The notes beneath the pieces are model-generated. The model saw nothing but the letters and a program-made list of their open reading frames with translations, had not been told where the DNA came from and did not search any database. From contig JADFXQ010000002.1 of the NCBI GenBank assembly GCA_015233495.1, positions 34,390 to 98,389 of the forward strand: a DNA stretch of 64,000 bases, given 5' to 3'. This document shows, piece after piece, positions 1-64,000 of this stretch. The first letter of the stretch is position 1. Every line of letters begins with the position of its first letter. The position numbers and the translations under genes were made by a program. This stretch comes from Candidatus Omnitrophota bacterium. GTDB lineage: Bacteria > Omnitrophota > Gorgyraeia > Zapsychrales > Zapsychraceae.

Positions 1-35
1 CCTTGCTTACCCATTCAAAATCCAATGAGGGCAAA

Positions 36-884
36 ATGATGGATGTTTCGCGGATTGGTTTTATTCAGGGCAGGTTGTCTCCGCAGATCGGCCAGAAAAT
101 CCAGGCGTTTCCCGGGCCGTACTGGAAGGAAGAGTTTCCTTTAGCCCGCAGCTGCGGCTTTTCGCGGATGGAGTGGACTTTGGACCAGGAAGGCTTGTTC
201 GAAAATCCGCTGCTGCGGCCAGAAGGCCGGGAATTGATCCGTGAGCTTTGCCGGGAAAATAATTTGATGATTGGGTCGGTGACCGGGGATTTTTTTATGC
301 AAGCCCCGTTTTTTAAAGCGGCAGGCTCTATCCGGGAGGAATTGTTCGATCAGTTAGTCGCGGTGATTGAGGGGTGTGCCGCGGCGCGTGTCCCCATTCT
401 GGTTTTGCCTTTGGTGGACCAAGGGCGGATCGAAGACGCCGGACAAGAGGAAGGTTTTTTCGCTTATGCCGCAAAATTAGATCAGCGGTTGCGCGCCCAT
501 GGGATGATGATTTGTTTGGAATCGGATCTGCCGCCGGAGAAACTCGGAATTTTCCTGCAAGGTTTGGATCCTCTGCTCTGGGGCGTGAATTATGATATCG
601 GCAATAGCGCCGCGTTTGGTTTTGATTATCGGCAGGAAATTCCGCGGCTCGCTACTTGGATTAAGAATGTCCATGTTAAAGACCGCGTGCGCGGCGGCGG
701 CACAGTGCCTTTGGGGCAAGGTCAGGCGGATATTCGCGGAGCCATTCATCTCTTAGAAGCGTGCGGATATCGCGGTAATTATATTTTGCAGACTGCCCGC
801 AGTCCGCAGGGTTTGCACGCGGAAGTTTTGAGTCAGTATCGTGACATGGTAATAAGTTATCTGGGAGAAATCCATGGATCTTAA
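36..884 (+). CDS. sugar phosphate isomerase/epimerase (xylose isomerase-like TIM barrel)
   Basis: The ORF runs to 884. An ATG at 36/39 follows a GAGGG box. The translation shows TIM-barrel isomerase-like segments (VLPLVDQGR, ICLESDLPP, NVHVKDR). The true start may lie upstream of the window. Confidence 0.5.
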   Translation: MMDVSRIGFIQGRLSPQIGQKIQAFPGPYWKEEFPLARSCGFSRMEWTLDQEGLFENPLLRPEGRELIRELCRENNLMIGSVTGDFFMQAPFFKAAGSIREELFDQLVAVIEGCAAARVPILVLPLVDQGRIEDAGQEEGFFAYAAKLDQRLRAHGMMICLESDLPPEKLGIFLQGLDPLLWGVNYDIGNSAAFGFDYRQEIPRLATWIKNVHVKDRVRGGGTVPLGQGQADIRGAIHLLEACGYRGNYILQTARSPQGLHAEVLSQYRDMVISYLGEIHGS

Positions 885-1659
885 GTTAAAAGGCCAGTAC
901 GTTTTAGTCACGGGTTCGTCGCGCGGTATCGGTAAAGGGATTGCCGCCGGTTTTTTGCAAGAGGGAGCGCAGATCGTTTTGACCGGCCGCGATCAGCGGA
1001 CTTTCAATCAAACGCGGGCGCAGTTTGTCCGGAAATATCCGCGGCAAAAAATTTTGTTGTTTCCGGGGGATTTGCAAGATCCGGCGGTGATCGGAACCTT
1101 GGCGGATTGGCTGAGCCAACAGATCGGATATTTAGACCATTTAGTGTGCAACATCGGCGACGGTAAAACAACTTCTTCTTCGGGAGAAGATATGGCGGAG
1201 CTGGACCGGATGTTCGCGGTTAATTTTTTTGGCGCCGCCCGCTTGGCGCAGGCGATGCGGCCGCTGTTGGCGCGCGGCTTTCTGCGTAAAAAAAATTATT
1301 CAACCCTGACTTTAATCGGATCGATTTGCGGACGTCAGGCTTTGGGTTGTCCGCCCGCTTACGCCGCGGCAAAAGCCGCTTTGGCGCATTATGGCCGCAA
1401 TCTGGCGCGCGAGTTTGCCAAAGACGGCATCCGGGTCAATGTGGTTTCTCCCGGGAACATTTTATTTCCGGGGTCAACCTGGGAAAATAAATTGGCGAAA
1501 AACCCGCAGAGCGTCAAAGATATGCTAATCCGGGAGGTGCCTTTAAATCAATTCGGCTCTCCGGCGGATATTGGGAACGTTTGCGCGTTTTTGGCTTCGC
1601 CGGCCGCCAAATTTGTCACGGGCGCGGACTGGGTTGTGGACGGCGGTCAAACGCGTTAG
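874..1659 (+). CDS. SDR family oxidoreductase
   Basis: Rossmann motif TGSSRGIGKG near the N-terminus and the catalytic YAAAKAAL (YxxxK) motif. Length 261 aa. Overlaps the upstream gene by 11 nt. Confidence 0.7.
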   Translation: MDLKLKGQYVLVTGSSRGIGKGIAAGFLQEGAQIVLTGRDQRTFNQTRAQFVRKYPRQKILLFPGDLQDPAVIGTLADWLSQQIGYLDHLVCNIGDGKTTSSSGEDMAELDRMFAVNFFGAARLAQAMRPLLARGFLRKKNYSTLTLIGSICGRQALGCPPAYAAAKAALAHYGRNLAREFAKDGIRVNVVSPGNILFPGSTWENKLAKNPQSVKDMLIREVPLNQFGSPADIGNVCAFLASPAAKFVTGADWVVDGGQTR

Positions 1660-1674
1660 AGGAGGGTTGGACCC

Positions 1675-2511
1675 ATGAAAAAAGCGGCAGTGTTAAAACG
1701 TTTTCAATTGGACGGCAAGGTCGTGGTCATCACGGGCGGAGCCGGACTTTTAGGAGTGCAACACGGACAAACAGTTCTGGAAGCGGGCGGGATTCCCTGG
1801 CTCTGGGATATTGATAATGAAAAATTGGATCAAGCGCAGGAAGAACTTTCCCAGCAATATCGCGCTCCGGTTTTTAGCAAAAAGGTAAATATCACGGACC
1901 GCGCGGATGTGCTTCTGGCCCGGAAAGATATAATGAGAAAATCCGGGCGGATTGATGTATTGATCAATAACGCGGCTAATAATCCGAAAATGACCGGTAA
2001 AGAGGACCCGGTCGGCTCGCGTTTGGAAAATTTTTCTTTGAATGCCTGGTCAGCGGATTTGGCAGTGGGATTGACCGGCGCTTTTATTTGTTCGCAAATT
2101 ATCGGCGCCGGTATGGCCGAAGCGGGCGGCGGGGTCATTTTAAATTTGGCATCGGATTTGGGGATTATCGCGCCGGATCAAAGAATTTATCGCCAGAAAG
2201 GGCTGGCCGAGCGCCGGCAACCCGTTAAACCAGTAACTTATTCCGTGGTGAAACATGGTTTGATCGGTTTAACGAAATATTGCGCCACCTACTGGGCGCA
2301 AAATAACCTGCGCGTGAATGCCATTTGCCCCGGTGGAGTAGAAAACAATCAAGGCAAAGAGTTCAGAGAAAATCTCTGCCGTTTGATCCCGCTGGGCCGG
2401 ATGGCGCGGCCGGATGAATATAAAGCGGCGGTTTTATTTTTAATTTCCGACGCCTCGTCCTATATGACGGGGGCGACGCTGATCATGGATGGGGGACGAA
2501 CATGCTGGTAA
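1675..2511 (+). CDS. SDR family NAD(P)-dependent oxidoreductase
   Basis: ITGGAGLLG glycine-rich motif, YSVVKHG (YxxxK), 278 aa. An RBS-like GAGGAGGG lies upstream. Confidence 0.65.
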   Translation: MKKAAVLKRFQLDGKVVVITGGAGLLGVQHGQTVLEAGGIPWLWDIDNEKLDQAQEELSQQYRAPVFSKKVNITDRADVLLARKDIMRKSGRIDVLINNAANNPKMTGKEDPVGSRLENFSLNAWSADLAVGLTGAFICSQIIGAGMAEAGGGVILNLASDLGIIAPDQRIYRQKGLAERRQPVKPVTYSVVKHGLIGLTKYCATYWAQNNLRVNAICPGGVENNQGKEFRENLCRLIPLGRMARPDEYKAAVLFLISDASSYMTGATLIMDGGRTCW

Positions 2512-4324
2512 TCAAGCCGGAGGCTGCCGGATGAGCGTGGTAATCAAAACAACCGCTTTAACCTGCGCGGCTGAAAAAGCTTCTGACTTAGTCTTGCTGG
2601 GGCCTTGGTGTTTATATCCCGGGGAGGAAACCCCGGCGGGAGCATGGGGGCAATCGCGGTTTCCGCTGTTTCCCACGCCCTGGTCGCGGCCCGACAGTGT
2701 CAAGGAGGCTTCGGCGTATTGCCAAAAAATTTATGATTTTGTATTGCCGCAACTCGCGGAAAATTTGAATCGGGTTTTAGGTTTTGACTGGAAGGTCAAA
2801 TCCTGGGAAATGTTGTTAGACAGCTGGTTATTGATTTTTATTCAAATTACCTACGAACGTTATGAACGTTTGCGCCAGGCCGTGGCCGCTTATCCGGACG
2901 CTTTGCTTTTCGTTTTGCCGGAGTCCCAATGCCGGTTGCAGAGTGAGACGACGCATGATTTTATCGCCCGGAAAAGCGAGGATGATTTTTTTAATTTATC
3001 GATCTATTCCGGCATTGCCTGGCATTTTTATCCTTCACGCGTTGCGGTTCAAAACGACTTCGGTCCGGGGCGGGACGCTCCAGCGAGGCAAAAACGCGGA
3101 GGAAAAGACCCCGCGATGGCCAAGCTGAAAACCGAAATCGGCAATCAGGCGCTGCAATTTTTGTTTCGTAAGGGAAAAAAAATAATCCTGCAGGATTTAT
3201 ATCATTTTCGTTTTCAGGATTTTTGGGCATTGCGCCGGGCTTTGCCCCGGGATACGATTCGGCTTTTGCCCGGCGGCCCGTCCGGTTCCGGTTTGGAAAC
3301 CCGGTATGACGCTTCACTGCGCCGGCAAATCTCTTTGACAGCCGGGTTTGACGATTTTTCGATTTGGTTGGCGGGGATATTGCCGCAAGCTGTGCCGTTG
3401 TCTTTGTTGGAAGCTTTGCCGCGCTACCGTCGGCAGACCAGGTCTTTATGGAGCCGGATTCCCGAACCGCAAGCTGTGATATCGGCGATCGGTTGGTACT
3501 ACAATGATTTTTTTAAATTTGCGGCGGCTGAGGCTTTACAGCGCGGGGCCAAAACTATTGAACTGCAGCACGGCAGCGGTTATGGTTGGTATGACACTTA
3601 TTTTCAAGAGAATCTGAGCCGGAACAAAGACGTTTTTTTTTCCTGGGGGGAAAAGGATGTCCCCCGGCGTGTGGTGCAGCCGTTTAGCAATCCGTATTTA
3701 GCCCGGTTGAAAGACGCGCATGACCCGCGGGAAGATCGTTTATTGTTTATTGGCACGCTGCCGTCGAAATATTACAACCGGTTTTCGAATTGGATCAATG
3801 TGGATTTTTTGGAGGATTATTTTCAACGGAAAAAACAATTTTTTTCCGCGTTGACTCCGCGGATACTCGGCAAAATGAGTTATAAATTTTATGAACTAAA
3901 ATGGGCCCAAGAAGTCAGCCGGATTAAAGCGGATTTTCCGCAAATACAAATAGCTCCGGCAAAGCCTAGCGCGGAGTTGATTCGCGCCTCGGTTTTAGTG
4001 GTCGTCGATAATGCCCAAACCGCTTTTATCGAGGCTTTGGTGATGAATGCTCCCTGTGTCGCTTTTTGGAACCCGCGGGTTTATGTGTTTCGGCCCGAGT
4101 CGCAAAAATATATGGACGCGCTGCTGGCCGCGGGCATTGTTTATCACGACGCGGCAAGCGCGGCGCGGCAGGTCAACGCGATTTATTCTGACCCTTCGGC
4201 CTGGTGGTCGCGTCCCGAGGTGCAGCAGGCCCGCCGGGATTTTTGTCAGCGTTTTGGTTTTTCAAAAAAGCATTGGACTGAAGATTGGCAGCGCCATTTT
4301 GGCCAGGGGAGCGCCTATGTGTGA
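2489..4324 (+). CDS. hypothetical large transferase-like protein (paralog family member 1)
   Basis: 611-aa ORF. Its C-terminal half shares the motif FSWG..(~25 aa)..NP..LLFIGT with the next gene and with the 18800 gene. No classical GT-A DXD motif was recognised. Confidence 0.45.
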   Translation: MGDEHAGNQAGGCRMSVVIKTTALTCAAEKASDLVLLGPWCLYPGEETPAGAWGQSRFPLFPTPWSRPDSVKEASAYCQKIYDFVLPQLAENLNRVLGFDWKVKSWEMLLDSWLLIFIQITYERYERLRQAVAAYPDALLFVLPESQCRLQSETTHDFIARKSEDDFFNLSIYSGIAWHFYPSRVAVQNDFGPGRDAPARQKRGGKDPAMAKLKTEIGNQALQFLFRKGKKIILQDLYHFRFQDFWALRRALPRDTIRLLPGGPSGSGLETRYDASLRRQISLTAGFDDFSIWLAGILPQAVPLSLLEALPRYRRQTRSLWSRIPEPQAVISAIGWYYNDFFKFAAAEALQRGAKTIELQHGSGYGWYDTYFQENLSRNKDVFFSWGEKDVPRRVVQPFSNPYLARLKDAHDPREDRLLFIGTLPSKYYNRFSNWINVDFLEDYFQRKKQFFSALTPRILGKMSYKFYELKWAQEVSRIKADFPQIQIAPAKPSAELIRASVLVVVDNAQTAFIEALVMNAPCVAFWNPRVYVFRPESQKYMDALLAAGIVYHDAASAARQVNAIYSDPSAWWSRPEVQQARRDFCQRFGFSKKHWTEDWQRHFGQGSAYV

Positions 4325-5666
4325 TGTGTTGGTGGTGATTGATAATCGTTTTCGGGAAATGGTTCCGAGTTTTTTGATCCGGCACTATCTGCGGCAACAA
4401 GGCTTAACTTGCGCTTTTTGCAGCCGGTTTAGTATGTGGGGCGCGTTTAACCGGTTACGGCCCCGCGCGGTCATTTTGCCCAATCCGGGAGAACCGTATA
4501 TCGCGGAATTGATTAAACGGGCTTTTGTGTTTATTCTGCCGAGCGAATCGGGCAACGGCCAGACCGGTTCGATTTTGGCTTTTTTTAAAGGCAACGTTCA
4601 TTATCAAACCTATAGTCAGCAGGCGGACCGCATTTTTTCTTGGGGGCCGCTGATGACGGATATTTTGCGGGATAACCATATCGCGGCAAAAGAAAAAATC
4701 ATCATGACCGGCAATCCGATTACGGATCAATGGTTTATCAAGCCGCGGCCGAAAAAAAATAAAATCTTGGGACTCACGACGACGTTTCGGGTGATCAACA
4801 GCAGTTTGGGTCCGGTGAAGAATATATTCCGCGCGATGCGCGAACATGAAAATGAAGGCGCCGGTGTTTATTTTATGCCGCCGCGGCATATGGAAACTTG
4901 GTTTTTTTATGAGCTGAGTTATGTGCGGCTTTTAGCCAATCTGATCGATCAGGTGGTTATCGGCCGCGACATCCATTTGGAGATCCGGCCGCATCCGTCG
5001 GAAAAGGCGGAGCAGTATGATTATTACCGGCAGGTCACCGGCGGCCGGTGCTGCGCCGTTAAGTCCGGGTCGATTGTGGAGTGGCTGCAAGGCATTGATG
5101 TTTTAGCGACGTATTTATCCACTTCTGCCATCGACGCGATCGTCCGCGGCATTCCGGTTGTCTCGTTTAAAAAATTATTGAACCCGGACGCCTTGGCTAT
5201 GATGCCGGCGCATTATGATTTGGATTATAACGGATGGCTTTGGCAGCCCGCGACCCTGGAAGAATTCACGGAAATGGTGGCTGCCGGGTTTGCGGGTAAA
5301 TTAGAGATCACGCCGTTTAAAACGCAGTTTTTAAAAAGCATTTTTGATAAATTTTATTTTCCGCGTCCCCGGTTAGCTTCCCAGAATATCGCCGAGGAAA
5401 TCGCGGTGTTTTTAGGCCGGGAAACGCCGCGGCCGTTTTCGTATCTTCCGGCGCGCAATCCGCAGGGGATAAAAAAAATCGCGCATCGGGTGCTGCCGCA
5501 TATCCCTTATTCGGAAAATGCGTATCTTTTGCTCTATTCTCTGCAAAATTTCTTGGAAAAAGATCCGATCAGCGGCGCAGTGGGTATTTCTTATTTTCCC
5601 TGGGCGTGGGAATCGTTATTAACCGCCGGGCGAACCTCCCGGCAGATCATTGAAGCGGCGGCCTGA
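4317..5666 (+). CDS. hypothetical transferase-like protein (paralog family member 2)
   Basis: The ATG at 4317 overlaps the upstream stop (ATGTGTGA). The ORF-track start at 4047 lies inside the previous gene in the same frame and is rejected. Shares the FSWG...NP...ILGLTTTF motif pattern with gene 2489-4324. Confidence 0.45.
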   Translation: MCDVLVVIDNRFREMVPSFLIRHYLRQQGLTCAFCSRFSMWGAFNRLRPRAVILPNPGEPYIAELIKRAFVFILPSESGNGQTGSILAFFKGNVHYQTYSQQADRIFSWGPLMTDILRDNHIAAKEKIIMTGNPITDQWFIKPRPKKNKILGLTTTFRVINSSLGPVKNIFRAMREHENEGAGVYFMPPRHMETWFFYELSYVRLLANLIDQVVIGRDIHLEIRPHPSEKAEQYDYYRQVTGGRCCAVKSGSIVEWLQGIDVLATYLSTSAIDAIVRGIPVVSFKKLLNPDALAMMPAHYDLDYNGWLWQPATLEEFTEMVAAGFAGKLEITPFKTQFLKSIFDKFYFPRPRLASQNIAEEIAVFLGRETPRPFSYLPARNPQGIKKIAHRVLPHIPYSENAYLLLYSLQNFLEKDPISGAVGISYFPWAWESLLTAGRTSRQIIEAAA

Positions 5667-5667
5667 C

Positions 5668-6651
5668 ATGAGCTACTCGCAAATCTTGAAAAATTTTCTC
5701 CCCATGGATCTGGCCCAAATGCGGCCGGCAGGGTTTTTAGAGCGGATGGAACGGGGTGGACGCGAAAAACAGCAAAAGATCATGGAAAAACACGGCTGGG
5801 AACCGGTTCGCCAATGTCCGGTGTGCGATTCGTCGCTATCCACAGTTGAACTGCGCAAATTCGACACCGAGATTTTGAATTGCGGGGATTGCTCGACGCG
5901 TTACGCGGCGCGCCGGCCGGTGGTTACGGAAGATATTTATTCCGATGATAGTTATATTCCGGTGATGATGGAAAATTATTTGCAAAACGCAGCCTACCGT
6001 AAAGCGCGTTTTGGCCCGGAACGCATCGCGTTGATTCAAAAATACCTGCGGCCCGGCGGCCGTCCGGCCTTGCTCGACGTGGGATGCGGCGTGGGATGGT
6101 TTTTAGAAGTAGCCCGGGAGCAGGGTTTTGAAATTTTCGGGCAGGAGGCGGGACGGGGTTTGGCGCGTTGGACCGGCGATCGCTTGGGCCGGGAAATTTA
6201 TACTCAGCCGCTGGCGGAATTGGCGCAAATCCAGCGGTTTGATGTAATCACCTTGTTTGATGTGCTGGAACACGTGCCTTTTCCCGCGCTTTTTGTTCAG
6301 GACGTGAAAGCCTGCCTGAAACCCGGAGGGATCGCGGTGTTTTTTACGCCGAACTTTGATTCCTTGGCGATCCGGGTCATGGCGGAGCGGTCGAATTTGA
6401 TCATTCCGGCGGAACATTTGACTTATTTCACGAAAAAGTCCGTGGAAACCTTGGCGGCTAAAACGCAATTGGAGTGGGTTGTTTATGAGACCTGCGGGAT
6501 TGATTTGGGGGATTTGAAAAGTTTTTACGAGTCGCAGAATCAGCAACCTTTAGCCGAGGCTTGCGCGGGTTTGTATAATTATTTGCAGCCGGTGATCGAT
6601 GCTGCGGAAGCGGGGAATCATATGCGGTTTGTTTTTCGACGGAAGGAGTGA
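5668..6651 (+). CDS. class I SAM-dependent methyltransferase with N-terminal zinc ribbon
   Basis: ATG at 5668 sits just after the upstream stop. CPVCDS...CGDC zinc ribbon, then the LLDVGCGVGWFLE SAM-binding motif I. Confidence 0.65.
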   Translation: MSYSQILKNFLPMDLAQMRPAGFLERMERGGREKQQKIMEKHGWEPVRQCPVCDSSLSTVELRKFDTEILNCGDCSTRYAARRPVVTEDIYSDDSYIPVMMENYLQNAAYRKARFGPERIALIQKYLRPGGRPALLDVGCGVGWFLEVAREQGFEIFGQEAGRGLARWTGDRLGREIYTQPLAELAQIQRFDVITLFDVLEHVPFPALFVQDVKACLKPGGIAVFFTPNFDSLAIRVMAERSNLIIPAEHLTYFTKKSVETLAAKTQLEWVVYETCGIDLGDLKSFYESQNQQPLAEACAGLYNYLQPVIDAAEAGNHMRFVFRRKE

Positions 6652-6655
6652 CAAA

Positions 6656-7357
6656 GTGGAGATCCTGGGTTTTATTCCCGCTCGGGCGGGATCAAAAGGC
6701 ATACCGAAAAAGAATCTCGCTTTGGTTAATTGCAAGCCATTGATCTCGTATACGATCGCGGCGGCGCAAGCCAGTTGCGTGACGCGGATTTTGGTGTCAA
6801 CGGATTCCGAAGAGATTGCCCAGGTTAGCCGCGCTTTGGGAGCGGATGTGCCATTTCTGCGCCCGGCGGCTTTGGCCGGGGATACTGCTTTGATTTCCGA
6901 TGCGATTTTAGACGCATTAGCGCGGTTGCGGGAAAAAGAAAATTACGCGCCGGAGGTGATCGTTCTGTTACAGCCGACCTCGCCTTTACGGCAGGCGCGC
7001 TACATCGATGCCGCAGTGGAGCTGTTTTTAAAAAATGATGTGGATTCCGTGATCAGTATTTCCGACCCGATTGAGCATCCGGCGCTCATGGTATATTGGC
7101 CGCAGCCTACGGCCATGACTTTTCTGATGGAGGGTAAATACGCGACTATGCCGCGGCAAGCTTATCCGGCGTGTTCGAAAATCAACGGGATGCTTTATGT
7201 CTTTTCGCCGAAGACGTTGGCAGTCTATAATAATATTTTCGGCAAAAAAGTTTTGCCGTATCAAACACCCCAGGCGGATTCCATTGATATTGATTCGCCG
7301 GGGGAGATGGAAATCGCCGCGGCCCTGATCCAGTATCGGCAACGGCAAATAACCTGA
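6656..7357 (+). CDS. acylneuraminate (nonulosonic acid) cytidylyltransferase, NeuA/LegF/PseF family
   Basis: GTG at 6656 lies 7 nt after AAGGAG. The N-terminus ILGFIPARAGSKGIPKKNL is typical of the CMP-NeuAc/CMP-Kdo synthetase family. Confidence 0.7.
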   Translation: MEILGFIPARAGSKGIPKKNLALVNCKPLISYTIAAAQASCVTRILVSTDSEEIAQVSRALGADVPFLRPAALAGDTALISDAILDALARLREKENYAPEVIVLLQPTSPLRQARYIDAAVELFLKNDVDSVISISDPIEHPALMVYWPQPTAMTFLMEGKYATMPRQAYPACSKINGMLYVFSPKTLAVYNNIFGKKVLPYQTPQADSIDIDSPGEMEIAAALIQYRQRQIT

Positions 7358-7367
7358 AAGGACAGTC

Positions 7368-8342
7368 ATGCGAGTTTTGATTACCGGGGGGGCCGGGTTT
7401 GTCGGCTCAACGATGACAAAACATTTTTTAGCGGCCGGGTGGGACGTGAATGTTTTGGATGAACTTTGGTTTGATCCGGGCGTGCCGGATTTGTTTCGCG
7501 ACAATCCGCGCTATCGGTTTATCCGGGGCAGTATTTTGGACCCGGCTGCTTTAAAAAAGAGTCTGGAGTCTGTGGATTTTGTCGTGCACGCGGCCGCAGT
7601 CGTCGGGGAGCCGGCCAGCAAAAAATTTCCGGATTTGACGCAAAAAGTCAATTATGAGGGATCGCGGCAGCTGATTCAATCTTTAGCGGGGTCTCCGGTG
7701 AAAGGGATGGTTTTTTTATCCACTTGTTCGAATTATGGCATTGCCGACGGAGTAGCGAATGAAAACACGGCCTTGATGCCTTTGTCTGTCTATTCGGACA
7801 CCAAAATTAAAATTGAGCGTTATCTCATGGATGAGGCGAAACAAGTGAATTGGGTGATTTGCCGTTTGTCCACGGTTTATGGGATGTCCCCGCGGATGCG
7901 TTTTGATCTCACGGTCAATGATTTTACGGCTAACGCTTTTCGCGACGGAGCTTTAAGCATTTTTCTTCCGCATACTTTTCGCCCCTATATCCACGTGCAG
8001 GATGTCGCGCGCGTCATCGGGGCGATTATCCGCGATTTTGACCGCGTGAAAAATAATGTTTTTAACGTCGGATTTTCCGGCGAAAATTATCAAAAAATTA
8101 AAATCGCGGAAATTGTAAAACAGCTTCTCCCGGGCTTGAAACTCGATATAGTAACTACCGGCACGGACACCCGGGATTATCAGGTTGATTTTTCCAAATT
8201 GCAGCAGACTTTGGATGTTCCGCGCCGCTGGGATGTGCGCAGCGGAGCGCAGGAGATTTTAGAGGTTTTGCGCCGGGGCGAGATTGCCGATAGCCAGGCC
8301 GCCAAATATTATAATACGAATCCGGTTTTGTCCCCGGCATAG
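7368..8342 (+). CDS. NAD-dependent epimerase/dehydratase (nucleotide-sugar 4,6-dehydratase-like)
   Basis: N-terminal TGGAGFVGS Rossmann motif, extended SDR fold, 324 aa. Its position within the nonulosonic acid cluster fits a LegB/PseB-like role (inference). Confidence 0.7.
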   Translation: MRVLITGGAGFVGSTMTKHFLAAGWDVNVLDELWFDPGVPDLFRDNPRYRFIRGSILDPAALKKSLESVDFVVHAAAVVGEPASKKFPDLTQKVNYEGSRQLIQSLAGSPVKGMVFLSTCSNYGIADGVANENTALMPLSVYSDTKIKIERYLMDEAKQVNWVICRLSTVYGMSPRMRFDLTVNDFTANAFRDGALSIFLPHTFRPYIHVQDVARVIGAIIRDFDRVKNNVFNVGFSGENYQKIKIAEIVKQLLPGLKLDIVTTGTDTRDYQVDFSKLQQTLDVPRRWDVRSGAQEILEVLRRGEIADSQAAKYYNTNPVLSPA

Positions 8343-8355
8343 GAGGAAGCGACCC

Positions 8356-9447
8356 ATGGAATTAGACGCGCCGAATGTCGGGGAAATTGAGAAACAGCGC
8401 TTGCAAAAAGTAATCGAGAGTTCTTTTATCTCAACCTATGGCCCTCAAGTCGGCGAATTTGAAAATCAAATGGCCGCCTTTCTGGGCGCGAATTATGCCG
8501 CGGCCGTGCAAAGCGGCACTGCCGCGATCCACATGGCCTTGCATGAATTGGGTATCGGTCCCGGGGATGAGGTCATTGTGCCGGTTTTGACGTTTGTGGC
8601 TACGGTGAATCCGGTCAAATATGTCGGCGCCACGCCGGTTTTTGTGGATGTGGATCCCTCCGCGTGGACAATGGACCCGCGTAAAGTTGAAGCGGCGATT
8701 ACCCCGCGAACGAAAGCGATCATAGTCGTGCATCTCTACGGCAATCCCGGCGCCCTGCCGGAATTGCGCGCGGCGGCTAAGAAATATCGGTTGGCGGTTA
8801 TTGAAGACGCGACCGAGAGTTTGGGCGCGACATATCAGGGGCAGCATACGGGGACCTGGGGAGATTTTGGCTGTTTGAGTTTTAACGGCAATAAGACGAT
8901 CACCACCGGCGGCGGCGGGATGATCATTGGCCAAGCGGAAGACCGGATCAAGCACATCCGGTTTCTGGTCAATCAGGGCCGGGACGAGCAACGCGGCTAT
9001 TTTCATCCGGAAATGGGGTTTAATTATCGGATGACCAATTTGGAAGCGGCGTTAGGATTGGCGCAAATGGAACGTCTGCCGTATTTTTTGCAAGTCAAAG
9101 AGCGGTTTCATGCTATCTATACGGCGGAGCTGGGCAATTGCTGCCGTATCCATTTTCAACAGGAATTGCCGCAAGCTAAGAGTTCGTGGTGGTTTAACTG
9201 CGTGGGGTTGGATCCGGACTGCGACATTAGCGCGCTGCAAAAGAGTCTCAAAGACCGGGGGATCCCGACGCGGCGTTTTTTTATGCCCTTGGTGGAGTTT
9301 CCGATGTACCAAGGGACAGGGAACAATCGGGAGCTTTATCCCAACGCGTACGCCATTTACGAAAAAGGTTTGTGTCTGCCAAGCTCGACGATAAATTCCG
9401 AGGAAGATATCCGGGCGGTCTGCCGGGCTTTGCGGGAGTGCGCATGA
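8356..9447 (+). CDS. DegT/DnrJ/EryC1/StrS family PLP-dependent sugar aminotransferase
   Basis: ATG at 8356 lies 9 nt after AGGAGG. Characteristic segments ATESLGA, GDFGCLSFNGNKTITTGGGG and FNYRMTNLEAALG. Confidence 0.75.
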   Translation: MELDAPNVGEIEKQRLQKVIESSFISTYGPQVGEFENQMAAFLGANYAAAVQSGTAAIHMALHELGIGPGDEVIVPVLTFVATVNPVKYVGATPVFVDVDPSAWTMDPRKVEAAITPRTKAIIVVHLYGNPGALPELRAAAKKYRLAVIEDATESLGATYQGQHTGTWGDFGCLSFNGNKTITTGGGGMIIGQAEDRIKHIRFLVNQGRDEQRGYFHPEMGFNYRMTNLEAALGLAQMERLPYFLQVKERFHAIYTAELGNCCRIHFQQELPQAKSSWWFNCVGLDPDCDISALQKSLKDRGIPTRRFFMPLVEFPMYQGTGNNRELYPNAYAIYEKGLCLPSSTINSEEDIRAVCRALRECA

Positions 9448-9788
9448 AAAAGCAGCTCATTTTAATCGGCGGGGGAGGGCATTGCCGGTCTTGTATGGAT
9501 GTTATCCGCGCGGAAGGCCGGTTTGCGATTGCCGGGATTGTGGACCCGAATATCCCGGCAGGCGCTAAAGTGCTGGAAGCAGTTTGCCTGGGGTCGGACG
9601 CGGACCTGCCGGTTTTGGCAAAAAAATACGCCTATGTTTTGCTAACGATAGGACACCCGCTTTGGCCCGATACCCGGATTAAAATTTTTCAACAATTGCG
9701 CGACTTGGGTGCGCAGGCCACCGTAACTTCGTCTTTAACCCGCTCGGGGATTTATATCGGAACCCCGGCCAGAATAATGAAAAAATGA
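9444..9788 (+). CDS. NeuD/PglD-like N-terminal domain protein (truncated sugar N-acyltransferase)
   Basis: MKKQLILIGGGGHCRSCMDVI matches the N-terminal Rossmann-like domain of the NeuD/PglD family. Only ~114 aa are present and the C-terminal left-handed beta-helix (hexapeptide) domain is absent. ATGA overlap with the upstream gene, and the stop overlaps the neuB-like start. Confidence 0.45.
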   Translation: MKKQLILIGGGGHCRSCMDVIRAEGRFAIAGIVDPNIPAGAKVLEAVCLGSDADLPVLAKKYAYVLLTIGHPLWPDTRIKIFQQLRDLGAQATVTSSLTRSGIYIGTPARIMKK

Positions 9789-10792
9789 AGAAAAAAATTT
9801 ATATCATTGCGGAAGCCGGGGTGAATCACAACGGGAATATGGATATCGCCCGCAAAATGATTGATGCGGCAGCCGCGGCGCAAGCCGACGCGGTAAAATT
9901 TCAAACCTTTCGCGCCGTGAATCTGCTTTGCCCGTCCGCTCCGAAAGCGGCTTACCAGATGCAGACAACCCATCCGGAGGAATCACAATGGGACATGATC
10001 AAGGCCTTGGAACTTTTGCCGAGCGATCACCCAATATTATTGCAGCATTGCCGCGCGGCCGGCATTACGTTTCTTTCTTCGCCGTTTGATTTGCCCAGCA
10101 TCGCGTTGTTAGCGGGACTCGGGCTGGATATTTATAAGATTCCTTCGGGTGAAATTACTAATTTGCCGTATTTACGGCAAGTGGGTCAGCTGGGGAAACG
10201 GGTGATTTTATCCACGGGCATGGCCACGCTCGCGGAAACAGCGGCAGCCATCGACGTTTTGACCCAAGCCGGGACAAAGCGGGACGATATCACCGCGCTG
10301 CACTGCACGACAGAATACCCGACGCCGTATGGTCAAGTCAATTTAAAAGCGATGCTTACGCTCAAAGAAAAATTGGGCGTGGCGGTGGGGTATTCCGATC
10401 ACACGCTGGGGATTGAGGTGGCAGTGGCGGCCGCGGCCCTCGGCGCTACGGTGATTGAAAAACATTTTACCCTAGATCGGACCATGCCGGGACCGGATCA
10501 TCCGGCTTCATTGGAACCGCAGGATTTGCGGCGTTTGGTGGAAGCGGTCCGCAATATTGAACTCAGTTTGGGCGATGGGATAAAACGGATGTCCGCGGTA
10601 GAGGAAAAAAATGTGACCGTGGTCCGCAAAAGCATTGTCGCCGCGCAAAAAATTATCCGGGGCGAGGTGTTTACCGCCGAAAATTTAACGACGAAACGGC
10701 CGGGAACCGGGTTAAATCCGATGCGCTGGGATCAGGTGATCGGCCGGACGGCGAAACGCGATTTTCAACCGGATGAATTGATCGAATTATGA
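9785..10792 (+). CDS. N-acylneuraminate-9-phosphate/nonulosonic acid synthase (NeuB/LegI/PseI family)
   Basis: AEAGVNHNGNMDIARKMIDAAAAAQADAVKFQTF is the NeuB-family N-terminal signature. A C-terminal SAF-like segment is present. 335 aa. Confidence 0.8.
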   Translation: MKKKIYIIAEAGVNHNGNMDIARKMIDAAAAAQADAVKFQTFRAVNLLCPSAPKAAYQMQTTHPEESQWDMIKALELLPSDHPILLQHCRAAGITFLSSPFDLPSIALLAGLGLDIYKIPSGEITNLPYLRQVGQLGKRVILSTGMATLAETAAAIDVLTQAGTKRDDITALHCTTEYPTPYGQVNLKAMLTLKEKLGVAVGYSDHTLGIEVAVAAAALGATVIEKHFTLDRTMPGPDHPASLEPQDLRRLVEAVRNIELSLGDGIKRMSAVEEKNVTVVRKSIVAAQKIIRGEVFTAENLTTKRPGTGLNPMRWDQVIGRTAKRDFQPDELIEL

Positions 10793-11673
10793 GAATTCTT
10801 TTTATCGGAAACGTCATTTTTAGCCGGAAGACTTTGGAAAAACTTTTGCGGTTGGGCGCGGATGTCGTGGGGGTTGTGACGAAAAAGTCTGCGGCGTTTA
10901 ACGCGGATTTTTGTGATTTGGGGGATGTCGCCGCCGTACACGGTTTGCCGCTGTTCTATGCCGAAGATTTCAATGCCGGGTCTACGGAAGAATGGATACG
11001 GCAGCAAAAACCGGAGGTGATTTTTTGTTTCGGCGTTTCCCAGCTTTTGCGGACTAATTTATTAACTGCGGCGCCTTTGGGAGTCATCGGCTATCATCCG
11101 GCGCTTTTACCCGCGAATCGGGGCCGCCATCCGCTGATTTGGGCGTTGGCTTTGGGACTGCCGCGCACGGGCTCAACTTTTTTTTTCATGGACGAAAAAG
11201 CGGACAGCGGCGATATCCTTGACCAGGAAATTGTGCCGATTGCGTATGAAGATGACGCCGGGACTTTGTACGCCAAGATAACGCAGACGGCGCTGGGACA
11301 GATCGAACGATTTTTGCCAAAGCTGGCTTCGGGGAATTTCCCGCGTTTACCGCAAGACCGGGCAGAGTCAAATGTTTGGCGTAAACGCGGCCGGGACGAC
11401 GGGAAGATCGTTTTTTCCGCTGGTTCGCGCGCAATTTATAATTTGACGCGCGCTTTGACCCGGCCTTATGTTGGCGCGCATGTTCTTTATCGGCAAGCCG
11501 AATTTAAAGTTTGGCAGACGCGGGAGTTGTCAGCCGGAGGAGCTAACGATGAGTTCGGCAAAATTTTAGCGGTGCGCGGCACGGAGATCGTTGTGCGTTG
11601 TCACGACGGAGCAGTGGGGTTGTTGGAACACGAGTTGTCAACTTTACCGAAACCAGGAGAATATTTCTTATGA
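10789..11673 (+). CDS. formyltransferase family protein (sugar N-formyltransferase-like)
   Basis: Fmt/ArnA-N-like fold: MRILFIGNV N-terminus and HPALLPANRGRHPLIWA, with the catalytic HxSLLPxxRG-type motif present as HPALLPANRG. 294 aa with a C-terminal extension. Confidence 0.65.
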   Translation: MRILFIGNVIFSRKTLEKLLRLGADVVGVVTKKSAAFNADFCDLGDVAAVHGLPLFYAEDFNAGSTEEWIRQQKPEVIFCFGVSQLLRTNLLTAAPLGVIGYHPALLPANRGRHPLIWALALGLPRTGSTFFFMDEKADSGDILDQEIVPIAYEDDAGTLYAKITQTALGQIERFLPKLASGNFPRLPQDRAESNVWRKRGRDDGKIVFSAGSRAIYNLTRALTRPYVGAHVLYRQAEFKVWQTRELSAGGANDEFGKILAVRGTEIVVRCHDGAVGLLEHELSTLPKPGEYFL

Positions 11674-12338
11674 AAAAAGTCCTTGTTGTCGCGGTGCATC
11701 CGGATGACGAAACTTTGGGGTGCGGGGGCACGCTGCTGCGGCACAAAGCTGCCGGGGACGCGGCAGCGTGGCTGATCGTGACCAGCGCTTTGACTGAGCA
11801 AGGATATGCTTCCGCAGAGGTTGACCGGCGCGCCCGGGAAATCGCCGCGGTCGGGCAAGAATATGGTTTTTCGTTGACCGAACAGTTGGGGTATCCAACC
11901 AAAAAATTGCGCACAGTGGGGGAGCATGAATTGATCGACCGGTTTTCGCGGATTCTGAAACAATGGGAGCCGCAGATAGTTTATCTTCCTTTTGCTCAAG
12001 ATGTGCATGGGGACCACCGGGTGGCTTTTACGACGATGTTTAGCGCCTTAAAATCTTTTCGGGCGCCTTTTGTGGAAAAGGTTTACATGATGGAAACCAT
12101 CAGTGAAACCGAGTTTGCCCCGGCATTACCCGGCAAGGGTTTCACGCCGAATGTTTTTGTGGATATCAGCGCTGTGTTGGATTCGAAAATGCGGATCATG
12201 AATTTATATTCCGCTGAGATGGGGGCGCATCCCTTTCCGCGCAGTGTGGAGCATATCCGGGCGCTTGCTTTACACCGCGGGGCTACCTGCGGTCGGACTT
12301 TCGCGGAAGCATTTATGTTACTAAAGGAAATATGGTGA
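11670..12338 (+). CDS. PIG-L/LmbE family deacetylase
   Basis: VAVHPDDETLGCGGTL is the LmbE-like zinc-dependent de-N-acetylase signature. ATGA-type overlap with the upstream gene. Confidence 0.7.
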   Translation: MKKVLVVAVHPDDETLGCGGTLLRHKAAGDAAAWLIVTSALTEQGYASAEVDRRAREIAAVGQEYGFSLTEQLGYPTKKLRTVGEHELIDRFSRILKQWEPQIVYLPFAQDVHGDHRVAFTTMFSALKSFRAPFVEKVYMMETISETEFAPALPGKGFTPNVFVDISAVLDSKMRIMNLYSAEMGAHPFPRSVEHIRALALHRGATCGRTFAEAFMLLKEIW

Positions 12339-13507
12339 AAAGAAAAATTTGTGTCTTTACGGGATCGCGGGCGGAATACGGATTGCTGTTCCCTTTATTG
12401 AACCTCTTGCGCGGCGACCAGGATTTTGTTTTGCAATTGATGGTATCGGGGATGCACGTAGCGGCGCAGTTTGGCGACACTTACCGGGCGATCGCCGCTG
12501 ACGGGTTTCCGATTCGCGCGAAAATCGACATTGAACTTTGCTCGGATACTCCGCCGGGTATTTGCCGCTCCATCGGTTTGGGCGTCGAACGGTATGCCGC
12601 GGCTTTGGCGCGGCTGCGGCCGGAAGTGATCGTGATTTTGGGCGATCGGTTTGAGGCGTTTGCCGCGGCTACCGCCGCCATGGTGGCCCGGATCCCTATC
12701 GCGCATATTCATGGCGGGGAAGCGACCTGGGGTTCGATCGACGAACCTATGCGCCACGCGATAACTAAAATGAGCGCGCTGCATTTTACTTCCACGGAAG
12801 AATATCGCCGTCGGGTGATTCAATTGGGAGAAAGACCCGGCACCGTATTTAACGTCGGAGCTTTGGGAATTGACAACATTCGGTCGATGGATTTGTTGTC
12901 CAAAGAGGATTTCGCGAAAATGCTGGGCGTGGGTTGGCGCGACAAAAATCTTTTGGTCACTTTTCATCCGGTCACTTTAGAAAAGGGCCAAGCGGCCTCT
13001 CAGATCGGGGAGTTGCTGGCGGCTTTGGAATCTTTTCCGGATATTTTCGTGATTTTCACCAAAGCCAACGCGGATACGGAAGGACAGGTTATCAATCAAA
13101 GGATTGCGGTTTACGCGCGGCGGCATCGGGACCGTTGTGCGGTGTTTGCGTCTTTGGGCCAGCGCAATTATTTGTCTGCTTTGCGGCAGGTCGACGGGGT
13201 GGTAGGCAATTCATCGAGCGGGATCATTGAAGCGCCCAGTTTTCAGATCGGGACGATCAATATCGGCGATCGTCAGCAAGGCCGCGTGCAAGCCCGCAGC
13301 GTAATCAATTGCCCGCCGCGTCGGGAGTCGATAGTCAAGGCTTTGCGGAAACTGTACACCCGAAAATTTCAAGCGGAATTGAAGTCGGTAACCAATCCCT
13401 ATGACCGCGGCGGGCCGGCCCGTCAAATCTGGGCGGTGTTGCGCCGGGTCCGGGAATTCAATCTGAAAAAAGTTTTCTATGATCTGCCAAATCGGGGGGA
13501 ACAATGA
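12332..13507 (+). CDS. UDP/GDP-N-acetylglucosamine 2-epimerase (hydrolysing), NeuC/LegG family
   Basis: KICVFTGSRAEYGLL N-terminus and an IAHIHGGE motif. 391 aa, matching the hydrolysing 2-epimerase family used in Neu/Leg pathways. Confidence 0.75.
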   Translation: MVKRKICVFTGSRAEYGLLFPLLNLLRGDQDFVLQLMVSGMHVAAQFGDTYRAIAADGFPIRAKIDIELCSDTPPGICRSIGLGVERYAAALARLRPEVIVILGDRFEAFAAATAAMVARIPIAHIHGGEATWGSIDEPMRHAITKMSALHFTSTEEYRRRVIQLGERPGTVFNVGALGIDNIRSMDLLSKEDFAKMLGVGWRDKNLLVTFHPVTLEKGQAASQIGELLAALESFPDIFVIFTKANADTEGQVINQRIAVYARRHRDRCAVFASLGQRNYLSALRQVDGVVGNSSSGIIEAPSFQIGTINIGDRQQGRVQARSVINCPPRRESIVKALRKLYTRKFQAELKSVTNPYDRGGPARQIWAVLRRVREFNLKKVFYDLPNRGEQ

Positions 13508-14562
13508 TCAGTGATATTTTTATTCCCAAAAATATGATTTTAAAACAGGCCATGCGGCAAATGGACAAAGGCGGACAGCGCATCCTTTTTGTTGTCGACG
13601 GACAGGGCCGGCTGATCGGCTCTTTGTCCGATGGGGATATCCGCCGGGGGATCATCAAGAACCACGACCTGAATGATTCGATCGCGACAGTCTATAATTC
13701 GCGGCCGTTTTTTTCCGCCCAGCCTTATGATTTGGAAAAGGTCAAAGCGGCGATGGTGACAATGAAAATTGAGCGGGTCCCGGTAATCGACGAGCACCGC
13801 CGCATCGTTGCCGTATTGAAATGGGAAGATTTGTTTGGCGGAAACCGGCCGGTAAAAGATAAACTCTCGATACCGGTAATGATCATGGCCGGTGGGAAAG
13901 GGACCCGTTTAGACCCGGTCACCCGGATTCTCCCCAAACCTTTGGTGCCGATCGGCGAGCGCAGCATTATCGACATTATTATTGATAAATTTACCGAATA
14001 CGGCATGGAAGAATTTTATATCTCGATCCAGCATAAAGCCAAATTGATCAAGGCTTTTTTTGAAGAAAAAGACGTTGCTTATAAAGTGCATTTCATTGAA
14101 GAACAAAAACCTTTAGGCACTGCCGGAAGTTTGCGGCTGCTTTTAGGCCGGATCCGCGACCGGGTGTGGGTTTCCAACTGTGATATCATTATCGACGGCA
14201 ATTACGCGGAGATCGCCGACTTTCATTTAAAAGGCGGCTATGACCTGACGATTGTCGGTTCGTTTCGGCATTTTACCGTGCCTTACGGCATCTGCCGGAT
14301 TGCCGACGGCGGTGAACTGGAAGATATGATCGAAAAACCCGAATATGATTTTCTGGTGAACACTGGCATGGTGCTGGTGGAAAAGCGCGCTTTACGTCTG
14401 ATCCCCGCGAATCGGGAGTTCCATATACCGGATTTGATCGCCAAGATCAAGAAAAAGGGCGGCAAAGTCGGCGTGTTTCCGGTGAATGAGAAATCCTGGA
14501 TCGATATCGGTGAATGGGAAAAGTATAAACAGACCATGGAAGATTTTGAAAAAAAGATTTGA
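13504..14562 (+). CDS. CBS-domain sugar-phosphate nucleotidyltransferase (PtmE-like)
   Basis: N-terminal CBS pair followed by the MAGGKGTRLDPVTRILPKPLVPI nucleotidyltransferase signature. The architecture matches the Campylobacter PtmE-type GlcN-1-P guanylyltransferase of the legionaminic pathway. Confidence 0.7.
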   Translation: MISDIFIPKNMILKQAMRQMDKGGQRILFVVDGQGRLIGSLSDGDIRRGIIKNHDLNDSIATVYNSRPFFSAQPYDLEKVKAAMVTMKIERVPVIDEHRRIVAVLKWEDLFGGNRPVKDKLSIPVMIMAGGKGTRLDPVTRILPKPLVPIGERSIIDIIIDKFTEYGMEEFYISIQHKAKLIKAFFEEKDVAYKVHFIEEQKPLGTAGSLRLLLGRIRDRVWVSNCDIIIDGNYAEIADFHLKGGYDLTIVGSFRHFTVPYGICRIADGGELEDMIEKPEYDFLVNTGMVLVEKRALRLIPANREFHIPDLIAKIKKKGGKVGVFPVNEKSWIDIGEWEKYKQTMEDFEKKI

Positions 14563-14602
14563 TTCCGGCGGTTGACTCCGGCGGGGATCGAGGGAGATTG
14601 TT

Positions 14603-16324
14603 TTGAACAATTTACGCAAACTGTTTCACGCTACCCGGGACCTTTTTCAGCGTTATCCCGGGCATACGGTCCGATTTTTGCTCGGGAATATTCTGGCTTC
14701 CTGTTCGCAGATCGTTTCGATCGGCAGTTTATATCCCATCATTTACGTGATCCTGAACAAAAATGTCGGGAACGACAAGGTCGGACGGTTATTCAACACG
14801 GTTTTCGCCGCCCTCCACTGGGAGCCGAATTTGCTGAATTATTTGCTGCTCTTCACCGGGGTCAGTTTCGTGTCTACCGTGGTTTTTATTGCCGTGGAAG
14901 TCGATCAAAATCGTTTTTTGCGCCGATTGGAATATGACACCCGCAGCGAGCTCACCGCGAAAGTTTTGGGATCGGCCTGGTCATTTTTGCGGACTTTAAA
15001 CCACGGTCGTTTTGTCAATGTGGTGATGCGCGACGTGGAAAGTTATAAATTAGTGGTTAAATATATTTTTCTGGCCTTGGCTTCGTTTATCCAATTTGGT
15101 TTTTTTTCCGGGGCATTGTTTTATTTGAACGTGGGGTTTGCCGGCCTGAGTTTTCTTTTGATGGCCGGGGCTTATTGTTTTATTGTTCCGGTAATCAAAC
15201 AGGCGAATCACCTGGGTCACGCGACGACCCGGGCTTACGCGCGGCAAAATCATTTTTTAATCAGCGGCGCGAAAGGGTTTAAGGAAATCAAGGCCGGGGC
15301 TTTGGAAACTTATTTTATGAAATCCGTGCGGCCGATTTTTGAAAACGTCGCGGATCTTTATTTTCGCGGCATGACTTTGACTGCCGTGCAGGTGCGGCTG
15401 GGCGAATTTTTGGGATATTTGGTTATCGCGATTTTGTTGTTTGTCAGCATGACCTGGTTGGCGATGAACGTCAATGTGCTGTTTATCGCCTTGGTGGTAA
15501 TTTCTCGGATCGTTCCGATGCTGCGCGCTGGGATTCAAAACGTGCATATCGCGTACAGCAATCTGCCTTCTATGGACCGGATGTTGGAATTATCTCAAGA
15601 ATGCCTCCCGGAGCAAACCCGCAGCCGGGCGCTTGCCAAACCTCTGGAAGCCATCGTTTGGAAAGACGTCGGATTTTCTTACGACGGCCGGCAGTGGTTG
15701 TTCCGCCATTTGGATTGTGTTTTCCGTAAAGGAGATTTTTGGGTCATCACCGGAGAAACCGGCAGCGGGAAATCCACAGTGCTGGATTTGCTCAGCGGCA
15801 TTGTCGAAACTACTGAGGGCCGGGTAGAGTGCGATCAGATCGGCCTTAAAGAGATCCAACGCGCTTCTTTACAAAAACGCATCGCTTATTTAACCCAAGG
15901 AGCTTTTATTTTTGAAGGCACGATTTTAGAAAATATCACCTGGGGACATCCGGTTGTCGATCCCGTTCAATTGCGTGACGTGATCCAACGGGCGCAATTG
16001 GACTCGGTTGTGGCGGATAAATCATTGGATTTTCCGGTCACCGAAGGCGGATCCAATTTGTCCGGAGGCCAACAGCAGCGCATCATGATTGGCCGCACGC
16101 TTTTGAAAAATTGCGATTTCATCTTGATGGATGAACCCAGTTCGGCGTTGGATGAGGCGACCGCGAATAACCTGATGACAGCGCTGCTGCCGTTGAAAGG
16201 CCGGGTTGGTCTCATTATGGTCACACATCGCGGCGAGTTTGCGCGGCACGCGGATTATGTTTTTGCTTTTTCCGGCCAGGGAGTTAAAATCACCGCCAAC
16301 TCGGCCGCGGTTGGTCCGGGATAA
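14603..16324 (+). CDS. ABC transporter permease/ATP-binding protein (fused exporter)
   Basis: TTG start after GAGGGAG. N-terminal TM region, then Walker A GETGSGKST, ABC signature LSGGQQQRI and Walker B ILMDEPSSALD. Confidence 0.75.
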   Translation: MNNLRKLFHATRDLFQRYPGHTVRFLLGNILASCSQIVSIGSLYPIIYVILNKNVGNDKVGRLFNTVFAALHWEPNLLNYLLLFTGVSFVSTVVFIAVEVDQNRFLRRLEYDTRSELTAKVLGSAWSFLRTLNHGRFVNVVMRDVESYKLVVKYIFLALASFIQFGFFSGALFYLNVGFAGLSFLLMAGAYCFIVPVIKQANHLGHATTRAYARQNHFLISGAKGFKEIKAGALETYFMKSVRPIFENVADLYFRGMTLTAVQVRLGEFLGYLVIAILLFVSMTWLAMNVNVLFIALVVISRIVPMLRAGIQNVHIAYSNLPSMDRMLELSQECLPEQTRSRALAKPLEAIVWKDVGFSYDGRQWLFRHLDCVFRKGDFWVITGETGSGKSTVLDLLSGIVETTEGRVECDQIGLKEIQRASLQKRIAYLTQGAFIFEGTILENITWGHPVVDPVQLRDVIQRAQLDSVVADKSLDFPVTEGGSNLSGGQQQRIMIGRTLLKNCDFILMDEPSSALDEATANNLMTALLPLKGRVGLIMVTHRGEFARHADYVFAFSGQGVKITANSAAVGPG

Positions 16325-16356
16325 GCGCGGAAAATCAACCGGGAGAGGAAGAGTTT

Positions 16357-17886
16357 ATGGCTTTTAAAGTTATGTTAGTTTATCCCAATATGCGGGGCAT
16401 GAATATGCTGCCTCCGGCCATGGGACTGCTTTCCGCGGTTCTCAAACGGGCAGGGATAGAGGTGCGTTTATTCGACACTACTTATTATCAATCCGTGGAA
16501 GGCAAAGAAGTCGATTCCGACGGATCAAAATCCGACCGGCTGATGGCCCGGCCTTTTCAGATGCCCCATGAAGTCACTTGCAAAACTTCGAACTGTTTTA
16601 CGGATTTTCGCGCGGAAGTGCAGCGGTTTCTTCCCGATCTCATCGGTCTTTCGTGCACGGAAGATATGTTCAAATTGGGAGTGAAATTATTATCCCAGGT
16701 CCGCGATTTGGGGATACCGACCATCGCCGGCGGCGTCTTTCCGACGTTCGCGCCGGACATTGTGCTGAATCAGCCGGAAATTGATATCATTTGCCGGGGC
16801 GAAGGCGAAGATGCCCTGTTAGCGCTCTGCCAGAAGATGGAACGCGGGGAGTCCTATGACCACATCGCCAATCTGTGGATTAAAAAACCGGACGGCGCGG
16901 TCAAAAAGAATGCCACGGCGCTGATCGATATGAACGCTAACCCTTTGATCGATATGTCTATCTTTGAAGAGGCGCGGTTTTATCGTCCCATGGGAGGAAA
17001 AGTTTATAAGATGTTTCCGGTGGAAACTTTTCGCGGCTGCCCGAACACCTGCGCCTATTGCAATTCGCCGTCGCAAGTGCAATTTTACCGTCAAGAAACC
17101 GGACATTCGTATCTTAGGCGTAAATCATTTGAGAATTTGCGCCGGGAATTGAAATTTTACAAGGACGTCATGGCCGCCGAATATTTATATTTTTGGGCCG
17201 ATACGTTTTTGTCCTGGACCGAGCGGGATTTCGAGGAGTTCTGCGAGCTTTATCAGGAAATCCGGCTGCCTTTTTGGTGCCAGACCCGCACTGAAACGAT
17301 CACCAAGGAAAAAATAACCAAAATGAAAAACATCGGTTGTGCCCGTATGTCCTTCGGCATTGAACACGGCAATGAACAATTCCGGCAAAAGGTGCTGAAA
17401 CGATTGACTACGAATCAGATGATGCTGGAAAAATTCCGGATCATCGAGGAATCAGGTATACCGTTCAGCGTGAACAATATCATCGGCTTTCCGCATGAGA
17501 CGCGGGAATTGGCCTTTGACACGGTGCGTTTTAACCGGCAGATCAATGCCTGGGACCGCAATGCTTATCCGTATTCGCCTTTTCATGGCACGCCTTTGCG
17601 CGAGGAATGCGAACGGCTGGGATTCATCACGCACGCGGATATCGCCCAATCTTTTGTGGTGGACGGATCGATTTTGGATATGCCGCAGTTTCCCCGTAAG
17701 GAAGTGAATAATCTGGCTAAGACTTTCAATATGTACGTCAAATTTCCGGAGTCGCGCTGGCCGCAGATCCGGCAAGGGGAAGCAGAGACGGAAGAGGGTA
17801 GAAAAATTTATACGGCTTTGAAAGAGGAGTTTATCGCTAAATTTTGGTCGCGGGAACCCGCAGCGGCCGCGGGAGAGGAGGGATGA
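16357..17886 (+). CDS. B12-binding domain-containing radical SAM protein
   Basis: An N-terminal cobalamin-binding-like domain, then the CxxxCxxC cluster motif FRGCPNTCAYCNSP. 509 aa, class B radical SAM-like. Confidence 0.75.
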   Translation: MAFKVMLVYPNMRGMNMLPPAMGLLSAVLKRAGIEVRLFDTTYYQSVEGKEVDSDGSKSDRLMARPFQMPHEVTCKTSNCFTDFRAEVQRFLPDLIGLSCTEDMFKLGVKLLSQVRDLGIPTIAGGVFPTFAPDIVLNQPEIDIICRGEGEDALLALCQKMERGESYDHIANLWIKKPDGAVKKNATALIDMNANPLIDMSIFEEARFYRPMGGKVYKMFPVETFRGCPNTCAYCNSPSQVQFYRQETGHSYLRRKSFENLRRELKFYKDVMAAEYLYFWADTFLSWTERDFEEFCELYQEIRLPFWCQTRTETITKEKITKMKNIGCARMSFGIEHGNEQFRQKVLKRLTTNQMMLEKFRIIEESGIPFSVNNIIGFPHETRELAFDTVRFNRQINAWDRNAYPYSPFHGTPLREECERLGFITHADIAQSFVVDGSILDMPQFPRKEVNNLAKTFNMYVKFPESRWPQIRQGEAETEEGRKIYTALKEEFIAKFWSREPAAAAGEEG

Positions 17887-18803
17887 TACCGGTGTTCGGA
17901 GATCTCGATTCGGTTTTAGAAAGGATTTTGTGCTGTCCCGCTTGCCGGGGCGGTTTGTGCCGCGTCCCGGAGGGGGTTTGCTGTCAGGACTGTCAAAAAA
18001 CGTATTTGTGGCGCGACGGTATTTTATGTTTTGATCAAGCCAATCCGGGCCAGCAACAGGAGAGCCAATTGCGCGAACAGGTAGCGGACCGCTACCGTTC
18101 GCTGTCTGCCAGGGAAATTTTGAAAGAAGTCGCGCTTTATCACTGTATTCCGGTGATGCGGGACCGGGCAGCCCGATTCCGCCGCGTTTTTTCCGAGCAA
18201 GAGTGGGTGATTGATATCGGCTGCGGCAATGGATATTATTGGGCGGGCTCGGCCGGCGCCAAACTGATCCTTTGTGATTTCGCTTTCAACAACCTGCTTG
18301 CCGCGAAAAAATTATTAAGCGGCCTGCCCGATGTTTTGTTGTTGAAGACCGACGCTTCGGGTCTTCCGCTAAAAGATAAAACGCTCAGCGGGCTTTGGAG
18401 CGTTCAGGTGACCCAGCATATGCCGCTGGAAGTTTTCGCGGAATTTCAGCGGGAAATCCAGAGGGTGCTGCTGCCGGAGTTTTGTTTGGAGATTTATAAT
18501 TTTAATCCGTCTTTATTGCATCGGACGGTTTTCAAATTATGCGGAAAAAAATTTCATTGCAAAGGCCAGCGCGGCCATTATTTGGAAAATAAGTTGAACG
18601 CTCGGGAATTGCTCGAGCTTTGGCGGGAATTTGCCGGCCGCAAACGTCGGGAAATTTTTTATAGTGAATACATTTTTCATCCTAATTTCCGGATGTTTCC
18701 CCAAGGCAAAGGCGCGCTTTTTGTGGAAAAGCTCTTAACCCCTTTTCCGGGGTTGACACAATATTTTGCGGAACAGATTGGGATCCGGATCAACGGGCGA
18801 TGA
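17883..18803 (+). CDS. Trm112-like zinc-ribbon / class I SAM methyltransferase domain protein
   Basis: ATG at 17883 overlaps the upstream stop. CCPACRGGLC...CCQDC zinc ribbon, then VIDIGCGNGYY motif I. Confidence 0.55.
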   Translation: MIPVFGDLDSVLERILCCPACRGGLCRVPEGVCCQDCQKTYLWRDGILCFDQANPGQQQESQLREQVADRYRSLSAREILKEVALYHCIPVMRDRAARFRRVFSEQEWVIDIGCGNGYYWAGSAGAKLILCDFAFNNLLAAKKLLSGLPDVLLLKTDASGLPLKDKTLSGLWSVQVTQHMPLEVFAEFQREIQRVLLPEFCLEIYNFNPSLLHRTVFKLCGKKFHCKGQRGHYLENKLNARELLELWREFAGRKRREIFYSEYIFHPNFRMFPQGKGALFVEKLLTPFPGLTQYFAEQIGIRINGR

Positions 18804-20788
18804 AAAAATTTACTGTGGTTTGCGATGGCCGCGACGTTTTTTTATCGGTAATGCCCGGGGCGATGGCTTCTCCCGCGGCATTTGATATTTTATTGTTATC
18901 TGCCCAAAGCGATTTGCGGCCGTTCATCCAGGATTTTTGTTCTAACCACGCCCAGACAGCGTGCCGCTTTTTGGACAATACCGGCCGGATCGCGGACTGC
19001 CAAAATGATTTTACCGTCCGTTATGCCCGTTTTATCGCAGGATTTTCGCGTCAATTGCGACAGCAATCCGCCCCGCAGCTGGAGACCTATTTTTCCGTTA
19101 ACCCAGACTTTTCTTTGTGGTGGCCCAGCTTAGTTTATGAGAAGAGTCCTTTAAAGACGGATGTGTTTCGTCGTTTGTTTTTGATCGAGTCCGTTATCAA
19201 AGCTTGCGAAGATGCCCCGCGTCCGAATGTGATTCTGGCAGTTGCGGATCAAGAAGTGCGGGAGGTATTGGCGCGTTATTTTCTAAAGGCGGGGCTGAAC
19301 GTCATCCAGCCGCCCAACTCCGCCGGAGCAAAAATCCGGAAATGGATAAAAAACCTATTCAATTATTGGCGCGACCACTGGCAAGGGCTGGCCTGTATTC
19401 TTAGGGAAATCAAATGGAATCGGTTGACTCGGAATTTGCTGCGCCGTACCCTGCGCCCCCAACATGGAGATGTTCTTTTGGTGACGTATTATCCGGCGAT
19501 GGATCTGCAACAGGCGCGCTCGGGCGTTTATCAGAATGATTATTTTAACCCTTTGCCGCAAGCCTTGGCTGCGGCAGGGAAAAAATGCGTTTGGTTAGCC
19601 ATTAACATTTACCATCCTAAAATCAGCCCGGCTGAGGGAATCCTTTTTGGAAAACAGTTAAACGCCGCGAACACCCCCTTTTATTTTTTGCACGAATTCA
19701 TTTCTTTGCCGATGATCGCCCGGTCCGTTTTTCAAAATTTTCGGCTGGCGCGAAAATTGCGCCGCATTCAGCGGCAGGTTGATCAGGCGTTTGATGAGTG
19801 GCGCCCGGGAGCTTATGCCGTGGTTAAAGAGGATTGGGAAAGTTCTTTTGGCGGCATTGTCGGGTTTAAGAACATCTTATTCGGTTACGCGTTTCAAAAA
19901 GCCTTTAGTTATTTATCCGCGGCCAAATGTCTTTATCCCTTGGAAATGAGCGGCTGGGAAAAAACGATGCTCGCGGCCAATCAAACTCAAGGACGGATGA
20001 CCGCGTTTGGTTATCAGCATTCTACAGTCTCGCCGATGTGGATGAGCAATTATTTTTCCGGCGCCGAGCATACTGCGCGGCCTTGTCCCCGTCCCGATCA
20101 TATTTTATGCAATGGGCCGAGAACCGCGGCGTTGTTTCAGCAGCGTTTTGGTTGGGCCGCCCGCGACCTCAATGTGGTGGAAGCGGTGCGTTATTTTTCA
20201 TTGATCCCTTTGCTGCGTGAACCGCTGCGGGAAAAAAAACCGGCGGTGCTTTTCGCCTTGTCGCTCATTGAAAAAGAAGCGCGGGTATTTATTAAAATAG
20301 GGTTAGCCTATGCCCGGAGGCAGAATGCCTATCCGGTTTGGTTTAAATTTCATCCGCTGATGCCCATCGAACCAATTTTAAAATCAATGGGTTTGAGCTC
20401 GGCGAACGTCCCCTTTGAAATCAAACAAGAGCCGATCGCGGCGCTTTTAGAGCAGGCGAAAGTCGTGGTAGTCGGCCAGACCGGAGTGGCTTTGCAGGCG
20501 GTCGCGCAAGGCTGCCGGGTGATCAATTTGCGGTCGCTGGATTTTTTCAATTTGCCGGCAATCGATTCCGGGGAATCGTTTCTCGTCGGCCAGGCAGGTT
20601 CTTTGGAAGAACTGACGCTTGGCGTTGAACGTCGTATGCGGCAGCAGGAAGACCCGAGCGCGGTTGATCAGGAAAGGCGCCGGGTGATCGGCAGTTTCTT
20701 TTTATTGCCGCCGGATCCGGATCAGGTGAATGCTTTCGCGCAACATCTGTTTAGGCGCTCCTCGGAGAAGGGTCAGGGCATATTATAA
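18800..20788 (+). CDS. hypothetical large transferase-like protein (paralog family member 3)
   Basis: 662 aa. Its C-terminal region (YFSG...NGP...AVLFALS) resembles the FSWG...NP...LLFIGT pattern of genes 2489 and 4317. ATGA overlap with the upstream gene. Confidence 0.4.
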   Translation: MKKFTVVCDGRDVFLSVMPGAMASPAAFDILLLSAQSDLRPFIQDFCSNHAQTACRFLDNTGRIADCQNDFTVRYARFIAGFSRQLRQQSAPQLETYFSVNPDFSLWWPSLVYEKSPLKTDVFRRLFLIESVIKACEDAPRPNVILAVADQEVREVLARYFLKAGLNVIQPPNSAGAKIRKWIKNLFNYWRDHWQGLACILREIKWNRLTRNLLRRTLRPQHGDVLLVTYYPAMDLQQARSGVYQNDYFNPLPQALAAAGKKCVWLAINIYHPKISPAEGILFGKQLNAANTPFYFLHEFISLPMIARSVFQNFRLARKLRRIQRQVDQAFDEWRPGAYAVVKEDWESSFGGIVGFKNILFGYAFQKAFSYLSAAKCLYPLEMSGWEKTMLAANQTQGRMTAFGYQHSTVSPMWMSNYFSGAEHTARPCPRPDHILCNGPRTAALFQQRFGWAARDLNVVEAVRYFSLIPLLREPLREKKPAVLFALSLIEKEARVFIKIGLAYARRQNAYPVWFKFHPLMPIEPILKSMGLSSANVPFEIKQEPIAALLEQAKVVVVGQTGVALQAVAQGCRVINLRSLDFFNLPAIDSGESFLVGQAGSLEELTLGVERRMRQQEDPSAVDQERRRVIGSFFLLPPDPDQVNAFAQHLFRRSSEKGQGIL

Positions 20789-22617
20789 ACATAGAGGGTA
20801 GATAAATCGAATTTTTTGACGAAACGCGCCGGAGTGTAAGGCGCGAGTATCGGGTTATTTCTGATGGACGCCGCTAAATCCTGTCCGGCTTCTTCATTGA
20901 TGAGGAAAAATAACCGTTTCATCTGCTTGGGTTCAAACGTCGCGGGACAGAGCGTTTTTGAGTCTAATATTTCCGAGTCGGAAATCAACGGCGCGGTTGG
21001 GACAAGGTAATAATGAAAATAGTAGATAAGCGGGGTGTCCGAAGGTTGTTCGGAATAAATACGGTCCCCCGGCCGGAGTTCATTTTTAAAGAAGAGCGCG
21101 ATCTGCTTCACGTCTTTTAATTGATCGATGTTGAACGCGAGGGAATTTTTTTGATAGACCAGAACCGCGAGATAAACACAGAGAAAGAGGGGCAAGAGAG
21201 CGGCGGCGGGTTGGAGCAAGGTTGAACCCCGGGGGAGAATTTTCCGCGCGGCAGTTTTGGCCAGCTCCACAATCCCGGCCGACGCATGCGTAAAAAATAG
21301 TGGCAGTAAATATAGCCAATAGCGCCCGTAGGGAAGAAAATACCAAATCATGCTATGAATCGTCGCCAGCAGAGTGAAAAGCACCGGCCAAAAAAGAATT
21401 TTGCTTTGGCCCATTTTGCGGCTGCGGCATAAAAAAACTATAAAACCTATTCCTAAAAGCCAGACAATTCCCCGGGGTATGTCCAGAGTAAAATCGGCGA
21501 AAATTTTGCTCAAAGCGGCGCGGAGCGTTTCGATGTAGCGGGAGAAATCATTGGCGCTGAACGACAGTTTAAGTTGGTCGTATTTTAATAAAGCGTGGAC
21601 AATCAGGATAGGGCAGTAGAGGGTCAAGCTAAGACCCGCGGTAGCGGCGATAGAGGCGAACCAATAACGGATGAATTTTTTATCATCATCTCGAATGTCG
21701 CGGACTTGATATGATAGAATAAGCCACGCGTAAAGGGTGACCGCGGGATACAGCATTACCGGAACAGTGAAAAGCCCGAGAGAAAAGACTAAGCTCAAAC
21801 ACAGCCATTTGAGCAATGACGCGGGCGAACGCCGGATGCTTTCCGCGAGAAATATCCCGAGGAGGAAAAAGACACAGATCAGGATATGTCCGCGGGCATT
21901 GGTCGTATATTGAATGATTTTTGTCGACGTGGCGACCAGCGCCATAGCCCAAAGTCCGGTGGTTTTGCCGAACAGATAACGGGCAAAGGCATAAGTGATG
22001 ACAACCAGACTGGTTCCGAAACAAAAAGCCGGCAGTCGGATGACCCAAGGTTGGTCGCCGAACAGCACATAAGCGATATGGACCAGCAAGGTGTGCAATA
22101 CATGGTTGTTTTGAAATTTGTACCACAAAAGAGGTTGGTAGAAAGGCCGAACCGCGTATTTTAAAAAGGTATAAACCTCGTCGTTATATAGCGGCGTGGA
22201 AAAAAGATAGTGGAGGCGCAAGCCGAAAGCGATCAATAATATCAGGAAAAAAGCGCCGCGATGAATGCCCGCTTCCGGCGAAAGGAAATCACCGGCACTT
22301 TGGGCGCTCCATTTTAAGGAAGCGGAAAAATCATCGCGCAGTTGCCGCAGGATTTTGCGGATGCGCGCCCGAAAATGGAAAATTAACGCCAGACCAAGAC
22401 TGGCGGTTAAGAGCAAGGATTTTAATAACCAAATGATTTTGGCAGCCGTACCCGCTTGGAACAAAGAGCGCTTATTGGCTGGTATGGCAGCGGAAAAACG
22501 TTCGATGATTTTCGCGTAAAAGACGTGGGGCGCGCAATTGATAAGCAACAGGATCAGCAAAGGAATGCCGAGCCAGCCCAGAATCGACCCGAAAGGAATA
22601 TGTTTTTTTGACATCAT
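20773..22617 (-). CDS. GT-C fold membrane glycosyltransferase (ArnT/PMT-like)
   Basis: 614 aa with many predicted TM helices. PLYNDEVYTF is the DE-type motif in the first extracytoplasmic loop typical of GT39/GT83. Its 3' end overlaps the convergent gene 18800-20788 by 16 nt. Confidence 0.5.
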   Translation of the reverse strand: MMSKKHIPFGSILGWLGIPLLILLLINCAPHVFYAKIIERFSAAIPANKRSLFQAGTAAKIIWLLKSLLLTASLGLALIFHFRARIRKILRQLRDDFSASLKWSAQSAGDFLSPEAGIHRGAFFLILLIAFGLRLHYLFSTPLYNDEVYTFLKYAVRPFYQPLLWYKFQNNHVLHTLLVHIAYVLFGDQPWVIRLPAFCFGTSLVVITYAFARYLFGKTTGLWAMALVATSTKIIQYTTNARGHILICVFFLLGIFLAESIRRSPASLLKWLCLSLVFSLGLFTVPVMLYPAVTLYAWLILSYQVRDIRDDDKKFIRYWFASIAATAGLSLTLYCPILIVHALLKYDQLKLSFSANDFSRYIETLRAALSKIFADFTLDIPRGIVWLLGIGFIVFLCRSRKMGQSKILFWPVLFTLLATIHSMIWYFLPYGRYWLYLLPLFFTHASAGIVELAKTAARKILPRGSTLLQPAAALLPLFLCVYLAVLVYQKNSLAFNIDQLKDVKQIALFFKNELRPGDRIYSEQPSDTPLIYYFHYYLVPTAPLISDSEILDSKTLCPATFEPKQMKRLFFLINEEAGQDLAASIRNNPILAPYTPARFVKKFDLSTLYVYNMP

Positions 22618-22749
22618 GGCGGAAGCGAAAATTAAATTTTAGTGATGTAAGAACGCGTCTTTACTTTAGCGATTTTTAAGGGATTTTCAAATTATTATTT
22701 CGAGTTTTAAAACCCAACGAACGCCAGCCAGATCAGGGGGGCAAAGCGT

Positions 22750-23652
22750 ATGCCGGTTTTTTCGGTTATCGTGCCGACTTACAACTACGGCCATTTTATC
22801 GGCCGGGCGATTCAGTCAGTTTTAGATCAGACATTCCCGGATTTTGAATTGATTATTGTGGATTTATTTTCGATAGATGATACCGCGCGGATTGTCCGGG
22901 GATTTGCCGATCCCCGCATCCGATTCTATCAGGCGCGAGTCGGCGCGGGGTTTATCGCGGCGCTGCGTAACGCGGGCATTCAACGGGCAGCCGGAGAATA
23001 TATTGCTTTTTTAGACGCGGACGATCTGTGGTTTCCGGAGAAATTGGCGGCGGTGGAACGTTTTTTTTCCGCGGATCCCCGACGGGATTTGGTGTGCCAT
23101 GATGAAGAATGGGTATATGCCGACGGCCGTAAAGAGCGGATAGCCTATGGTCCGCAGCAGACGTTTGCCCAATTGCTTTTTCAAGGCAACAGCTTATCAA
23201 CGTCCGCGGTCACGGTGCGGCGGGAAACCTTGTTCGGGTCCGGGTTGTTTTCGGAAAAGCCGGAATATACGGGCGTGGAGGATTATGAATTGTGGCTGCG
23301 CGTCGCGCGGCAGGCCAAGATTGATTTTTTGCATATGTCTTTAGGACAATGTGTGGTACACGCGGGATCGATTTCACGGCGGGTTGAACAAATGGCCCAG
23401 AACACTGCTTGTGTTATCCGCGATCAATACGCGCTGCTTCCTGACACAGTCGGCAACCGTTTGCGGCTGCGCATCCGGCAGGCGGAGATCTTGCGTCAAG
23501 CCGCCCGGGATTTGTTAAAAATAAATGAGAACCGTTCTGCGGCTCAGGCGGCTTGGCGCGCCTGGCAGCTGAATCCCGTCGGCCTAAAGATCGGTTATAC
23601 GCTGCTGCGGTCAGGGTGGCGGCAGATAAAAATGCAAAGGAACCTTTTTTAA
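22750..23652 (+). CDS. glycosyltransferase family 2
   Basis: VIVPTYNYGHFIGRAIQSVLDQTFPDFELIIVD and FLDADD (DXD) motifs. Confidence 0.75.
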   Translation: MPVFSVIVPTYNYGHFIGRAIQSVLDQTFPDFELIIVDLFSIDDTARIVRGFADPRIRFYQARVGAGFIAALRNAGIQRAAGEYIAFLDADDLWFPEKLAAVERFFSADPRRDLVCHDEEWVYADGRKERIAYGPQQTFAQLLFQGNSLSTSAVTVRRETLFGSGLFSEKPEYTGVEDYELWLRVARQAKIDFLHMSLGQCVVHAGSISRRVEQMAQNTACVIRDQYALLPDTVGNRLRLRIRQAEILRQAARDLLKINENRSAAQAAWRAWQLNPVGLKIGYTLLRSGWRQIKMQRNLF

Positions 23653-23674
23653 ATAGGAAATGAAATTTTAGGCA

Positions 23675-24688
23675 ATGATGAAAAAAACAGTATATTCTTT
23701 TTTGGACCGCATCGGGTGCGGCTATGCGTGGCGCGGGATTTTTGAAAGAACCAGCCTGCCGGTTTTGGCATATCATCGCGTCGCGCCTTGGGATCCGGGA
23801 TCTGTTTTGGCGCCGGCTATGGTGGTTCAACCCGAGGATTTTGCCCGGCAGATGGAGTATCTGGCCCGCAATTACCTGGCGCTTGACGGCGAGGGGTTTG
23901 CCAAAGCTTTGGCGCAAAAAAAAATTCCGCCGCGCAGCGCTTTGGTGACGTTTGATGACGCTTATGAAGACAATTACCGTTATGCTTTCCCGATTTTAAA
24001 AAAATTTTCCGTCCCGGCGGTCGTTTTCGTGCCGACGGCGTTTATTGAAACCGGCAAATCGTTTTTCTGGGATGAGGTGGATGCTTTGATTTCGGGGTGT
24101 CAGATTCCGAAAGTCCGCTTTGATTTTAACGGGCAAACCTGGACTTTCGATCTGAGCAGTCCGAGCGCTAAGTTGGAAGTTATACTGAAAATCTGTCCTT
24201 TGGTTAAAACCTTTAACGAAAACGACGGGGAATTGTTTTTAAACCGCCTCAGTTCTTTTGTCGGCGTTGCCCGGATTTCGAAAGCCGGCGGTTTATTGTC
24301 CTGGGAGCAGATGCGCGCGATGCGGGCGCAAGGGGTGGCTTTTGGCGGACATACACATCGGCATTTGAACCTGGCCCGGTTATCTCCGGCGGAAATCCAG
24401 CAAGAACTGCGAATCTCCACGCGTATTTTGGATGAGCAATTGGCGCAAAAAACGGTTTTGTTTGCCTATCCTTTTGGCGCTGAGACCGATATTCCGGCGG
24501 CGGCGCCGGCTTGGCTGTCGGCGGCGGGATATCAGGCCGCGTTTTCTTTGTCTTCGGGGTTGATGCGGCCCGGTGACCGCCCGTTTTTGTTAAGACGCAT
24601 CGGCATTGGGGGCGGGGATACCGAGGATATTTTCCGGTTAAAACTGTCCGGCATTTTATCGTTTTTGGCAAAGTTGAAAAATTCATGA
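23675..24688 (+). CDS. polysaccharide deacetylase (NodB homology domain)
   Basis: ALVTFDDAYEDNY..PAVVFV is the NodB motif 1/2 pattern (TFDD). A His-containing motif lies downstream (GGHTHRH). Confidence 0.7.
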   Translation: MMKKTVYSFLDRIGCGYAWRGIFERTSLPVLAYHRVAPWDPGSVLAPAMVVQPEDFARQMEYLARNYLALDGEGFAKALAQKKIPPRSALVTFDDAYEDNYRYAFPILKKFSVPAVVFVPTAFIETGKSFFWDEVDALISGCQIPKVRFDFNGQTWTFDLSSPSAKLEVILKICPLVKTFNENDGELFLNRLSSFVGVARISKAGGLLSWEQMRAMRAQGVAFGGHTHRHLNLARLSPAEIQQELRISTRILDEQLAQKTVLFAYPFGAETDIPAAAPAWLSAAGYQAAFSLSSGLMRPGDRPFLLRRIGIGGGDTEDIFRLKLSGILSFLAKLKNS

Positions 24689-25782
24689 ACCTTAAGATCA
24701 GAATCGCGCGAACCAACGAAGAATTCGCGGCCCTGCGTCCAGCCTGGGACAAAATGACGCGGAGTTCGCCGCAAAATATTTTTTTAGAATTCGATTGGCT
24801 TTTTACCTGGTGGAAGCATTTCGGCGCGAAAAGGAAATTATTTGTGGTCGTCGCCCAAAAAGCCCGCGAGCCGGCGCTGCTGCTTCCATTGGTTGTCAAA
24901 GATTTTTTGGGTTTCCGCTGTTTAGAATTTTTATCGTCGGAAATCGCCGATTATGAAGGCCTGCTATCCGGCGAGCCTCCGGAATCGCTTCCGGAAATTT
25001 TGGATCAGGTTTTGCGCGGGTTAGCGCAGGAACCCGGATGGGATATCCTGCGTTTGCGCAAAATTCGGGAAACTGCCGGGGATTTTCCCGCTTGGCAGGC
25101 GCTGGCCGCGGCGCCGCGTCCGGGATATCTTTTGGGGATCGGCCGCCACAAAGAAGGCGCGCCGTTTATCCCGATTCGCCAGACCTGGGAGGAATATCTG
25201 CGGGTATCCCCGCCGAAATTTCTCAAACATATTCACCGGCAGTGGAAACGTTTAGAAAGCAGCGCAGCCGTCAAAATCACGTTGGAAACACCCGACATTG
25301 CCGAATTTTTTCAAGTTTTGCGCCAGCAGCATATCGCGCGCCGCCAGGCCAATGGCCAGAGCAGTTTTTTTTGCCGGGGTCCTTACTTGGAGTTTTTTAC
25401 CGAACTGGCGCATTTGTGGCAGAATAAAAAATGGATGTGGCTGAGCGCTTTGACCTGTCAAGGCCGGCCAGCGGCTGCGTTGCTGAGTTTTTGTTACGGC
25501 CGGCAGCTGGGATATTTTGCTCCGGCGTTTGACGATCAATTTGAAAAATATTCCGTGAGCCGTATTTTGACGCAGGCAGTATTACGCGAAAGTTTTGAGC
25601 GCCGGTTGGCGAGTTTTGATTTTATGCTGGGAGAGGAAAATTACAAATTTGATTGGAGCCCGGCGGTTATGCCGCTGAATTATGTCCACGCGGCGCCGCC
25701 GACGTGGCGAGGGCGGGCGGCTTGGCAATTGTTTCATCGACTCATGATTGCTTATAAAAAGAAACGAGGATTAGCCTGGTGA
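24685..25782 (+). CDS. GNAT/FemAB-like acyltransferase (CelD/BcsL-like)
   Basis: 365 aa. Recognition is only by overall family resemblance (the N-terminal ...EFDWLFTWW region) plus its context next to a deacetylase and glycosyltransferases. Confidence 0.45.
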   Translation: MNLKIRIARTNEEFAALRPAWDKMTRSSPQNIFLEFDWLFTWWKHFGAKRKLFVVVAQKAREPALLLPLVVKDFLGFRCLEFLSSEIADYEGLLSGEPPESLPEILDQVLRGLAQEPGWDILRLRKIRETAGDFPAWQALAAAPRPGYLLGIGRHKEGAPFIPIRQTWEEYLRVSPPKFLKHIHRQWKRLESSAAVKITLETPDIAEFFQVLRQQHIARRQANGQSSFFCRGPYLEFFTELAHLWQNKKWMWLSALTCQGRPAAALLSFCYGRQLGYFAPAFDDQFEKYSVSRILTQAVLRESFERRLASFDFMLGEENYKFDWSPAVMPLNYVHAAPPTWRGRAAWQLFHRLMIAYKKKRGLAW

Positions 25783-26915
25783 AACGGATTCTTTTGGTCT
25801 GCACAGGGTTGAACGATTTAGGCGGGGCAAACACCCATTTGGCTAGTCTTTACCGGGAGCTTTCCTCTCGGTACGCGGTAACCCTGGTTTTATGCTCTTC
25901 AGTGGAAAATGAGCTGCGGACAGCCTTGAGGCGCGCGGGGATCGCGGCAAATGACGTATTGTTTATACCCCGATATAAAAAGCGGTTAATTTTTCCATTG
26001 GTTGCCGCTTTGGCGGGGGTGTTCCGTGATTTACAGCCTCAGGTGGTGCATTCGTTTCATTTGCAGTCGGATATTTTTTGCGGTTGCGCCGCGAAAATAG
26101 CTCGGGTGCCGAGCCTGTTTTCCTATTTTGAATCGCGGCCTTTAGTTGAGAATACGGGATGGCTGAAAAAATATTTTTATCGCGTCATGAATGCGGTGGT
26201 CAAAAAAGAATTTAGCGCGACAGTCGCGGTATCGGCCGGGATAAAAAAAGAACTTGTCGACGGTCAATGGCGGGACGCGGATAAAATTACCGTGATTTAT
26301 CTTGGCGTTAAGCTGCCCGTTCAGGTTGAGGAGATGGATGCCGGCCGGTTTGCGGCAGGCCGACTGCGCATCGGAACGATTGGCCGCTTGAGTCCGGAAA
26401 AAGGTTTGGACCGGGCAATTCGGGCGTTTGCTTTGGCGAGCGCCGCGCTTGGGCAAGCGGAATTGATTATTTGGGGGGAAGGGACAGCGCGGCCGGATTT
26501 GTTAAAGCTATGCCGTGATTTGAACATCGAGGCAAAGGTCCATTTTTATGGCTGGGCCAGACAGCCGCGGCAAGCCTTGGCGGACTTGGATATTTTTTTA
26601 ATGCCTTCGCTGCGCGAGGGATGCCCGACCGCTTTATTGGAAGCCCTGTCTTTAAAACGTCCGGTGATTGCCTCCGATATCCCGGGGATCAATGAGATCA
26701 TTATCAACGGACAAAATGGTCTGTTGGCGGATACCGCAGATGCAGATCAGTTTGCCGCCGCTATTACGGTCTTAGCGCAAAATTTCAGCCGGGCCCAGGC
26801 ATTGGGAGAAGCCGGGTATCAAACGGTTTTACGCAAATTTATGGTCCAGCAAGAAATGGACCAATTAACCGCCTTATACGAATCGGGATGCCATGAAGAT
26901 TTTGGTCGCGCATAA
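25779..26915 (+). CDS. glycosyltransferase family 4 (GT-B)
   Basis: C-terminal EGCPTALLEALSLKRPVIASDIPG (EX7E motif). Confidence 0.75.
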   Translation: MKRILLVCTGLNDLGGANTHLASLYRELSSRYAVTLVLCSSVENELRTALRRAGIAANDVLFIPRYKKRLIFPLVAALAGVFRDLQPQVVHSFHLQSDIFCGCAAKIARVPSLFSYFESRPLVENTGWLKKYFYRVMNAVVKKEFSATVAVSAGIKKELVDGQWRDADKITVIYLGVKLPVQVEEMDAGRFAAGRLRIGTIGRLSPEKGLDRAIRAFALASAALGQAELIIWGEGTARPDLLKLCRDLNIEAKVHFYGWARQPRQALADLDIFLMPSLREGCPTALLEALSLKRPVIASDIPGINEIIINGQNGLLADTADADQFAAAITVLAQNFSRAQALGEAGYQTVLRKFMVQQEMDQLTALYESGCHEDFGRA

Positions 26916-28065
26916 TTATTATTGCCAGCCCGGAGGAGAAGACCGGGTTTTTAAGGCGGAGACTGAACTGCTGCGGCAGGAGGGACACGCGGTTTTGGAA
27001 TATACCGATTCCAATGAGCGGACAAAGACGATGAGGCCCTGGCAAGTCGCGGCGGATTGTTTTTGGTCGGCGCGGACGCACCGCAGGATTGCCGCGTTTG
27101 TCCGAAAGGAAAAACCGGAGATCGCGCACTTTCATAATATTTTTCCTTTGATATCGCCTGCCGCCTACGACGCTTGCCTTAAAAACGGCGTGAAAGTTGT
27201 GCAGAGTTTGCATAATTCCCGCTTGATCTGTCCGGCCGCCCGGCTGTTTCGCGATGGTCGATATTGTGAGGATTGTTTGACCGCGCCGTTCGCTTGGCCG
27301 GGGATTCGTTGGGGGTGTTATCGTCATTCCCGGGTTCAAACCGCGATGGTGGCGCTGATGACCCGTTGGCACCGTTGGCGCCGGACTTGGCAGACGCAGG
27401 TGGACGCGTATATTGTTTTTACGGATTTTTATAAACAGCAGTGTGTGAAATGGGGATTGCCCGAAGAGAAAATATTTATCAAACCGCATTTTTTGCCGGC
27501 GGATCCTCTGGCGCGCGGGGTTCCGGCGGAGAAAATATTTTTGTTTGTGGGCCGATTGTCCGCAGACAAAGGCGTCCGCACCTTGTTGCAAGCTTGGCAG
27601 GGGGGAATGGACGATTTTTCCTTGGAAATAATTGGAAATGGAGATGACTTTGACCATTTACAAGCTATACTGAACCGAGAGAAAATGCTCACAGCGCGTT
27701 TGCTGGGCCAACAAAGTCCCGAAGAGGTTTATCGGCGGATGAAACAGGCTTCCGCCGTTGTTGTCCCGTCGGAAGTCACGGAAAGTTTCGGGATGGTCGC
27801 TTTGGAAGCGCTGGCTTGCGGGGTTCCGGTGATTGCCTCCGACCTCGGCGGTTTGGGGGAAATGATCCGCGGCACCGGAGCGGGTTTATTGTTCCCCGCG
27901 GGTGACGCGCAGTGTTTGCGGGAGCGGTTGGTCTGGGCTTCCCGGAATCCGGATCGAATGGAACTCATGGGTAAAACCGGACGGCGTTTATTCGAAGCGC
28001 GGTATGCCCGGCAGAGCAATGCGAACATTTTAACGGATATTTACCGCCAAGTCCTCTTTCCGTAA
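26893..28065 (+). CDS. glycosyltransferase family 4 (GT-B)
   Basis: ESFGMVALEALACGVPVIASDLGG EX7E motif. 390 aa. Confidence 0.75.
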   Translation: MKILVAHNYYCQPGGEDRVFKAETELLRQEGHAVLEYTDSNERTKTMRPWQVAADCFWSARTHRRIAAFVRKEKPEIAHFHNIFPLISPAAYDACLKNGVKVVQSLHNSRLICPAARLFRDGRYCEDCLTAPFAWPGIRWGCYRHSRVQTAMVALMTRWHRWRRTWQTQVDAYIVFTDFYKQQCVKWGLPEEKIFIKPHFLPADPLARGVPAEKIFLFVGRLSADKGVRTLLQAWQGGMDDFSLEIIGNGDDFDHLQAILNREKMLTARLLGQQSPEEVYRRMKQASAVVVPSEVTESFGMVALEALACGVPVIASDLGGLGEMIRGTGAGLLFPAGDAQCLRERLVWASRNPDRMELMGKTGRRLFEARYARQSNANILTDIYRQVLFP

Positions 28066-28072
28066 AATAAGG

Positions 28073-29554
28073 TTGGATATGCTGGTTAATAGTTCACAAA
28101 GTCAAAGAACAGTTCCTTTCTTGTCGGTTTTTATGCGGGAAATCTATGTTCCGTTTTGCCGCTGTTTATTTTTTGCCTATTTGCTCGCGATGATCAGTTT
28201 TGGCCGAACTTTCGCTTTGCAGCGGATTCATCTCAACGGTTTTCCGATATTTGTGACGGAAATTTTGCTTTTCTTTTGCCTTCCAGTAATTTTGATAGGG
28301 ATACGGCGGTTGGGGAGAATAGGTTTGCCTGGCTTTTTTATAACCGCAGTAGGGTTATTTTTTCTTTTAACCGGCGCGCATTTCATCGGAGCTTTATGGC
28401 ACCAACACAACTATGCGTTTCGGGATTCCATTTTGGGACTTTACATCCTTTTTGTGCCTTTGACTGTGGGCTTGAGCGAAAATAAATCGGGAAACGGCTG
28501 GATTTATTATATTTTTGCCGCCAATATCATCAGCTTGATTTTGGGAAGAATCATGGTTGACTTTTTTATTTATGGAGAAAAAATTTATTTTTTTTCCAAT
28601 TTTATTAAACCAGTGATTTTTAGTCTCAAGGGGTCTCAAGTCTGTCTTTATTACAATTTTGTTTGCGCCTTGCTGCTTTTTATGATCTTTTTAGGAAAAA
28701 AAGGTTTGTCTCGGTTTTTGTGTGTCCTTTTACTGAGTATGAATTTGTATATGTTATATTTCATGATATGCCGGGCCGCGTGGCTCGCCGCGTTTATTTT
28801 GATTATTTTCTGCGGTTTTATTTTTTGGAAAAAAGAAAATTGGCGGACGTGGGGCACAATTGCGGGTTTGTTTATTCTGTTTATAGCGTTGTTTTTTTCT
28901 TACGATATTTATATTCGGAAAATAAACACTTCCCAGTTTGCTTTAGCGAAAATAAATAGTTTTTGGTACGAGGACAAGATTGATTCGAATTTTAAAAACC
29001 TGCCGGAACCCAGTTGCGCGAACCCAGTGACCCCGCAAGAAAAACAGGAGATCAGCAATCATTTTGCCGCTATTGTTAAAATGGGATCTTTTGCTTCGGT
29101 CAGTTGGCGATTTGATATATACCGGAGGTACATTGCTTTGGGGATGGAATCGCCGATTTGGGGAAGCGGTTTTGGGGTTTATCCGAATTTTACCGGTTTA
29201 GCTGATATGGTGATCAATCCGGACAATATCGAAGGATTTTTTATTCAATCACTGGTGACTCCAGCGCACAATGAATTGGTGTCGCTTTTTGCCAAGGTGG
29301 GGTTGTTCGGCATTTTGCTTTTTTTGGTGATCAATATTTACGTCTGGAACGAGGGCTTAAGATTATTTCGTGCCGCCCTGCCGCAGGAAAAAATCATATT
29401 AGGCGCGTGTTTAGGGTGTATTTTGGTCTGGCACGTCATGGCTTTAACTTTCGACATTATTGATTCTCCGCCTACCAATTATATTTTATGGGTATTGATC
29501 GGGGTAATTTTGTCTAAGCGGGGGTTTATAGAAAAATCAGCGAAAGAGGCATAG
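28073..29554 (+). CDS. O-antigen ligase/polymerase family membrane protein (Wzy_C-like)
   Basis: Multi-TM protein carrying AHNELVSLFAKVGLFGILLF, which resembles the Wzy_C/O-antigen ligase signature. Confidence 0.55.
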   Translation: MDMLVNSSQSQRTVPFLSVFMREIYVPFCRCLFFAYLLAMISFGRTFALQRIHLNGFPIFVTEILLFFCLPVILIGIRRLGRIGLPGFFITAVGLFFLLTGAHFIGALWHQHNYAFRDSILGLYILFVPLTVGLSENKSGNGWIYYIFAANIISLILGRIMVDFFIYGEKIYFFSNFIKPVIFSLKGSQVCLYYNFVCALLLFMIFLGKKGLSRFLCVLLLSMNLYMLYFMICRAAWLAAFILIIFCGFIFWKKENWRTWGTIAGLFILFIALFFSYDIYIRKINTSQFALAKINSFWYEDKIDSNFKNLPEPSCANPVTPQEKQEISNHFAAIVKMGSFASVSWRFDIYRRYIALGMESPIWGSGFGVYPNFTGLADMVINPDNIEGFFIQSLVTPAHNELVSLFAKVGLFGILLFLVINIYVWNEGLRLFRAALPQEKIILGACLGCILVWHVMALTFDIIDSPPTNYILWVLIGVILSKRGFIEKSAKEA

Positions 29555-29556
29555 CG

Positions 29557-30555
29557 ATGCAAAGCAACTGGATCAGGCAGATGATTCTCGCGGTGTTTTT
29601 TCTAGGCACAGCGTTTAATATTACCTATTGGGCGATCGCGAAATATGATTTTAAGAATGACATGAAAACCGCGGTCACGGATGCCAGCCGTTATTTGAAA
29701 ATGAGCCATGGCGATTTTTCCGGCGTGGAACGCCGCTATGCCCGGCGCGTTATGGTCCCGAGTCTGGTTTTATTTTTACGCAATCAATTCCCCGTGTCGC
29801 GTTTTATTCCGGGTGAATATGTTGACATCGCAGCCAAAATGGACCAGCTTTATTTTGGGATTATCAATATCCTCGCTTTAGCCGGCACCGCTTTTTTGTT
29901 GTCCCGGTTTTGTCAGCAATTGGGGTGTTCTCCTTTGGAAGGCGTGATCGCCGGATTGATTTTTCTCACGTCTTTTTTTGTCGTGACTTATTACACTGTC
30001 CCTTTAGTCGACGCGCTGACAGCTTTTTGCCTCATGGGTTGTTATTACGCTTTGCTGCGCCGGCGGTTATTATGGTTATCCCTGTTTTTTTTAATCGGCA
30101 TTTTGACCAAAGAAGCGATTTTTTTAATCTTATTCGCGATTGTTCTCGACCAGCGGAAATTATGCTCCGCGCCGTTATTTGTCTGTTTGCCTTGGGTGAT
30201 TTTTTATTTCGGATTTTTTTATACGAGCGCGGCGGACGCGCATGACGTGACGTTTTTTTTCAGCAATTTGCGGCAATTGCTGGCCGGCGGCTTGGCCGCT
30301 TTTCGGCCTTTCGCCTTGATTGAAGCTCTGGAGGTTTTTATGGCGGTATGGTTTCTCGCCATTTACGCTTTGCGGAAATGTCCGGTTCCCGATTTTATCC
30401 GGCGGCAGCAGTGGATATTGGTTTTTCCTTTCGTTTTTCCTTTTTTTGTCGGGGAAGCGTCCTTAGGCCGGATAGCGTTTTATGTTTTTCCTATAATGAT
30501 TTTTCTGGCCGTTTTGGCCTTGCGCGATATTCTTGAATCGGAGACGGGACGATGA
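29557..30555 (+). CDS. hypothetical integral membrane protein
   Basis: 332 aa with about 8-9 hydrophobic helices. Lies within the glycan assembly block and has no recognisable catalytic motif. Confidence 0.4.
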   Translation: MQSNWIRQMILAVFFLGTAFNITYWAIAKYDFKNDMKTAVTDASRYLKMSHGDFSGVERRYARRVMVPSLVLFLRNQFPVSRFIPGEYVDIAAKMDQLYFGIINILALAGTAFLLSRFCQQLGCSPLEGVIAGLIFLTSFFVVTYYTVPLVDALTAFCLMGCYYALLRRRLLWLSLFFLIGILTKEAIFLILFAIVLDQRKLCSAPLFVCLPWVIFYFGFFYTSAADAHDVTFFFSNLRQLLAGGLAAFRPFALIEALEVFMAVWFLAIYALRKCPVPDFIRRQQWILVFPFVFPFFVGEASLGRIAFYVFPIMIFLAVLALRDILESETGR

Positions 30556-30606
30556 GGGGGAAGCGCCGATGAAACTCCAGCCGCGAAACCACGAGCCTAA
30601 AAAAAA

Positions 30607-32307
30607 ATGGAAAATTTTTATTCCCGGATGGCCGGCGTATTTCGCAGGCATTACCGGGATCTATATGCTATGGCGAGCCTTCGTTTTTCTTCATTTGAAA
30701 GGTTAATTGATTCCCACTTTCCGACGTGGTTTATCATCGTGGGATATCCGCTGTATTGGCTGGAATTGTTTGTGGTCCGCAAGCCGGCGGGACATACGTC
30801 GTTTTTTGGCTGGGCGGTCATGTCCGCTTTGGCGGTGATTCTGCTGATAAAGGCGGCCCGGTTTGCCCCAACTGGGAGGCGTTTTTTCCAAACCACTTTC
30901 AATACCTGGCCGGTTTTTTCTAAAATAGGTTGTTCGGCAGGCTTGATTTTCATGGTGTTCATTCTGGGAGTGGGGCTTAAGGCTTCGCTATATCCACCGC
31001 ATCTGCCGCAGGAATATGACGCGTTAAACTATCATATTACCATTCCCCGCCAGCATCTGATCAACCATTCGTACCAACATCTGAAATGGTCAGCGGCGGA
31101 TCTGATGCTGATGCCGGTTGATTACGCTTTAGCGCCTTTTGTCCTGGCCACTAAACTTCCGAATAAAATCCCGCAGTATTTTTTTGTCTTGGGCTTGTTA
31201 TGTATTGTGGGCGATCTGGCTTATCGGATTAGCCGGGGAAAACTTTTTTGCGCGGTTTTAGCGGCCGGCGGATTTTTGGGACAGCATATGTTCGGGATCC
31301 AGATCGGCACAGCCATGCTGGATCTGGTGATTGCCTATTTATTTTTCGCCGCGGTCCATAGTTTTAGGCAAAAAAAGTTTTTTTTCGCGGCCATTGAATT
31401 AACTTTTTATTATTGGTCAAAAGGATTTATGCCGGTACTGCTTTTGTTATTTGTTATTTTAAGCGCCGGGCTCATTGCTTGGTTATCGCGTTTGCGGTTT
31501 GTTTGGCCCGACGATACGCGGGAGTGGAGGGCAGTGGTTTGGGAGGGTTCGGCGATCAAAAAATTCGTCATTTTTTTTGGCGTATGCAGTTTGTTGGTCG
31601 CCGGACCATTTTTAGCGCGTTCGCTGGTTTACGCGGGAACGCCTTTGTTTCCTTTCGCCCCGGGGATTATGACATTGCCCCATACTCCCGCCCAAAATCC
31701 GCAATGGATGGCTTCAATCCGCCGCAGTTCCGCGGGGTTTTTGCAGACCCGGGATGATTATGGTGACGGTCGTTCATTCAGCGCTTTTGTCAAGCATATG
31801 TGGTTGATCGCGGTTCCGGAAAAAGGCGTAAATAACCGCTACGATTATCCGGTGGGCTTGATTTATCTGTTATGTGTCGGGCCGTTTCTTGCCGTGTTTT
31901 TCGGATCAATCCGGCAAAGAAAAATCAATATTTTATATTGGAGTGTCGTCTTGTTTTGGGGATTGTGGTGGTACGGTTCGCATCAAACGCGTTTTTTATA
32001 CGTGCCGCTGGGACTGATGATTTTGGCGGTGGTCACGGAAGAAAAATTTATATTAAAGACCTTTATCAGCGCTTGGCTTTTATCGATCGTTTTTACCGCC
32101 GTTTCGGTTTATCGTTCGCAGCAGCCCACTTTCGCGTTAAAACCGGCGCAAGTTTTGCGGACGTACGACCAGCAACTGCTTAAGATGTCGCGGACGGTTG
32201 ATCGTTCCCAGGCGACCGCAGTGGAAAGCATGGATGCCGCTTACGCGGATTTTCCCATCTCGGTGAAGCAGCATAGCGCGTTTGTCATTTTACCGGTTAA
32301 TCCGTAG
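30607..32307 (+). CDS. hypothetical polytopic membrane protein (possible GT-C-like)
   Basis: 566 aa with many TM helices and periplasmic-loop-like segments. Function not assignable from sequence alone. Confidence 0.4.
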   Translation: MENFYSRMAGVFRRHYRDLYAMASLRFSSFERLIDSHFPTWFIIVGYPLYWLELFVVRKPAGHTSFFGWAVMSALAVILLIKAARFAPTGRRFFQTTFNTWPVFSKIGCSAGLIFMVFILGVGLKASLYPPHLPQEYDALNYHITIPRQHLINHSYQHLKWSAADLMLMPVDYALAPFVLATKLPNKIPQYFFVLGLLCIVGDLAYRISRGKLFCAVLAAGGFLGQHMFGIQIGTAMLDLVIAYLFFAAVHSFRQKKFFFAAIELTFYYWSKGFMPVLLLLFVILSAGLIAWLSRLRFVWPDDTREWRAVVWEGSAIKKFVIFFGVCSLLVAGPFLARSLVYAGTPLFPFAPGIMTLPHTPAQNPQWMASIRRSSAGFLQTRDDYGDGRSFSAFVKHMWLIAVPEKGVNNRYDYPVGLIYLLCVGPFLAVFFGSIRQRKINILYWSVVLFWGLWWYGSHQTRFLYVPLGLMILAVVTEEKFILKTFISAWLLSIVFTAVSVYRSQQPTFALKPAQVLRTYDQQLLKMSRTVDRSQATAVESMDAAYADFPISVKQHSAFVILPVNP

Positions 32308-32494
32308 GGTTGTTAGTTTTTTCCGAAATACAAATTCTCACGACTATGAATCTACTAATAGCTACTTTATATGGAATCATTGGGGTATCATGCCGCCATT
32401 TAAGCAAGGCTTTTTTAAGTTAGAGAAGGCGTTTGATTAACGGCCGAAAATATTGTTTTGGCTGGATATTTAACACCATTAAAAAGGCGGTTAT

Positions 32495-33127
32495 ATGTCG
32501 TTATGGGTGAAGGGCATCCGTTATTTCAACAGTGAGATATCTTGCCGGTGGACCGTGCGTTTTTGGTCTTTTTGGATGCAGATCAAGGCTGCAATGTTGG
32601 GCGTCCCGATCGGACCGGGAGTTCGTTGTTACGGAAACGTTCATCTGATGCCGGGGGTGAACAGTTCCCTTTCAATCGGACGCGATGTGATTTTCGTGTC
32701 GGACACTCGACGATGCACCGCGTCTTCGATTTTTGCGCCGGTTAAGTTAAGGACTTTTGAGCGTACCGCGCGCATCACAATCGGCGACAAAGTCGGATTA
32801 AACGGCACATCGATTGTCTGCCGATCCAAGACAGTCGCGATTGGCGAAGGCGCGGTGATCGGCCCCAATGTTGTGATCTCGGATTCTGATTTTCACCAGG
32901 TGGCGCTTTCAGCGGATCATTATAATGACCCGGGCATGGAGTATGACCGCGATGTCTTAATCGGCAAAAATGTTTGGATCGGTATGCGGGTCATGGTGCT
33001 GAAAGGCGTGACCATTGGCGACGGAGCAATCATCGGGGCCGGGAGCGTGGTAGTGCAGGACATTCCTTCCGGGGTCGTAGCCGCAGGTAACCCGGCAAAA
33101 GTCATAAAATCATTAAATAAGGAGTGA
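32495..33127 (+). CDS. hexapeptide-repeat sugar O-acetyltransferase
   Basis: Left-handed beta-helix repeats ([32 protein letters not shown]). Preceded by a ~190-bp AT-rich intergenic region. Confidence 0.7.
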
Positions 33128-33175
33128 CAGCATTTATTCGTAGATTATTCCGCCCGAATCAGAAAGGCGCAGCAG

Positions 33176-34336
33176 ATGGTTAAATTTTATCTATCGGGAA
33201 TTATTTTTATTATTTCATTTGTTACGGGGATTTATTTGGCAAGTCATAAACCAGTTTGGGGCGATGAATCTTACAGCCAGGTTTTGATGACAAAGCATTC
33301 GTACGTCGAGATTTTTTTGGGAAAAAATTACGGTGAAGGAAATCGGGCCCCGTTATTTTATTTACAGCAGAAATTGTTTTGTGATGTTTTTCATTATAAG
33401 ACACCGCGGTCTTGGCTGAAGGGAGAGGGTTTTCAAAGTGATCGTCGCACCGATGTTGTTTTAAGAATTCTTCCCGTGATTTGGATGGCATTGTTTTTTG
33501 CGATAATATTTTTATATTTTTCTTTGCGCTTTAATCTCGGGACTGGTTTATTCGGGTTATTGATCGCGTTTACGACGCCTTTTTTATACCGGTATTGGCC
33601 GGAAGCGCGGCCGTATGGCCTCTCCGTTTTGTTGACGGGGTGCCAGATGGTGTTATTCTTAATGATTTTGGAAGAGAAAAAGGCGTCTTATCCGAAATGG
33701 TTATTTTTGTCGCTTATCCAAATTGCCTTAAGCATGACATCGGTATTGAGTATTTTTCAAATCGCAGTGGTATCATTTTTTTTGTTGCTCAAAGAACGGC
33801 GCTGGCGCCAATATATTTTAATGACAGCCATTCCGGTTTTGTTAGTTTTTTACTACAAGCCTATGGCGCCTTCGTGTGATATGATTTTTGTTTTAACCAT
33901 AGATCAAATGGTGCGGGATACGATTGCCCGTGATCGATTTTATATTCTTCTTTTATATCCTTTTTTGTTAGCGTTGTATTATTTGCAAACGATTAAAATT
34001 CTTCCGCGGCTGTTTCATGACCAGACTTTGGTCAAAGCTTGGCCGTTTTTTCTCTCAACTTTATTGATTCTAGGCGCGACAATCGCGTTTCTCGCCTATT
34101 TACAGGCGCATGCTACAGGTGTTGGACAATATGTGGTTAGCCGGCACATCATTTTTTTAGCGCCGATTGGTATTATAGCGGTTTCCTATTTGATTGGTAT
34201 GCTGTGGCAAGCCTTCCGCAACTCAAACTGGATGAGAATTAGCGTAGGAGTGGCCGTTTTTTTGTTTCTCATGAGCCGCATGAATAGAGTTGTGGGCGAG
34301 ATTTGTAGTTTTTTTGTTAATGGTATAAAATCTTGA
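33176..34336 (+). CDS. hypothetical polytopic membrane protein (possible GT-C-like glycosyltransferase)
   Basis: 386 aa. WGDESYSQ sits in the first loop after TM1 (a DE-like motif), followed by multiple TM helices. Confidence 0.4.
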   Translation: MVKFYLSGIIFIISFVTGIYLASHKPVWGDESYSQVLMTKHSYVEIFLGKNYGEGNRAPLFYLQQKLFCDVFHYKTPRSWLKGEGFQSDRRTDVVLRILPVIWMALFFAIIFLYFSLRFNLGTGLFGLLIAFTTPFLYRYWPEARPYGLSVLLTGCQMVLFLMILEEKKASYPKWLFLSLIQIALSMTSVLSIFQIAVVSFFLLLKERRWRQYILMTAIPVLLVFYYKPMAPSCDMIFVLTIDQMVRDTIARDRFYILLLYPFLLALYYLQTIKILPRLFHDQTLVKAWPFFLSTLLILGATIAFLAYLQAHATGVGQYVVSRHIIFLAPIGIIAVSYLIGMLWQAFRNSNWMRISVGVAVFLFLMSRMNRVVGEICSFFVNGIKS

Positions 34337-34352
34337 AAATAAATGGTGTCAG
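34335..34352. repeat. 18-bp inverted repeat, left copy (gaaaataaatggtgtcag)
   Basis: Exact reverse complement of 37733-37750. Also part of a local palindrome, aatggtg-tcaggc-caccatt. Confidence 0.8.
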
Positions 34353-34465
34353 GCACCATTCGAGAAACAGGCACAAGTCTAAGATATCCGCGTCTGCGTT
34401 GTCGGGGCGCTCCTACTACGGAAATATTGTAAATTTGTTGTGAATCCATTCAAAAAGGAACCTAT

Positions 34466-34984
34466 ATGCGCCGGTTGTATTCTTACGTTTTCCGCATCCT
34501 GATCTGCCTCGGCATTTTTGGATGCTCGTCCACAAAATTTATGTATCAAGAGATCGCGAAGGACAAGGATACCTATAATATGCGCGTCTTCCCGGTGGCC
34601 TTGCCGCAGCTACAGGAAGCCGTAGAAAAAGTCATGCTTGCGAAAAAAATGTCCATTGAATCCGAAGATAAAACCAGTGGGACTATATCGGCTTATCGTA
34701 AATTCAGCCGCGGCTATAAAACGATTGTCGTCGTCTTGCAATCGAAGATTGTGTCCAACAGCGCCGCGGAACAAGAGCTTTTCCTCAACGGCATCCAGAC
34801 CACCGAGCGTAATTACGTCGAAGACAAAACCCGGTTTTTTCTCTGGCTCGTGCCCCTGCCTGGGGGCGGCGGCAAACATGTGACCACCGCGAAAGAAGCG
34901 GATGTGTTTATTGATGATAAAGCCTGGTACGGCGAACTTTTTGACGCGATTCAAAAGGCATTAATTCCGGGCACACAAAAATAA
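34466..34984 (+). CDS. lipoprotein
   Basis: Signal peptide with lipobox LGIFGC. 172 aa. Confidence 0.5.
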   Translation: MRRLYSYVFRILICLGIFGCSSTKFMYQEIAKDKDTYNMRVFPVALPQLQEAVEKVMLAKKMSIESEDKTSGTISAYRKFSRGYKTIVVVLQSKIVSNSAAEQELFLNGIQTTERNYVEDKTRFFLWLVPLPGGGGKHVTTAKEADVFIDDKAWYGELFDAIQKALIPGTQK

Positions 34985-35039
34985 TCAATAACGGGGGAAA
35001 CACAAAGATAATGATCAATTTTTCGTATTTTTTTATTTT

Positions 35040-35200
35040 GCAAAGTCTTAGGTGCGTCCGTTATGCGGCCGCGACAGGAAGACGGTCGTGCTTACTGGGC
35101 ACGACACTTCGTCGCCGCTTCGCTCCGCTCAAAACGCGGCGACTACGGGCGCCCACGAGGGGCGCCCACTACACCATCAATGGTCATCGTTGAGATTCTT
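35040..35200 (+). ncRNA. candidate structured non-coding element (GC-rich, multiple hairpins); strand unknown
   Basis: The only long non-coding stretch in the window. Hairpins: gtcgtgc-ttactgg-gcacgac, gtcgccgc...gcggcgac and gggcgccc-acgag-gggcgccc. The single overlapping ORF (35063-35281) is Arg-rich and non-protein-like. Confidence 0.25.
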
Positions 35201-35206
35201 ATGATA

Positions 35207-35509
35207 GTATTACGGTGTCACACACTTTATTCCATAAGTTATTTGTCTTCAATGAGCATTTCCTTATTTTTTCATAAATAGTCTAAAGGGTTAGGACGAA
35301 GGAGAGAACGTTTTAGTTCGTAAGCATTTGTCTACGGAAAGGCCGTTGGGGGATAATGGTTTTTTAAAAATGCTGTCGGCTCAATTGGGCAAAGATCTAT
35401 TGCCAAAGAAAAAAGGCCCCAAGCCAAAGTCAAAATTTTCGTCGGGATCGATAAAAATGCCCATTGCGAATAAACAACTTACGGAATAAAGTGTGTGTCT
35501 CCGTAATAC
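35207..35509. mobile_element. MITE-like element: ~303 bp bounded by 34-bp imperfect terminal inverted repeats
   Basis: 35207-35240 is the reverse complement of 35476-35509 with 31/34 matches. The interior is AT-rich and non-coding. The flanks are near-identical (tgata / tgatc). Confidence 0.35.
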
Positions 35510-35547
35510 TGATCAATCCCGTCAACCAAACCGGCGAGAAATTGAGG

Positions 35548-35934
35548 AGAATTGTCATGAAATGTTTCAATCATCCGAATGCTGAAGCGGTCGGGGTTTG
35601 CAAAGGCTGTGGCAAAGGATTGTGCCTGGCTTGCGCAAAGGACTCCGAATATGGGCTGTCCTGTGCAGGAAAATGTGAAACGGAACTCAAATTAATGCGG
35701 GATGTGCTGTATTCAAGTGATAAAGCTTATGGGCAATTGAGCCCGATTTATTCGCGGTATACGGCAGTTTTGGGAATGATCGGCGGGATATGTCTTATTC
35801 CCAACATATTTTTGCTGGTGACGGGCAAGAATATGGATTATGCGAGTTTATTGTTTGGGATAGTCATGCTGGTGGCTGCGGTTTGGTATTATAAAATTTC
35901 CAGCAAATTTAAAGTCAAAAATACGAAAAAATAA
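35548..35934 (+). CDS. zinc-ribbon (B-box-like) small membrane protein
   Basis: ATG at 35548 follows GAGGAG. CFNHPNAEAVGVCKGCGKGLCLAC...C...C Cys/His cluster, then two hydrophobic helices. Confidence 0.5.
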   Translation, partial: RIVMKCFNHPNAEAVGVCKGCGKGLCLACAKDSEYGLSCAGKCETELKLMRDVLYSSDKAYGQLSPIYSRYTAVLGMIGGICLIPNIFLLVTGKNMDYASLLFGIVMLVAAVWYYKISSKFKVKNTKK

Positions 35935-36154
35935 ACGGAATGCCTTTCCAGTGAAAAAGAAAATACGGTTTTTTTGATGTTATGGGGGCTTGGCGCTTTG
36001 GTGTCGACGTCTTTGGCTCGGGCGGAGATTACGATTGATATCTCGGACCACTTAAAGCCGGGATTTATGGTGGACCGGACGGATCAGACCACTCAGAAAA
36101 AACGGGGTTTTGAAAAATAAATGTGACAGACACCTTTATTTTCGCGGAGGCAAT

Positions 36155-37147
36155 ATGGAAGGTTTGCGAAATTTTATTATTCGTCTCGGGGCAATTTGGC
36201 TAATCTGGGCAGGGATGTTGATCATTGTCCCTGACTGGGCATTTGCGTATCCGGGATCATTTGCTCCCTCGTCAGGCAAAACTTTGCTTATGATCGGCCA
36301 GGACCGCGATACAATTTCTCAATATGTGCGCGCTACCGGCAACATTCCGGGCGGAACCACGTCGTATACTTCGATTCATAAGTTAGAGGGATTGGATGTG
36401 GCCAATGAATATGGATATGGTGACGGGCCTAAGGACGGGGCCGCTCTTTTAAATAATTATCCTAATTCCGTAATTCAACTCGGCTTCTATATGGTGGATG
36501 AGCTGGCGAACACCATTACCGGGAAATATGATGCTAATTTACGGACATTGGCGCAATGGATTATCAAAGCCAACCGGCCAGTTTATTTGCGCATTGGTTA
36601 TGAATTTGACTTTCCGGTAAATCATTATGACCCGCAAAAATACAAACAGGCTTTCCGCTATGTGGTGGATTTTTTGCGCAAAGAGGGTGTGCGTAATGCG
36701 GCGTATATTTGGCATTCCGAATGTATGCCGCATTCTGGTCAGCAATGGATGGATTGGTATCCGGGCGATGACTATGCAGATTGGTTCGGCGTTTCGCTGT
36801 TTTCTACCCAACAGATCCCGACAGCCGTTGATTTTTTGAAATTAGCCCGAGAGCATCGCAAGCCGTTTATGATATGTGAATCAACGCCCCAGGGTTTGTA
36901 TACTGTTCGCGGAAAAAAAGATTTTTTAGAACATATATTCCGGTTCATCCGCGACCAAAATATTGAAGCTTTCTGTTATATCAATTCCAATTGGGATATC
37001 AAGCCAATGTGGCAAGGCCAGCATTGGGGCGATAGCCGTATCGAACAATATCCCGAGATTAAGGATTTATGGCTAAAAGAAATTACTCAAGGGCGTTATC
37101 TTAAGGCGTCGCCGGATTTGTTTCGCTCGCTCGGTTGGCAGAGATAA
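36155..37147 (+). CDS. secreted glycoside hydrolase, clan GH-A (GH26-like)
   Basis: ATG at 36155 follows GGAGG. Signal peptide (cleavage near AFA|YP). YLRIGYEFD and DWFGVSLF, with KPFMICESTPQG, resemble the GH26 acid/base and nucleophile regions. Confidence 0.5.
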   Translation: MEGLRNFIIRLGAIWLIWAGMLIIVPDWAFAYPGSFAPSSGKTLLMIGQDRDTISQYVRATGNIPGGTTSYTSIHKLEGLDVANEYGYGDGPKDGAALLNNYPNSVIQLGFYMVDELANTITGKYDANLRTLAQWIIKANRPVYLRIGYEFDFPVNHYDPQKYKQAFRYVVDFLRKEGVRNAAYIWHSECMPHSGQQWMDWYPGDDYADWFGVSLFSTQQIPTAVDFLKLAREHRKPFMICESTPQGLYTVRGKKDFLEHIFRFIRDQNIEAFCYINSNWDIKPMWQGQHWGDSRIEQYPEIKDLWLKEITQGRYLKASPDLFRSLGWQR

Positions 37148-37375
37148 GTGTTTATTGCTCGCATATAAATAGACATAGGCGCGGCTGGGAGATAAAAATA
37201 GATTTGTTTAAATTATTGGCAGAAAGTTTATTCAGATCGTTCTTTTATTGAGGTGCGCGTCAGGTTATACCAATATCCCGTTTGGAAGTGGTAGGATGCA
37301 TAATGACCGACAGAGCGTTGTTTTTGGGATTGTCCCATCAAAGGGGATTGCAGCAATAAACCGATCTGTATATCT

Positions 37376-37675
37376 TTGCCGCCGGGAACTTATGAAATGA
37401 CATCATTTCGAACTATAACAATGGGGCCGCGTACAGAATCGGCGCCGGGCATTAAATTTAAGGTCGAGCCAAATTCTGTAGTATATATCGGCACATTAAC
37501 AGGGCAATCCCTGGGTCCGGCTTGGGGGCCGATACAGTATGTATTTAAGGTGGAAGATGAACTTGAAGAAGAGACGCAGGCTCAAGCCGAATCCTGTCCC
37601 GGCGTGAAAGATGGCAAGCCGGTGATTAGTTTGATGGAGGCGCCGTATAATTCGGTCAGGGCCAATGTTTGGTAA
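37376..37675 (+). CDS. hypothetical small protein
   Basis: 99-aa ORF with no recognisable motif. It may be spurious or a gene fragment. Confidence 0.25.
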   Translation: MPPGTYEMTSFRTITMGPRTESAPGIKFKVEPNSVVYIGTLTGQSLGPAWGPIQYVFKVEDELEEETQAQAESCPGVKDGKPVISLMEAPYNSVRANVW

Positions 37676-37732
37676 AATAGGGAGACAGCGCAAAATCGTA
37701 ATAACTTGTTCTAGTAAAAAGAGATCGTGAGA

Positions 37733-37750
37733 TCTGACACCATTTATTTT
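37733..37750. repeat. 18-bp inverted repeat, right copy (ctgacaccatttattttc)
   Basis: Exact reverse complement of 34335-34352. Confidence 0.8.
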
Positions 37751-37811
37751 CCGCAGTCCTAATTATTTCCTTCTTTCCGGATTAGAAGTTTTCCCGTTGA
37801 CTCAAAAGAAA

Positions 37812-37856
37812 ACGCTTTCCCGGAGGGCGCGCAAAGCGTCTTTTTTGCCGTTTTTA
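37812..37856 (+). terminator. terminator-like hairpin with T-run immediately upstream of the giant gene
   Basis: acgcttt(37812-18) / aaagcgt(37833-39) 7-bp stem with a 14-nt GC-rich loop, followed by cTTTTTTgccgTTTTTa. Confidence 0.3.
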
Positions 37857-37873
37857 TCGGGTATACTTTAAGT

Positions 37874-40800
37874 GTGGATACTATTTTTATTATTAGTATT
37901 TATAAACATATCTTGAAACGCTTGGTGGCTTTTGTTGTTTTGTTGTGTTTTTTGCTTTTAAATGTCCGGCCGCTTGCCGCGGGAGGTTGGCCACAGCCGC
38001 CATCCGTGACCATTCTTGATTCTTCGCGCCCTTTTACGCCATTTTTACTTAAAGGCGTCACCATCGATCCGCGCAATCCTTTGCATTTTGATTTTATCTT
38101 TGATCCCGGTCAATCTTCGATGTCCACGAATCATTCGGAAAAAGAAGCGAGCCGCATCGTCAAATATTTTTTGGCGGCTTTGGCTTTGCCGGAAAAAGAC
38201 CGCTGGGTCAATCTTTCTTTGCAAGAGAGCGGCAGGATAATCCCGGAAATTTTTGGTTTGACTGATATGGGACGGGATATGTTGTCGCTGGATTTTGTCT
38301 TAAAGCAGTTGTCTGCCTCTTTGACTCACCCGGAACAAAAATTAGGGGCGGAGTTTTGGCGCCGCGTTTACGCGAAGGTCAAGAAAGAATACGGCACAGA
38401 TGAAGTTCCGGTTGACTCGGTTACCCGGGTATGGATCGTGCCGGCGCAAGCCGTGGTTTATACGAGCGGGCAAAGCGCTTTTGTGGCTAAAAGCAGTCTT
38501 AAGGTATTAGCGGAAGAAGATTATTTGGCGGGGAAACCGCAAGGACTTAAAGCTTCGGAACCAGATAGCCTCAAAGGTAAAAATACCGCAGCGGTGTTCA
38601 CGGATATATTTCGCGCGATTGTAATCCCGGAGATCGAAAAGGAAGTAAACACAGGTGACGCCTTTGCGCCATTACGGCAGATTTATAACGCCCTGGTCCT
38701 CGCTACCTGGTTTAAACAACAGTGCAAAGCCGGGACGTTGGGAAAGGGCTATTTCGGACAAAAGAAGATTAAAGGAATTGATGTCGCAAAAGACCGGTTT
38801 AAAGAAAAAATTTATGAACAGTATACGGAGTCTCTGAAAAAAGGCGTTTATAATTTCATCAGGGAATATAACGATCCTTTGACGGAGGAAACCGTTTCCC
38901 GTCAATATTATTCCGGCGGGATCGAGTTTACGACAGAGGTTGATCGAAAAGTTCAGTTTTTGCCTTTAGAGAAAGAAGTGTTTCTTGCCGTCCTGAGAAA
39001 ATCGTCTCCGGTGTTAGAAGGCGCTTCAATATATATTGATCCGATAACCAAGGAGGAGAAACTACCGCGTCCCAGGATGTCTTCGCCGGTCAAGCCTCCC
39101 GTATTGGACGACAGTTCTCGGCAAGCGTTAGAGGATTTGGGATTGTCTTATAAAGAATTCCAACGATTGACTTTCGCGCAGACCGGATTCGAAGAAGCAT
39201 TGTTTAACGCTTTTCCGGCTTTAAAATTAAATATATTTTCTTTGCGGACGCAGGAACGTTTTTCCCGCGCGGTGCGGTCGCTGACGCGGGAATTGCGTGA
39301 GAATAGCGTAGAGCCAAAAATCGCTTTAGGGTTCGCGATCCGGTTTGCGATTCAACAATTCTATCAGGATATTTTGCCGGAAAATCTTTCATCGGCGGAT
39401 AACCAACGTTGGAATCAGATTGTCTCTCAATATTTTCGCGATTTTCTTCCCTCCCCGGGCCCGCGGATACCGGAGTATGTAAAACGGAAATACAATTTTG
39501 ACGATAACATGAACGGGAGGGTTGCCCGCGCCTTGATATCGCGAACCCCGGTTGTGTTTAAAGCCGCGAAAAACAGCGATGGATTGTTGACAGATGAGCT
39601 GCGACGGCAGGCCGGCGAGGGCAACATTGATTTGAGCGTTGTTTGGGGACATCCTTCCACGGATGAACGGCAGTTGATCGGCGGCCGCGTGCCTAAGGAG
39701 GGTAAAGACGGTTTGGTTTTCGGTTATGGCGTTTTAACGGAGAAAATTGAAGCCGCGCGCAGTGATCCGGGGAAGAAATATGTTGTGCTGATCAAAAATA
39801 TCGAAGCCGTTGATCCGGAAGTCCGCTTGCTTTTGCAAGAAATGCTGCGGATTTCCGAATTGTCCCATCCGGGTTTGGGTCAGGTATATCTTCCCGAGAA
39901 TTTTCAGATTATTTTCACCATGGCGGAAACCGCGAATATCGAAGACGATTCTTTTTACGACCGGGTCAGCGTAAAAACAGTTCCCGCCGATCTAACTTTC
40001 AAGCCGAAAACCCTTCCCGGTGTAACGGCAGGCGTCACGGCGGAGAATTACCGTTCTGTCTTAACCATTAAAGGGTCAGCGGACAATCCGGTTTTGGTTT
40101 TACCGGGGACACAGATCCGTTTGAACCAGGAATTTCGCGGGATCACTACTGAAAATATGTTTTCTATGATTTATGAAAAAACCGGTCTCTTGCTTGATTT
40201 CGATACGGTTCGGATGTTGGTCGCCATGGCGAACGCAGTCAAGTCCGGAGAACCCATTCTGCGGCTAATTGGTCCTACGGGTGTGGGAAAAACATTCACC
40301 AGCCGCGGATTTGCTTTATTGCGGGGCTCGTCTTTTTTCGCGAACCCGGTAAGTCCCGGCACGGAATTCACGGATTTGATCGGCAGTTTTGAGCAACAAG
40401 ACAATCACTTGTTCGCGTTTAACGGTGAGACCACATTTAAGGAGCGATTGGAAAACGGCGGGGTGGTGGCTTTGAGCGAGCTTAACACTTTAGTTGACAA
40501 TAATCAAAAAGCGAGCTTGGCGTGGTGGTTGACCCAGATCAGCCAGACTACCCCGGACGCCGACGGTTATCGGACGATTTATCTTACCGAAGTTCCGGTT
40601 GCGCCCGGACAACCGCGGCCGAGCATCCGGATTCATCCGCAGTCCTTGATTGTTGTTGATGTGAACCCGGCAGTCTATGAAAGCCGCGCCGCTTTTCCGG
40701 ATGTCTTCGAGGAATCCACGCCCGAATTGACTATTGGTTCGTATATTAGCGCTATTGCCGCGGATAGAGCGGCGGATATCCATAAATTATCTCAAACCGC

Positions 40801-43800
40801 CCGGCAATTTTTAAGCCTGGGTGTTCGGATTCAAGGACGGATGATTCCGGGGATTAGTGATCCGGCACGTTTGGAAGTTTTGGCAGAGGCAATAGGGACT
40901 CGGTATTATGAAGTGGTTGCCGCGTATGATCAGCACAAGTTTGGCGGTAAAGATCAATTTCATTTTTCAAATCGAGAACTTAAACGCATAGCGGAGGATG
41001 TTTTATTATGGATGGAGCGCGGCTTGAGTTCGGACGCGGCGCTCGCGAAAGCCTTTACTCATCATTTGGTGGTGCGCTGGAACGCGCAAAATGACCGGGA
41101 TTATGCCGCGAATTTGATACCTGACGCGGAAGTTACGCTGGGTTTACGGGAGTTTGTGGAACATGAAGTTTTCGTTGCTAATCGGCGGGCGCATATACGG
41201 GTTGCGTCAGGGATAGATACTCAAGTCTTGATCGATGAAATTAAAGACGGCAGGGATGATGTTGTGGTTCGCATTATTAACGTGACCCAGGAATTGGACA
41301 GGTTCAAATTGGAAGGCGGCCGTGTGGTGAATGAAGACGGCCGGGGTTACGCATTTGCCGAGGGGTTGATTGGCCGGATGATTGCACAAGCCGAAACAGC
41401 GCCGGATAAAAAATTTCTTTATGTTTTTGAGAATATCCATAATCTGTGGCCGGAAGACGCGGTGGGTTTGAACGAAATTCTTCAGGAAGGGACATTGTCG
41501 GTGCGGGGCAGGGATACCAAGCGTAGTATTCCGGTAAATGCCGGCATAATGTCCATCAGCCGTCAGGACACGGACTGGACCTGGTCGGAAGCGGAGAAAT
41601 CCCGGTATGTGACCTATGTTTATGAACGGGATACTATTGGCGAACAAATTCAAAACCGGCTTAACGATTATTTTCGCGCTAATGGTCTTGAGCCGGCAGT
41701 CGCGATAGCGTTAAGCCGGATGTTTTGGCGTAGGCTCAAGGTGTCTATAGAATATATTCAGTCGAATAAAGCTTATCAGAACCGGGTGAGCGAGCGCTCC
41801 GCGCTTAAATGTATAGAACTATTTATAAAATTGACCGCGGAAAGACAGGAGGCCGGCGGCTTGAATGTGGCGGATTTGATCAATTTGTTTCGAAAGTCTT
41901 GCGATTTGACGTTTGGGATCAGTGTTCCGCGACGTGTTTTACTGGATAACTCACAGAGTCGGGTTGCAGCTGTTTATCAGAATTTATTTACGGTTTTTGG
42001 CGCTCTGCCGTTTGGCGCGCCGTTGAACGCAGTGACATCGCAAAAATCTGGCGGGGCGGAAACCGCGGCGGGCGAAGCTGAAGCCGGTAATGTAAATTTG
42101 AATGGGGAAATCGCGCTAGCGCTCGCTGCAGCCAAATTAGATTTAGAAATGGCGGATGCAGAAGACCGGTCAAGCGCTTTGCAGAAATTGAAAGAGGTTT
42201 TGGAACTGTCTGAGCATACCGGAGATTTGACGGGAGAGCCAACCGCGGCGCAAGATTTAAAAAATCTTGATGTAGTCAGGGCAGTATTGAAACAGAGTTC
42301 GCATAAGTTTCGGGGAAGTGTTACAGGGTTCGACGTTAATGAACACGGCGTAGTAGTTTGGACTAACTTAGATGAGATATGGATACAAAAAAATGATGGT
42401 AAAATCTTAACGACACGATTTCCTGGCATGATCAGAAATGTAAGGATTTCAGCGGATGAACTGGTGTACATTTCGGGTGAAAATACGGTTTGTGTAATCA
42501 AACAAGATGACCTGAATCATTTGATATCTTATCCCACATATTTAACCACTGATAATGTTGAAGCGATTCAACATTTGGTTATTAGTAATGGAGTAGTTGC
42601 CGCGGCTACCGCAAAAGGGGGGCTTTTATTGTGGGAAAAGGAAGGGAATCAATGGTTAGAAAAGATTAGATGGAAGGATGGTTTTCCAATAGAGCAATTA
42701 TTGTTATCAGGTGAAACTTTAGCGGTGAGGATGCGTAATGGTACTTGTCGCATTTGGCAGAAAAATGGCGGAGCTTGGGAACAGCAATCCGGATTGGTTT
42801 TGGGCCATTCGTCGGATAACCGCTTTAAGAACCGAATTTGGCAAATCGTTGCAAAGGTCAGGAGAATATTTTTGGGGGGAGATAAAGGATATATTCCTGG
42901 AGTGAGTCAGATAGCTTTGTCTGAGACTGAATTCGCGATTTTTACTCATTCCGGAGAAATCATTATGTGGGCAAAAGAAGTCGGGCAATGGCGAGCAGAG
43001 CCGGTTTTACGAACTTCGATTGAACCGGGTGTTTATAGGGTGGGGCATTTTGTTTTGAAAGACAGCGCTTTGGTTTATTGCAGTTTTAATGGGGAAGTAC
43101 GTTTATGGGGAAAACATGGCGACAAATGGATCAAAGAACCATTGATAAAAGACGATACTTTTGGAACGAATGTCCGGTTTTTTGATTTTAATAATGGGGT
43201 CTTGGCTATTGGCGGAAACGTGGGCGCCCTGAAGACTTCATCAGCCGAACCAAAAGGGGGCATCCGCGTCTGGGAACGGGAATTTAGTCTATGGGGACCT
43301 AAATGGCAGCTTCGAATCAAGGAAGATAATTTAGATGGTTTGGCGGATTTGAAGGTATCGAAAGGCGCGGTTCGTGTTCTTGCTGTGACCTTGAATGGGC
43401 AAATATTGAGTTGGGTTAATCAAATTATTAAATGGCAAATCGATCCAGTGAGAACGATAAAGCATTCGGGCCAGATTTTTGGGGCGCAAACGCACTCGGG
43501 TAATTTGCTGGTCGTGACTACCGACGCGGTCGATGTTTATCAACCTGGCATAGGGATAGTTTATGGGACAGCGGTAATGCAGTTTAACGGCGCTGAAGAT
43601 GTGCCTGTGAGTGATTTAGCGGATGAGGTAGTCCGAATGAGTGTAAGAGAACCGCCGCGTCCGGAAATTTTGGCACAGCAAGAAGCGCGGGCAAAACAGG
43701 AGATTATTTTGGGAGACGAAAAAAAGCGAGCGCCGGCTTTGCTTAAATTGGGGGAAACGTTGACTGCGGCGGAACAGGCTGACCATTTGGAAAAGGAAGC

Positions 43801-46800
43801 TGAGGTTGAATCGGCAACATTAGCGGATTTGGATGTGGTGGTTGGGTTGATGAGCGAATCGGGCCACAAGTTCGCGGGCAAAATCAAAGGATTCGAGTCG
43901 AATGAATATGGCGTTTTAGCGTGGAGCGATCAGAAGGAAATTTGGTTGAAGGACGCGAAGGGGGATATTATCGAGTATCAATTTGATCAAGAAATCAGAT
44001 ACGCCAGAATCGCTCGGGATCGATTAGTTGTCGCGGATATTGACAGAATTTATATATGGGAGAAAGATAATGGGGTTTGGCAGCGACGAGCTTTTGTTTC
44101 AGATTTGTTGCCGGGTTATACTAAGGGGCTGGCGATTTCGGATGACGGCGTAGTCGCGGTTTGCAACAGCTACGGACAAATTTATTTATTTAAAAAACAA
44201 AATGGGCAATGGAAAAGCGCGAATAATATAAAAGTATTTTTTGTTATTGGAATGATTTTTGATCGTTTAGAAAAATTTTTGCTTAAAACAAACGTGGGTA
44301 TGGTTTTATGCCGTTTTATTGAGAAATGGGATTTCAGAATGCGCAGTAACCGATCATTTGACAAAATATATTTCCGGGGCGAATTATTGGTGGTAGAAGA
44401 AGTGGTGGATTATGATGGAAAACAGTATTTTGGCGTTTTTGAAAGAAAAGACGGCCGCTGGGCGCGGGTTTTTAAAAGAAAATTCGATGGACCGATTAAA
44501 AATTTTGTTGTTTTGAAAAATGTCTTAACTGTGGTTGATAAGCAAGGTGTGGTTTTTTCAGTTAGCAAATCTGAAGGTAAATGGGTTATGAGAGAGAGGA
44601 GGATAGGATCCGAACAGGTTTTATACATATCTGAGGATGTGTGGTTATCGGCGATAGGTGAAGTGCAGTTGGTATATAAAGATGGGGATCAGCCTGAGCA
44701 ATATCTTTTTTTACCTGTTCGATTCGCGGAGGTTTCTTATGTGGCAAGAGACAAAGATTTTTTAGCTATAGGCACTAAATCCGGATCGATTTATTTATAT
44801 GAGAAAAAAGATTATTTGCCGATAGGAAATACAAGTCGGATGTCTGCATATCTGGAACCGCAAAACAAGTGGAGATTGGCAGGACAGGCAGATAACTTGG
44901 GAACAATTAAGGGATTAAACATTAAAGATGGAAAAGTAATTGTGGCAACGGAAGACGGAAGTGTTAAATGGTTTGGGGTTGGCCGCGGGATGGTTCATGA
45001 AGGAATAGTGCGCAATCTGAATGGCGAGGGCCAGATGGATCAGCGGAGTTTGAGTAAAAAAGTTACCCGGTTAAAGGTGAAATATGAAAGACATAATCAA
45101 ACCGGATCTCCGGAAGATCAAAAGTTTGAGCCGCTGGTTGGCTATGGGAACCGGCCGTTTTATTTTGGCGCGGATCGAGACGGAAATGTATATCTGAATT
45201 TTGACAATCGTTGGTATCGGACGCGGCACACTTTGACGCAGCCCTTTGATCACGCTCTGTTGAGCGGGCCCCGCACAGCGCCCGTCAATGGTCGGCCGAC
45301 GGAGATTTTTCCCGTCCGGTTAGACGCGGTCAAGCATCCGGACAGCCGGCTGGAGCGGTCTTTCACCAAAAAAGATTTTTTGATGACTACCGGGGATTTG
45401 ACGGAAGAAGAAAAAGCGGTTTTACTGAATTTTGAGATATCCCGTCAGGTTGATTTGGAAGGTCCTTCCGGAGCCGGGAAAACGAGCATTGGGAAAGAGA
45501 TCGCGCTTTTGCTCGGCCTGCCGGTTTTTGTGTTGCAGATGCACGGTCAGCGGGATTTATCGGATTTGATCGGTGCCTATCGCGAGGATGAACACGGCCG
45601 GTATTATCTTTCCATGAAACCCAAACCAGTAGCTAAGGATATTTTGGAAGCTGCGGTCGCGCCGGCATTGGTGAGTCGGTTATTGGAAAAAGGGGTTATT
45701 CGCGTTGATGACAAGGATCCAGAGGTTTACTACTGGGGGTATGGGATTTATTCTTTGGTTGATTTGGAAGAGCGTTTGGACGCTTTGGGCGGCATACTCG
45801 GCCAACCGGACAAAAAGGCGCTGCGTGCCTTGGTGCATTATCGTTTGCCGCTTTTGGAGTTTTTGACGTGGGGCGGGATATATATCGTGGATGAAGGCGC
45901 GATCGGGGAACAGGGTCAGGCTTTGATCAACTGGTTTAGCCGGATTGTGAACGGTGATTCCGAAATCAGTATTGATGATTTCACTGGACTCTCAATTCGG
46001 TTTAAGGTGCATACGGATTTTCATTTGATTATCACTAACAATTCTCCGGAAGACACGGCCGGCCGGGAGTTTTTGAAAAGCGAAATCGCGGCTAATATCG
46101 GGTTTATTTATGTCCCGGAAGATGATTCCCCGGACACTATTGAAGGTTTGTTGGAACATTTTTTACAAGATGAATTAGCCGGGACAGATGTCCGGGGAGT
46201 GAAAAGCGCTCTGCGTAAATTGTATTTGGATATCAAAGCGGCAGTGGGAACCAGCATCGGGACAGATAAAAAAGAGCGGTATTATATTTCCAAACGGGAA
46301 ATCCGCCGGGTGGCAGCCCGGCTATTGTTTGAATACAAAAAAGATCCGGAACATTTTGATTTTACTTATAGTTTTTATAAGGCTTTGCGGATTGTGTTTG
46401 AAGCCGCGTTTTCGCATGAACAAGAGAGACAATTCGTGATGGATAAAATTGTCACTCATTTGAAAGAGACATTTCCGGAACGGGCGCAAGCGATTGATCA
46501 ATTTAAAGCCAAGCTCGAGGCGGAAATTAACAATCGTTTTGCTTTTGCTTCAACTGAAAATGAGAAATGGGTTTTATGGGTGGCAGATGAACTTTTAAAC
46601 CAGGATGAGCCGTTGTTATTGATCGACGAACGCGGGGCCAGGACCAGAGCGATGTTAAGGCGATTGCAAGAAAACCGGGGCGCGGTATTCGATCTGGTCG
46701 ACGCGGTTCCGAGTCATACCAGTTTCGAACTTTTAGGAGCGATTCTGCCGGAATTTTCGGATAAGGGGATTGCCAAACCCGGGAGCAGGATGCGTTTTGT

Positions 46801-49800
46801 GAAAGGCCGGCTCATTGAACATCTGTTGACCAAAGAAGAAATGGAGCAGGCCGAGAGCCAAGGCGGAAAAAGTCAAGAGGTCATTGTCTGGATCAGGAAT
46901 ATCGATCAATGGAACGAAGATATCCGCAGTAGTCTCAACGGTCTTTTAGAAAACGGATATATTGACATTGAAACCAGCCGGGGTGAAACGATCCGGTATT
47001 ATAAACCGCGTCACGTGCGATTTATCGCCGGGATCAATGCCCAGAGCGGCGAGGATTTTTCCAGCGCGTTTTTCAACCGCTGGGTGAAAGTCGGTGTCCT
47101 GGCAGAACCGCGGCCGGATCAAAATGTTGACAAGGGAGAATCGGATTTTCAAAAGGTGTTGAGCGATGTTTATGAAATGGATTCCCGCGAGGCCTATTTA
47201 TTCGCGCGTTTGTTTTTAGAGACGTCCCGCCGGGAAGCTCAGAGACAATGGAGCGTTCAGGAGAGTTATGATTTAACTCCCGAGACATTTTACCTGATTG
47301 CCGCGGCGGTGCGGTTGGCGAAACAACAAAGTCCGCAGTGGCAAGCCATTTTGGCCGCGTTTGAACGGCAGAATTATGATCCGCGCCGGGAATCGCCGAC
47401 TAACGCGGCGCAACGCGATCTGGAGGCCGAGTATCGTCGTTTGTCTAACCGGATATTGACCCAGGAAATCGCCCGTTTGTTTTTACCGCGGTTTCGAACC
47501 GCTACTTCCGCTGATACCGGGGACCGCAAGCTGGTGGAAGATAGTATCCGGGCCGTTTTTAACCTTCAGGGGCCGATTACGCTGGATACGACAGATATTG
47601 TTTCACCCGATTTGTCAGCGGTCCCGGACAAGATCCGGCTGTATTACACGACAAAAATCCGGGAATATTTGAGCGCTCTACAGCGGGCGTCGCAGATGAA
47701 TCGCGGTATTGATATGTTGGGCGAATCAGGCGCCGCGAAAACCACTTTGGCCGAACATTTGGCTCACCGCACGGGGAGAAAGTTTTACAAATATCAGTCG
47801 CACGCGAAAAGTGAGGTGACAGATCTGACGATCGAGCTTAGTCAGACGGAAGACGGCGTCATTCAGAAGCGGTACAAGGAATTTTATGCTTGGCTGAAAA
47901 ATGGGAATGCGGTGATTGATTTTGACGAAGCCAACGCGGCGCCGCATATTTTATGGGCGCTGGAAGCGGTCCTGAATGGAGAGAGCGTTATTTATCCGGC
48001 TTTTCCGGGTGAGAAACCCTTTAAGATCGGTGATAATATCACGATTGTTTTTACTCGTAACCCCCTGCGTTATGCCGGCCGGCAACAGATTGAAAAACGG
48101 ATCACAGATAAAATGGTTGTCTTATGGATTGATTTGCCTGATCCGGAGGAAAAAGCGAAAATTGTTCAGACGTTTTACGGGGTTTGGGCCTTAGAGGAAG
48201 AAACGGCAGTCGCGCCGACTGAGGAACTACACCCGAAAGAGAAGGCCAATATCCCACATGAAAGCGATCTGCCGGTTTCGGACACTATTGATATGGACAC
48301 GGATATGAAGGAAGGCCGGGAGATACCGACTATGCAAGATGAAAAAAATTTAACCGAACCACCGGCGGTTTCCACTGCCCCTAAACCCGCGGCGCGCGGG
48401 GTATTCACGCCGGAACTTTATCCGCGGACTCGTCTGGGGGTCTATAATCGATTCGATGCGGCCACAGAAAAATTTTGGCTTGAACGAGGCGAGTATAAAT
48501 CCGTGCCAGTGACTCCGAAGACCGGGAGGGAAAGAACGATCATTGAGGAGACAAGAGATATTTTTCAGGGACAATATATTTTGCGTCTGGGACATGCCTT
48601 CAGCCGCTTGCCGTCGGCTGGAGCGGATATGGAGTTTATTGATTTGAGTGTGAGGGATACCGCGGGTAACTTGCTGGACATTCCGGTCGAGATTACGCGT
48701 GACAGCGCGGACAATTATTATATTCGGCAAAAAGACGCAGATGCTCCGGCAGCTGAGGTTGAAATCCGTTACACAGTCACAGTAGCGAAAGAATATTTCG
48801 GGAAGATTATTCCCAATAACCCGGACATTGGACCGGATATCCGCGAGACCATGACTGTGATGGGTCTCACCCCCAATAACCCGGACATTGGACCGGATAT
48901 CCGCGAGGCCATGACTGTGATGGGTCTCACCGGAAAGGAACGGGATTTCCGGGAGGTTTTATATAAAATGATCGCGTTTACCCGGGATTTTAAATTAGAA
49001 AAAATAACCGCGGAAGGACCAAGTAAATTTTTACGGATTTTAAGATCGGGTGCGGGTGTTTGCCGGCATGGGGCGCAGATATTTGCCGCAACGGCTTGGG
49101 CGATCGGAATGCCGGCCAGGTTAGTCGTTTCCGATATTCATGAATTCGTGGAAGTGGAGGTTCCGGGAATCGGCTGGATGCAAATTGACCTCGGCGGGGG
49201 CGGCGATCCCGCCAACATGGATTTGAGTCCGCTGGCGAATGAGCGGCATAATCCGGCGTATGCCAATGATTTTCCCGAGCCGGAAAATTATAAACAAAAA
49301 AAGGAGTTGTATCGGGACCTATATGAGAAGGCGATGAAGGATCAGGGGATTAAACCGCCGGTATCTCCCCGGCCGAATCGCTCCGGCGAAACGGGCGCGG
49401 CGGATAACGACGCGGCGATAGGCGGTCATTTTGATCCGAAACTGGAAGGGGAGCGCATTGACGCGGCTTTGGCAAATTTGATCCGCGAACAGGGGGCGAC
49501 GCTTAACCAGGATATTGAAAATTCGTTTCAGAGCGGCACGGTCATCGCCGAGCAAGTATTCGAACGGATGAAGCGGGCTATTGAAGCGGGGATCCGTTAT
49601 AAACGGGAAATGAAGAAAAATGGGTTGGAGATTGATCCCGTGGCCTGGATGCTGCGCTTACCGAATCCGTTTGTCAAGCGGACACGGGTTACGAAATTGC
49701 AGACCACCGCAGTGGCGGTTTTGTTTGACGCGAGCGGCAGTATTAGCGTTATCCGTGAGCCGGTCACTTACGCGATCGCCGTTACCGGAAAGAATTTTCA

Positions 49801-50548
49801 GCAATTGAACGATACGGCGCCGCAGCATTTTCATTATGATCTTTCGACTTATACCCATCTTGAACCCGAGACGATTGATAGCATGAGTCAGCGGATGAGC
49901 GCGGAAGATATGGATAAACAATTGATTAAATTAGCGAACTTGATCGGGAACGGCGGCGGCAATGATTTGCAACGGGCAATGTCTTTTAAGCTGACGAATG
50001 AACAAGGTACAGGTTTTCTTGATGCCCGCGAGGCGCGAACCGCGAAAGTGAAATATATGATCGTGTTTACCGACGGAGCTGACGCGGCCATTCGGCAGAA
50101 CGGAAATGATTATGAGCCCCAGGATTCTTTTAAGGAAGTTTTACGAAGATATCGTGACGCCGGGATTGACTTGATTGCCATCGGGATCGGCGCAGGCTCA
50201 AAATATGTGCGGGCGTTCAAAGGCGAGGGACAGCATTTTGTCCAGATTGACGATAAGCATCCCGAAAACATCGCGGAAGCAATCGCGGCTATCGCGGAGC
50301 TGAAATCCAGGGGAATGGGTATTTTGCCGGACGGCGACATCACGCCTTTGATGCAATTCTCGCAAAGCAGTCCGATCAGCGATGCAGACGCGAATAAAGT
50401 CGGCGGTATTGATTTGACCGCGGACTGGGTGACTATTGAAACGCATACCGCGGGCCGCGAAATTCAAATTCCTCGGCTTCCTGAAAATTTTGACTGGTCG
50501 CGAGTGCAGGGATTAAACCCGCTGATTCTGGAATTTTATTCGTATTAA
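37874..50548 (+). CDS. giant secreted multi-AAA+ ATPase / beta-propeller / transglutaminase-like / vWA(MIDAS) protein, 4224 aa
   Basis: A single uninterrupted 12,675-nt ORF. GTG start with no obvious SD; an in-frame TTG at 37913 is an alternative. N-terminal signal peptide (KRLVAFVVLLCFLLLNVRPLAA). Walker A motifs GPTGVGKT (40271), GPSGAGKT (45461) and GESGAAKT (47720), with matching AAA_5-type Walker B regions. Duplicated W-rich repeat module at 42295-45420. TGase core GVCRHG...H...D at 49049-49189. vWA MIDAS motif DASGS at ~49730. Confidence 0.85.
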   Translation: MDTIFIISIYKHILKRLVAFVVLLCFLLLNVRPLAAGGWPQPPSVTILDSSRPFTPFLLKGVTIDPRNPLHFDFIFDPGQSSMSTNHSEKEASRIVKYFLAALALPEKDRWVNLSLQESGRIIPEIFGLTDMGRDMLSLDFVLKQLSASLTHPEQKLGAEFWRRVYAKVKKEYGTDEVPVDSVTRVWIVPAQAVVYTSGQSAFVAKSSLKVLAEEDYLAGKPQGLKASEPDSLKGKNTAAVFTDIFRAIVIPEIEKEVNTGDAFAPLRQIYNALVLATWFKQQCKAGTLGKGYFGQKKIKGIDVAKDRFKEKIYEQYTESLKKGVYNFIREYNDPLTEETVSRQYYSGGIEFTTEVDRKVQFLPLEKEVFLAVLRKSSPVLEGASIYIDPITKEEKLPRPRMSSPVKPPVLDDSSRQALEDLGLSYKEFQRLTFAQTGFEEALFNAFPALKLNIFSLRTQERFSRAVRSLTRELRENSVEPKIALGFAIRFAIQQFYQDILPENLSSADNQRWNQIVSQYFRDFLPSPGPRIPEYVKRKYNFDDNMNGRVARALISRTPVVFKAAKNSDGLLTDELRRQAGEGNIDLSVVWGHPSTDERQLIGGRVPKEGKDGLVFGYGVLTEKIEAARSDPGKKYVVLIKNIEAVDPEVRLLLQEMLRISELSHPGLGQVYLPENFQIIFTMAETANIEDDSFYDRVSVKTVPADLTFKPKTLPGVTAGVTAENYRSVLTIKGSADNPVLVLPGTQIRLNQEFRGITTENMFSMIYEKTGLLLDFDTVRMLVAMANAVKSGEPILRLIGPTGVGKTFTSRGFALLRGSSFFANPVSPGTEFTDLIGSFEQQDNHLFAFNGETTFKERLENGGVVALSELNTLVDNNQKASLAWWLTQISQTTPDADGYRTIYLTEVPVAPGQPRPSIRIHPQSLIVVDVNPAVYESRAAFPDVFEESTPELTIGSYISAIAADRAADIHKLSQTARQFLSLGVRIQGRMIPGISDPARLEVLAEAIGTRYYEVVAAYDQHKFGGKDQFHFSNRELKRIAEDVLLWMERGLSSDAALAKAFTHHLVVRWNAQNDRDYAANLIPDAEVTLGLREFVEHEVFVANRRAHIRVASGIDTQVLIDEIKDGRDDVVVRIINVTQELDRFKLEGGRVVNEDGRGYAFAEGLIGRMIAQAETAPDKKFLYVFENIHNLWPEDAVGLNEILQEGTLSVRGRDTKRSIPVNAGIMSISRQDTDWTWSEAEKSRYVTYVYERDTIGEQIQNRLNDYFRANGLEPAVAIALSRMFWRRLKVSIEYIQSNKAYQNRVSERSALKCIELFIKLTAERQEAGGLNVADLINLFRKSCDLTFGISVPRRVLLDNSQSRVAAVYQNLFTVFGALPFGAPLNAVTSQKSGGAETAAGEAEAGNVNLNGEIALALAAAKLDLEMADAEDRSSALQKLKEVLELSEHTGDLTGEPTAAQDLKNLDVVRAVLKQSSHKFRGSVTGFDVNEHGVVVWTNLDEIWIQKNDGKILTTRFPGMIRNVRISADELVYISGENTVCVIKQDDLNHLISYPTYLTTDNVEAIQHLVISNGVVAAATAKGGLLLWEKEGNQWLEKIRWKDGFPIEQLLLSGETLAVRMRNGTCRIWQKNGGAWEQQSGLVLGHSSDNRFKNRIWQIVAKVRRIFLGGDKGYIPGVSQIALSETEFAIFTHSGEIIMWAKEVGQWRAEPVLRTSIEPGVYRVGHFVLKDSALVYCSFNGEVRLWGKHGDKWIKEPLIKDDTFGTNVRFFDFNNGVLAIGGNVGALKTSSAEPKGGIRVWEREFSLWGPKWQLRIKEDNLDGLADLKVSKGAVRVLAVTLNGQILSWVNQIIKWQIDPVRTIKHSGQIFGAQTHSGNLLVVTTDAVDVYQPGIGIVYGTAVMQFNGAEDVPVSDLADEVVRMSVREPPRPEILAQQEARAKQEIILGDEKKRAPALLKLGETLTAAEQADHLEKEAEVESATLADLDVVVGLMSESGHKFAGKIKGFESNEYGVLAWSDQKEIWLKDAKGDIIEYQFDQEIRYARIARDRLVVADIDRIYIWEKDNGVWQRRAFVSDLLPGYTKGLAISDDGVVAVCNSYGQIYLFKKQNGQWKSANNIKVFFVIGMIFDRLEKFLLKTNVGMVLCRFIEKWDFRMRSNRSFDKIYFRGELLVVEEVVDYDGKQYFGVFERKDGRWARVFKRKFDGPIKNFVVLKNVLTVVDKQGVVFSVSKSEGKWVMRERRIGSEQVLYISEDVWLSAIGEVQLVYKDGDQPEQYLFLPVRFAEVSYVARDKDFLAIGTKSGSIYLYEKKDYLPIGNTSRMSAYLEPQNKWRLAGQADNLGTIKGLNIKDGKVIVATEDGSVKWFGVGRGMVHEGIVRNLNGEGQMDQRSLSKKVTRLKVKYERHNQTGSPEDQKFEPLVGYGNRPFYFGADRDGNVYLNFDNRWYRTRHTLTQPFDHALLSGPRTAPVNGRPTEIFPVRLDAVKHPDSRLERSFTKKDFLMTTGDLTEEEKAVLLNFEISRQVDLEGPSGAGKTSIGKEIALLLGLPVFVLQMHGQRDLSDLIGAYREDEHGRYYLSMKPKPVAKDILEAAVAPALVSRLLEKGVIRVDDKDPEVYYWGYGIYSLVDLEERLDALGGILGQPDKKALRALVHYRLPLLEFLTWGGIYIVDEGAIGEQGQALINWFSRIVNGDSEISIDDFTGLSIRFKVHTDFHLIITNNSPEDTAGREFLKSEIAANIGFIYVPEDDSPDTIEGLLEHFLQDELAGTDVRGVKSALRKLYLDIKAAVGTSIGTDKKERYYISKREIRRVAARLLFEYKKDPEHFDFTYSFYKALRIVFEAAFSHEQERQFVMDKIVTHLKETFPERAQAIDQFKAKLEAEINNRFAFASTENEKWVLWVADELLNQDEPLLLIDERGARTRAMLRRLQENRGAVFDLVDAVPSHTSFELLGAILPEFSDKGIAKPGSRMRFVKGRLIEHLLTKEEMEQAESQGGKSQEVIVWIRNIDQWNEDIRSSLNGLLENGYIDIETSRGETIRYYKPRHVRFIAGINAQSGEDFSSAFFNRWVKVGVLAEPRPDQNVDKGESDFQKVLSDVYEMDSREAYLFARLFLETSRREAQRQWSVQESYDLTPETFYLIAAAVRLAKQQSPQWQAILAAFERQNYDPRRESPTNAAQRDLEAEYRRLSNRILTQEIARLFLPRFRTATSADTGDRKLVEDSIRAVFNLQGPITLDTTDIVSPDLSAVPDKIRLYYTTKIREYLSALQRASQMNRGIDMLGESGAAKTTLAEHLAHRTGRKFYKYQSHAKSEVTDLTIELSQTEDGVIQKRYKEFYAWLKNGNAVIDFDEANAAPHILWALEAVLNGESVIYPAFPGEKPFKIGDNITIVFTRNPLRYAGRQQIEKRITDKMVVLWIDLPDPEEKAKIVQTFYGVWALEEETAVAPTEELHPKEKANIPHESDLPVSDTIDMDTDMKEGREIPTMQDEKNLTEPPAVSTAPKPAARGVFTPELYPRTRLGVYNRFDAATEKFWLERGEYKSVPVTPKTGRERTIIEETRDIFQGQYILRLGHAFSRLPSAGADMEFIDLSVRDTAGNLLDIPVEITRDSADNYYIRQKDADAPAAEVEIRYTVTVAKEYFGKIIPNNPDIGPDIRETMTVMGLTPNNPDIGPDIREAMTVMGLTGKERDFREVLYKMIAFTRDFKLEKITAEGPSKFLRILRSGAGVCRHGAQIFAATAWAIGMPARLVVSDIHEFVEVEVPGIGWMQIDLGGGGDPANMDLSPLANERHNPAYANDFPEPENYKQKKELYRDLYEKAMKDQGIKPPVSPRPNRSGETGAADNDAAIGGHFDPKLEGERIDAALANLIREQGATLNQDIENSFQSGTVIAEQVFERMKRAIEAGIRYKREMKKNGLEIDPVAWMLRLPNPFVKRTRVTKLQTTAVAVLFDASGSISVIREPVTYAIAVTGKNFQQLNDTAPQHFHYDLSTYTHLEPETIDSMSQRMSAEDMDKQLIKLANLIGNGGGNDLQRAMSFKLTNEQGTGFLDAREARTAKVKYMIVFTDGADAAIRQNGNDYEPQDSFKEVLRRYRDAGIDLIAIGIGAGSKYVRAFKGEGQHFVQIDDKHPENIAEAIAAIAELKSRGMGILPDGDITPLMQFSQSSPISDADANKVGGIDLTADWVTIETHTAGREIQIPRLPENFDWSRVQGLNPLILEFYSY
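42295..45420 (+). repeat. internal tandem duplication of a ~520-aa Trp-rich beta-propeller-like module (protein level)
   Basis: Module 1 starts HKFRGSVTGFDVNEHGVVVWTNLDEIWIQKNDGKIL. Module 2 starts HKFAGKIKGFESNEYGVLAWSDQKEIWLKDAKGDII. Both contain recurring phi-W-x-K-x-G-x-W repeats. Confidence 0.6.
48811..48930 (+). repeat. perfect 2 x 60-bp in-frame tandem duplication inside the giant gene
   Basis: 48811-48870 and 48871-48930 differ at only 2 positions. They encode PNNPDIGPDIRE(T/A)MTVMGLT twice. Confidence 0.9.
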
Positions 50549-50621
50549 AAATTTTTACTCCTTGGCGGAATTTGAGTAATTGATTGATGATTAAGGGACG
50601 AAGCAGTGAGCTGCGGGGTGG

Positions 50622-52925
50622 TTAACGCGGCCAGCGGTTTTGAATCTCTTGGTTATGGGCCAGGTAAAAGGCAATCCATTGGTTCACCAGCGATTGGCCT
50701 TGATTCATCCGGTTTTGGTCCAGGGCGCTAAACCCTGCGAGCCGCGTTTGCAATCCTACTAACAGTTTGTCCCGGTATTCATTTCCTAATTGCGGAACAA
50801 TTTTGTTCAATTGATCCGGGTCAACGCTTCTTGCCTCGTAATAATCCAAAGACAGTTTTTCTCGCAGGGCCAATAATGTTGCGATCGAATCAATGGGCGG
50901 GTTGGGCTGTTGCAGTTCAAAGAGGGTGTGGAAAAAATGTTCTTGGCAATTCGCGGCGGCCCGCGTTCCATACGGATCGGGGAGAAAAACCGCGATTTCG
51001 CCATAGTCGCGGGTTTTAATGAAGTGTTGTCCTTGTTCGTCTAAAGTAAGGGGTTGCAGGTCCCGGACAAAAATGATCAAATCCGGACTAAAATTTTTCA
51101 GGGTATATTTTTGGGCGAGCTTATCAGTGATGCGGATGTGTTCAATGCGGAGGTTTTTCCCAAAATCCAAAAGCGGCCAGAGCGGATATTCCCAGCTTTC
51201 TTGACCGGAGATCAGGCCGATATTTTTGCGGCTCTGCTGTTTGACATATTGCGCGGCGAGTTTATATCCGGCGCGCAGTTCCGGCCGCATGAAAAAATAT
51301 TGGTCAGACCGCGGCGTGGCAAAGATGGACGTTTTATGGGTATTGAATAGACTGCGCGTAGGATTTTGTAAAAGCGCCGGCCAGGAGAAAAAAAGGATTA
51401 ACCCCGCGGCCAGCCAAACTAACGCGCGCGTTAGCAAACGGTTAGAGGTTTCCCCGAAACGGGAAACGACGATTCCGAACAGAGGAGAAAAGAGCGCAAA
51501 GAAGACCAGATGAAACCGGCTATGCCAAGGCTGCCATTTGATCGTCAGACAAAAAAGCAGAAAACCGGTTAAAAGACACAGCAGATAGCGCGGCCCAGCG
51601 GGATACAAGCGGCGGGGCAGAAAGCCGAGGAATAAAATAGCGGCAAGTCCGACGAGAAGATGCGCCGGGTTTCCCGCGGTATCTTCATGAAAATTCCGGG
51701 GAGGGATGGCGAAGGGTATGTCTAAGAAAGTGATGCTGGATTCGGAAATGCCGATTCCTAAAGCAGCGTGTATGGACTTGACCGCGCGCCAGAGGGCTTT
51801 ATTTGTTTCCGGAGAACTGGTCCCCAGATGCAAGGCGAGGTTGCGCGCGACATTGGAAACCGCCAGCCGCGGTGACATATTGGTGACGCTGATACCCTGG
51901 ACATCCGGGTGGGGAATAAAAGGGTTGGCGCTGAGTTGGTAATTGCGTATTCCTTGGGGAAGCGAAAAAAATAAAAGACAACAAAATAAAAGGCCAAGAT
52001 TTTTTAATCCGTTTTGGGGCTGTTTTATTTGCAACCGTAACTCCCAAATAACAAAAGGGAGCAGAGCCGGGATAATTGTGCTTTTGGTAAGGCAGCCGAT
52101 TCCCAAGGCCAGACCGGAAAAAAGAAAAGCGTTTCGGCTGTGCCGTTGGCGATATTCCCATAAAAAAGCCAGACTGCTGACTGCCCAAAACGTGACGACA
52201 TAATCGTTTTGGGTTGTGGTGGCTTGCGCAATTCCCATGGGAAGCGTCACGGCAAAAAACGCCGCAGCGATTTGGCCGAAGCGCCCGGCGCCGAGCAAGG
52301 CGGCGATCCAAGCGGCGCCGATCACACTGCCGACCATGCTCGCCCACTGCACAGAATTCGCAAAACGGTCATTGCCGCTGAGGATTTGCAAATGCAAGAT
52401 TATATATTCGGCTCCGGGAGCGGTAAACAGCTGGCGGTTAGAATGCGTGGGGTAAAAAGCGACACTGCGGTTTTGGATCCAGTGCGGGACCCGTGCCATG
52501 TGATACGTCATGGAATCAAAATTATTAGGAGGAGCGGTGAGGGCAATGATGCCGGTCAGGAGGATGGTGACTAAAATAAGGGCCAGGAGAATTTTTTCGC
52601 TTAAAGAATAAGCGGCGATTCTGACCAGAGCCGGGCAGACGGGCGGGGGAGGTCCGTTGGCTTTTTTTAAAAAGGAGGGCGGGGTTCCGAATAAAAAGTA
52701 AAGGTTGATTCCCCCCACCGCAAACCAAAGGACCAGCAGACTCGCCGCGGTGAGGCAATGCAACAGGCTGAGGATTTCTGTGCTGACAACGATCAGACTG
52801 CCGAGAAGCACTGCAGAGCCGAGCAGAGATTTGCGCCAGTCCTCTGCGGGAAGAGCGGAACGCCGGTTAAGGTTGAACGCGGTGAAAATCAGCGATAAAG
52901 GAAGCAAAAGGGCTAACATAGACAA
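50622..52925 (-). CDS. GT-C fold membrane glycosyltransferase (ArnT/PMT-like)
   Basis: 767 aa, N-terminal polytopic TM region, NFDSMTYH loop motif and a large C-terminal soluble domain. Convergent with the giant gene. Confidence 0.55.
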   Translation of the reverse strand: MSMLALLLPLSLIFTAFNLNRRSALPAEDWRKSLLGSAVLLGSLIVVSTEILSLLHCLTAASLLVLWFAVGGINLYFLFGTPPSFLKKANGPPPPVCPALVRIAAYSLSEKILLALILVTILLTGIIALTAPPNNFDSMTYHMARVPHWIQNRSVAFYPTHSNRQLFTAPGAEYIILHLQILSGNDRFANSVQWASMVGSVIGAAWIAALLGAGRFGQIAAAFFAVTLPMGIAQATTTQNDYVVTFWAVSSLAFLWEYRQRHSRNAFLFSGLALGIGCLTKSTIIPALLPFVIWELRLQIKQPQNGLKNLGLLFCCLLFFSLPQGIRNYQLSANPFIPHPDVQGISVTNMSPRLAVSNVARNLALHLGTSSPETNKALWRAVKSIHAALGIGISESSITFLDIPFAIPPRNFHEDTAGNPAHLLVGLAAILFLGFLPRRLYPAGPRYLLCLLTGFLLFCLTIKWQPWHSRFHLVFFALFSPLFGIVVSRFGETSNRLLTRALVWLAAGLILFFSWPALLQNPTRSLFNTHKTSIFATPRSDQYFFMRPELRAGYKLAAQYVKQQSRKNIGLISGQESWEYPLWPLLDFGKNLRIEHIRITDKLAQKYTLKNFSPDLIIFVRDLQPLTLDEQGQHFIKTRDYGEIAVFLPDPYGTRAAANCQEHFFHTLFELQQPNPPIDSIATLLALREKLSLDYYEARSVDPDQLNKIVPQLGNEYRDKLLVGLQTRLAGFSALDQNRMNQGQSLVNQWIAFYLAHNQEIQNRWPR

Positions 52926-52938
52926 AGTCGCGCGGGGA

Positions 52939-53628
52939 TTAACGGCTCTTAAAATATTGAAAAATGCCCCAATACATTTTCCAGGCTTTATTCCAATTGA
53001 TTTTTTTGCCGTCTTGATGCGTGCGGGCCGTGTAGTCGATCGGGATTTCCAGGATCCGGCAGCCGCGGTTGATCAATTTGGAAGTGATTTCCGTTTCAAA
53101 CGTAAAGTCCGAGGAGGTGATTGAAATTGTTTGCAGGATCGAACGGGGAATCAGTTTAAAACAGGTGTTGATATCCGTCAATTTTGTCCGGTGGAGGAGA
53201 TTAAAAGTCAGGTTGGAAAAAATATTCGCGAACCGGTTAATCAAAGTCATGCCGCGCTGACTGCCCAAAAAACGCGAGCCATAGGTGACGTCCGCTTTTC
53301 CCGCGATAATTGGTTTTAAGAGCGCCGGGTAATAATTCGGCGAGTATTCTAAATCCGCGTCCTGGATGAGCACCAGATCTCCGGAGGCTAAACGAATGCC
53401 GCTGGCCAAGGCGTTGGTCTTTCCCGCATTGTTTTGGTGGATGATTTTGATAAAACTTTCCGCAGTGTATTTTTGCAGAATCGCCGCGGTTTGGTCGGTT
53501 GATCCGTCATTGACGACAATAATTTCGAGGTTGAGATTCTCGGCGGATTTGACGGTTTTGATTTCTTCCAGGACGGCTTCGACGGTGTTTTCTTCATTGT
53601 AAGCTGGGATAATAACCGAGATTTTCAC
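52939..53628 (-). CDS. GT2 polyprenyl-phosphate glycosyltransferase (GtrB/ArnC/DPM1-like)
   Basis: MKISVIIPAYNEENTV...VVNDGSTD...QDADLEY motifs. 229 aa. Confidence 0.75.
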   Translation of the reverse strand: MKISVIIPAYNEENTVEAVLEEIKTVKSAENLNLEIIVVNDGSTDQTAAILQKYTAESFIKIIHQNNAGKTNALASGIRLASGDLVLIQDADLEYSPNYYPALLKPIIAGKADVTYGSRFLGSQRGMTLINRFANIFSNLTFNLLHRTKLTDINTCFKLIPRSILQTISITSSDFTFETEITSKLINRGCRILEIPIDYTARTHQDGKKINWNKAWKMYWGIFQYFKSR

Positions 53629-53640
53629 GGGAACTCGCTT

Positions 53641-54357
53641 TTAAGATTTTGATTTGGCGCAAACCATGACTACAGATTGCCCGAAAGGCGGCGGCGCGCC
53701 TTTTTCCAAGGTTTGCAGCAACGGGACTGCCTGGTCCAGACAACGGCAGGCGTTTTTGTTGAATTGCTTTTGTTTTAAAATTTTTCCGGCAATGAACCAG
53801 GTGATGGTTCCGAACATATTCATGTAAAAAATCGCGGCGACCTTAAAACCAGCTTTGGCCGCCGCGGCGCTTAAGGATTTTTTAGTGTAGCGTCGATAAT
53901 GTCCGACCAAGGCGTCTAAAGACCCATATAAGCCGGGGAATGCGGGGGTTAAGACCACCAAACGGCCGCGCGGATTTAAGAGAGAATGGATGTGCCGCAG
54001 GGCTTCGACATCGTCGGATATGTGTTCAATGATGTTTAGACACGTCACCGTGTCAAACCCGCCGGTCGGGATTTTTCCCAGAGAGGACCGGTCCGTGATA
54101 TCCAGACGGGCAACTTTCATCCGCGGCATAGCGCTGAATTTATTTTGCAGCGCGCTGATCATCGGCGCGGTATAATCCGAGGCCGTGACTTCCGTTACCG
54201 CCGGGTTGTCTAAAAAAAGTTGGGTAATATCGCCTAATCCGCTGCCGATATCCAAGATTTTTCCGGAAAGGTGCTTTTTAATTACCGCATGAATCCAGGC
54301 GTTATAGCGGGTGGAAGCGCTGAGCGTGTCTAAAGTTTGATAAAGGGCATCGGGCAT
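53641..54357 (-). CDS. class I SAM-dependent methyltransferase
   Basis: ILDIGSGLGD motif I. 238 aa. First gene of the minus-strand three-gene operon. Confidence 0.65.
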   Translation of the reverse strand: MPDALYQTLDTLSASTRYNAWIHAVIKKHLSGKILDIGSGLGDITQLFLDNPAVTEVTASDYTAPMISALQNKFSAMPRMKVARLDITDRSSLGKIPTGGFDTVTCLNIIEHISDDVEALRHIHSLLNPRGRLVVLTPAFPGLYGSLDALVGHYRRYTKKSLSAAAAKAGFKVAAIFYMNMFGTITWFIAGKILKQKQFNKNACRCLDQAVPLLQTLEKGAPPPFGQSVVMVCAKSKS

Positions 54358-54524
54358 AGAATTTTAAGGAGAGCTGAACGCCTATGATAAATTTTAGGTA
54401 ATATAGCAAAGATCGTTTTTGTTGTCATCCTTTTTGGTGAATTTATTTTTTGGGGAGTTTGCTAAACATGAAAATGACCTTGCTTTTTGGCAAGGTATCT
54501 GATAAGAAAAGGGCGTTCTGAGTT
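54358..54524. promoter_or_regulatory. divergent promoter region
   Basis: 167-bp AT-rich intergenic region between divergently transcribed genes. Contains a taatat box and a ccttgc-tttttg-gcaagg hairpin. Confidence 0.3.
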
Positions 54525-55355
54525 TTGGGCCGTGGTGTTTTCGATTACGGGCAAAGACAGCTGAGGGAGGCAAGGTTGCAAAACCCGCCAGGCGAGTTTT
54601 ATAAAATTTTAGGGGTCAAGATTTCGCAATTGGATATCCGGCAAGCGGTGTCGCGGGTATTTGCCTGGGTGGAAAATCGTCAGCGGGTTTATGTCTGCGT
54701 AGCCCCGGCCGCTACCATTGTTTGCGCCCAAGACGACCCGGAATATAAAAAAGTGGTCAATGCCGCGGCTATGGTTACTCCGGACGGCATGCCTGTCGTG
54801 TGGCTCGGACGCTGGCAGGGGCGCCGGGTACAGCGCGTTTACGGGCCGGACTTTATGCGGGCGGTCATTGAGACAGGGCAAGACCAGGGGATCCGGCATT
54901 ATTTTTACGGGGGAACAGAACAGACTCTGCGTAAATTGACGGATAATATCCGGCGCGATTTTCCGCGCGCTCGGATTGCCGGGTCTTGGGCGCCGGAGAT
55001 GATAAAAATAAAAGAAATAGAAAAACGCGAAATTTTGGATAAAATAAATGCCGCTGACCCGGACATTTTATGGATAGGGTTAGGCTCGCCGAAACAGGAT
55101 TTTTGGATGGCGGCGCATCGCGGCCTTTTGTCCGTTCCGGTGATGGCGGGGGTAGGCGCCGCTTTTGATTTTTTAGCCGGAGTAAAACCCCAGGCGCCGC
55201 GCTGGCTGCAACGCGCCGGGCTGGAATGGTTATTTCGGTTGAGTTGTGAACCGCGGCGTTTGGGAAAAAGATACCTGGTGGGCAACGCGCGCTTCATCTA
55301 TTTTTTGCTGCGCGGCGTTCTGCCAAAGTTTTGGGGCAAGGAGAAGCATGATTAA
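54525..55355 (+). CDS. WecB/TagA/CpsF family glycosyltransferase (GT26)
   Basis: KILGVKISQLDIRQAVSRVFAWV...VYVCVAPAATIV...MVTPDGMPVVW family signature. TTG start, with an alternative TTG at 54576 after GGAGG. Confidence 0.7.
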   Translation: MGRGVFDYGQRQLREARLQNPPGEFYKILGVKISQLDIRQAVSRVFAWVENRQRVYVCVAPAATIVCAQDDPEYKKVVNAAAMVTPDGMPVVWLGRWQGRRVQRVYGPDFMRAVIETGQDQGIRHYFYGGTEQTLRKLTDNIRRDFPRARIAGSWAPEMIKIKEIEKREILDKINAADPDILWIGLGSPKQDFWMAAHRGLLSVPVMAGVGAAFDFLAGVKPQAPRWLQRAGLEWLFRLSCEPRRLGKRYLVGNARFIYFLLRGVLPKFWGKEKHD

Positions 55356-56775
55356 ACACAGCCGGAAACTGATCATCAAATTGTTTTATATCGGCGTGGA
55401 TATCGGTTTAATCACCGCGGCGATTTACATCGCTTGTTTGCTCCGGCAAACCACCTTAGCCCTCCCGGTGACCCTGCACGAGATTTTTTTCGACCCGTTT
55501 AACGAATATCGTTTTTTGTTTGGGTTTTGGCTGGTGATCACGGTTCTCCAATTAAACCGGCGGGAACTGCATAAAACGCAGCGCGAACAGTTAGAAGGCA
55601 TTGAAATCGGCCAGGTTATTCAGGCGGTTATTTATGCCGCGATCACGATGCTGGCCGTAATTTTTATTTTTCGGTTCAGCGAATTTCCCCGCAGTATTTT
55701 TGTGATTGGCACGATTCTCAATATCATTTTTTTATCATTATGGCGGTCCCTCAAGCGGCAGTTTGTGATGTACTTGGTTTCCAAGGGGTACAATAATTTC
55801 AACGCTATCATTATCGGCGCTGGCCAAGTCGGAATGACTTTGGCGCAAGAAATTCAAAATCGGCCGGGATTAGGCATTCATTTGGTGGGGTTTTTGGATG
55901 ATAGCCGGTCTGAGGAAGCTGCCGTGGCGGGATTGCCGCCGATTTTAGGCAAAGTCGCGGATTTCCCGAAATACGCACACGAAGAATTTGTGCAGCAGGT
56001 CTTTATCACGACTTATCCGGACAACCGCGATTTTTTGCGGCTTCTCGTCCAGGCCCGGGATATGGGGATAGCTATCCGGGTGGTTCCGCAAGGGTTTGAA
56101 CTCATTTCAGGGGAATTGGCTAAATATACTATCGGGATTGTTCCTATCTTGGAATATACGGACGGCGTCCGTTATAAAGAACACGCCGCGAAGCGCGTTT
56201 TTGACGTTGCGGCCGCGTTGATCTTGGTAGCGGTTTTATCCCCGGTGTTGGCGGCTACGGCGCTTTGGGTAAAGTTGTCCAGTCCCGGCCCGGTATTTTA
56301 TTTTTCGCCCCGTTATGGCCGGGGCGGCCGCAAATTCGGCATGATGAAATTCCGCACCATGGTCGCCGACGCGGATAAACAATTGGACAAGGTTTTATGC
56401 CAGAAGGATGTGGATGGCCCGATTTTCAAAATCAAAAATGACCCGCGGATCACGACGGCCGGAGCTTTTTTGCGCAAATACAGCATTGATGAACTGCCGC
56501 AGTTGTTCAATGTGATTAAAGGCGACATGAGTTTGGTCGGCCCGCGGCCTTTGTTAGTGGAATATTTCGGCAAGCACGACCATCTGCAAGTCCAGCGTCT
56601 GGGGGTCCGCCCGGGGATCACCGGTTTGTGGCAGATCCGGGGCCGGAGCGATGTTTCCTCGTCGCGGTTGATGCGCTGGGACTTGTGGTATATCAATAAT
56701 TGGTCTTTTTGGCTGGATTTGAATATTTTGTGGCAGACGATTCCGGTGGTGTTCAAGGGCCGGGGAGCCTATTAG
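55349..56775 (+). CDS. polyprenyl-phosphate sugar phosphotransferase (initiating Bac_transf-type enzyme, WbaP/PglC-like)
   Basis: ATG at 55349. N-terminal TM helices, a central Rossmann-like domain and C-terminal VFDVAAALILV...KFRTM...DELPQLFNVIKGDMSLVGPRP. Confidence 0.8.
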
Positions 56776-56811
56776 CAAATTTAAGATTAACTCAAGAGAG
56801 TTGAGGTAAAA

Positions 56812-57864
56812 ATGGCTAAAACGAAGCGGGCTTTGATCACGGGAATTACCGGGCAGGATGGTTCGTATCTGACCGAACTTTTGCTGGAAAAAGGGTATGA
56901 AGTTTTTGGCTTGATTCGCCGGGCAAGTTCTTTTAACACTAAACGCATTGACCATCTTTATCAGGATCCGCATGAAAAAAAGGTCGGGTTGCATTTGGTC
57001 TATGGGGATCTCAATGACGCCAGTTCCTTGAACCGGATCATGAAAACCGTGAAACCCGACGAGGTATACAATTTGGGCGCGCAAAGTCATGTGCGGGTGA
57101 GCTTCGACGTCCCGGAATACACCGGAGAAATTGTCGCCTTAGGAACGGTCCGGTTGTTGGAAGCGATCCGGGACAGCGGGGTCCACAGTAAATTTTATCA
57201 AGCGTCGTCTTCGGAAATGTTCGGAAACGCTTCGGGCGATCCGCAAAATGAACAAACCGCTTTTTATCCGCGTAGTCCCTACGCGGCCGCGAAAGTCTAC
57301 GCGTATTGGATGACGGTCAATTACCGGGAAGCTTACAAAATGTTCGCCTGTAACGGAATCCTGTTTAATCATGAATCTCCCCGCCGGGGAGAAACATTTG
57401 TCACGCGCAAAATCACCATGGCCGTGGCCAAGATTAAGCACGGCGTGCAAGACAAGCTGTATTTGGGCAACCTCGACGCAAAACGCGATTGGGGATTTGC
57501 CGGCGATTATGTCGAAGCGATGTGGCTGATGTTGCAGCAACAGCAGCCGGACGATTATGTAATCGCGACTGGCGAAACGCATTCGGTAAAAGAATTTTTA
57601 CAAGCGGCTTTTGACTGCGCCGGACTGGATTGGCAAAAATATGTGGCAATCGATCCGCGGTATTTCCGTCCGACGGAAGTTGATTTTCTTTTAGGCGACA
57701 GCGCCAAGGCCCGTCAACAGTTGAAATGGAAGCCCCGGGTGGGTTTTAAAAAATTGGTTGCAATGATGGTGGCCGCGGATATGGAGCATATACAGCGAGA
57801 ATTGTATGGAAGTCAGGCCCAACCGGGAAAAACCCTGCCAGCGCTGCCGAGGAGGCCGGTTTGA
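56812..57864 (+). CDS. gmd: GDP-mannose 4,6-dehydratase
   Basis: [44 protein letters not shown] is the canonical Gmd N-terminus. 350 aa. Confidence 0.9.
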
Positions 57865-59285
57865 TGGAACCAGAGACTGCCGCTGATCGCCCGGATAATG
57901 GCGCGCCTACCGTTGCTTTGAAACGGTATGCATATTATGAACAGCTGTTGTCGCAGCAATACCGATATTTTGTGCCTGAAGGAAAAAAGGTTTTGTATAT
58001 CGGATGCCGTTCCGGCCGTATTTTGGCATCCTTGAACCCTGCCTATGCCGTGGGGATTGATCCGTCTTTAGAACACATCGAGATCGGCCGGCTGCAATAT
58101 CCGCAATCTCATTTTATCGCCGGGAAACCGGATACCGCCGTTTTGTCGCAATTGCGGCAAGTAGAGGGCGCCGGCAATTTTGATTATGTTATCCTATCGC
58201 ATATTTTGGGTACCTGTGATGACATTGAGGTCTTTTTGAAAGCGTTGCGGCCTTTTTGTTCTCCGGATACTCGCGTCATCATTGAATTCAACAGTTACTT
58301 GTGGCATTATCTTTTAAAGACCGCGGGTTTATTGCGGTTGATTTCGCCGCGCGGTATGGTGAATTGGTTGACCGAGGGGGATATCCGTAATTTTTTGACT
58401 TTGTCCGGCTATGAAATGATTAAAAATGAACGGACCATTCTTCTGCCGATCCGCGTTTGGGGATTGAGTTATGTGTTAAATAAATTTTTTGCGAAGATGC
58501 CTTTTTTTAACGCGTTGACCCTTAGTCATTTTATGATTGCCCGGCCGGTTTTTTCGGCAAATTCGGAGGATTCCGTAACCATTGTTATCCCGAGCCGCAA
58601 TGAAAAAGGCAATGTCGAATCAGCCATCTCCCGGACTCCGGAGTTTGGCGCCAGCCAGGAATTTATTTTCGTGGAAGGTCATTCCCGGGATGGGACGTAT
58701 GAGGAGATAGAGCGCGTCATTCAAAAATATCCCCGGAAAAACATCAAGCTGGTGAAACAAACCGGCGAAGGAAAAGGCGACGCGGTTCGGCAAGGTTTCC
58801 TTATGGCCGAGGGAAATATTTTGATGATTTTAGACGCGGATTTGACGGTGCCGCCGGAAGACTTGCCGAAGTTTTATGAGGCCTTGAAAGACAATAAAGG
58901 CGAATTTATCAACGGCTGTCGTCTGATTTATCCAATGGAAGACGAGGCGATGCGTTTTTTGAATTTGATTGCAAACAAATTTTTCGGTTTGTTTTTTTCG
59001 TGGTTGTTGGGGCAGAGGTTCAAAGACACACTGTGCGGGACAAAAGTTTTATACCGGCGGCATTATGAAGCCATTGCCGCGAACCGGCATTATTTCGGCG
59101 ATTTTGATCCGTTTGGCGATTTTGATTTGATTTTCGGAGCGATTAAATTGAACCTGAAGGTCATAGAGGTCCCGATCCGGTATAAAAACCGGATGTACGG
59201 CACGACGCAGATCAAACGATTCAAGCATGGGCTGTTATTGTTCCGGATGTGCGGCGTGGCAATGCGGAAGATCAAATTTATGTAA
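57864..59285 (+). CDS. bifunctional class I methyltransferase-domain / GT2 glycosyltransferase fusion
   Basis: N-terminal ~230 aa are methyltransferase-like (YIGCRSGRIL). C-terminal GT2 domain (VTIVIPSRNEKGNV...LDADLTVPPEDL). ATG at 57864 lies 7 nt after GAGGAGG; the ORF track starts at TTG 57861. Confidence 0.6.
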   Translation: MEPETAADRPDNGAPTVALKRYAYYEQLLSQQYRYFVPEGKKVLYIGCRSGRILASLNPAYAVGIDPSLEHIEIGRLQYPQSHFIAGKPDTAVLSQLRQVEGAGNFDYVILSHILGTCDDIEVFLKALRPFCSPDTRVIIEFNSYLWHYLLKTAGLLRLISPRGMVNWLTEGDIRNFLTLSGYEMIKNERTILLPIRVWGLSYVLNKFFAKMPFFNALTLSHFMIARPVFSANSEDSVTIVIPSRNEKGNVESAISRTPEFGASQEFIFVEGHSRDGTYEEIERVIQKYPRKNIKLVKQTGEGKGDAVRQGFLMAEGNILMILDADLTVPPEDLPKFYEALKDNKGEFINGCRLIYPMEDEAMRFLNLIANKFFGLFFSWLLGQRFKDTLCGTKVLYRRHYEAIAANRHYFGDFDPFGDFDLIFGAIKLNLKVIEVPIRYKNRMYGTTQIKRFKHGLLLFRMCGVAMRKIKFM

Positions 59286-60323
<1,038 letters not shown>

Positions 60324-60370
60324 ACATCAAATTTTATTCTTTAATGTATTTCAAATATCGGAGACGGGCT

Positions 60371-61567
60371 ATGAATAAAATGACCGTGCGGGACATTGAT
60401 CTGAAAGGCAAAAAAGTGATTATGCGCTGCGATTTCAACGTGCCGCTCGACGAGGCGCGGAAAATTACCAGCGATATGCGGATTAAAGCGGCAGTTCCCA
60501 CCATCAAGTATATTTTAGAGCAAAAACCGGCAAAATTGATTTTGATGAGCCATCTGGGGCGGCCGGACGGCGAGGTTATTGAAGAAGACCGGCTTACCCC
60601 AGTGGGGGAGCGTCTTGCTCAGCTGCTCGGCGAGCCGGTTTTGAAATTAGATGATTGTGTCGGCGACATTGTCAAAAATTCGATCGCTAAGTGTCCCGGC
60701 CGGGTTGTTTTATTAGAGAACCTGCGTTTTCATCAAGGAGAGACGAAAAATGATCCTGGGTTTGCCAAGCAATTGGCAGAGCTGGCCGATGTCTATGTGA
60801 ATGACGCGTTCGGCACCGCGCACCGGGCGCATGCCTCGACGCAGGGGATCACGCGATATTTACCGTCGGTAGCCGGATTTTTATTGGAAAAAGAATTGCA
60901 GTATCTGGGCGAGGCGGTAAATAACCCGACCCGTCCGCTGGTAGTGATTTTGGGCGGGGCCAAGGTTTCCGATAAAATTTTATTGATTGAAAATCTGCTG
61001 AACAAAGCCAATAGCATTTTGATCGGCGGCGGCATGGCCTATACGTTTTTAAAAGCCTTAGGCAAAAATATCGGCACGTCCTTGCTGGAAGCGGACAAGG
61101 TGGGGGTGGCCAAAGCTTTGATTGAAAAGGCCAAAGCCAAAGGCGTCCGTTTGGAATTGAGCTCGGATTTTGTGATTGTGCCGGATTTTGATAAACCGGA
61201 ACAAAAGCGGACCGTCACCGAAATTCCCGACGGATGGATGGCTTTGGATATCGGTCCTCAAACTATCGCCACGTTTAAAGAAGTTTTGTCCACGGCCAAG
61301 ACAGTGGTCTGGAACGGGCCTTTGGGGGTTTTTGAAAAAGAGGCTTACGCGACAGGCACGTTGGAAATCGCCAAAGCTTTGGCGGAGTTGACGGCAAAAG
61401 GCGTGAAAACGATCATCGGCGGCGGCGATTCCGCGTCCGCGGTGAAAAAAGCCAAGTTGTCTGATAAGATGACGCATATTTCGACGGGCGGCGGCGCGTC
61501 TTTGGAATTTTTGGAAGGGAAAGAGCTGCCGGGTGTCGCGGCGCTGAATGATAAAAAGGCGGGTTGA
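60371..61567 (+). CDS. pgk: phosphoglycerate kinase
   Basis: [28 protein letters not shown]-terminus and a glycine-rich C-terminal region ([17 protein letters not shown]). Confidence 0.9.
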
Positions 61568-61601
61568 GCAATTGGTTTTTTAAAATGGGAGGAAACGATT
61601 C

Positions 61602-62366
61602 ATGCGTAAACCAATCATCGCGGGCAATTGGAAATTGAATAAAACGAACCCGGAAGCTGTGGAATTGATCACCCAGATACGGCGGGATTTAACGGATGTA
61701 TCTAAAGTTGACGTGGTGGTGTGCCCGGTTTTTTTAGCCTTGGCGGACGCGCATGATGTTTTGCTGGAAACCAACATCGGGCTGGGCGCCCAGAATTTGT
61801 ATTGGGAAGATTCCGGGGCGTTTACCGGCGAAGTTTCCGCGCCGATGCTCAAGGCGGCGGGCGCGCAATATGTCATCATCGGGCATTCGGAACGCCGGCA
61901 ATATTTTGGCGAAACCGATCAAACCGTTAACAAAAAAATCAAAGCCGCGTTGAAATACGATCTGACCCCGATTGTTTGCGTTGGCGAGGTCTTAGCGGAA
62001 AGAGAATCGGGCAAGGCCTTTGAGGTGATCAAAACCCAATGCCAGGGAGGGTTTGCCGGGATAACCGCCGCGGAAATGGGCAGATTAGTGATCGCCTATG
62101 AACCGGTGTGGGCCATTGGCACCGGAAAAACCGCCACTCCGGCCCAAGCCCAGGAAGTGCACCAATTTATCCGTAAGTGGCTCGCGGACACTTATGGCCA
62201 GGATCTGGCGCAAACCGTGCGTATCCAATACGGCGGCAGTGTCAAGCCGGAAAACGCGAAAGAATTGATGGGCCAGGCCGACATTGACGGTTTTCTCGTC
62301 GGCGGCGCGAGTTTGAAAGCGGATTCTTTCGCGGCTATTATTAAAAACAGCCTATCCGCCGCTTAA
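61602..62366 (+). CDS. tpiA: triose-phosphate isomerase
   Basis: IIAGNWKLNKT, IIGHSERR and YEPVWAIGTG signatures. Confidence 0.9.
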   Translation: MRKPIIAGNWKLNKTNPEAVELITQIRRDLTDVSKVDVVVCPVFLALADAHDVLLETNIGLGAQNLYWEDSGAFTGEVSAPMLKAAGAQYVIIGHSERRQYFGETDQTVNKKIKAALKYDLTPIVCVGEVLAERESGKAFEVIKTQCQGGFAGITAAEMGRLVIAYEPVWAIGTGKTATPAQAQEVHQFIRKWLADTYGQDLAQTVRIQYGGSVKPENAKELMGQADIDGFLVGGASLKADSFAAIIKNSLSAA

Positions 62367-62411
62367 TCTCCGGGCAAATGGAGATCCGCGGCGATTTGTT
62401 AAGAGAATTTT

Positions 62412-63224
62412 ATGCGCAATGATACGGCGGTTATGGAAGGCGTGTTACGCTCCGCAACCATGCATCAGGAGTGGCAGGAAAACTTTTTATCCGGAGAGAA
62501 TGAATCGTTTTATAACCGGGTTTTTGATGATTTTTTTCAATCCCTGCGCATTGCTCCCGGCACGAAATTCTTGGACGCGGGATGCGGTCCTTCGCATAAA
62601 TCCGTTTTGCTGGCGCAACGCGGTTGTGAGGTCGATGCGGTAGACTTTTCGGAATTCATTTTGCGGCAGGCCGAAAAATACATTCGGGACAAACAGCTTA
62701 CGGAGCGCATTCATTTGCAGCGCGACAATCTTTTAGCGCTATCGTATCCGGACGGGCATTTTTCCCATGTTTTGTGCTGGGGCGTGCTATTGCATGTTCC
62801 GCAAGTCGAGAAAGCTATTGCTGAATTAGCCCGGGTGGTTAAGCCGGGCGGTTATTTGATCGTCACGGAAAACAATATGCGCTCTTTGCAATTGGTGGTA
62901 CAGCGGCGGCTTCGGCGGTTTTTCAGCAAAAATGTGGTCCGTTTTGAGCGTAAACCGTCTGGTTTGGAATCGTGGCGCGAAACGGATGTCGGACCGGTTT
63001 TAGCGAGACAGACGGATATGCGCTGGTTTATTCAAGCTTTTGAAGCGCAGGATTTGCGGCTTTGTCAGCATAAGGCGTGTCAATTTTCCGAAATTTACAC
63101 CAGCTTGCGGTCGCCGTTTTTAAAAAAACTGGTTCATGGGTTCAATGATTTTTGGTTTCAGCATATTAAAAATCCCGGGTGGGCTTTAGGAAATTTATTT
63201 ATATTTCAGAAAAACAATCATTAA
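62412..63224 (+). CDS. class I SAM-dependent methyltransferase
   Basis: FLDAGCGPSHKS motif I and the acidic motif II (EVDAVDFS). 270 aa. Confidence 0.55.
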   Translation: MRNDTAVMEGVLRSATMHQEWQENFLSGENESFYNRVFDDFFQSLRIAPGTKFLDAGCGPSHKSVLLAQRGCEVDAVDFSEFILRQAEKYIRDKQLTERIHLQRDNLLALSYPDGHFSHVLCWGVLLHVPQVEKAIAELARVVKPGGYLIVTENNMRSLQLVVQRRLRRFFSKNVVRFERKPSGLESWRETDVGPVLARQTDMRWFIQAFEAQDLRLCQHKACQFSEIYTSLRSPFLKKLVHGFNDFWFQHIKNPGWALGNLFIFQKNNH

Positions 63225-63243
63225 CGACAAAGGGTGGATTCTC

Positions 63244-63579
63244 ATGATGATTTTGGTTATTGTTCTTCACGCTTTGATTTGTGTGGCTTTGATTTTTATC
63301 ATCCTGATGCAATCGGGCCGGGGCGGCGGTTTGACTGAGGCTTTCTCGTCTGCGGAATCCGTGTTTGGCGCGCGCACGAACGATGTTTTGGTCAAAGGAA
63401 CGGGCATTTTGGCCGCGATTTTTTTAAGCGCTTGCATTGGCCTGGCAGTGATGTCCTCCAAAAAGAATCAGTCCTTGATGACCAATGTCCGGCCGATGAA
63501 AACGATAAATATCCCTTATCCTCAGCCGGAAGCGGCGCCGGTGCCGCCTAATAATCCGCCTGCCCCAGTAAAAAAATAG
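63244..63579 (+). CDS. secG: preprotein translocase subunit SecG
   Basis: LHALICVALIFIILMQSGRGGGL is typical of SecG. Conserved position after tpiA. Pro-rich C-terminal tail. Confidence 0.75.
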   Translation: MMILVIVLHALICVALIFIILMQSGRGGGLTEAFSSAESVFGARTNDVLVKGTGILAAIFLSACIGLAVMSSKKNQSLMTNVRPMKTINIPYPQPEAAPVPPNNPPAPVKK

Positions 63580-63620
63580 TCGGTTTGCGGTTTGGGGAAG
63601 AAAGGCGTTTGGCGAAACTC

Positions 63621-64000
63621 ATGCCGTTGCCGCGTTTTTTCAGCGCAATTTTATTTTCATTAGCCGGCGCTCTTTTTTTTGCGCCGCCGGCTTATGCTGC
63701 GGCAAAGCGTTTCGCGCCCTACGGCGGCCAGTTGGTCTTGGCCACGACTTCCGATCCTAAAACTTTCAACGATATAGTTGCCCGGGAAACCTCCTCAACC
63801 CAAATTACCGGCTTGATCTTTGAAGGTCTGACCACGGTGAATGCCGTGGATCTGCGGGTTGAACCGCTTTTGGCGCGCCGCTGGGAAGTGTCCGCGGACG
63901 GGTTGATCTGGACTTTTTATCTGCGCCGGGATGTCCGTTGGAATGACGGAATTCCTTTCACTGCCGCCGACGTGGTGTTCACCTTTAACGAGCTCATCTA
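63621..64000 (+). CDS. ABC transporter substrate-binding protein, family 5 (Opp/Dpp-like), 5' partial in window
   Basis: ATG at 63621, signal peptide (AGALFFAPPAYAAAK). LVLATTSDPKTFNDIV...RWEVSADGLIWTFYLRRDVRWNDGIPFTAADVVFTF matches SBP_bac_5. The ORF runs off the window end. Confidence 0.6.
   Translation, partial: MPLPRFFSAILFSLAGALFFAPPAYAAAKRFAPYGGQLVLATTSDPKTFNDIVARETSSTQITGLIFEGLTTVNAVDLRVEPLLARRWEVSADGLIWTFYLRRDVRWNDGIPFTAADVVFTFNELI

Follow-up and report, generated by a model that had tools for sequence, protein, structure and literature searches.

A tandem array of two beta-propeller-like cassettes, putative tethered protein-binding platforms, in a six-AAA protein with TGL and vWA/MIDAS domains from Candidatus Omnitrophota

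Here we describe a tandem array of two cassettes in the middle of a single-chain protein with six AAA domains, a transglutaminase-like (TGL) domain and a vWA/MIDAS domain, encoded in a stretch of 64,000 nucleotides of a Candidatus Omnitrophota bacterium (hereafter, the window). With moderate confidence, we read this protein as a six-AAA ring carrying propellers that would act as putative tethered protein-binding platforms. According to sequence and AF2 prediction, each cassette consists of a helical linker of ~57 aa, a beta-propeller of WD40-like type with some 8-9 blades, and a beta tail of ~45 aa. No published description of this architecture was found in the literature searched. The features are listed below with window coordinates, strand, and residues of the host protein.

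37874..50548 (+): host gene, a single-chain six-AAA (MoxR/midasin-type) ATPase, from the ORF, Pfam, and PDB phmmer.
41162..41632 (+): AAA3, degenerate and without P-loop, the final AAA domain ahead of the array, residues 1097-1253, from family HMM and hhalign.
42131..42301 (+): cassette A linker, helical, residues 1420-1476, AKLDLEMADAEDR...LKNLDVVRAVL, which aligns with the B linker and has AF2 helices.
42302..43456 (+): cassette A propeller blades, residues 1477-1861, from motif scan, AF2, and Foldseek.
43457..43663 (+): cassette A final blade strands and beta tail, residues 1862-1930, ...VVTTDAVDVYQPGIGIVYGTAVMQFNGAEDVPVSDLADEVVRMSV, tail HMM 3.5e-24.
43691..43864 (+): cassette B linker, residues 1940-1997, AKQEIILGDEKKR...LADLDVVVGLM, which aligns with the A linker and matches the linker HMM.
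43865..44887 (+): cassette B propeller blades, residues 1998-2338, from AF2, Foldseek, and motif scan.
44888..45097 (+): cassette B final blade strands and beta tail, residues 2339-2408, ...VATEDGSVKWFGVGRGMVHEGIVRNLNGEGQMDQRSLSKKVTRLKV, tail HMM 4e-25.
45125..45388 (+): pre-AAA4 element, residues 2418-2505, containing RPFYFGADRDGNVYLNFDNRWYRTRH, family-conserved, single copy, and outside the cassettes.
45389..46132 (+): AAA4, residues 2506-2753, with the P-loop GPSGAGKT at 2530 and the Walker B motif IYIVDE at 2669.

The host protein (4224 aa) is the product of an intact ORF and is identical to GenBank MBF0531693.1, named "AAA family ATPase [Candidatus Omnitrophica bacterium]". Its Pfam matches are AAA_5 (5e-27), VWA (1.5e-6), and Transglut_core (1.7e-5). 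The TGL domain, with Cys3730 and the core motifs GVCRHG, DIHEF, and QID, is of the Cys-His-Asp type and lies within the stretch of ~500 residues that connects AAA6 to the vWA/MIDAS domain. The latter, at the C-terminus, keeps an intact DxSxS motif (DASGS, residue 3952) and a TDG at about residue 4066. The N-terminus is a hydrophobic, signal-like segment (residues 4-38), the sole hydrophobic segment of the protein, and signal-peptide-like N-termini with Ala-X-Ala-type sites are present in all full-length members of the family. The gene is surrounded by glycosyltransferase and envelope-polysaccharide genes. No conserved neighbourhood pointing to a partner was found, the neighbour genes being different in every genome examined, and PADLOC gave no match.

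The chain contains six AAA domains: three with a P-loop (residues 778-955, 2506-2753, and 3259-3426) and three degenerate (residues 551-700, 1095-1254, and 2903-3078). The assignment of the degenerate domains is one by iterative family HMMs plus hhalign at 76% (degenerate-domain against P-loop-domain profile, E 2e-5, collinear), the segments 551-700 and 1095-1254 having been recruited by an iterative family HMM that started from AAA5. The order along the chain is degenerate, P-loop, degenerate, the cassette array, P-loop, degenerate, P-loop; the repeats had been placed between two AAA triads, and three AAA domains do lie on each side of them. Walker A is intact in three domains, two of which also have a canonical Walker B; the first of the three has SE instead of DE. 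AAA4 carries an insert of ~65 aa (residues 2584-2646), and the pre-AAA4 element is 41-48% identical across the family (alignment A2). The best PDB phmmer matches of the P-loop domains are to midasin (6e-16, with NorQ at 0.039), and the midasin-type placement of the AAA domains is that given by this ranking only.

The duplicated units, residues 1420-1939 (520 aa) and 1940-2417 (478 aa), are homologous. Cassettes A and B align by BLASTP with E=3e-23 and 26% identity over 450 residues, and their Smith-Waterman score of 244 compares with 40 +/- 5.5 (maximum 71) in 300 shuffles (z=37); the C-terminal two thirds alone still give z=5.9. No DNA-level repeat is left between the two cassettes. The initial annotation had proposed an ancient tandem intragenic duplication at 42295-45420, and this significant self-alignment bears out the tandem duplication, "ancient" being correct in a relative sense only, as the 26% identity of A and B equals the divergence between cassettes of different phyla. 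The borders of that interval, however, had to be moved. Its start was ~55 aa late, because the units already begin ~57 aa before the HKF motif, at residues 1420 and 1940; this motif reads HKFRGSVTGF in cassette A (residue 1477, nt 42302) and HKFAGKIKGF in cassette B (residue 1998, nt 43865). Its end was ~100 aa too far, since this last part (residues 2418-2505) is the pre-AAA4 element, which is not duplicated. The similarity of A and B might in principle be spurious, produced by composition or by a general periodicity of repeats, as their low identity (26%), and nothing further, would suggest. We give this explanation practically no weight: the collinear match over 450 residues takes in the non-repetitive linker and tail, identical cassette borders are found again in relatives, and BLASTP, the shuffle z, and the profile match to the relatives' cassettes refute it.

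Within the cassettes, the recurring tryptophan units first pointed out from the sequence are also present, all five of the quoted motifs being located in the region. This region contains 8 instances of the blade motif phi-x-phi-phi-x-[KRE]-x2-4-[GDNSEK]-x-W, where 0.36 are expected and 0 of 2000 shuffles attain 8; the remaining 3224 residues contain two. Likewise, [KRE]-x1-3-G-x-W is found 11 times (1.5 expected) and 0 times in the rest of the protein, and tryptophan makes up 2.8% of the cassette region versus 1.5% of the entire protein. C-strand motifs start at approximately residues 1501, 1539, 1584, 1625, 1696, 1742, 1797, and 1844 in cassette A, and 2022, 2059, 2103, 2144, 2186, 2227, 2268, and 2309 in cassette B. 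The blade motifs IYIWEKDNGVWQ and IYLFKKQNGQWK of the window are matched by RVYELENGNWILKQTL of the relative L013.

Models and sequence both support that each cassette holds a divergent WD40-like propeller, predicted to have about eight (possibly nine) blades. The AF2 model of cassette B, obtained with the 10-cassette alignment A3 as input, consists of four-strand units (pLDDT 73.9, pTM 0.73), the mean pLDDT of ten-residue blocks being 78-93 in the linker and 90-94 in model residues 401-460. It forms a closed toroid that superposes on known propellers, and its best Foldseek matches (probability 1.00, E down to 1e-13) are eight-bladed: Ika8 (6g6o), ODA16 (5nnz), and BamB, with TM values, normalised to the target, of 0.74, 0.72, and 0.63-0.70, respectively. 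The model of cassette A is of low confidence (pLDDT 49, pTM 0.52), shows all-beta four-strand units, and has almost only propellers among the Foldseek matches listed. In the AF2 models, DSSP finds 8-9 successive four-strand groups per cassette, and the blade number is given as 8 or 9 because the cassette B model is of low confidence at model residues 182-223. Homologous cassettes of relatives match WD40_like (3.5e-14), WD40 (6e-10), and Beta-prop_EML_2 (3e-9) in Pfam. Every match of the window cassettes to Pfam propeller families, including WD40 (PF00400), is below threshold (Beta-prop_RIG_2nd, 20 bits versus a cut-off of 80), and a PDB sequence search with the cassettes gave no match. The description of the modules as propeller-like is thus upheld by the model of B, by the propellers among the Foldseek matches listed, and by the WD40-hitting homologous cassettes.

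The predicted fold, a closed toroid of four-stranded blades, resembles that of the eight-bladed propellers BamB, ODA16, Fbw7, and the designed Tako8/Ika8, which supply the best Foldseek matches, and the C-strand motif, aromatic-ended and followed by a turn, is reminiscent of the "WD" end of the WD40 repeat; sequence identity to solved propellers is 8-16%. Tandem propellers in one chain are common among WD40 proteins. In the host protein, each propeller has its own helical linker and beta tail, and the unit is inserted amid AAA+ domains.

An exhaustive profile search covered 1.84 billion proteins, and in it profile A1 matched relatives solely at the cassette tail and the pre-AAA4 element. These rare relatives, from MAGs of Elusimicrobiota, Planctomycetia, and Omnitrophota, carry homologous cassettes at the equivalent site: the A+B profile matches a profile of 22 relatives' cassettes collinearly from linker to tail (hhalign 97.8-99.1%, E 7e-13 to 6e-18). 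The linker HMM, whose linkers have conserved acidic positions (A.D...A.D..R), matches relatives' cassettes left out of its building (E 1e-5 to 1e-14), and the beta tail closes every cassette in relatives. Between AAA3 and AAA4, each relative has from 1 recognised cassette to 5 or more, a number that varies even between close relatives. Judged from sequence, the duplication in the window is one state of an array whose number of cassettes varies, since homologous cassettes are present at this site of the relatives in these different numbers. Cassettes are 57-82%, often 60-82%, identical within one protein in some relatives and 30-42% between proteins, which supports an array evolving via tandem amplification and/or homogenisation, a process that would be ongoing. 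In L012, both cassettes are nearer to cassettes of other proteins than to each other; therefore, at least two copies were probably ancestral.

Linker and tail are kept across phyla, and the propeller cores have diverged beyond HMMER linkage, a pattern that fits conserved attachment parts with divergent surfaces. The paralogous cassettes of L013 differ from each other at the same few positions in each blade. A point against the tethered-platform reading is that the divergence of the propeller cores could come from relaxed constraint instead of ligand-driven diversification.

Outside the family, the 1.84 billion proteins contain no match to the propeller part except for a marginal one, the FG-GAP_2 protein P0008 (E 9e-4). 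FG-GAP_2 (PF14312) propellers and the cassettes have in common a V-Y-V-F-E-R-x-x-G-x-W type of blade motif. Membership was rejected, as hhalign against P0008 gave 10.5% and a Pfam FG-GAP match is absent on the window cassettes; on the alignments, this resemblance is one of motif, with no evidence of membership.

Three known systems come close to the host protein. With midasin (Rea1/Mdn1), a mechanoenzyme of eukaryotic ribosome assembly, the host protein shares six AAA_5-type domains per chain and a vWA domain at the C-terminus, whose DxSxS is intact in the host; midasin lacks propellers at the site between AAA3 and AAA4. A structured linker of ~1800 aa and an unstructured region of ~517 aa separate the ring from the MIDAS domain of midasin (PMC8837202), whereas the ~500 aa with the TGL domain take the place of this linker and of the D/E-rich region in the host protein, which is moreover bacterial and has lost the P-loop in every second AAA domain. 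In one relative, P0005, the TGL domain is replaced by an acidic, Ser/Gly-rich stretch. MoxR, vWA, and TGL are known to function as a trio, for which recruitment, unfolding, and cleavage of proteins have been proposed (Zhang and Aravind 2012, PMC3495828). The same domains co-occur in the host protein, although in one fused chain with six AAA domains and an additional propeller array, rather than in the three genes and homohexamer of the YebA/TgpA-type systems. The YebA-type TGL domain sits among eight TM helices; that of the host does not, because the protein has a single N-terminal hydrophobic segment and is thus not polytopic. Finally, MoxR-vWA systems repeatedly include beta-propellers as partners (Kaur, Burroughs, Iyer and Aravind 2020, PMC7159879). 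These ternary systems also have variable components, in which the authors see the sensors or effectors of conflict systems. MoxR-type ATPase, vWA, and beta-propellers are combined in both cases, but the host protein differs from these systems by its full propellers between AAA3 and AAA4 of one chain and has no conserved partner genes in the genomes examined.

The earlier suggestion that the repeats possibly form the recognition unit of the machine is plausible, and we take the cassettes as a putative substrate- or ligand-binding element. The propellers would be peripheral protein-binding platforms, tethered to the AAA ring by the linkers, that may recruit a partner or substrate or keep it bound. 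The ATP-driven ring would act on this partner jointly with the MIDAS domain, which would capture peptide, and the TGL domain, which would cleave or bind, and extra cassettes would provide more, or different, binding sites. Precedents for this reading are the MoxR-vWA-TGL trio, the propeller partners of MoxR-vWA systems, and the WD-repeat clients of midasin.

Alternatively, the cassettes could be structural, acting as spacers or as homotypic oligomerisation or scaffold modules that set geometry or assembly state with no substrate recognition. The conserved linker and tail next to unconserved propeller surfaces speak for such a role, as do the often nearly identical copies within a protein, as in the beads of a rod or lattice, and the homotypic propeller-propeller association proposed for MoxR-vWA systems by Kaur et al. 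(PMC7159879). We still consider it unlikely: copy number varying among close relatives fits a fixed geometry badly, and the differences at recurrent blade positions in L013 look more like surface tuning, even though neither point is decisive. The midasin comparison suggests that the cassettes might instead be built-in pseudo-substrates or regulators, where an acidic linker or tail motif fills the protein's own MIDAS site or docks on the ring, gating the ATPase or peptidase. They would then mimic in cis the midasin clients Rsa4 and Ytm1, which combine UBL with WD repeats and are bound by midasin in trans; the MIDAS domain of midasin does dock on its AAA ring (PMC8837202). The intact DASGS and the conserved acidic linker positions agree with this; however, the argument is by analogy alone and the linker is predicted to be helical, not UBL-like, which makes it very improbable.

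A quite improbable reading is that the protein is exported or surface-exposed, in which case the array would bind components of the envelope or of foreign cells multivalently, in the manner of an adhesin. Giant surface proteins of Omnitrophota and comparable bacteria are discussed along such lines. The signal-peptide-like N-termini with their Ala-X-Ala-type sites, the single hydrophobic segment of the window protein, and the surrounding glycosyltransferase and envelope-polysaccharide genes speak for it; surface proteins typically have copy-number-variable repeat arrays, and roles at the cell surface or in predation have been discussed for giant Omnitrophota proteins (bioRxiv 10.1101/2023.11.21.568195). 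Against it, the gene neighbourhood is unconserved in relatives, and the three intact Walker A motifs, two with canonical Walker B, imply the use of ATP, which is not expected outside the cytoplasm. If the N-terminal segment were cleaved and the protein exported, the model of ATP-driven cytoplasmic remodelling would fail.

The region lies within a single uninterrupted open reading frame whose 4224-aa product is identical to GenBank MBF0531693.1, labelled 'MAG: AAA family ATPase [Candidatus Omnitrophica bacterium]'; the codon of residue n begins at nt 37874+3(n-1). The initial annotation had proposed here an ancient tandem duplication of a Trp-rich, propeller-like module. The two strings given as the openings of the modules are found at residue 1477 (HKFRGSVTGF, nt 42302) and residue 1998 (HKFAGKIKGF, nt 43865), and all five of the W-motifs quoted fall inside the region. 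The duplication is borne out by a single collinear BLASTP alignment of residues 1421-1960 with residues 1941-2520 (450 columns, 26% identity, E=3e-23), and the self-alignment is highly significant, with a Smith-Waterman score of 244 versus 40 +/- 5.5 (maximum 71) in 300 shuffles (z=37; z=5.9 for the portion downstream of the obvious N-terminal similarity). The alignment opens in a helical stretch (AKLDLEMADAEDR... versus AKQEIILGDEKKR...), some 57 residues ahead of the HKF motif, and ends in a common C-terminal element (GIGIVYGTAVMQFNGAEDVPVSDLADEVVRMSV versus GRGMVHEGIVRNLNGEGQMDQRSLSKKVTRLKV). Its limits define the two units, here named cassettes A and B, each consisting of a linker, a propeller and a beta-tail:

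Window 37874-50548, forward strand: host open reading frame, 4224 aa.
Residues 1420-1939, forward strand: cassette A, 520 aa.
Residues 1940-2417, forward strand: cassette B, 478 aa.

The duplication is thus confirmed, with a start earlier than first described; residues 2418-2505, which had been counted in, lie outside it and are treated here as a separate pre-AAA4 element. At the nucleotide level no repeat between the cassettes survives, the DNA repeat search returning only short chance matches. By itself, such a duplication is an ordinary evolutionary event.

The strand-turn-strand signature phi-x-phi-phi-x-[KRE]-x2-4-[GDNSEK]-x-W occurs eight times in the region, against a mean of 0.36 in shuffled sequences (0 of 2000 shuffles reach eight) and two occurrences in the remaining 3224 residues of the host. 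The description as Trp-rich also holds, with 2.8% Trp in the region versus 1.5% across the whole protein. Read by eye, each cassette carries eight C-strand motifs spaced by 37-71 residues, with a ninth running into the tail. Compared with curated propeller models, the window cassettes gave only sub-threshold hints, failing all thresholds, and when PDB sequences were searched with the A/B profile, only noise came back (L17, E 1.1; WIPI4, E 2.3). The AlphaFold2 model of cassette A (pLDDT 49, pTM 0.52), built on an alignment of only two sequences, A and B, and usable as weak support only, is all-beta with four-strand groups, and almost all of its Foldseek matches listed are propellers. Cassette B, modeled with an alignment of ten cassettes from the family described below, reached pLDDT 73.9 and pTM 0.73, with ten-residue blocks averaging 78-94 up to residue 130 (linker and first blades) and 90-94 over residues 401-460 (tail); confidence is low over model residues 182-223. 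Its best Foldseek matches are eight-bladed: the designed Ika8 (6g6o, TM 0.74), Tako8, ODA16 (5nnz, 0.72) and BamB (0.63-0.70). Together with the hhalign comparison to WD40-matching cassettes of relatives, the models support the propeller-like character originally suggested, and each cassette is predicted to form a closed WD40-like propeller with eight, possibly nine, blades. The cassettes would therefore be ordinary WD40-like propellers in fold, yet at the family level they fall outside all curated propeller models.

An exhaustive profile search with both cassettes over 1.84 billion representatives gave, for the propeller part, the protein itself and, beyond it, a single marginal match, to an FG-GAP protein (E 9e-4). 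The FG-GAP_2 membership that this match prompted us to consider was ruled out (hhalign 10.5%). The same search matched five large proteins, the matches being confined to the cassette tail and the pre-AAA4 element and leaving the blades unaligned; by reading their sequences, these five and ten loci from a genome scan were joined into one family, found in MAGs of Elusimicrobiota, Planctomycetia and Omnitrophota. Their cassettes were recognized through sequence reading combined with linker and tail HMMs and hhalign. These HMMs, made from columns of the ten-cassette alignment, detect cassettes in members absent from the build (E 1e-5 to 1e-14), and the A/B profile aligns from linker to tail with one built from 22 foreign cassettes (hhalign 97.8-99.1%, E 7e-13 to 6e-18), which have Pfam matches to WD40_like (3.5e-14) and WD40 (6e-10). 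The blade motif of the five-cassette locus L013, RVYELENGNWILKQTL, shares its signature with IYIWEKDNGVWQ and LLLWEKEGNQW of the window. Other searches added little: a word-indexed homologue search gave no match to either cassette, a single TGL (transglutaminase-like) protein for the C-terminal 985 aa, and two fragments, both devoid of the array, for the AAA4 alignment, while metagenome scans returned no relatives with cassette-derived patterns and only already known contigs with the AAA4 alignment.

The family architecture comprises a signal-like N-terminus, AAA1-3, a variable number of cassettes, the pre-AAA4 element, AAA4-6, a TGL domain and a vWA domain. The P0005/L009 lineage of Elusimicrobiota lacks the TGL domain and has instead a long acidic, Ser/Gly-rich low-complexity stretch between AAA6 and vWA, which recalls the unstructured acidic region ahead of the MIDAS domain of midasin. 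The cassette number differs among members (P, proteins; L, loci).

Cassette copies recognized in family members
One, plus about 500 unassigned residues: L005.
Two: the window protein, P0009, P0005/L009.
At least two, the contig end cutting the array: L012.
Three: P0006/L011.
Four: L007, L008.
Five: L013.
At least five, the contig end cutting the array: L004.

Divergent paralogues of the giant gene coexist in single MAGs, namely L004 (at least five cassettes) with L005 (one or two) in Planctomycetia, and L007 (four) with L009 (two) in Elusimicrobiota. An insert of about 65 aa between Walker A and Walker B of AAA4 (residues 2584-2646, window 45620-45811), present in the window protein, P0009, P0004, P0007, L005 and L006 and absent from the Elusimicrobiota members P0005, P0006, L007 and L008, splits the family into two subgroups.

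Cassettes of one protein are 78-82% (L013), 62-67% (L008), 57-60% (L007) or 35-51% (L004) identical to each other, usually far above the 30-42% observed between proteins. Since the four cassettes of L007 and the four of L008 each cluster by protein, concerted evolution or repeated amplification is indicated. The window pair, at 26% identity, is in contrast old, as are those of P0005 (26%) and L012 (23%), in keeping with the proposed antiquity of the duplication. Each L012 cassette resembles its own partner less than it does a cassette from some other protein, and at least two copies were therefore probably ancestral, judging from these sequence relationships. At the other extreme, blades inside one cassette are nearly identical in L013 (ORF residues ~1100-3316) and P0009 (residues 1409-2134). 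Together with the 78-82% identity of the five L013 cassettes, this suggests that blades and cassettes alike were amplified very recently. The differences among the L013 cassettes fall repeatedly at a few fixed positions per blade. The near-identical blades fit the known renewal of propellers by amplification from single blades, as the work of Pereira and Lupas (2022) is summarized where cited in bioRxiv 10.1101/2023.11.21.568195.

The array had also been placed between two AAA triads, and the domain map agrees, since three P-loop and three degenerate AAA domains locate it between AAA3 and AAA4:

Residues 551-700, forward strand: degenerate AAA.
Residues 778-955, forward strand: P-loop AAA, GPTGVGKT.
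Residues 1095-1254, forward strand: degenerate AAA.
Residues 2506-2753, forward strand: P-loop AAA4, GPSGAGKT and IYIVDE.
Residues 2903-3078, forward strand: degenerate AAA.
Residues 3259-3426, forward strand: P-loop AAA, GESGAAKT.

The P-loop domains come from an iterative HMM search in the family, and in such a search the degenerate ones recruit one another (first-inclusion E 3.5e-10 and 1.3e-5 in the window protein). The P-loop HMM misses the degenerate domains, relaxed thresholds included, and the two types are linked only by a second round of iterative searching and by aligning their profiles, which are collinear (hhalign 76%, E 2e-5). The best solved relative of the P-loop domains is midasin (6e-16, versus 0.039 for NorQ). 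Downstream of the AAA domains lie the TGL domain (GVCRHG...DIHEF...QID) and a vWA domain with DASGS.

The host resembles midasin in that a single chain holds six AAA domains together with a MIDAS domain, and differs from it in lacking the long linker and in alternating dead and live AAA domains. It also contains, fused in one chain, the three domain types of the MoxR-vWA-TGL trio; the ternary MoxR-vWA systems that bear propellers (PMC7159879) differ in the position of the propeller, and the host lacks partner genes. PADLOC and NCBIfam gave no match above threshold, and the protein is assigned to no defense system. According to a review, prokaryotic AAA+ proteins mostly have a single AAA+ domain (PMC3791482), and single-chain six-AAA rings are treated as eukaryotic in the papers covered, Zhang and Aravind dating the ancestor with six domains to 'early in eukaryotic evolution' (PMC3495828). 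In the literature covered, which is incomplete, neither a prokaryotic midasin-like six-AAA protein with propellers nor a cassette array inside an AAA+ ring was found. As such, beta-propellers in tandem are commonplace, and it is the setting that is unusual here: a self-contained linker-propeller-tail array inserted between two AAA+ domains in a six-domain ring that is presumably closed covalently. The propeller cassettes of this rare, midasin-like, single-chain AAA+ protein of bacteria form an array of variable copy number, from one recognized copy to five or more in the few relatives, which belong to three phyla and are known here from MAGs alone. A bacterial six-AAA family with MIDAS is relevant to the origin of single-chain rings, and the cassette boundaries permit both the expression of single propellers for ligand fishing and the recognition of further members now labelled only 'AAA family ATPase'.

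The first 38 residues (window 37874-37990) resemble a signal peptide and contain the only hydrophobic segment of the window protein. A similar start is present in every full-length member (the window protein, P0005, P0006, P0009, L005, L007 and L008), with basic residues, a hydrophobic core and then an Ala-X-Ala-like site (e.g., LWA-QS, AYG-QS, AAA-QT). The giant gene is flanked (window 30607-37147 and 50622-55355) by envelope-polysaccharide-type genes, encoding PMT_2 glycosyltransferases, GT2, WecG/TagA, GH26, a hexapeptide acyltransferase and a methyltransferase. Among the relatives no conserved gene neighbors were found, and since their neighbors are unrelated, no functional link to these genes can be inferred.

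As to the role of the cassettes, substrate or ligand recognition by the propellers, as initially suggested, is plausible. Linker and tail are conserved across the family and the propeller cores are strongly diverged; being the most variable part of the family, the array is the likeliest candidate for its specificity determinant. In the most likely mechanism, the cassettes would be peripheral protein-binding platforms tethered after AAA3, bringing or holding a partner for the machine, where the MoxR-type ring would remodel it, the vWA/MIDAS domain capture a peptide and the TGL domain cleave or bind; cooperation among these three is known in other systems (PMC3495828; PMC7159879; PMC8837202). 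Alternatively, the cassettes could act as scaffold or oligomerization modules, or as pseudo-substrates in cis. They could also be extracytoplasmic, adhesin-like binders, and here lies the main tension in the sequences: the N-termini are signal-peptide-like, whereas three AAA domains keep intact P-loops, and export would be very odd for a protein that exceeds 4000 aa and bears three P-loop AAA+ domains.

Recognition by the propellers could be taken further, to a rapidly re-amplified target-recognition array, variable in copy number, in a hitherto undescribed family of prokaryotic single-chain six-AAA MIDAS machines, a bacterial counterpart of midasin with the WD40 part built into the motor between AAA3 and AAA4 and a signal-like N-terminus targeting the envelope or another cell. 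We consider this extended proposal improbable. In eukaryotes, the WD40 part sits on the clients of midasin (PMC8837202). If true, the proposal would bear on the origin of dynein/midasin-type single-chain AAA+ rings and on how their specificity is acquired.

Some minor features of the locus complete the description. Just upstream of the TGL domain, window 48812-48931 holds a 60-nt tandem duplication in perfect register, whose copies differ at 1 nt and encode PNNPDIGPDIRE(T/A)MTVMGLT twice; the relatives have a single copy of this stretch, and the event appears to be recent and small. Around the cassettes (window 42001-46000), GC skew, at 0.30, is about double the 0.10-0.17 seen elsewhere in the window, and GC content is lower (0.45 versus ~0.50), both probably reflecting an amino-acid make-up rich in G, V, K, E and W. 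An antisense open reading frame of 174 aa (window 41977-42501, reverse strand) overlaps the last part of the AAA3 region and the first part of cassette A; it most likely arises as a side effect of the long sense frame's composition.

Follow-up and report, generated by a model that had tools for sequence, protein, structure and literature searches.

The MoxR-vWA-TGL operon, in which a MoxR-type ATPase, a vWA protein and a transglutaminase-like (TGL) protein are encoded by three genes, is widespread and has been predicted to be an ATP-dependent degradation system (Zhang and Aravind 2012, PMC3495828). Its TGL proteins, of the YebA/TgpA type, are separate polytopic membrane proteins of approximately 650–700 aa in which the TGL domain sits among 6–8 TM helices, and their genes are linked to those for a MoxR-type ATPase and a vWA/DUF58 protein. 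In P. aeruginosa, the operon PA2875-2874-tgpA is co-transcribed and the periplasmic domain of TgpA (PA2873) has Ca-independent transglutaminase activity in vitro (PMC3507681). The vWA-MoxR ternary conflict systems (Kaur, Burroughs, Iyer, Aravind 2020) likewise bring together a MoxR-clade AAA+ protein, a co-chaperone of the vWA type and an effector of the peptidase type, which in rare cases is a TGL thiol peptidase, while the bifidobacterial PFNA cluster carries AAA-ATPase, DUF58 and TGM genes. Each of these is encoded by several genes; their MoxR proteins have a single AAA domain and form hexamers, and they include partners of the VMAP/iSTAND type. No such partner was seen at the Omnitrophota locus described here, where the three functions of the MoxR-vWA-TGL operon, including a metal-binding MIDAS vWA partner, are found in one ORF. 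The TGL domain is therein a soluble cassette fused to AAA and vWA parts, with no flanking TM helices. A further point of comparison is midasin (Rea1/Mdn1), an AAA+ protein of eukaryotic ribosome assembly, which shares with the Omnitrophota protein six AAA+ units, an acidic linker, a C-terminal MIDAS/vWA domain and a length of 4000–5000 aa.

The ORF spans positions 37874..50548 on the + strand of the window, by which we mean the whole 64-kb stretch of DNA that was analysed; all features given below are on the same strand. It encodes a protein of 4224 aa that is identical to GenBank MBF0531693.1, and it differs from the predicted protein P0001 solely in the start residue. The public record is named ‘AAA family ATPase [Candidatus Omnitrophota bacterium]’ and nothing more, so the TGL catalytic module is presently unannotated. 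Six AAA+ units are followed by the TGL module and then by a C-terminal MIDAS-type vWA domain, in agreement with an earlier note on this DNA that had placed a TGL core within a giant AAA/vWA protein. We found no account of this architecture in the literature on prokaryotic midasin-like or giant AAA_5 + TGL proteins, and a preprint on Omnitrophota giant genes makes no mention of vWA, midasin or transglutaminase. An Rfam scan of the 64-kb window returned no match.

The six AAA+ units were found by profile–profile comparison (hhalign), the weakest link having 83% probability. They include units of Pfam type AAA_5 (dynein/midasin/CbbQ/GvpN-type), and they follow a (degenerate + P-loop) ×3 pattern. 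Among the degenerate units, unit 1 (residues 520–760, 39431..40153), which lacks a P-loop, matched units 3, 5 and 6 at 100, 99.6 and 96.9%, respectively; unit 3 (residues 1060–1310, 41051..41803) matched unit 1 at 100%, unit 5 at 98.9% and unit 6 at 83%; and unit 5 (residues 2860–3130, 46451..47263), which has ERGARTR at the Walker A position, matched unit 1 at 99.6% and unit 6 at 96.7%. Unit 2 (residues 760–960, 40151..40753) has a Walker A motif, GPTGVGKT, at residue 800 and was matched by Pfam AAA_5, while unit 4 (residues 2480–2780, 45311..46213) has GPSGAGKT at residue 2530 and yielded AAA_5, AAA and GvpN-type matches; each matched unit 6 at 99.9%. Unit 6 itself (residues 3240–3470, 47591..48283; best AAA_5 stretch 3281–3410) carries the Walker A-type sequence GESGAAKT. 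The canonical Walker A motifs kept in three units would imply ATP use.

Unit 6 is the most midasin-like region of the protein: a phmmer search against the PDB matched midasin only (6or5, E = 2.7e-16), and midasin chains were the only ones in the PDB matched by the AAA blocks. The ATPase part is a single-chain, six-unit, midasin-like array, with the TGL module lying between AAA+ unit 6 and the vWA domain. It departs from midasin in several respects. The units alternate between degenerate and P-loop forms, as though one pair had been triplicated; a propeller-like insert of 1000 aa separates units 3 and 4; a catalytic-type TGL module, absent in midasin, is interposed between ring and MIDAS domain; and the protein is bacterial, with a signal-peptide-like N-terminus. 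PDB sequence comparison detected no similarity to midasin beyond the AAA units, and the two are not treated as orthologues.

The insert (42071..45073) consists of two internal repeats of approximately 430 aa with weak, sub-threshold Pfam matches to beta-propellers; in a self-BLAST, residues ~1413–1844 aligned with 1933–2364 at 26% identity (E = 2.7e-24). Among the relatives listed, none covers residues 1400–2340. Downstream of unit 6, an acidic, proline-rich linker (residues ~3470–3560, 48281..48553) leads into the TGL module, with a D+E content of about 20% across residues 3440–3570. The C-terminal vWA domain (residues 3947–4109, 49712..50200) scored 29–34 bits with Pfam VWA, above the cut-off, and its MIDAS residues are D3952-x-S3954-x-S3956, N4030 and D4067. 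Across 31 sequences the D, S, S and D positions are invariant or near-invariant, while position 4030 varies (16 T, 10 N and five I), the window protein having Asn at this Thr position.

The earlier note had described a Cys-His-Asp core at 49040–49200. On retranslation, its quoted sequence was exact: positions 49040–49201 encode LRSGAGVCRHGAQIFAATAWAIGMPARLVVSDIHEFVEVEVPGIGWMQIDLGGG, in frame within the giant ORF. This interval is only the catalytic core of a larger folded module of residues ~3560–3830 (48551..49363), in which a beta-sandwich and a helical part precede the core and a helix follows it at the C-terminal end. The N-terminal beta-sandwich (residues 3560–3638, 48551..48787) corresponds to strands 2–79 of an AF2 model, with pLDDT 95–98. 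It is followed by a 60-bp tandem duplication (48812..48931; 2.0 copies with 1 mismatch by TRF), encoding PNNPDIGPDIRE[T/A]MTVMGLT two times, which forms an extra loop that is a gap in all seven homologues of the alignment and at which pLDDT falls to approximately 60. The transglutaminase-like core itself covers residues 3710–3772 (49001..49189), as delimited by Pfam Transglut_core and by profile alignment to TgpA and PNGase. The module is closed by a helix (residues 3804–3823, 49283..49342; model helix 245–264) with a P.P..Y...QGI motif that is conserved in the homologue alignment.

Several lines of evidence converge on the superfamily assignment that the note had made. The HMM search that it had proposed, with PF01841 (Transglut_core), gave 25.5 bits (E = 1.7e-5, residues 3710–3772) on the whole protein and 29.3–29.5 bits (E ~1e-6) on fragments, against a curated Pfam gathering cut-off of 23 bits that we took as the threshold for membership; chance is far from accounting for such a match. 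Nine of the 10 relatives tested also scored above the cut-off, and homologue modules reached 43 bits. An exhaustive HMMER search with the C-terminal 1200 aa returned 1051 relatives, and so the empty result of a word-indexed search with the 321-aa TGL region was a false negative. By itself, the TGL region yielded only a chance match in the PDB by single-sequence phmmer (5hv9, E = 2.4), while a 50-sequence family profile matched P. aeruginosa TgpA (6g49, E = 4e-6) and mouse PNGase (2f4m, E = 4e-4). In the profile alignment, C3730, H3756 and D3772 fall in the catalytic C/H/D columns of both enzymes: Cys3730 aligns with the Cys of GFCAH in TgpA and GRCGE in PNGase, His3756 with DAHAWVE and DHVWTE, and Asp3772 with the last D of GWLSVD and WLHCD, respectively.

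The triad codons were confirmed at the positions that had been reported, namely TGC for the predicted nucleophile Cys3730 (49061..49063), CAT for the predicted general base His3756 (49139..49141) and GAC for the third member, Asp3772 (49187..49189). The motif string given in the note holds less exactly. The superfamily pattern fits, but its ‘GIPAR’ reads GMPAR here and the His motif is H-E-F-V-E-V. Across 99 aligned homologous TGL segments, Cys3730, His3756 and Glu3760 (of H-x-x-x-E) are each conserved in 99/99, while position 3772 is D in 94, N in three, E in one and G in one. Near the triad, three residues that are near-invariant in the family are changed in the window protein: R3733→G (R in 95/99), R3770→Q (R in 91/99) and N3753→S.

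The AF2 model of the module (pLDDT 92, pTM 0.88) has the canonical core topology. Judged by secondary structure, the triad is placed as expected for this topology: the Cys (C171 in model numbering) is the first residue of helix 171–184, H197 lies just before strand 198–204 and D213 just after strand 208–212, the two strands being consecutive. The best Foldseek matches in the PDB were TGL cysteine proteases, namely 3isr (E = 1.6e-7), TgpA (5.9e-5), 3kd4, LapG and PNGase, with a probability of 1.00 for both 3isr and 6g49. Both domains are matched in 3isr and 6g49, over 238–244 alignment columns, and TgpA shares the arrangement of an N-terminal beta domain followed by a TGL core. The top match, 3ISR, is a putative cysteine protease of Cytophaga hutchinsonii (Bact_transglu_N + Transglut_core type) that aligns over ~240 columns covering beta-sandwich and core. 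It differs in being a stand-alone protein of ~290 aa with 14% identity to the TGL module, and the TM-scores are just 0.33–0.38 because the domain orientation differs. 3ISR is a structural-genomics entry for which we know of no published biochemistry. Overall, we have very little doubt that residues ~3560–3830 form a two-domain TGL (papain-fold) module with a complete Cys3730-His3756-Asp3772 triad.

Giant relatives from Elusimicrobiota, Omnitrophota and Planctomycetota, found in searches that included one with an alignment of eight close sequences, keep the order AAA unit–TGL–vWA over >1100 residues. Other relatives with the same six-AAA…vWA layout have no TGL; in these, the corresponding slot after the last AAA unit holds either a conserved HExxH segment or a mere low-complexity linker. 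HExxH is invariant in the slot segments of both class A (five proteins) and class B (13 proteins), and a scan of the 4224-aa window protein found no such motif. Neither class of cassette gave a significant Pfam, PDB-sequence or Foldseek match, the top Foldseek matches of a class-B segment model being weak and all to zinc metallopeptidases. TGL homologues also occur as stand-alone proteins in Myxococcota and Bradymonadia. Two of their genes were examined: the Lujinxingia gene adjoins MlaE/MlaD and the Sorangium gene a kinase and a poly(A) polymerase, with no adjoining MoxR or vWA gene in either case, which suggests that the TGL clade is independent of an AAA partner. No shared neighbour genes were found among the giant relatives.

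We propose that the giant protein is a fused, one-polypeptide version of the MoxR-type AAA+/vWA/TGL three-gene system in which the vWA domain captures, the AAA+ part remodels and the TGL module hydrolyses, a statement to which, taken whole, we give about an even chance. A protein or peptide ligand would be captured at the MIDAS site of the vWA domain and pulled on or remodelled by the AAA+ ring, and the TGL domain would process it as a thiol hydrolase, whether by peptidase, isopeptidase or amidase activity. Functional coupling of the TGL module to the AAA/vWA parts is more likely than not: a natural fusion ties the three activities into a single polypeptide, with their order and stoichiometry fixed, and is thus strong genomic evidence of joint action. 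The kept order AAA unit–TGL–vWA, the conserved MIDAS residues, the widespread three-gene operon and the co-transcription of tgpA with its neighbours speak for coupling as well. The earlier note's wording, in which the activity was ‘delivered by the AAA/vWA machine’, is vague; it is better supported that the TGL module is an effector working in cis within a fused system of MoxR-type AAA, vWA and TGL parts (PMC3495828). The note had left the chemistry between protease and cross-linking activity. Hydrolysis is our prediction, although the call could fall either way; the comparative evidence leans to a hydrolase or peptidase because the same slot in relatives carries the HExxH cassette. The weak zinc-metallopeptidase matches of the class-B model and the absence of HExxH from the window protein fit this reading. 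Counting against the proposal are the missing P-loop in three of the six AAA units, the changed residues near the triad, the lack of significant matches for the HExxH cassettes, and the two stand-alone TGL genes with no MoxR or vWA gene beside them.

A further point against it concerns TgpA, the closest solved sequence relative, whose demonstrated activity in vitro is that of a transglutaminase and not proteolysis. The TGL module could be a true transglutaminase that forms Gln-Lys isopeptide cross-links or deamidates Gln, with the vWA and AAA parts positioning its substrates. TgpA is the top PDB sequence match of the family profile and is active in vitro (PMC3507681), and both chemistries share the Cys-His-Asp triad and the H-x-[WF]-x-E motif. 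Yet the structural alignment shows only a low 13% identity to TgpA, the bacterial TGL domains characterized or predicted to date are mostly hydrolases (LapG, PNGase, Pei isopeptidases and the putative protease entries 3isr and 3kd4), and the HExxH segments in the equivalent slot are of hydrolase type. We consider cross-linking or deamidation rather unlikely.

Where the protein acts bears on the proposal in a different way. Its sole strongly hydrophobic segment (residues ~13–35, 37910..37978 by hydropathy scan) is found at the very beginning of the chain, with 3500 residues separating it from the TGL module, and is preceded by K/H/K/R and followed by PLAAGG. A heuristic based on hydropathy and charge marks it as resembling a Sec signal peptide or signal anchor. 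The whole protein might then be exported, with the TGL module serving as an extracytoplasmic amidase or isopeptidase of the envelope or of a target cell, acting on peptidoglycan, surface glycans or prey proteins, with the vWA domain and propellers adhesive and the AAA part no cytoplasmic unfoldase. The window protein has no further transmembrane segment, and the N-termini of most relatives are likewise signal-peptide-like, though several have additional hydrophobic segments. Signal peptides are present in 20/20 inspected stand-alone homologues from Myxococcota and Bradymonadia, both of which are predatory groups. Other TGL-type enzymes work at the envelope, the TG domain of TgpA being periplasmic and WbmE and the Pei enzymes targeting envelope polymers. 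The gene neighbourhood points the same way: the window ORF is surrounded by envelope glycan genes (GT2, GT4, three PMT_2, WecG, Wzy_C and a polysaccharide deacetylase), and one Omnitrophota relative adjoins BacA and PIG-L genes. Such export would count against the fused-system proposal by placing an ATPase where there is no ATP; conversely, the three AAA units with canonical Walker A motifs tell against export, as do the differing neighbourhoods of the relatives and a signal-peptide call that comes from the hydropathy and charge heuristic alone. We regard export of the whole protein as unlikely.

Self-cleavage was also considered, since the TGL module lies in cis, flanked by flexible acidic or low-complexity linkers, and giant bacterial toxins commonly contain autoprocessing domains of the papain fold. 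The module would in that case cut its own giant chain, for example to free the vWA tail or the AAA body. This is very unlikely: the secreted stand-alone homologues keep the same invariant triad without anything comparable to self-process, and no conserved cleavage-site motif came to notice. Finally, it is a little less likely still that the module is a catalytically dead peptide-binding or scaffold domain, as in CC2D2A/CEP76 (PMC3495828), for although inactive TGL domains thus have precedent and near-invariant residues around the active site are changed (R3733G, R3770Q and N3753S), inactive TGLs typically lose the Cys or His, both of which the family keeps in 99/99 sequences alongside Asp in 94/99, the window protein included, and C3730 is among a mere 10 Cys in 4224 residues.

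Returning to the fused AAA+/vWA/TGL system, we read the single-chain protein as a variant form of the known MoxR-vWA-TGL type, the system itself having been predicted already in 2012. MoxR-vWA-TGL is among the commonest uncharacterized three-gene modules of prokaryotes, and the mechanism proposed for it, in which the vWA protein recruits a substrate, the AAA+ protein unfolds it and the TGL protein cuts it, has never been put to experiment. The fused giant protein provides one construct for structural work on this system, and the HExxH segment in the same slot of its relatives supplies the comparative argument for hydrolysis. The six-AAA, MIDAS-terminated layout shows that a midasin-style architecture is present in bacteria. 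More tentatively, and on the doubtful side of possible, the Omnitrophota, Elusimicrobiota and Planctomycetota family may represent undescribed bacterial single-chain, six-AAA midasin-like machines with an exchangeable catalytic cassette (TGL thiol peptidase, HExxH metallopeptidase or none) between the ATPase ring and the MIDAS domain, each a self-contained ATP-dependent protease that has a built-in vWA receptor for substrates and is maybe exported and used on other cells. If this is true, a prokaryotic AAA6+TGL+vWA fusion would also be relevant to the MoxR/TGL origin that has been proposed for midasin and dynein.

The giant gene is a single uninterrupted ORF (37874..50548, 4224 aa), within which the interval 49040-49201 on the forward strand lies in frame and translates as LRSGAGVCRHGAQIFAATAWAIGMPARLVVSDIHEFVEVEVPGIGWMQIDLGGG. 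The earlier note had placed a transglutaminase-like (TGL) Cys-His-Asp core here, and its codon positions are right: TGC at 49061 encodes Cys3730, one of 10 cysteines in the protein, CAT at 49139 encodes His3756 and GAC at 49187 encodes Asp3772. Except at the start residue, the protein is identical to GenBank MBF0531693.1, from a Candidatus Omnitrophota metagenome-assembled genome, where it lies on a contig of 111 kb. That record is labelled 'AAA family ATPase' only, and automated annotation missed the TGL domain.

Four independent tests (HMM search, conservation, solved relatives and fold) agree that the transglutaminase-like assignment is correct. The Transglut_core model (PF01841; curated cut-off 23) matched residues 3710-3772 with 25.5 bits in the whole protein and 29.3-29.5 bits in fragments of it. 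When the C-terminal 1200 aa were used as query in an exhaustive HMMER search against 1.84 billion representative proteins, 1051 relatives were recovered (E<=1e-3). Across 99 aligned segments homologous to residues 3500-3830, which share the motif GVCRHR..F..TA.ALG[IL]PAR[YF]V.NE.HA[FW]VEV..P..GW.RIDLGG, C3730, H3756 and E3760 are invariant, and position 3772 is Asp in 94, Asn in three, Glu in one and Gly in one; the triad is intact, as had been proposed. A profile of the TGL module, built from 50 sequences and searched against all PDB sequences, matched the periplasmic domain of Pseudomonas aeruginosa TgpA (6g49, E=4e-6) and mouse peptide N-glycanase (PNGase; 2f4m, E=4e-4). The Cys, His and Asp of the window protein share columns with GFCAH, DAHAWVE and GWLSVD of TgpA and with GRCGE, DHVWTE and WLHCD of PNGase. 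An AlphaFold2 (AF2) model of residues 3560-3830, built on the same alignment, was confident (mean pLDDT 92, pTM 0.88) and comprises an N-terminal β-sandwich, a helical segment and the core. In the predicted core, C3730 (C171 in the model) starts a helix, H3756 (H197) opens the next strand and D3772 (D213) closes the following strand, the canonical papain/transglutaminase arrangement. The top Foldseek match in the PDB was the putative cysteine protease 3isr (E=1.6e-7, probability 1.00), with further TGL matches to TgpA (5.9e-5), 3kd4 (1e-3) and then LapG and PNGase. Taken by itself, the TGL domain is unexceptional within an established superfamily.

Four residues flanking the triad, none of them a triad member, depart from the family: Gly3733 replaces an Arg present in 95/99 segments, Gln3770 replaces an Arg present in 91/99, and Ser3753 and Glu3757 stand in place of near-invariant Asn and Ala. 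These substitutions could alter substrate binding or activity. Closely upstream of the TGL core, a 60-bp tandem duplication (48812-48931), its two copies one base apart (ACC/GCC), encodes PNNPDIGPDIRE[T/A]MTVMGLT twice. The extra copy is absent from seven homologues and model confidence is low there; the repeat reflects either a misassembly or an in-frame duplication of very recent origin.

In the window protein, Pfam recognizes dynein-related (AAA_5) domains and, at the C-terminus, VWA. Six AAA+-like units (39431-48283, residues 520-3470) were resolved when non-iterated family alignments were compared profile to profile. Three carry a P-loop, at residues 760-960, 2480-2780 and 3240-3470 (Walker A GPTGVGKT, GPSGAGKT and GESGAAKT, respectively), and match each other with 99.7-99.9% probability. 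The degenerate units, at residues 520-760, 1060-1310 and 2860-3130, lack the P-loop; their match probabilities are 98.9-100% among themselves and 83-97% against the P-loop type. Because the two types alternate, the order is (degenerate + active) x3, the pattern that triplication of a two-unit module would give. Units 3 and 4 are separated by an insertion of roughly 1000 aa (42071-45073, residues ~1400-2400) that consists of two diverged ~430-aa repeats (26% identity, E=2.7e-24); its β-propeller matches were sub-threshold, and no retrieved relative matched it. Among all PDB sequences, only eukaryotic midasin/Rea1 was matched by the AAA blocks (6or5, E=2.7e-16 and 8.5e-9), with no bacterial MoxR-type structure at E<0.01. 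Unit 6 is followed by an acidic linker, the TGL module and the vWA domain. Across 31 vWA sequences, the MIDAS positions D3952-x-S3954-x-S3956 and D4067 vary little or not at all; the position of the MIDAS Thr is occupied by Asn in the window protein (T 16, N 10, I 5). Like midasin, the protein strings six AAA units along a single chain and, after a linker, ends in a MIDAS domain; it differs in the catalytic domain added to its tail.

Giant relatives of 3000-6000 aa, from Elusimicrobiota, Omnitrophota and Planctomycetota metagenome-assembled genomes, share 34-43% identity across the AAA, TGL and vWA region. A TGL-module HMM finds the module in just some of the large relatives; the others have the same six-AAA and vWA layout, with a different slot before the vWA domain. 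In five proteins (class A: P0014, P0017, P0018, P0023 and P0025) this slot holds a segment with [ST]AHHE[LF][GA]H, and in 13 (class B: P0029-P0032, P0034, P0035, P0037, P0046, P0049, P0053, P0058, P0067 and P0078) one with IIHExRH followed by WN..ED.RID, while some TGL-less relatives have an acidic or Gly/Ser-rich linker only. HExxH is invariant in 18/18 of the class A and B proteins and absent from the whole of the window protein. Neither segment type matched a Pfam family or a PDB sequence. For class B, Foldseek with an AF2 model (pLDDT 88.8) gave no match below E=1e-3; the top weak matches were all zinc metallopeptidases (MATCAP, jannalysin, BlaR1, selecase, ERAP2 and ArdC; probability 0.91 for jannalysin). 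The HExxH segments may be undescribed metallopeptidase domains, and the pattern suggests, without being conclusive, that alternative hydrolase cassettes occupy the slot separating the last AAA unit from the vWA domain.

We infer that the chemistry of the TGL domain is hydrolysis, and a peptidase or amidase role is favoured because the slot seems to hold alternative hydrolase cassettes. A rival reading is a cross-linking enzyme, as in TgpA, which has Ca-independent transglutaminase activity in vitro (PMC3507681); self-processing is another. A non-catalytic role is unlikely, since the conservation of the domain speaks against it.

The same TGL module occurs in stand-alone proteins of ~500-600 aa from Myxococcota and Bradymonadia (24-32% identity), with a signal peptide at the start of 20/20 inspected; in two cultured representatives, MoxR and vWA genes are not adjacent. 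This secreted family of ~550 aa is large (loci L011-L080, e.g. L060:9452-11161 and L069:9347-11077), has the same invariant triad and carries a conserved P[VI]LHEY motif right behind the signal peptide. It is abundant in these predatory groups, and we know of no characterization of it. The C-terminal positions of the TGL profile showed weak, non-significant similarity to Ig-like repeat regions (NOMO2, E=0.026).

Genes for cell-envelope glycans surround the giant gene in a long run (14603-37147 and 50622-55355) that includes an ABC exporter, a B12-radical SAM enzyme, three PMT_2-type glycosyltransferases, GT2, GT4, a polysaccharide deacetylase, GNAT, a Wzy_C O-antigen ligase-like protein, a GH26-like protein, WecG/TagA and a methyltransferase; neighbouring genes are not conserved among the giant relatives. 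The 727-bp gap upstream (37148-37873) has no listed ORF of at least 100 aa and ends in a GC-rich stretch, a T-run and TATACT ~6 nt ahead of the GTG start, where there is no obvious Shine-Dalgarno sequence. No known Rfam RNA family was found in the window.

Topology is the main problem. The N-terminus (MDTIFIISIYKHILKRLVAFVVLLCFLLLNVRPLAAGG; 37874-37990) resembles a Sec signal peptide or anchor, with no other hydrophobic segment in the protein, and most relatives likewise start signal-peptide-like although they bear ATPase units. Export would place the P-loop ATPase units outside the cytoplasm and would favour an extracytoplasmic or target-cell role; the secretion of the stand-alone homologues and the envelope-glycan neighbourhood are in keeping with such a role. 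A start of this kind is hard to reconcile with ATP-dependent function, unless the helix stays uncleaved as an anchor or the protein is active within another cell.

Zhang and Aravind (2012) reported that a MoxR AAA+ ATPase, a vWA protein and a YebA-like membrane TGL protein are encoded together in a widespread three-gene operon. They proposed membrane-proximal ATP-dependent degradation, with recruitment by vWA, unwinding by MoxR and cleavage by TGL, and further argued for an origin of the six-AAA midasin/dynein ancestor from MoxR 'early in eukaryotic evolution' (PMC3495828). TgpA is an essential member of such a co-transcribed cluster, with a periplasmic TG domain (PMC3507681). TGL effectors are also an infrequent component of vWA-MoxR conflict systems (PMC7159879), and they occur in the bifidobacterial PFNA cluster. 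The window protein has, as predicted from sequence, the same three activities as the operon, but fuses them in one chain in which they would cooperate; six AAA units replace the homo-oligomeric MoxR, the TGL domain lacks the polytopic membrane domain of the YebA-like proteins, and in relatives it is exchangeable for HExxH cassettes. We found no published description of this architecture, although literature coverage was limited and this is absence of evidence only. As a variant of the MoxR-vWA-TGL theme the protein is new: its six-AAA chain is bacterial and midasin-like, and the catalytic cassette that precedes the MIDAS domain is exchangeable. This natural fusion backs the untested mechanistic proposal for MoxR-vWA-TGL systems and makes it experimentally tractable.

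Follow-up and report, generated by a model that had tools for sequence, protein, structure and literature searches.

The window considered here, a stretch of 64,000 nucleotides from a Candidatus Omnitrophota bacterium, carries a giant open reading frame. From one end of its product to the other, the chain displays a signal-peptide-like N-terminus, six AAA_5-type modules, a transglutaminase-like domain and a vWA domain. The AAA modules are arranged as three pairs, each associating a module without a Walker A motif (class 2) and a module that bears one (class 1), and some 1,100 residues of beta-propeller-like sequence split the third module (C) from the fourth (D). The features are as follows:

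37874..50548, + strand: giant ORF, 4,224 aa, GenBank MBF0531693.1 ("MAG: AAA family ATPase", Candidatus Omnitrophica bacterium)
37910..37966, + strand: N-terminal hydrophobic segment, aa 13-31, ILKRLVAFVVLLCFLLLNV then RPLAAGG (Kyte-Doolittle scans)
39431..40153, + strand: AAA module A (class 2), no Walker A, KNIE at Walker B; AAA_5 20.1 bits, order conserved in relatives
40151..40903, + strand: AAA module B (class 1), Walker A GPTGVGKT (aa 800-807), SE (aa 868-869) at Walker B; AAA_5 22.3 bits
41141..41863, + strand: AAA module C (class 2), no Walker A, ENIH; from hhalign and orthologous matches in relatives
42071..45133 (approximate borders), + strand: two beta-propeller-like repeat regions in tandem, separating modules C and D; weak, sub-threshold beta-propeller/WD40 Pfam matches
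45341..46153, + strand: AAA module D (class 1), Walker A GPSGAGKT (aa 2530-2537), Walker B VDEG (aa 2672); from motifs and model
46361..47143, + strand: AAA module E (class 2), ERGARTR at Walker A, RNID; AAA_5 13.3 bits, hhalign with A and C
47591..48283, + strand: AAA module F (class 1), Walker A GESGAAKT (aa 3283-3290), Walker B FDEAN (aa 3350); AAA_5 39.2 bits
48812..48931, + strand: tandem duplication of 60 nt, in frame, 2.0 copies with 98% identity, so that PNNPDIGPDIRE(T/A)MTVMGLT is encoded twice
49001..49210, + strand: transglutaminase-like core with Cys3730, His3756 and Asp3772; Pfam Transglut_core 25.5-29.1 bits, cutoff 23
49559..49711, + strand: extension N-terminal to the vWA core, conserved and modelled with high pLDDT; helix, long strand, short helix, long strand
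49712..50344, + strand: vWA domain core, ending in a conserved PDGDIT motif; from Pfam, AlphaFold2 model, Foldseek and family profile
49727..49741, + strand: MIDAS DxSxS (D3952, S3954, S3956); in relatives D 33/33, S 32/33, S 33/33
49961..49963, + strand: Asn4030 at the MIDAS Thr position, in the loop directly before helix 137-145 of the model
50072..50074, + strand: MIDAS Asp4067 in a TDG motif, at the end of model strand 164-171; D in 33/33 relatives
50384..50545, + strand: C-terminal tail module GGIDL ... GL.P(V/L)I, aa 4171-4224, common to relatives

The protein belongs to a family of about 46 cluster representatives (its own entry, P0003, is 100% identical to the ORF), the named sources of which are all Omnitrophota or Elusimicrobiota. 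Public annotation describes its members only as "AAA family ATPase", "MoxR-like ATPase" or "hypothetical protein", and a scan of metagenome contigs gave 600 pattern matches with no confirmed relative. Around the gene, ten ORFs were scanned, over about 10 kb upstream and 3 kb downstream: they code for Wzy_C, a hexapeptide transferase, two PMT_2 proteins, GH26, GT2 and others that lack a Pfam match. These neighbours are cell-surface glycan enzymes, with no obvious substrate gene among them, and scans for promoters and terminators at the gene borders stayed at background level.

At the N-terminus, the hydrophobic segment resembles a signal peptide or signal anchor of the Sec type, and a similar one is found in most of the full-length relatives examined. 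Kyte-Doolittle scanning detected no second hydrophobic segment in the protein, and none near the transglutaminase-like domain. As a consequence, the entire chain is predicted to be exported to a compartment devoid of ATP, which conflicts with its conserved ATPase motifs: this is a puzzle that can be tested. Three relatives (P0009, P0019 and P0029) have additional membrane segments, which in our reading would leave the ATPase modules and the vWA domain in the cytoplasm. Further along, WD40 repeats occupy the position between modules C and D in relatives, where the length of the intervening stretch differs widely from one protein to another. The 60-nt unit duplicated here is present as a single copy in relatives, and the transglutaminase-like triad is well kept there (Cys 15/15, His 15/15, Asp 12/15). 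At the other end, the GGIDL tail is shared by P0006, P0018, P0036, P0042, P0043 and P0048; it has no Pfam match and is modelled by AlphaFold2 at low confidence, and its profile matches 100 short metagenome ORFs, two of them named and both from Omnitrophota.

The ATPase modules

The original prediction placed AAA_5 modules upstream of the vWA domain in the same chain, and this was borne out by Pfam: AAA_5 reaches 95 bits overall, over four stretches of the giant protein, and is matched by all 14 relatives compared, module C having no Pfam match by itself. The modules fall into two classes when aligned with one another by hhalign, with probabilities of 97.9% (A with C), 97.0% (A with E) and 95.7% (C with E) for class 2, and of 99.3% (B with D) and 99.2% (B with F) for class 1. 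The same division is visible with phmmer, where orthologous modules match in a constant order in relatives, with cross-matches within A-C-E and within B-D-F. Modules D and F have each an invariant Walker A, Walker B and candidate sensor-1 Asn in 14 relatives, and module B keeps the Lys and Thr of Walker A together with its SE pair in 15 of 15 aligned relatives. An AlphaFold2 model of D-E-F (pLDDT 82.8, pTM 0.80) displays three consecutive AAA folds, and its alignment with the motor domains of dynein extends to about 1,000 columns (E 1e-25, TM 0.50-0.57, query-normalised). There are thus six AAA-type modules in this chain, D to F as modelled and A to C as assigned by homology, and D-F is predicted to form a dynein-like arc of three modules.

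Midasin is by far the best match of the D-F family profile among PDB sequences (E 5e-55). It surfaced only with this profile: the whole protein, run by phmmer against the same sequences, had no match at E<=0.01. The best single module is F, which matches residues 995-1191 of Rea1/midasin with 53.5 bits, against 28.4 for NorQ and 31 for dynein, and the matches of the various modules to Rea1 are not colinear. The Pfam family of dynein lid domains is matched by one relative, and so is that of midasin lid domains. Judged by their sequences, the ATPase modules of the family would be more like midasin than like anything else of solved structure.

The vWA domain and its metal site

The segment flagged in the original prediction, at 49700-50300, is confirmed as a genuine vWA domain. 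The three peptides that drew attention to it, VAVLFDASGSIS (aa 3947-3958, nt 49712-49747), MIVFTDGADAA (aa 4062-4072, nt 50057-50089) and DLIAIGIGAG (aa 4099-4108, nt 50168-50197), lie in frame within the giant ORF, and all three fall inside the segment. The proposed HMM search gave PF00092 at 34.1 bits (E 4e-8) with the C-terminal 382 residues and at 29 bits with the whole protein, the curated cutoff being 23.8 bits. The proposed structural model (AlphaFold2, mean pLDDT 85.6) has an alpha/beta Rossmann-like fold that matches solved vWA domains. Of the 189 matches that Foldseek returned from the PDB at E<=1e-3, 50 were listed, and nearly all of these are, or contain, a vWA/MIDAS domain; first comes the NorD vWA domain of the NorQD complex (9qhe_G, E 8e-9), and the MIDAS domains of MDN1 and Rea1 (8ql1_G, 6qt8) stand at ranks 7 and 11. 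Used as a query, a profile of 33 family sequences retrieved the solved vWA domains of PTMP1 (E 1.5e-17), integrin alpha-X (3e-8) and TRAP (3e-7), and neither midasin MIDAS nor NorD was found among the 60 sequence matches listed. A word-indexed homology search with the vWA domain and tail alone gave no match.

An intact MIDAS had also been anticipated, and here the outcome is mixed. Both the DxSxS motif and Asp4067, the Asp position to be checked, are kept across 33 relatives that share 23-49% identity, but the Thr position is occupied by Asn4030, in a column where the family has Thr 17 times, Asn 10 times and Ile 6 times. This register comes from the 33-sequence profile, in which the Asn4030 column falls on the Thr of the MIDAS in PTMP1 and in TRAP. 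A profile built from four sequences, which produced a single weak integrin match, had instead put Leu4032 opposite the MIDAS Thr of integrin; we rejected this misleading register because Thr is located two residues earlier in 17 of the 33 relatives and because of the PTMP1/TRAP alignment just described. To judge from its sequence the metal site is near-canonical, with one of its five residues changed, Asn for Thr. With Asn in this protein and Ile in six of 33 relatives, the canonical open-state coordination of the metal is not guaranteed.

The expected location of the domain at the extreme C-terminus did not hold, since about 70 conserved residues come after it in this protein, and up to 1,088 in relatives. 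On its other side, the N-terminal extension contains a conserved G.EIDP.A motif. In NorQD and in midasin, a finger of the vWA component is inserted into the AAA pore (PMC13036017), and by analogy with NorD the extension may be a comparable finger, a candidate for insertion into the pore of an AAA ring.

A proposed mechanism and its rivals

We think it probable, with ample room for doubt, that the giant protein is a single-chain fusion of MoxR, vWA and transglutaminase-like components, built in the manner of midasin and working as a remodelling machine with a metal-site vWA domain. What is observed here, the vWA fold, the conserved motif residues, six modules in two classes, the modelled D-F arc and the conserved triad, supplies the parts. 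We infer that the six modules close in cis into a pseudo-hexameric ring that replaces a homohexamer, as midasin/Rea1 and NorQ-NorD would suggest. Modules D and F, and perhaps B, would bind and hydrolyse ATP. The vWA domain would dock onto the ring via its conserved extension and grip a presumed target protein, a carboxylate of which may complete the coordination of the metal at the MIDAS. ATP-driven movements of the ring could then pull or twist the bound target, and the adjacent Cys-His-Asp transglutaminase-like domain might next cleave or cross-link it, with the beta-propellers as additional binding platforms. Steps beyond the ring and its docking are likewise proposed by analogy with known systems.

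Several observations run against this explanation. They comprise the Sec-like N-terminus, the presence of Asn or Ile at the MIDAS Thr, the length of sequence between modules C and D, the class-2 modules without Walker A, module B with SE where DE is expected, neighbours devoted to glycans, and a vWA profile without midasin MIDAS or NorD in its 60 listed matches.

A quite different view, which we hold unlikely, would take the vWA domain as an extracellular adhesion domain, carried by a secreted or surface-anchored giant protein and used by these very small bacteria for attachment to host or prey cells, much as integrin I domains, apicomplexan TRAP/MIC2, mussel PTMP1 and pilus-tip adhesins do. 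The signal-like N-terminus, found here and in most full-length relatives examined, would fit such a role, as would the best sequence-profile matches of the domain, which are with the extracellular adhesive PTMP1, integrins and TRAP, and the flanking genes, which build cell-surface glycans. Furthermore, a role in adhesion or predation has been proposed for giant ORFs of Omnitrophota (PMC10066038; bioRxiv 10.1101/2023.11.21.568195). However, six AAA-type modules with invariant motifs for ATP binding and hydrolysis make no sense outside the cytoplasm, the solved structure that the domain matches best is that of NorD's cytoplasmic vWA bound to its ATPase, and the membrane segments of P0009, P0019 and P0029, as we read them, would keep ATPase and vWA inside the cell. 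Were the MIDAS functionally degenerate, the vWA domain would be a structural module docked on the AAA ring, without metal or external ligand. The Thr position, which varies between Thr, Asn and a non-coordinating Ile (6/33), points in this direction, but the Asp and the two Ser that define DxSxS, like the second Asp, persist in 32 to 33 of 33 relatives despite the low identity of these proteins, a near-invariance that is hard to explain without metal binding; of all the readings considered, this is the one to which we give least credit.

Two further possibilities relate to known MoxR-vWA partnerships. In some of these systems vWA components are fused to beta-propellers, and rarely the effector is a transglutaminase-like peptidase (Kaur et al., 2020, PMC7159879). 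All these domain types recur in the giant protein, so that one may imagine a single-chain version of these "ternary" conflict or defence systems, in which the propellers sense an invader, the ATPase and vWA domain transduce the signal and a transglutaminase-like thiol peptidase acts as the effector. We find this distinctly improbable: PADLOC gave no meaningful match (best E 4e-4, 18 bits), the ten flanking ORFs contain no other defence gene, and a separate VMAP-type component is missing. Very improbable, too, is a chaperone for the insertion of metal cofactors, of the NorQ/NorD, CbbQ/CbbO or CoxD/CoxE kind, where the MIDAS would bind a metalloenzyme and the ATPase open it. NorD in the NorQD complex is the top structural neighbour of the vWA domain, and NCBIfam, in which GvpN, Lon and MadB were all matched below threshold, gave a weak match of GvpN type (57 bits against a cutoff of 267). 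GvpN is a member of the CbbQ/NorQ/GvpN branch of MoxR ATPases. Against this, no nor, cbb, cox or gas-vesicle gene is present in the ten flanking ORFs, and a peptidase domain, propellers and a signal peptide are ill-suited to a dedicated metallochaperone.

Comparison with known systems

The fusion that we favour gives concrete domain content to one class of the very large and poorly understood proteins of Omnitrophota and Elusimicrobiota, and it has several counterparts. Single chains with six AAA modules, namely dynein, Rea1 and RNF213, are under discussion in PMC7311170; dynein, midasin and RNF213 are treated as eukaryotic in the available literature, from which the present bacterial family, as far as such chains have so far been described, differs. 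A literature search for phrases on bacterial or prokaryotic midasin or dynein returned nothing relevant, although older papers on AAA+ proteins and midasin may mention bacterial relatives with multiple AAA modules. As in dynein and RNF213, active and inactive sites are mixed among the six modules. According to Pfam, the giant protein lacks the stalk and microtubule-binding domain of the former and the E3 module of the latter; unlike dynein it has a vWA domain, and its sequence similarity to dynein is weak (31 bits).

The likeness to NorQ-NorD resides in the vWA domain, with the NorD structure as its closest structural neighbour and a conserved extension at the very place of the pore-inserting finger of NorD. 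NorQ-NorD, CbbQ-CbbO and CoxD-CoxE differ from the present case in using separate genes, a homohexameric ATPase and a canonical DxSxS-T-D, and systems of this type have a dedicated metalloenzyme target encoded nearby, which the flanks lack here.

Midasin (Rea1/MDN1) is the counterpart that the original prediction had singled out when it saw the logic of MoxR-vWA partners recapitulated in one chain. To be sure, both are huge single polypeptides (4,224 residues here, 4,717-4,910 in solved midasin) with six AAA_5-class modules and a vWA/MIDAS domain near the C-terminus, and this part of the claim is sustained by the modules, the predicted D-F arc and the profile match to midasin. It falters at the MIDAS Thr, at the C-terminal end and with the regions foreign to midasin, which it had missed: the transglutaminase-like domain, the propeller stretch and the signal-like N-terminus are none of them midasin features. 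The giant protein is bacterial, from an Omnitrophota MAG, and has a signal-peptide-like N-terminus, whereas midasin is a eukaryotic nuclear protein acting on pre-60S particles. It alternates modules without and with Walker A, its two AAA triplets are parted by propeller-like sequence, and it has Asn at the MIDAS Thr and a C-terminal tail. In place of midasin's long helical linker and D/E-rich region, about 430 residues run from module F to the vWA extension, which hold the transglutaminase-like domain and just a short acidic stretch (22% D+E over 80 aa). Because of the mismatch in the linker and D/E-rich region, the canonical Thr, the colinearity of modules and the biological setting, we rejected membership in the midasin family.

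A genuine kinship, by which midasin would have a true relative among prokaryotes in the Omnitrophota/Elusimicrobiota family, the single-chain six-AAA ring with C-terminal MIDAS having come from bacteria or through transfer between bacteria and early eukaryotes, appears doubtful to us. Zhang and Aravind (PMC3495828) state that MoxR was the origin, "early in eukaryotic evolution", of a six-module protein. If the relationship were nevertheless real, the family would inform the origin of the dynein/midasin class: a single chain with six AAA modules and a MIDAS would not be a purely eukaryotic invention, and the transglutaminase link would preserve the ancestral MoxR-vWA-TGL configuration which these authors proposed for the ancestor of dynein and midasin. 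If the resemblance is convergent, the fusion of a hexameric ATPase with its vWA adaptor into a single chain evolved twice.

A closer bacterial precedent than midasin is the MoxR-vWA-transglutaminase operon, widespread in bacteria and known from archaea as well, which is predicted to encode a membrane-proximal degradation system in which the vWA component recruits the substrate (Zhang and Aravind, 2012, PMC3495828). There, three separate genes are involved, the ATPase is a single gene product that hexamerises, and a TGL domain of YebA-like type is located in a loop of an eight-helix membrane protein. Here, a single fused ORF encodes six tandem ATPase modules and a TGL domain in another setting, and beta-propellers and a tail module have been added. 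The three components of the operon, an AAA_5/MoxR ATPase, a vWA domain and a Cys-His-Asp TGL domain, are nonetheless all present in the giant protein.

The giant gene, its relatives and its surroundings

The window carries a single very long open reading frame; GenBank has the identical protein as MBF0531693.1, encoded on a 111-kb contig and titled 'MAG: AAA family ATPase [Candidatus Omnitrophica bacterium]'. Its features are as follows.

37874-50548, + strand: giant ORF, 4,224 codons
37910-37966 (aa 13-31): hydrophobic N-terminal segment resembling a Sec signal peptide
49712-49747, + strand: VAVLFDASGSIS peptide, in frame in the giant ORF
50057-50089, + strand: MIVFTDGADAA peptide, in frame in the giant ORF
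50168-50197, + strand: DLIAIGIGAG peptide, in frame in the giant ORF
50384-50545 (aa 4171-4224): C-terminal tail module 'GGIDL ... GL.P(V/L)I', about 50 aa, common to several relatives

With the vWA domain alone as query, a word-indexed search returned no match. When 1.84 billion cluster representatives were searched exhaustively with HMMER, the matches at E<=1e-3 were the window protein itself and 45 relatives, mostly fragments or full copies of 2,000-6,900-residue proteins with the vWA match near the C-terminus. Those with names come from Omnitrophota and Elusimicrobiota MAGs, under the labels 'AAA family ATPase', 'MoxR-like ATPase', 'MoxR-like ATPase/WD40 repeat protein' or 'hypothetical protein'. 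Gene calling splits the homologue in JGI sample 3300033153 (locus L001) into three, with products of 5,878, 1,771 and 1,089 aa; one in-frame TAG (L001 15317-15319) is the sole separation of the last two, and an 18-nt A-rich gap (about 9983-10000) lies between the first two. If continuous, this protein would exceed 8,700 aa; a sequencing error, recoding or decay to a pseudogene could each explain the breaks.

The neighbouring ORFs have roles in cell-surface glycans (Wzy_C, a hexapeptide transferase, two PMT_2, GH26 and GT2); genes for MoxR or vWA proteins and nor, cbb and cox genes are absent from this set. GC content falls to 0.42-0.45 at 28000-38000, against about 0.50 elsewhere, in a block that covers the surface-glycan genes immediately upstream of the giant ORF (Wzy_C, hexapeptide transferase, PMT_2, GH26); this may be a surface-polysaccharide island that is variable or was acquired laterally. 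Ahead of the giant gene lies a 727-nt gap without long ORF (37148-37873), where promoter-like matches are at background level.

Most full-length relatives examined begin with a similar N-terminal segment, and a scan of the window protein for further hydrophobic segments beyond the N-terminus found none. Because of this Sec-like start and the lack of a second hydrophobic segment, the prediction is export of the whole chain; the strong conservation of its ATPase motifs is at odds with this, and here lies the main difficulty. Three relatives have additional membrane segments which, as we read them, would place the ATPase modules and the vWA domain inside the cell, suggesting a cytoplasmic site for the family.

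The vWA domain and its metal site

Pfam VWA (PF00092, curated cutoff 23.8) matched residues 3947-4109 with 29 bits when the whole protein was the query, and with 34.1 bits (E 4e-8) when the C-terminal fragment was used, so that the vWA identity proposed in the original prediction holds. An alignment of the domains of 33 relatives served as input to AlphaFold2, which returned a model with mean pLDDT 85.6 (>90 over most of fragment residues 10-250). Foldseek found 189 PDB matches at E<=1e-3, the best being the NorD vWA domain in the NorQ-NorD complex (9qhe_G, E 8e-9), followed by generic vWA domains; human MDN1-MIDAS ranks 7th and Rea1-MIDAS 11th. Solved vWA domains (PTMP1, integrin alpha-X, TRAP) are matched by sequence, too, with the profile of the 33 domains. 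The model shows the vWA fold, and the core of the metal site is conserved.

In the 33 relatives, at only 23-49% identity to the window protein, Asp3952, Ser3956 and Asp4067 are kept in all and Ser3954 in 32. The Thr position reads GGG-N-DLQRAM, i.e. Asn, in the window protein, in a column that holds Thr in 17 relatives, Asn in 10 and Ile in 6. Profile alignments pair this column with the MIDAS Thr of PTMP1 (GQTEIG) and TRAP (GRTNLSDAL), and the model sets it in the loop directly before helix 137-145, the expected place. Leu4032, the Thr equivalent in an early alignment with integrin alpha-1, is ruled out by the family column, the PTMP1/TRAP pairing and the model position. As Asp, Ser, Ser and Asp are kept while Thr is replaced by Asn, the site is four-fifths canonical: DxSxS and the Asp are present, but 'intact MIDAS' was too strong a wording.

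The domain was also expected at the extreme C-terminus, as in midasin. Its location is indeed C-terminal; however, 67 residues remain after the conserved PDGDIT motif (aa 4152-4157) that ends it, and from 2 to 1,088 follow in relatives. The tail module belongs to no Pfam family; its profile matches 100 short metagenome ORFs, of which the two named are both from Omnitrophota, and the module could serve as a signal for sorting or anchoring.

The ATPase modules and the transglutaminase-like domain

Besides weak beta-propeller signals, Pfam identified four AAA_5 stretches and Transglut_core (aa 3710-3772). Walker A is found at aa 800, 2530 and 3283, and three segments before or between them share a similar 'K/E/R-N-I-x' motif without Walker A. 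Searched against the relatives, each of the modules A-F has strong orthologous matches in the same order; A also matches the C and E positions, while B, D and F match one another. Profile-profile comparison gives 96-98% probability within A/C/E (class 2), 99% within B/D/F (class 1) and low values between classes; class 2 retains an AAA_5 signal (20 bits for A, 13 for E). From orthologous order and two-class similarity, the layout is three [class 2 + class 1] pairs, with two repeated propeller-like regions, about 1,100 residues in all, between C and D.

Modules D-E-F were modelled with AlphaFold2 (981 aa, 14 aligned sequences; pLDDT 82.8, pTM 0.80). In the PDB, the model comes closest to the motor domains of yeast and human dynein (E down to 1e-25), with about 1,000 columns aligned and a TM-score of 0.50-0.57 relative to the query; one match is an entry with dynein AAA1-AAA3 alone. 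Module E, which has no Walker A, consequently falls within a stretch aligning end to end with the tandem AAA modules of dynein, and in the model D-F form a dynein-like arc. The Walker A Gly/Lys/Thr and the Walker B Asp-Glu of D and F, together with one candidate sensor-1 Asn per module, do not vary among 14 relatives (25-43% identity). Module B has an intact Walker A and Ser-Glu for Asp-Glu at Walker B (aa 868-869, 40475-40480) in 15/15 aligned relatives, and may thus be conserved for ATP binding with poor hydrolysis. In all, the protein has six AAA-type modules that fall into two classes, and the ATPase motifs are fully conserved in at least two of the six.

A conserved thiol-peptidase/transglutaminase triad lies between the ATPase part and the vWA domain: Cys3730 and His3756 are kept in 15 of 15 relatives, Asp3772 in 12. 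Just upstream of this core, a 60-nt in-frame tandem duplication (48812-48931; 2.0 copies, 98% identical) repeats the peptide PNNPDIGPDIRE(T/A)MTVMGLT, single-copy in relatives; the second copy either arose recently or is an artefact of the assembly.

Possible mechanism and related systems

MoxR-class ATPases partner with vWA proteins. In NorQ-NorD, the vWA core is preceded by a finger that reaches into the ATPase pore, and the vWA domain rotates with ATP turnover, and the MIDAS domain of midasin docks in the same mode on its own ring (PMC13036017). The MoxR-vWA-TGL operon is common in prokaryotes and has been predicted to form a membrane-proximal degradation system, where vWA recruits the substrate, MoxR unfolds it and the transglutaminase-like protein (TGL) cleaves it (PMC3495828). 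We find it rather probable that the window protein is this triad in one chain. Modules A-F would form a ring in cis, and the docking finger would be the conserved strand-helix-strand extension (aa 3896-3946) that the AlphaFold2 model places ahead of the vWA core. A target protein would be held at the MIDAS by one of its acidic residues, then remodelled and either cut or cross-linked.

An extracellular adhesin would account for the signal peptide. Adhesive vWA domains are the best sequence matches (33-sequence profile: PTMP1 1.5e-17, integrin alpha-X 3e-8, TRAP 3e-7), and adhesion and predation have already been proposed for Omnitrophota giant ORFs; we nevertheless hold this unlikely. A MoxR-vWA conflict system, which finds no support in PADLOC, is quite improbable, a metallochaperone is even less to be expected, and a metal-free docking module is the least probable of these readings.

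As for the single-chain triad, all domains of the MoxR-vWA-TGL system are present, whereas its gene organisation and membrane-embedded TGL are absent. Dynein, Rea1 and RNF213 are the six-AAA single chains treated in the openly accessible literature (PMC7311170), in which phrase searches of full texts for a midasin or dynein from bacteria or prokaryotes returned nothing relevant. Against PDB sequences, the D-E-F family profile places midasin first (Rea1 and Mdn1, E 5e-55 and 7e-40), then dynein (8e-7), Lon (1e-6) and NorQ (5e-6). Module F matches Rea1 residues 995-1191 (53.5 bits) and 1677-1853 (32.4 bits), D matches 564-900 (25.1 bits) and E 1257-1363 (20.0 bits), an order that is not colinear; the dynein lid (DYN_lid) and the midasin lid (AAA_lid_5) of Pfam are each matched by one relative. 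Common descent is favoured by midasin being by far the best solved sequence match, independent origin by the non-colinear matches and by the [class 2 + class 1] x 3 pattern, which points to internal triplication; on balance, common descent seems doubtful. Membership of the midasin family is rejected, as the protein is bacterial with an export signal, has Asn for Thr and non-colinear matches, and lacks both the helical linker and the D/E-rich region of midasin. In its proposed way of working, the protein is most like midasin and NorQ-NorD.
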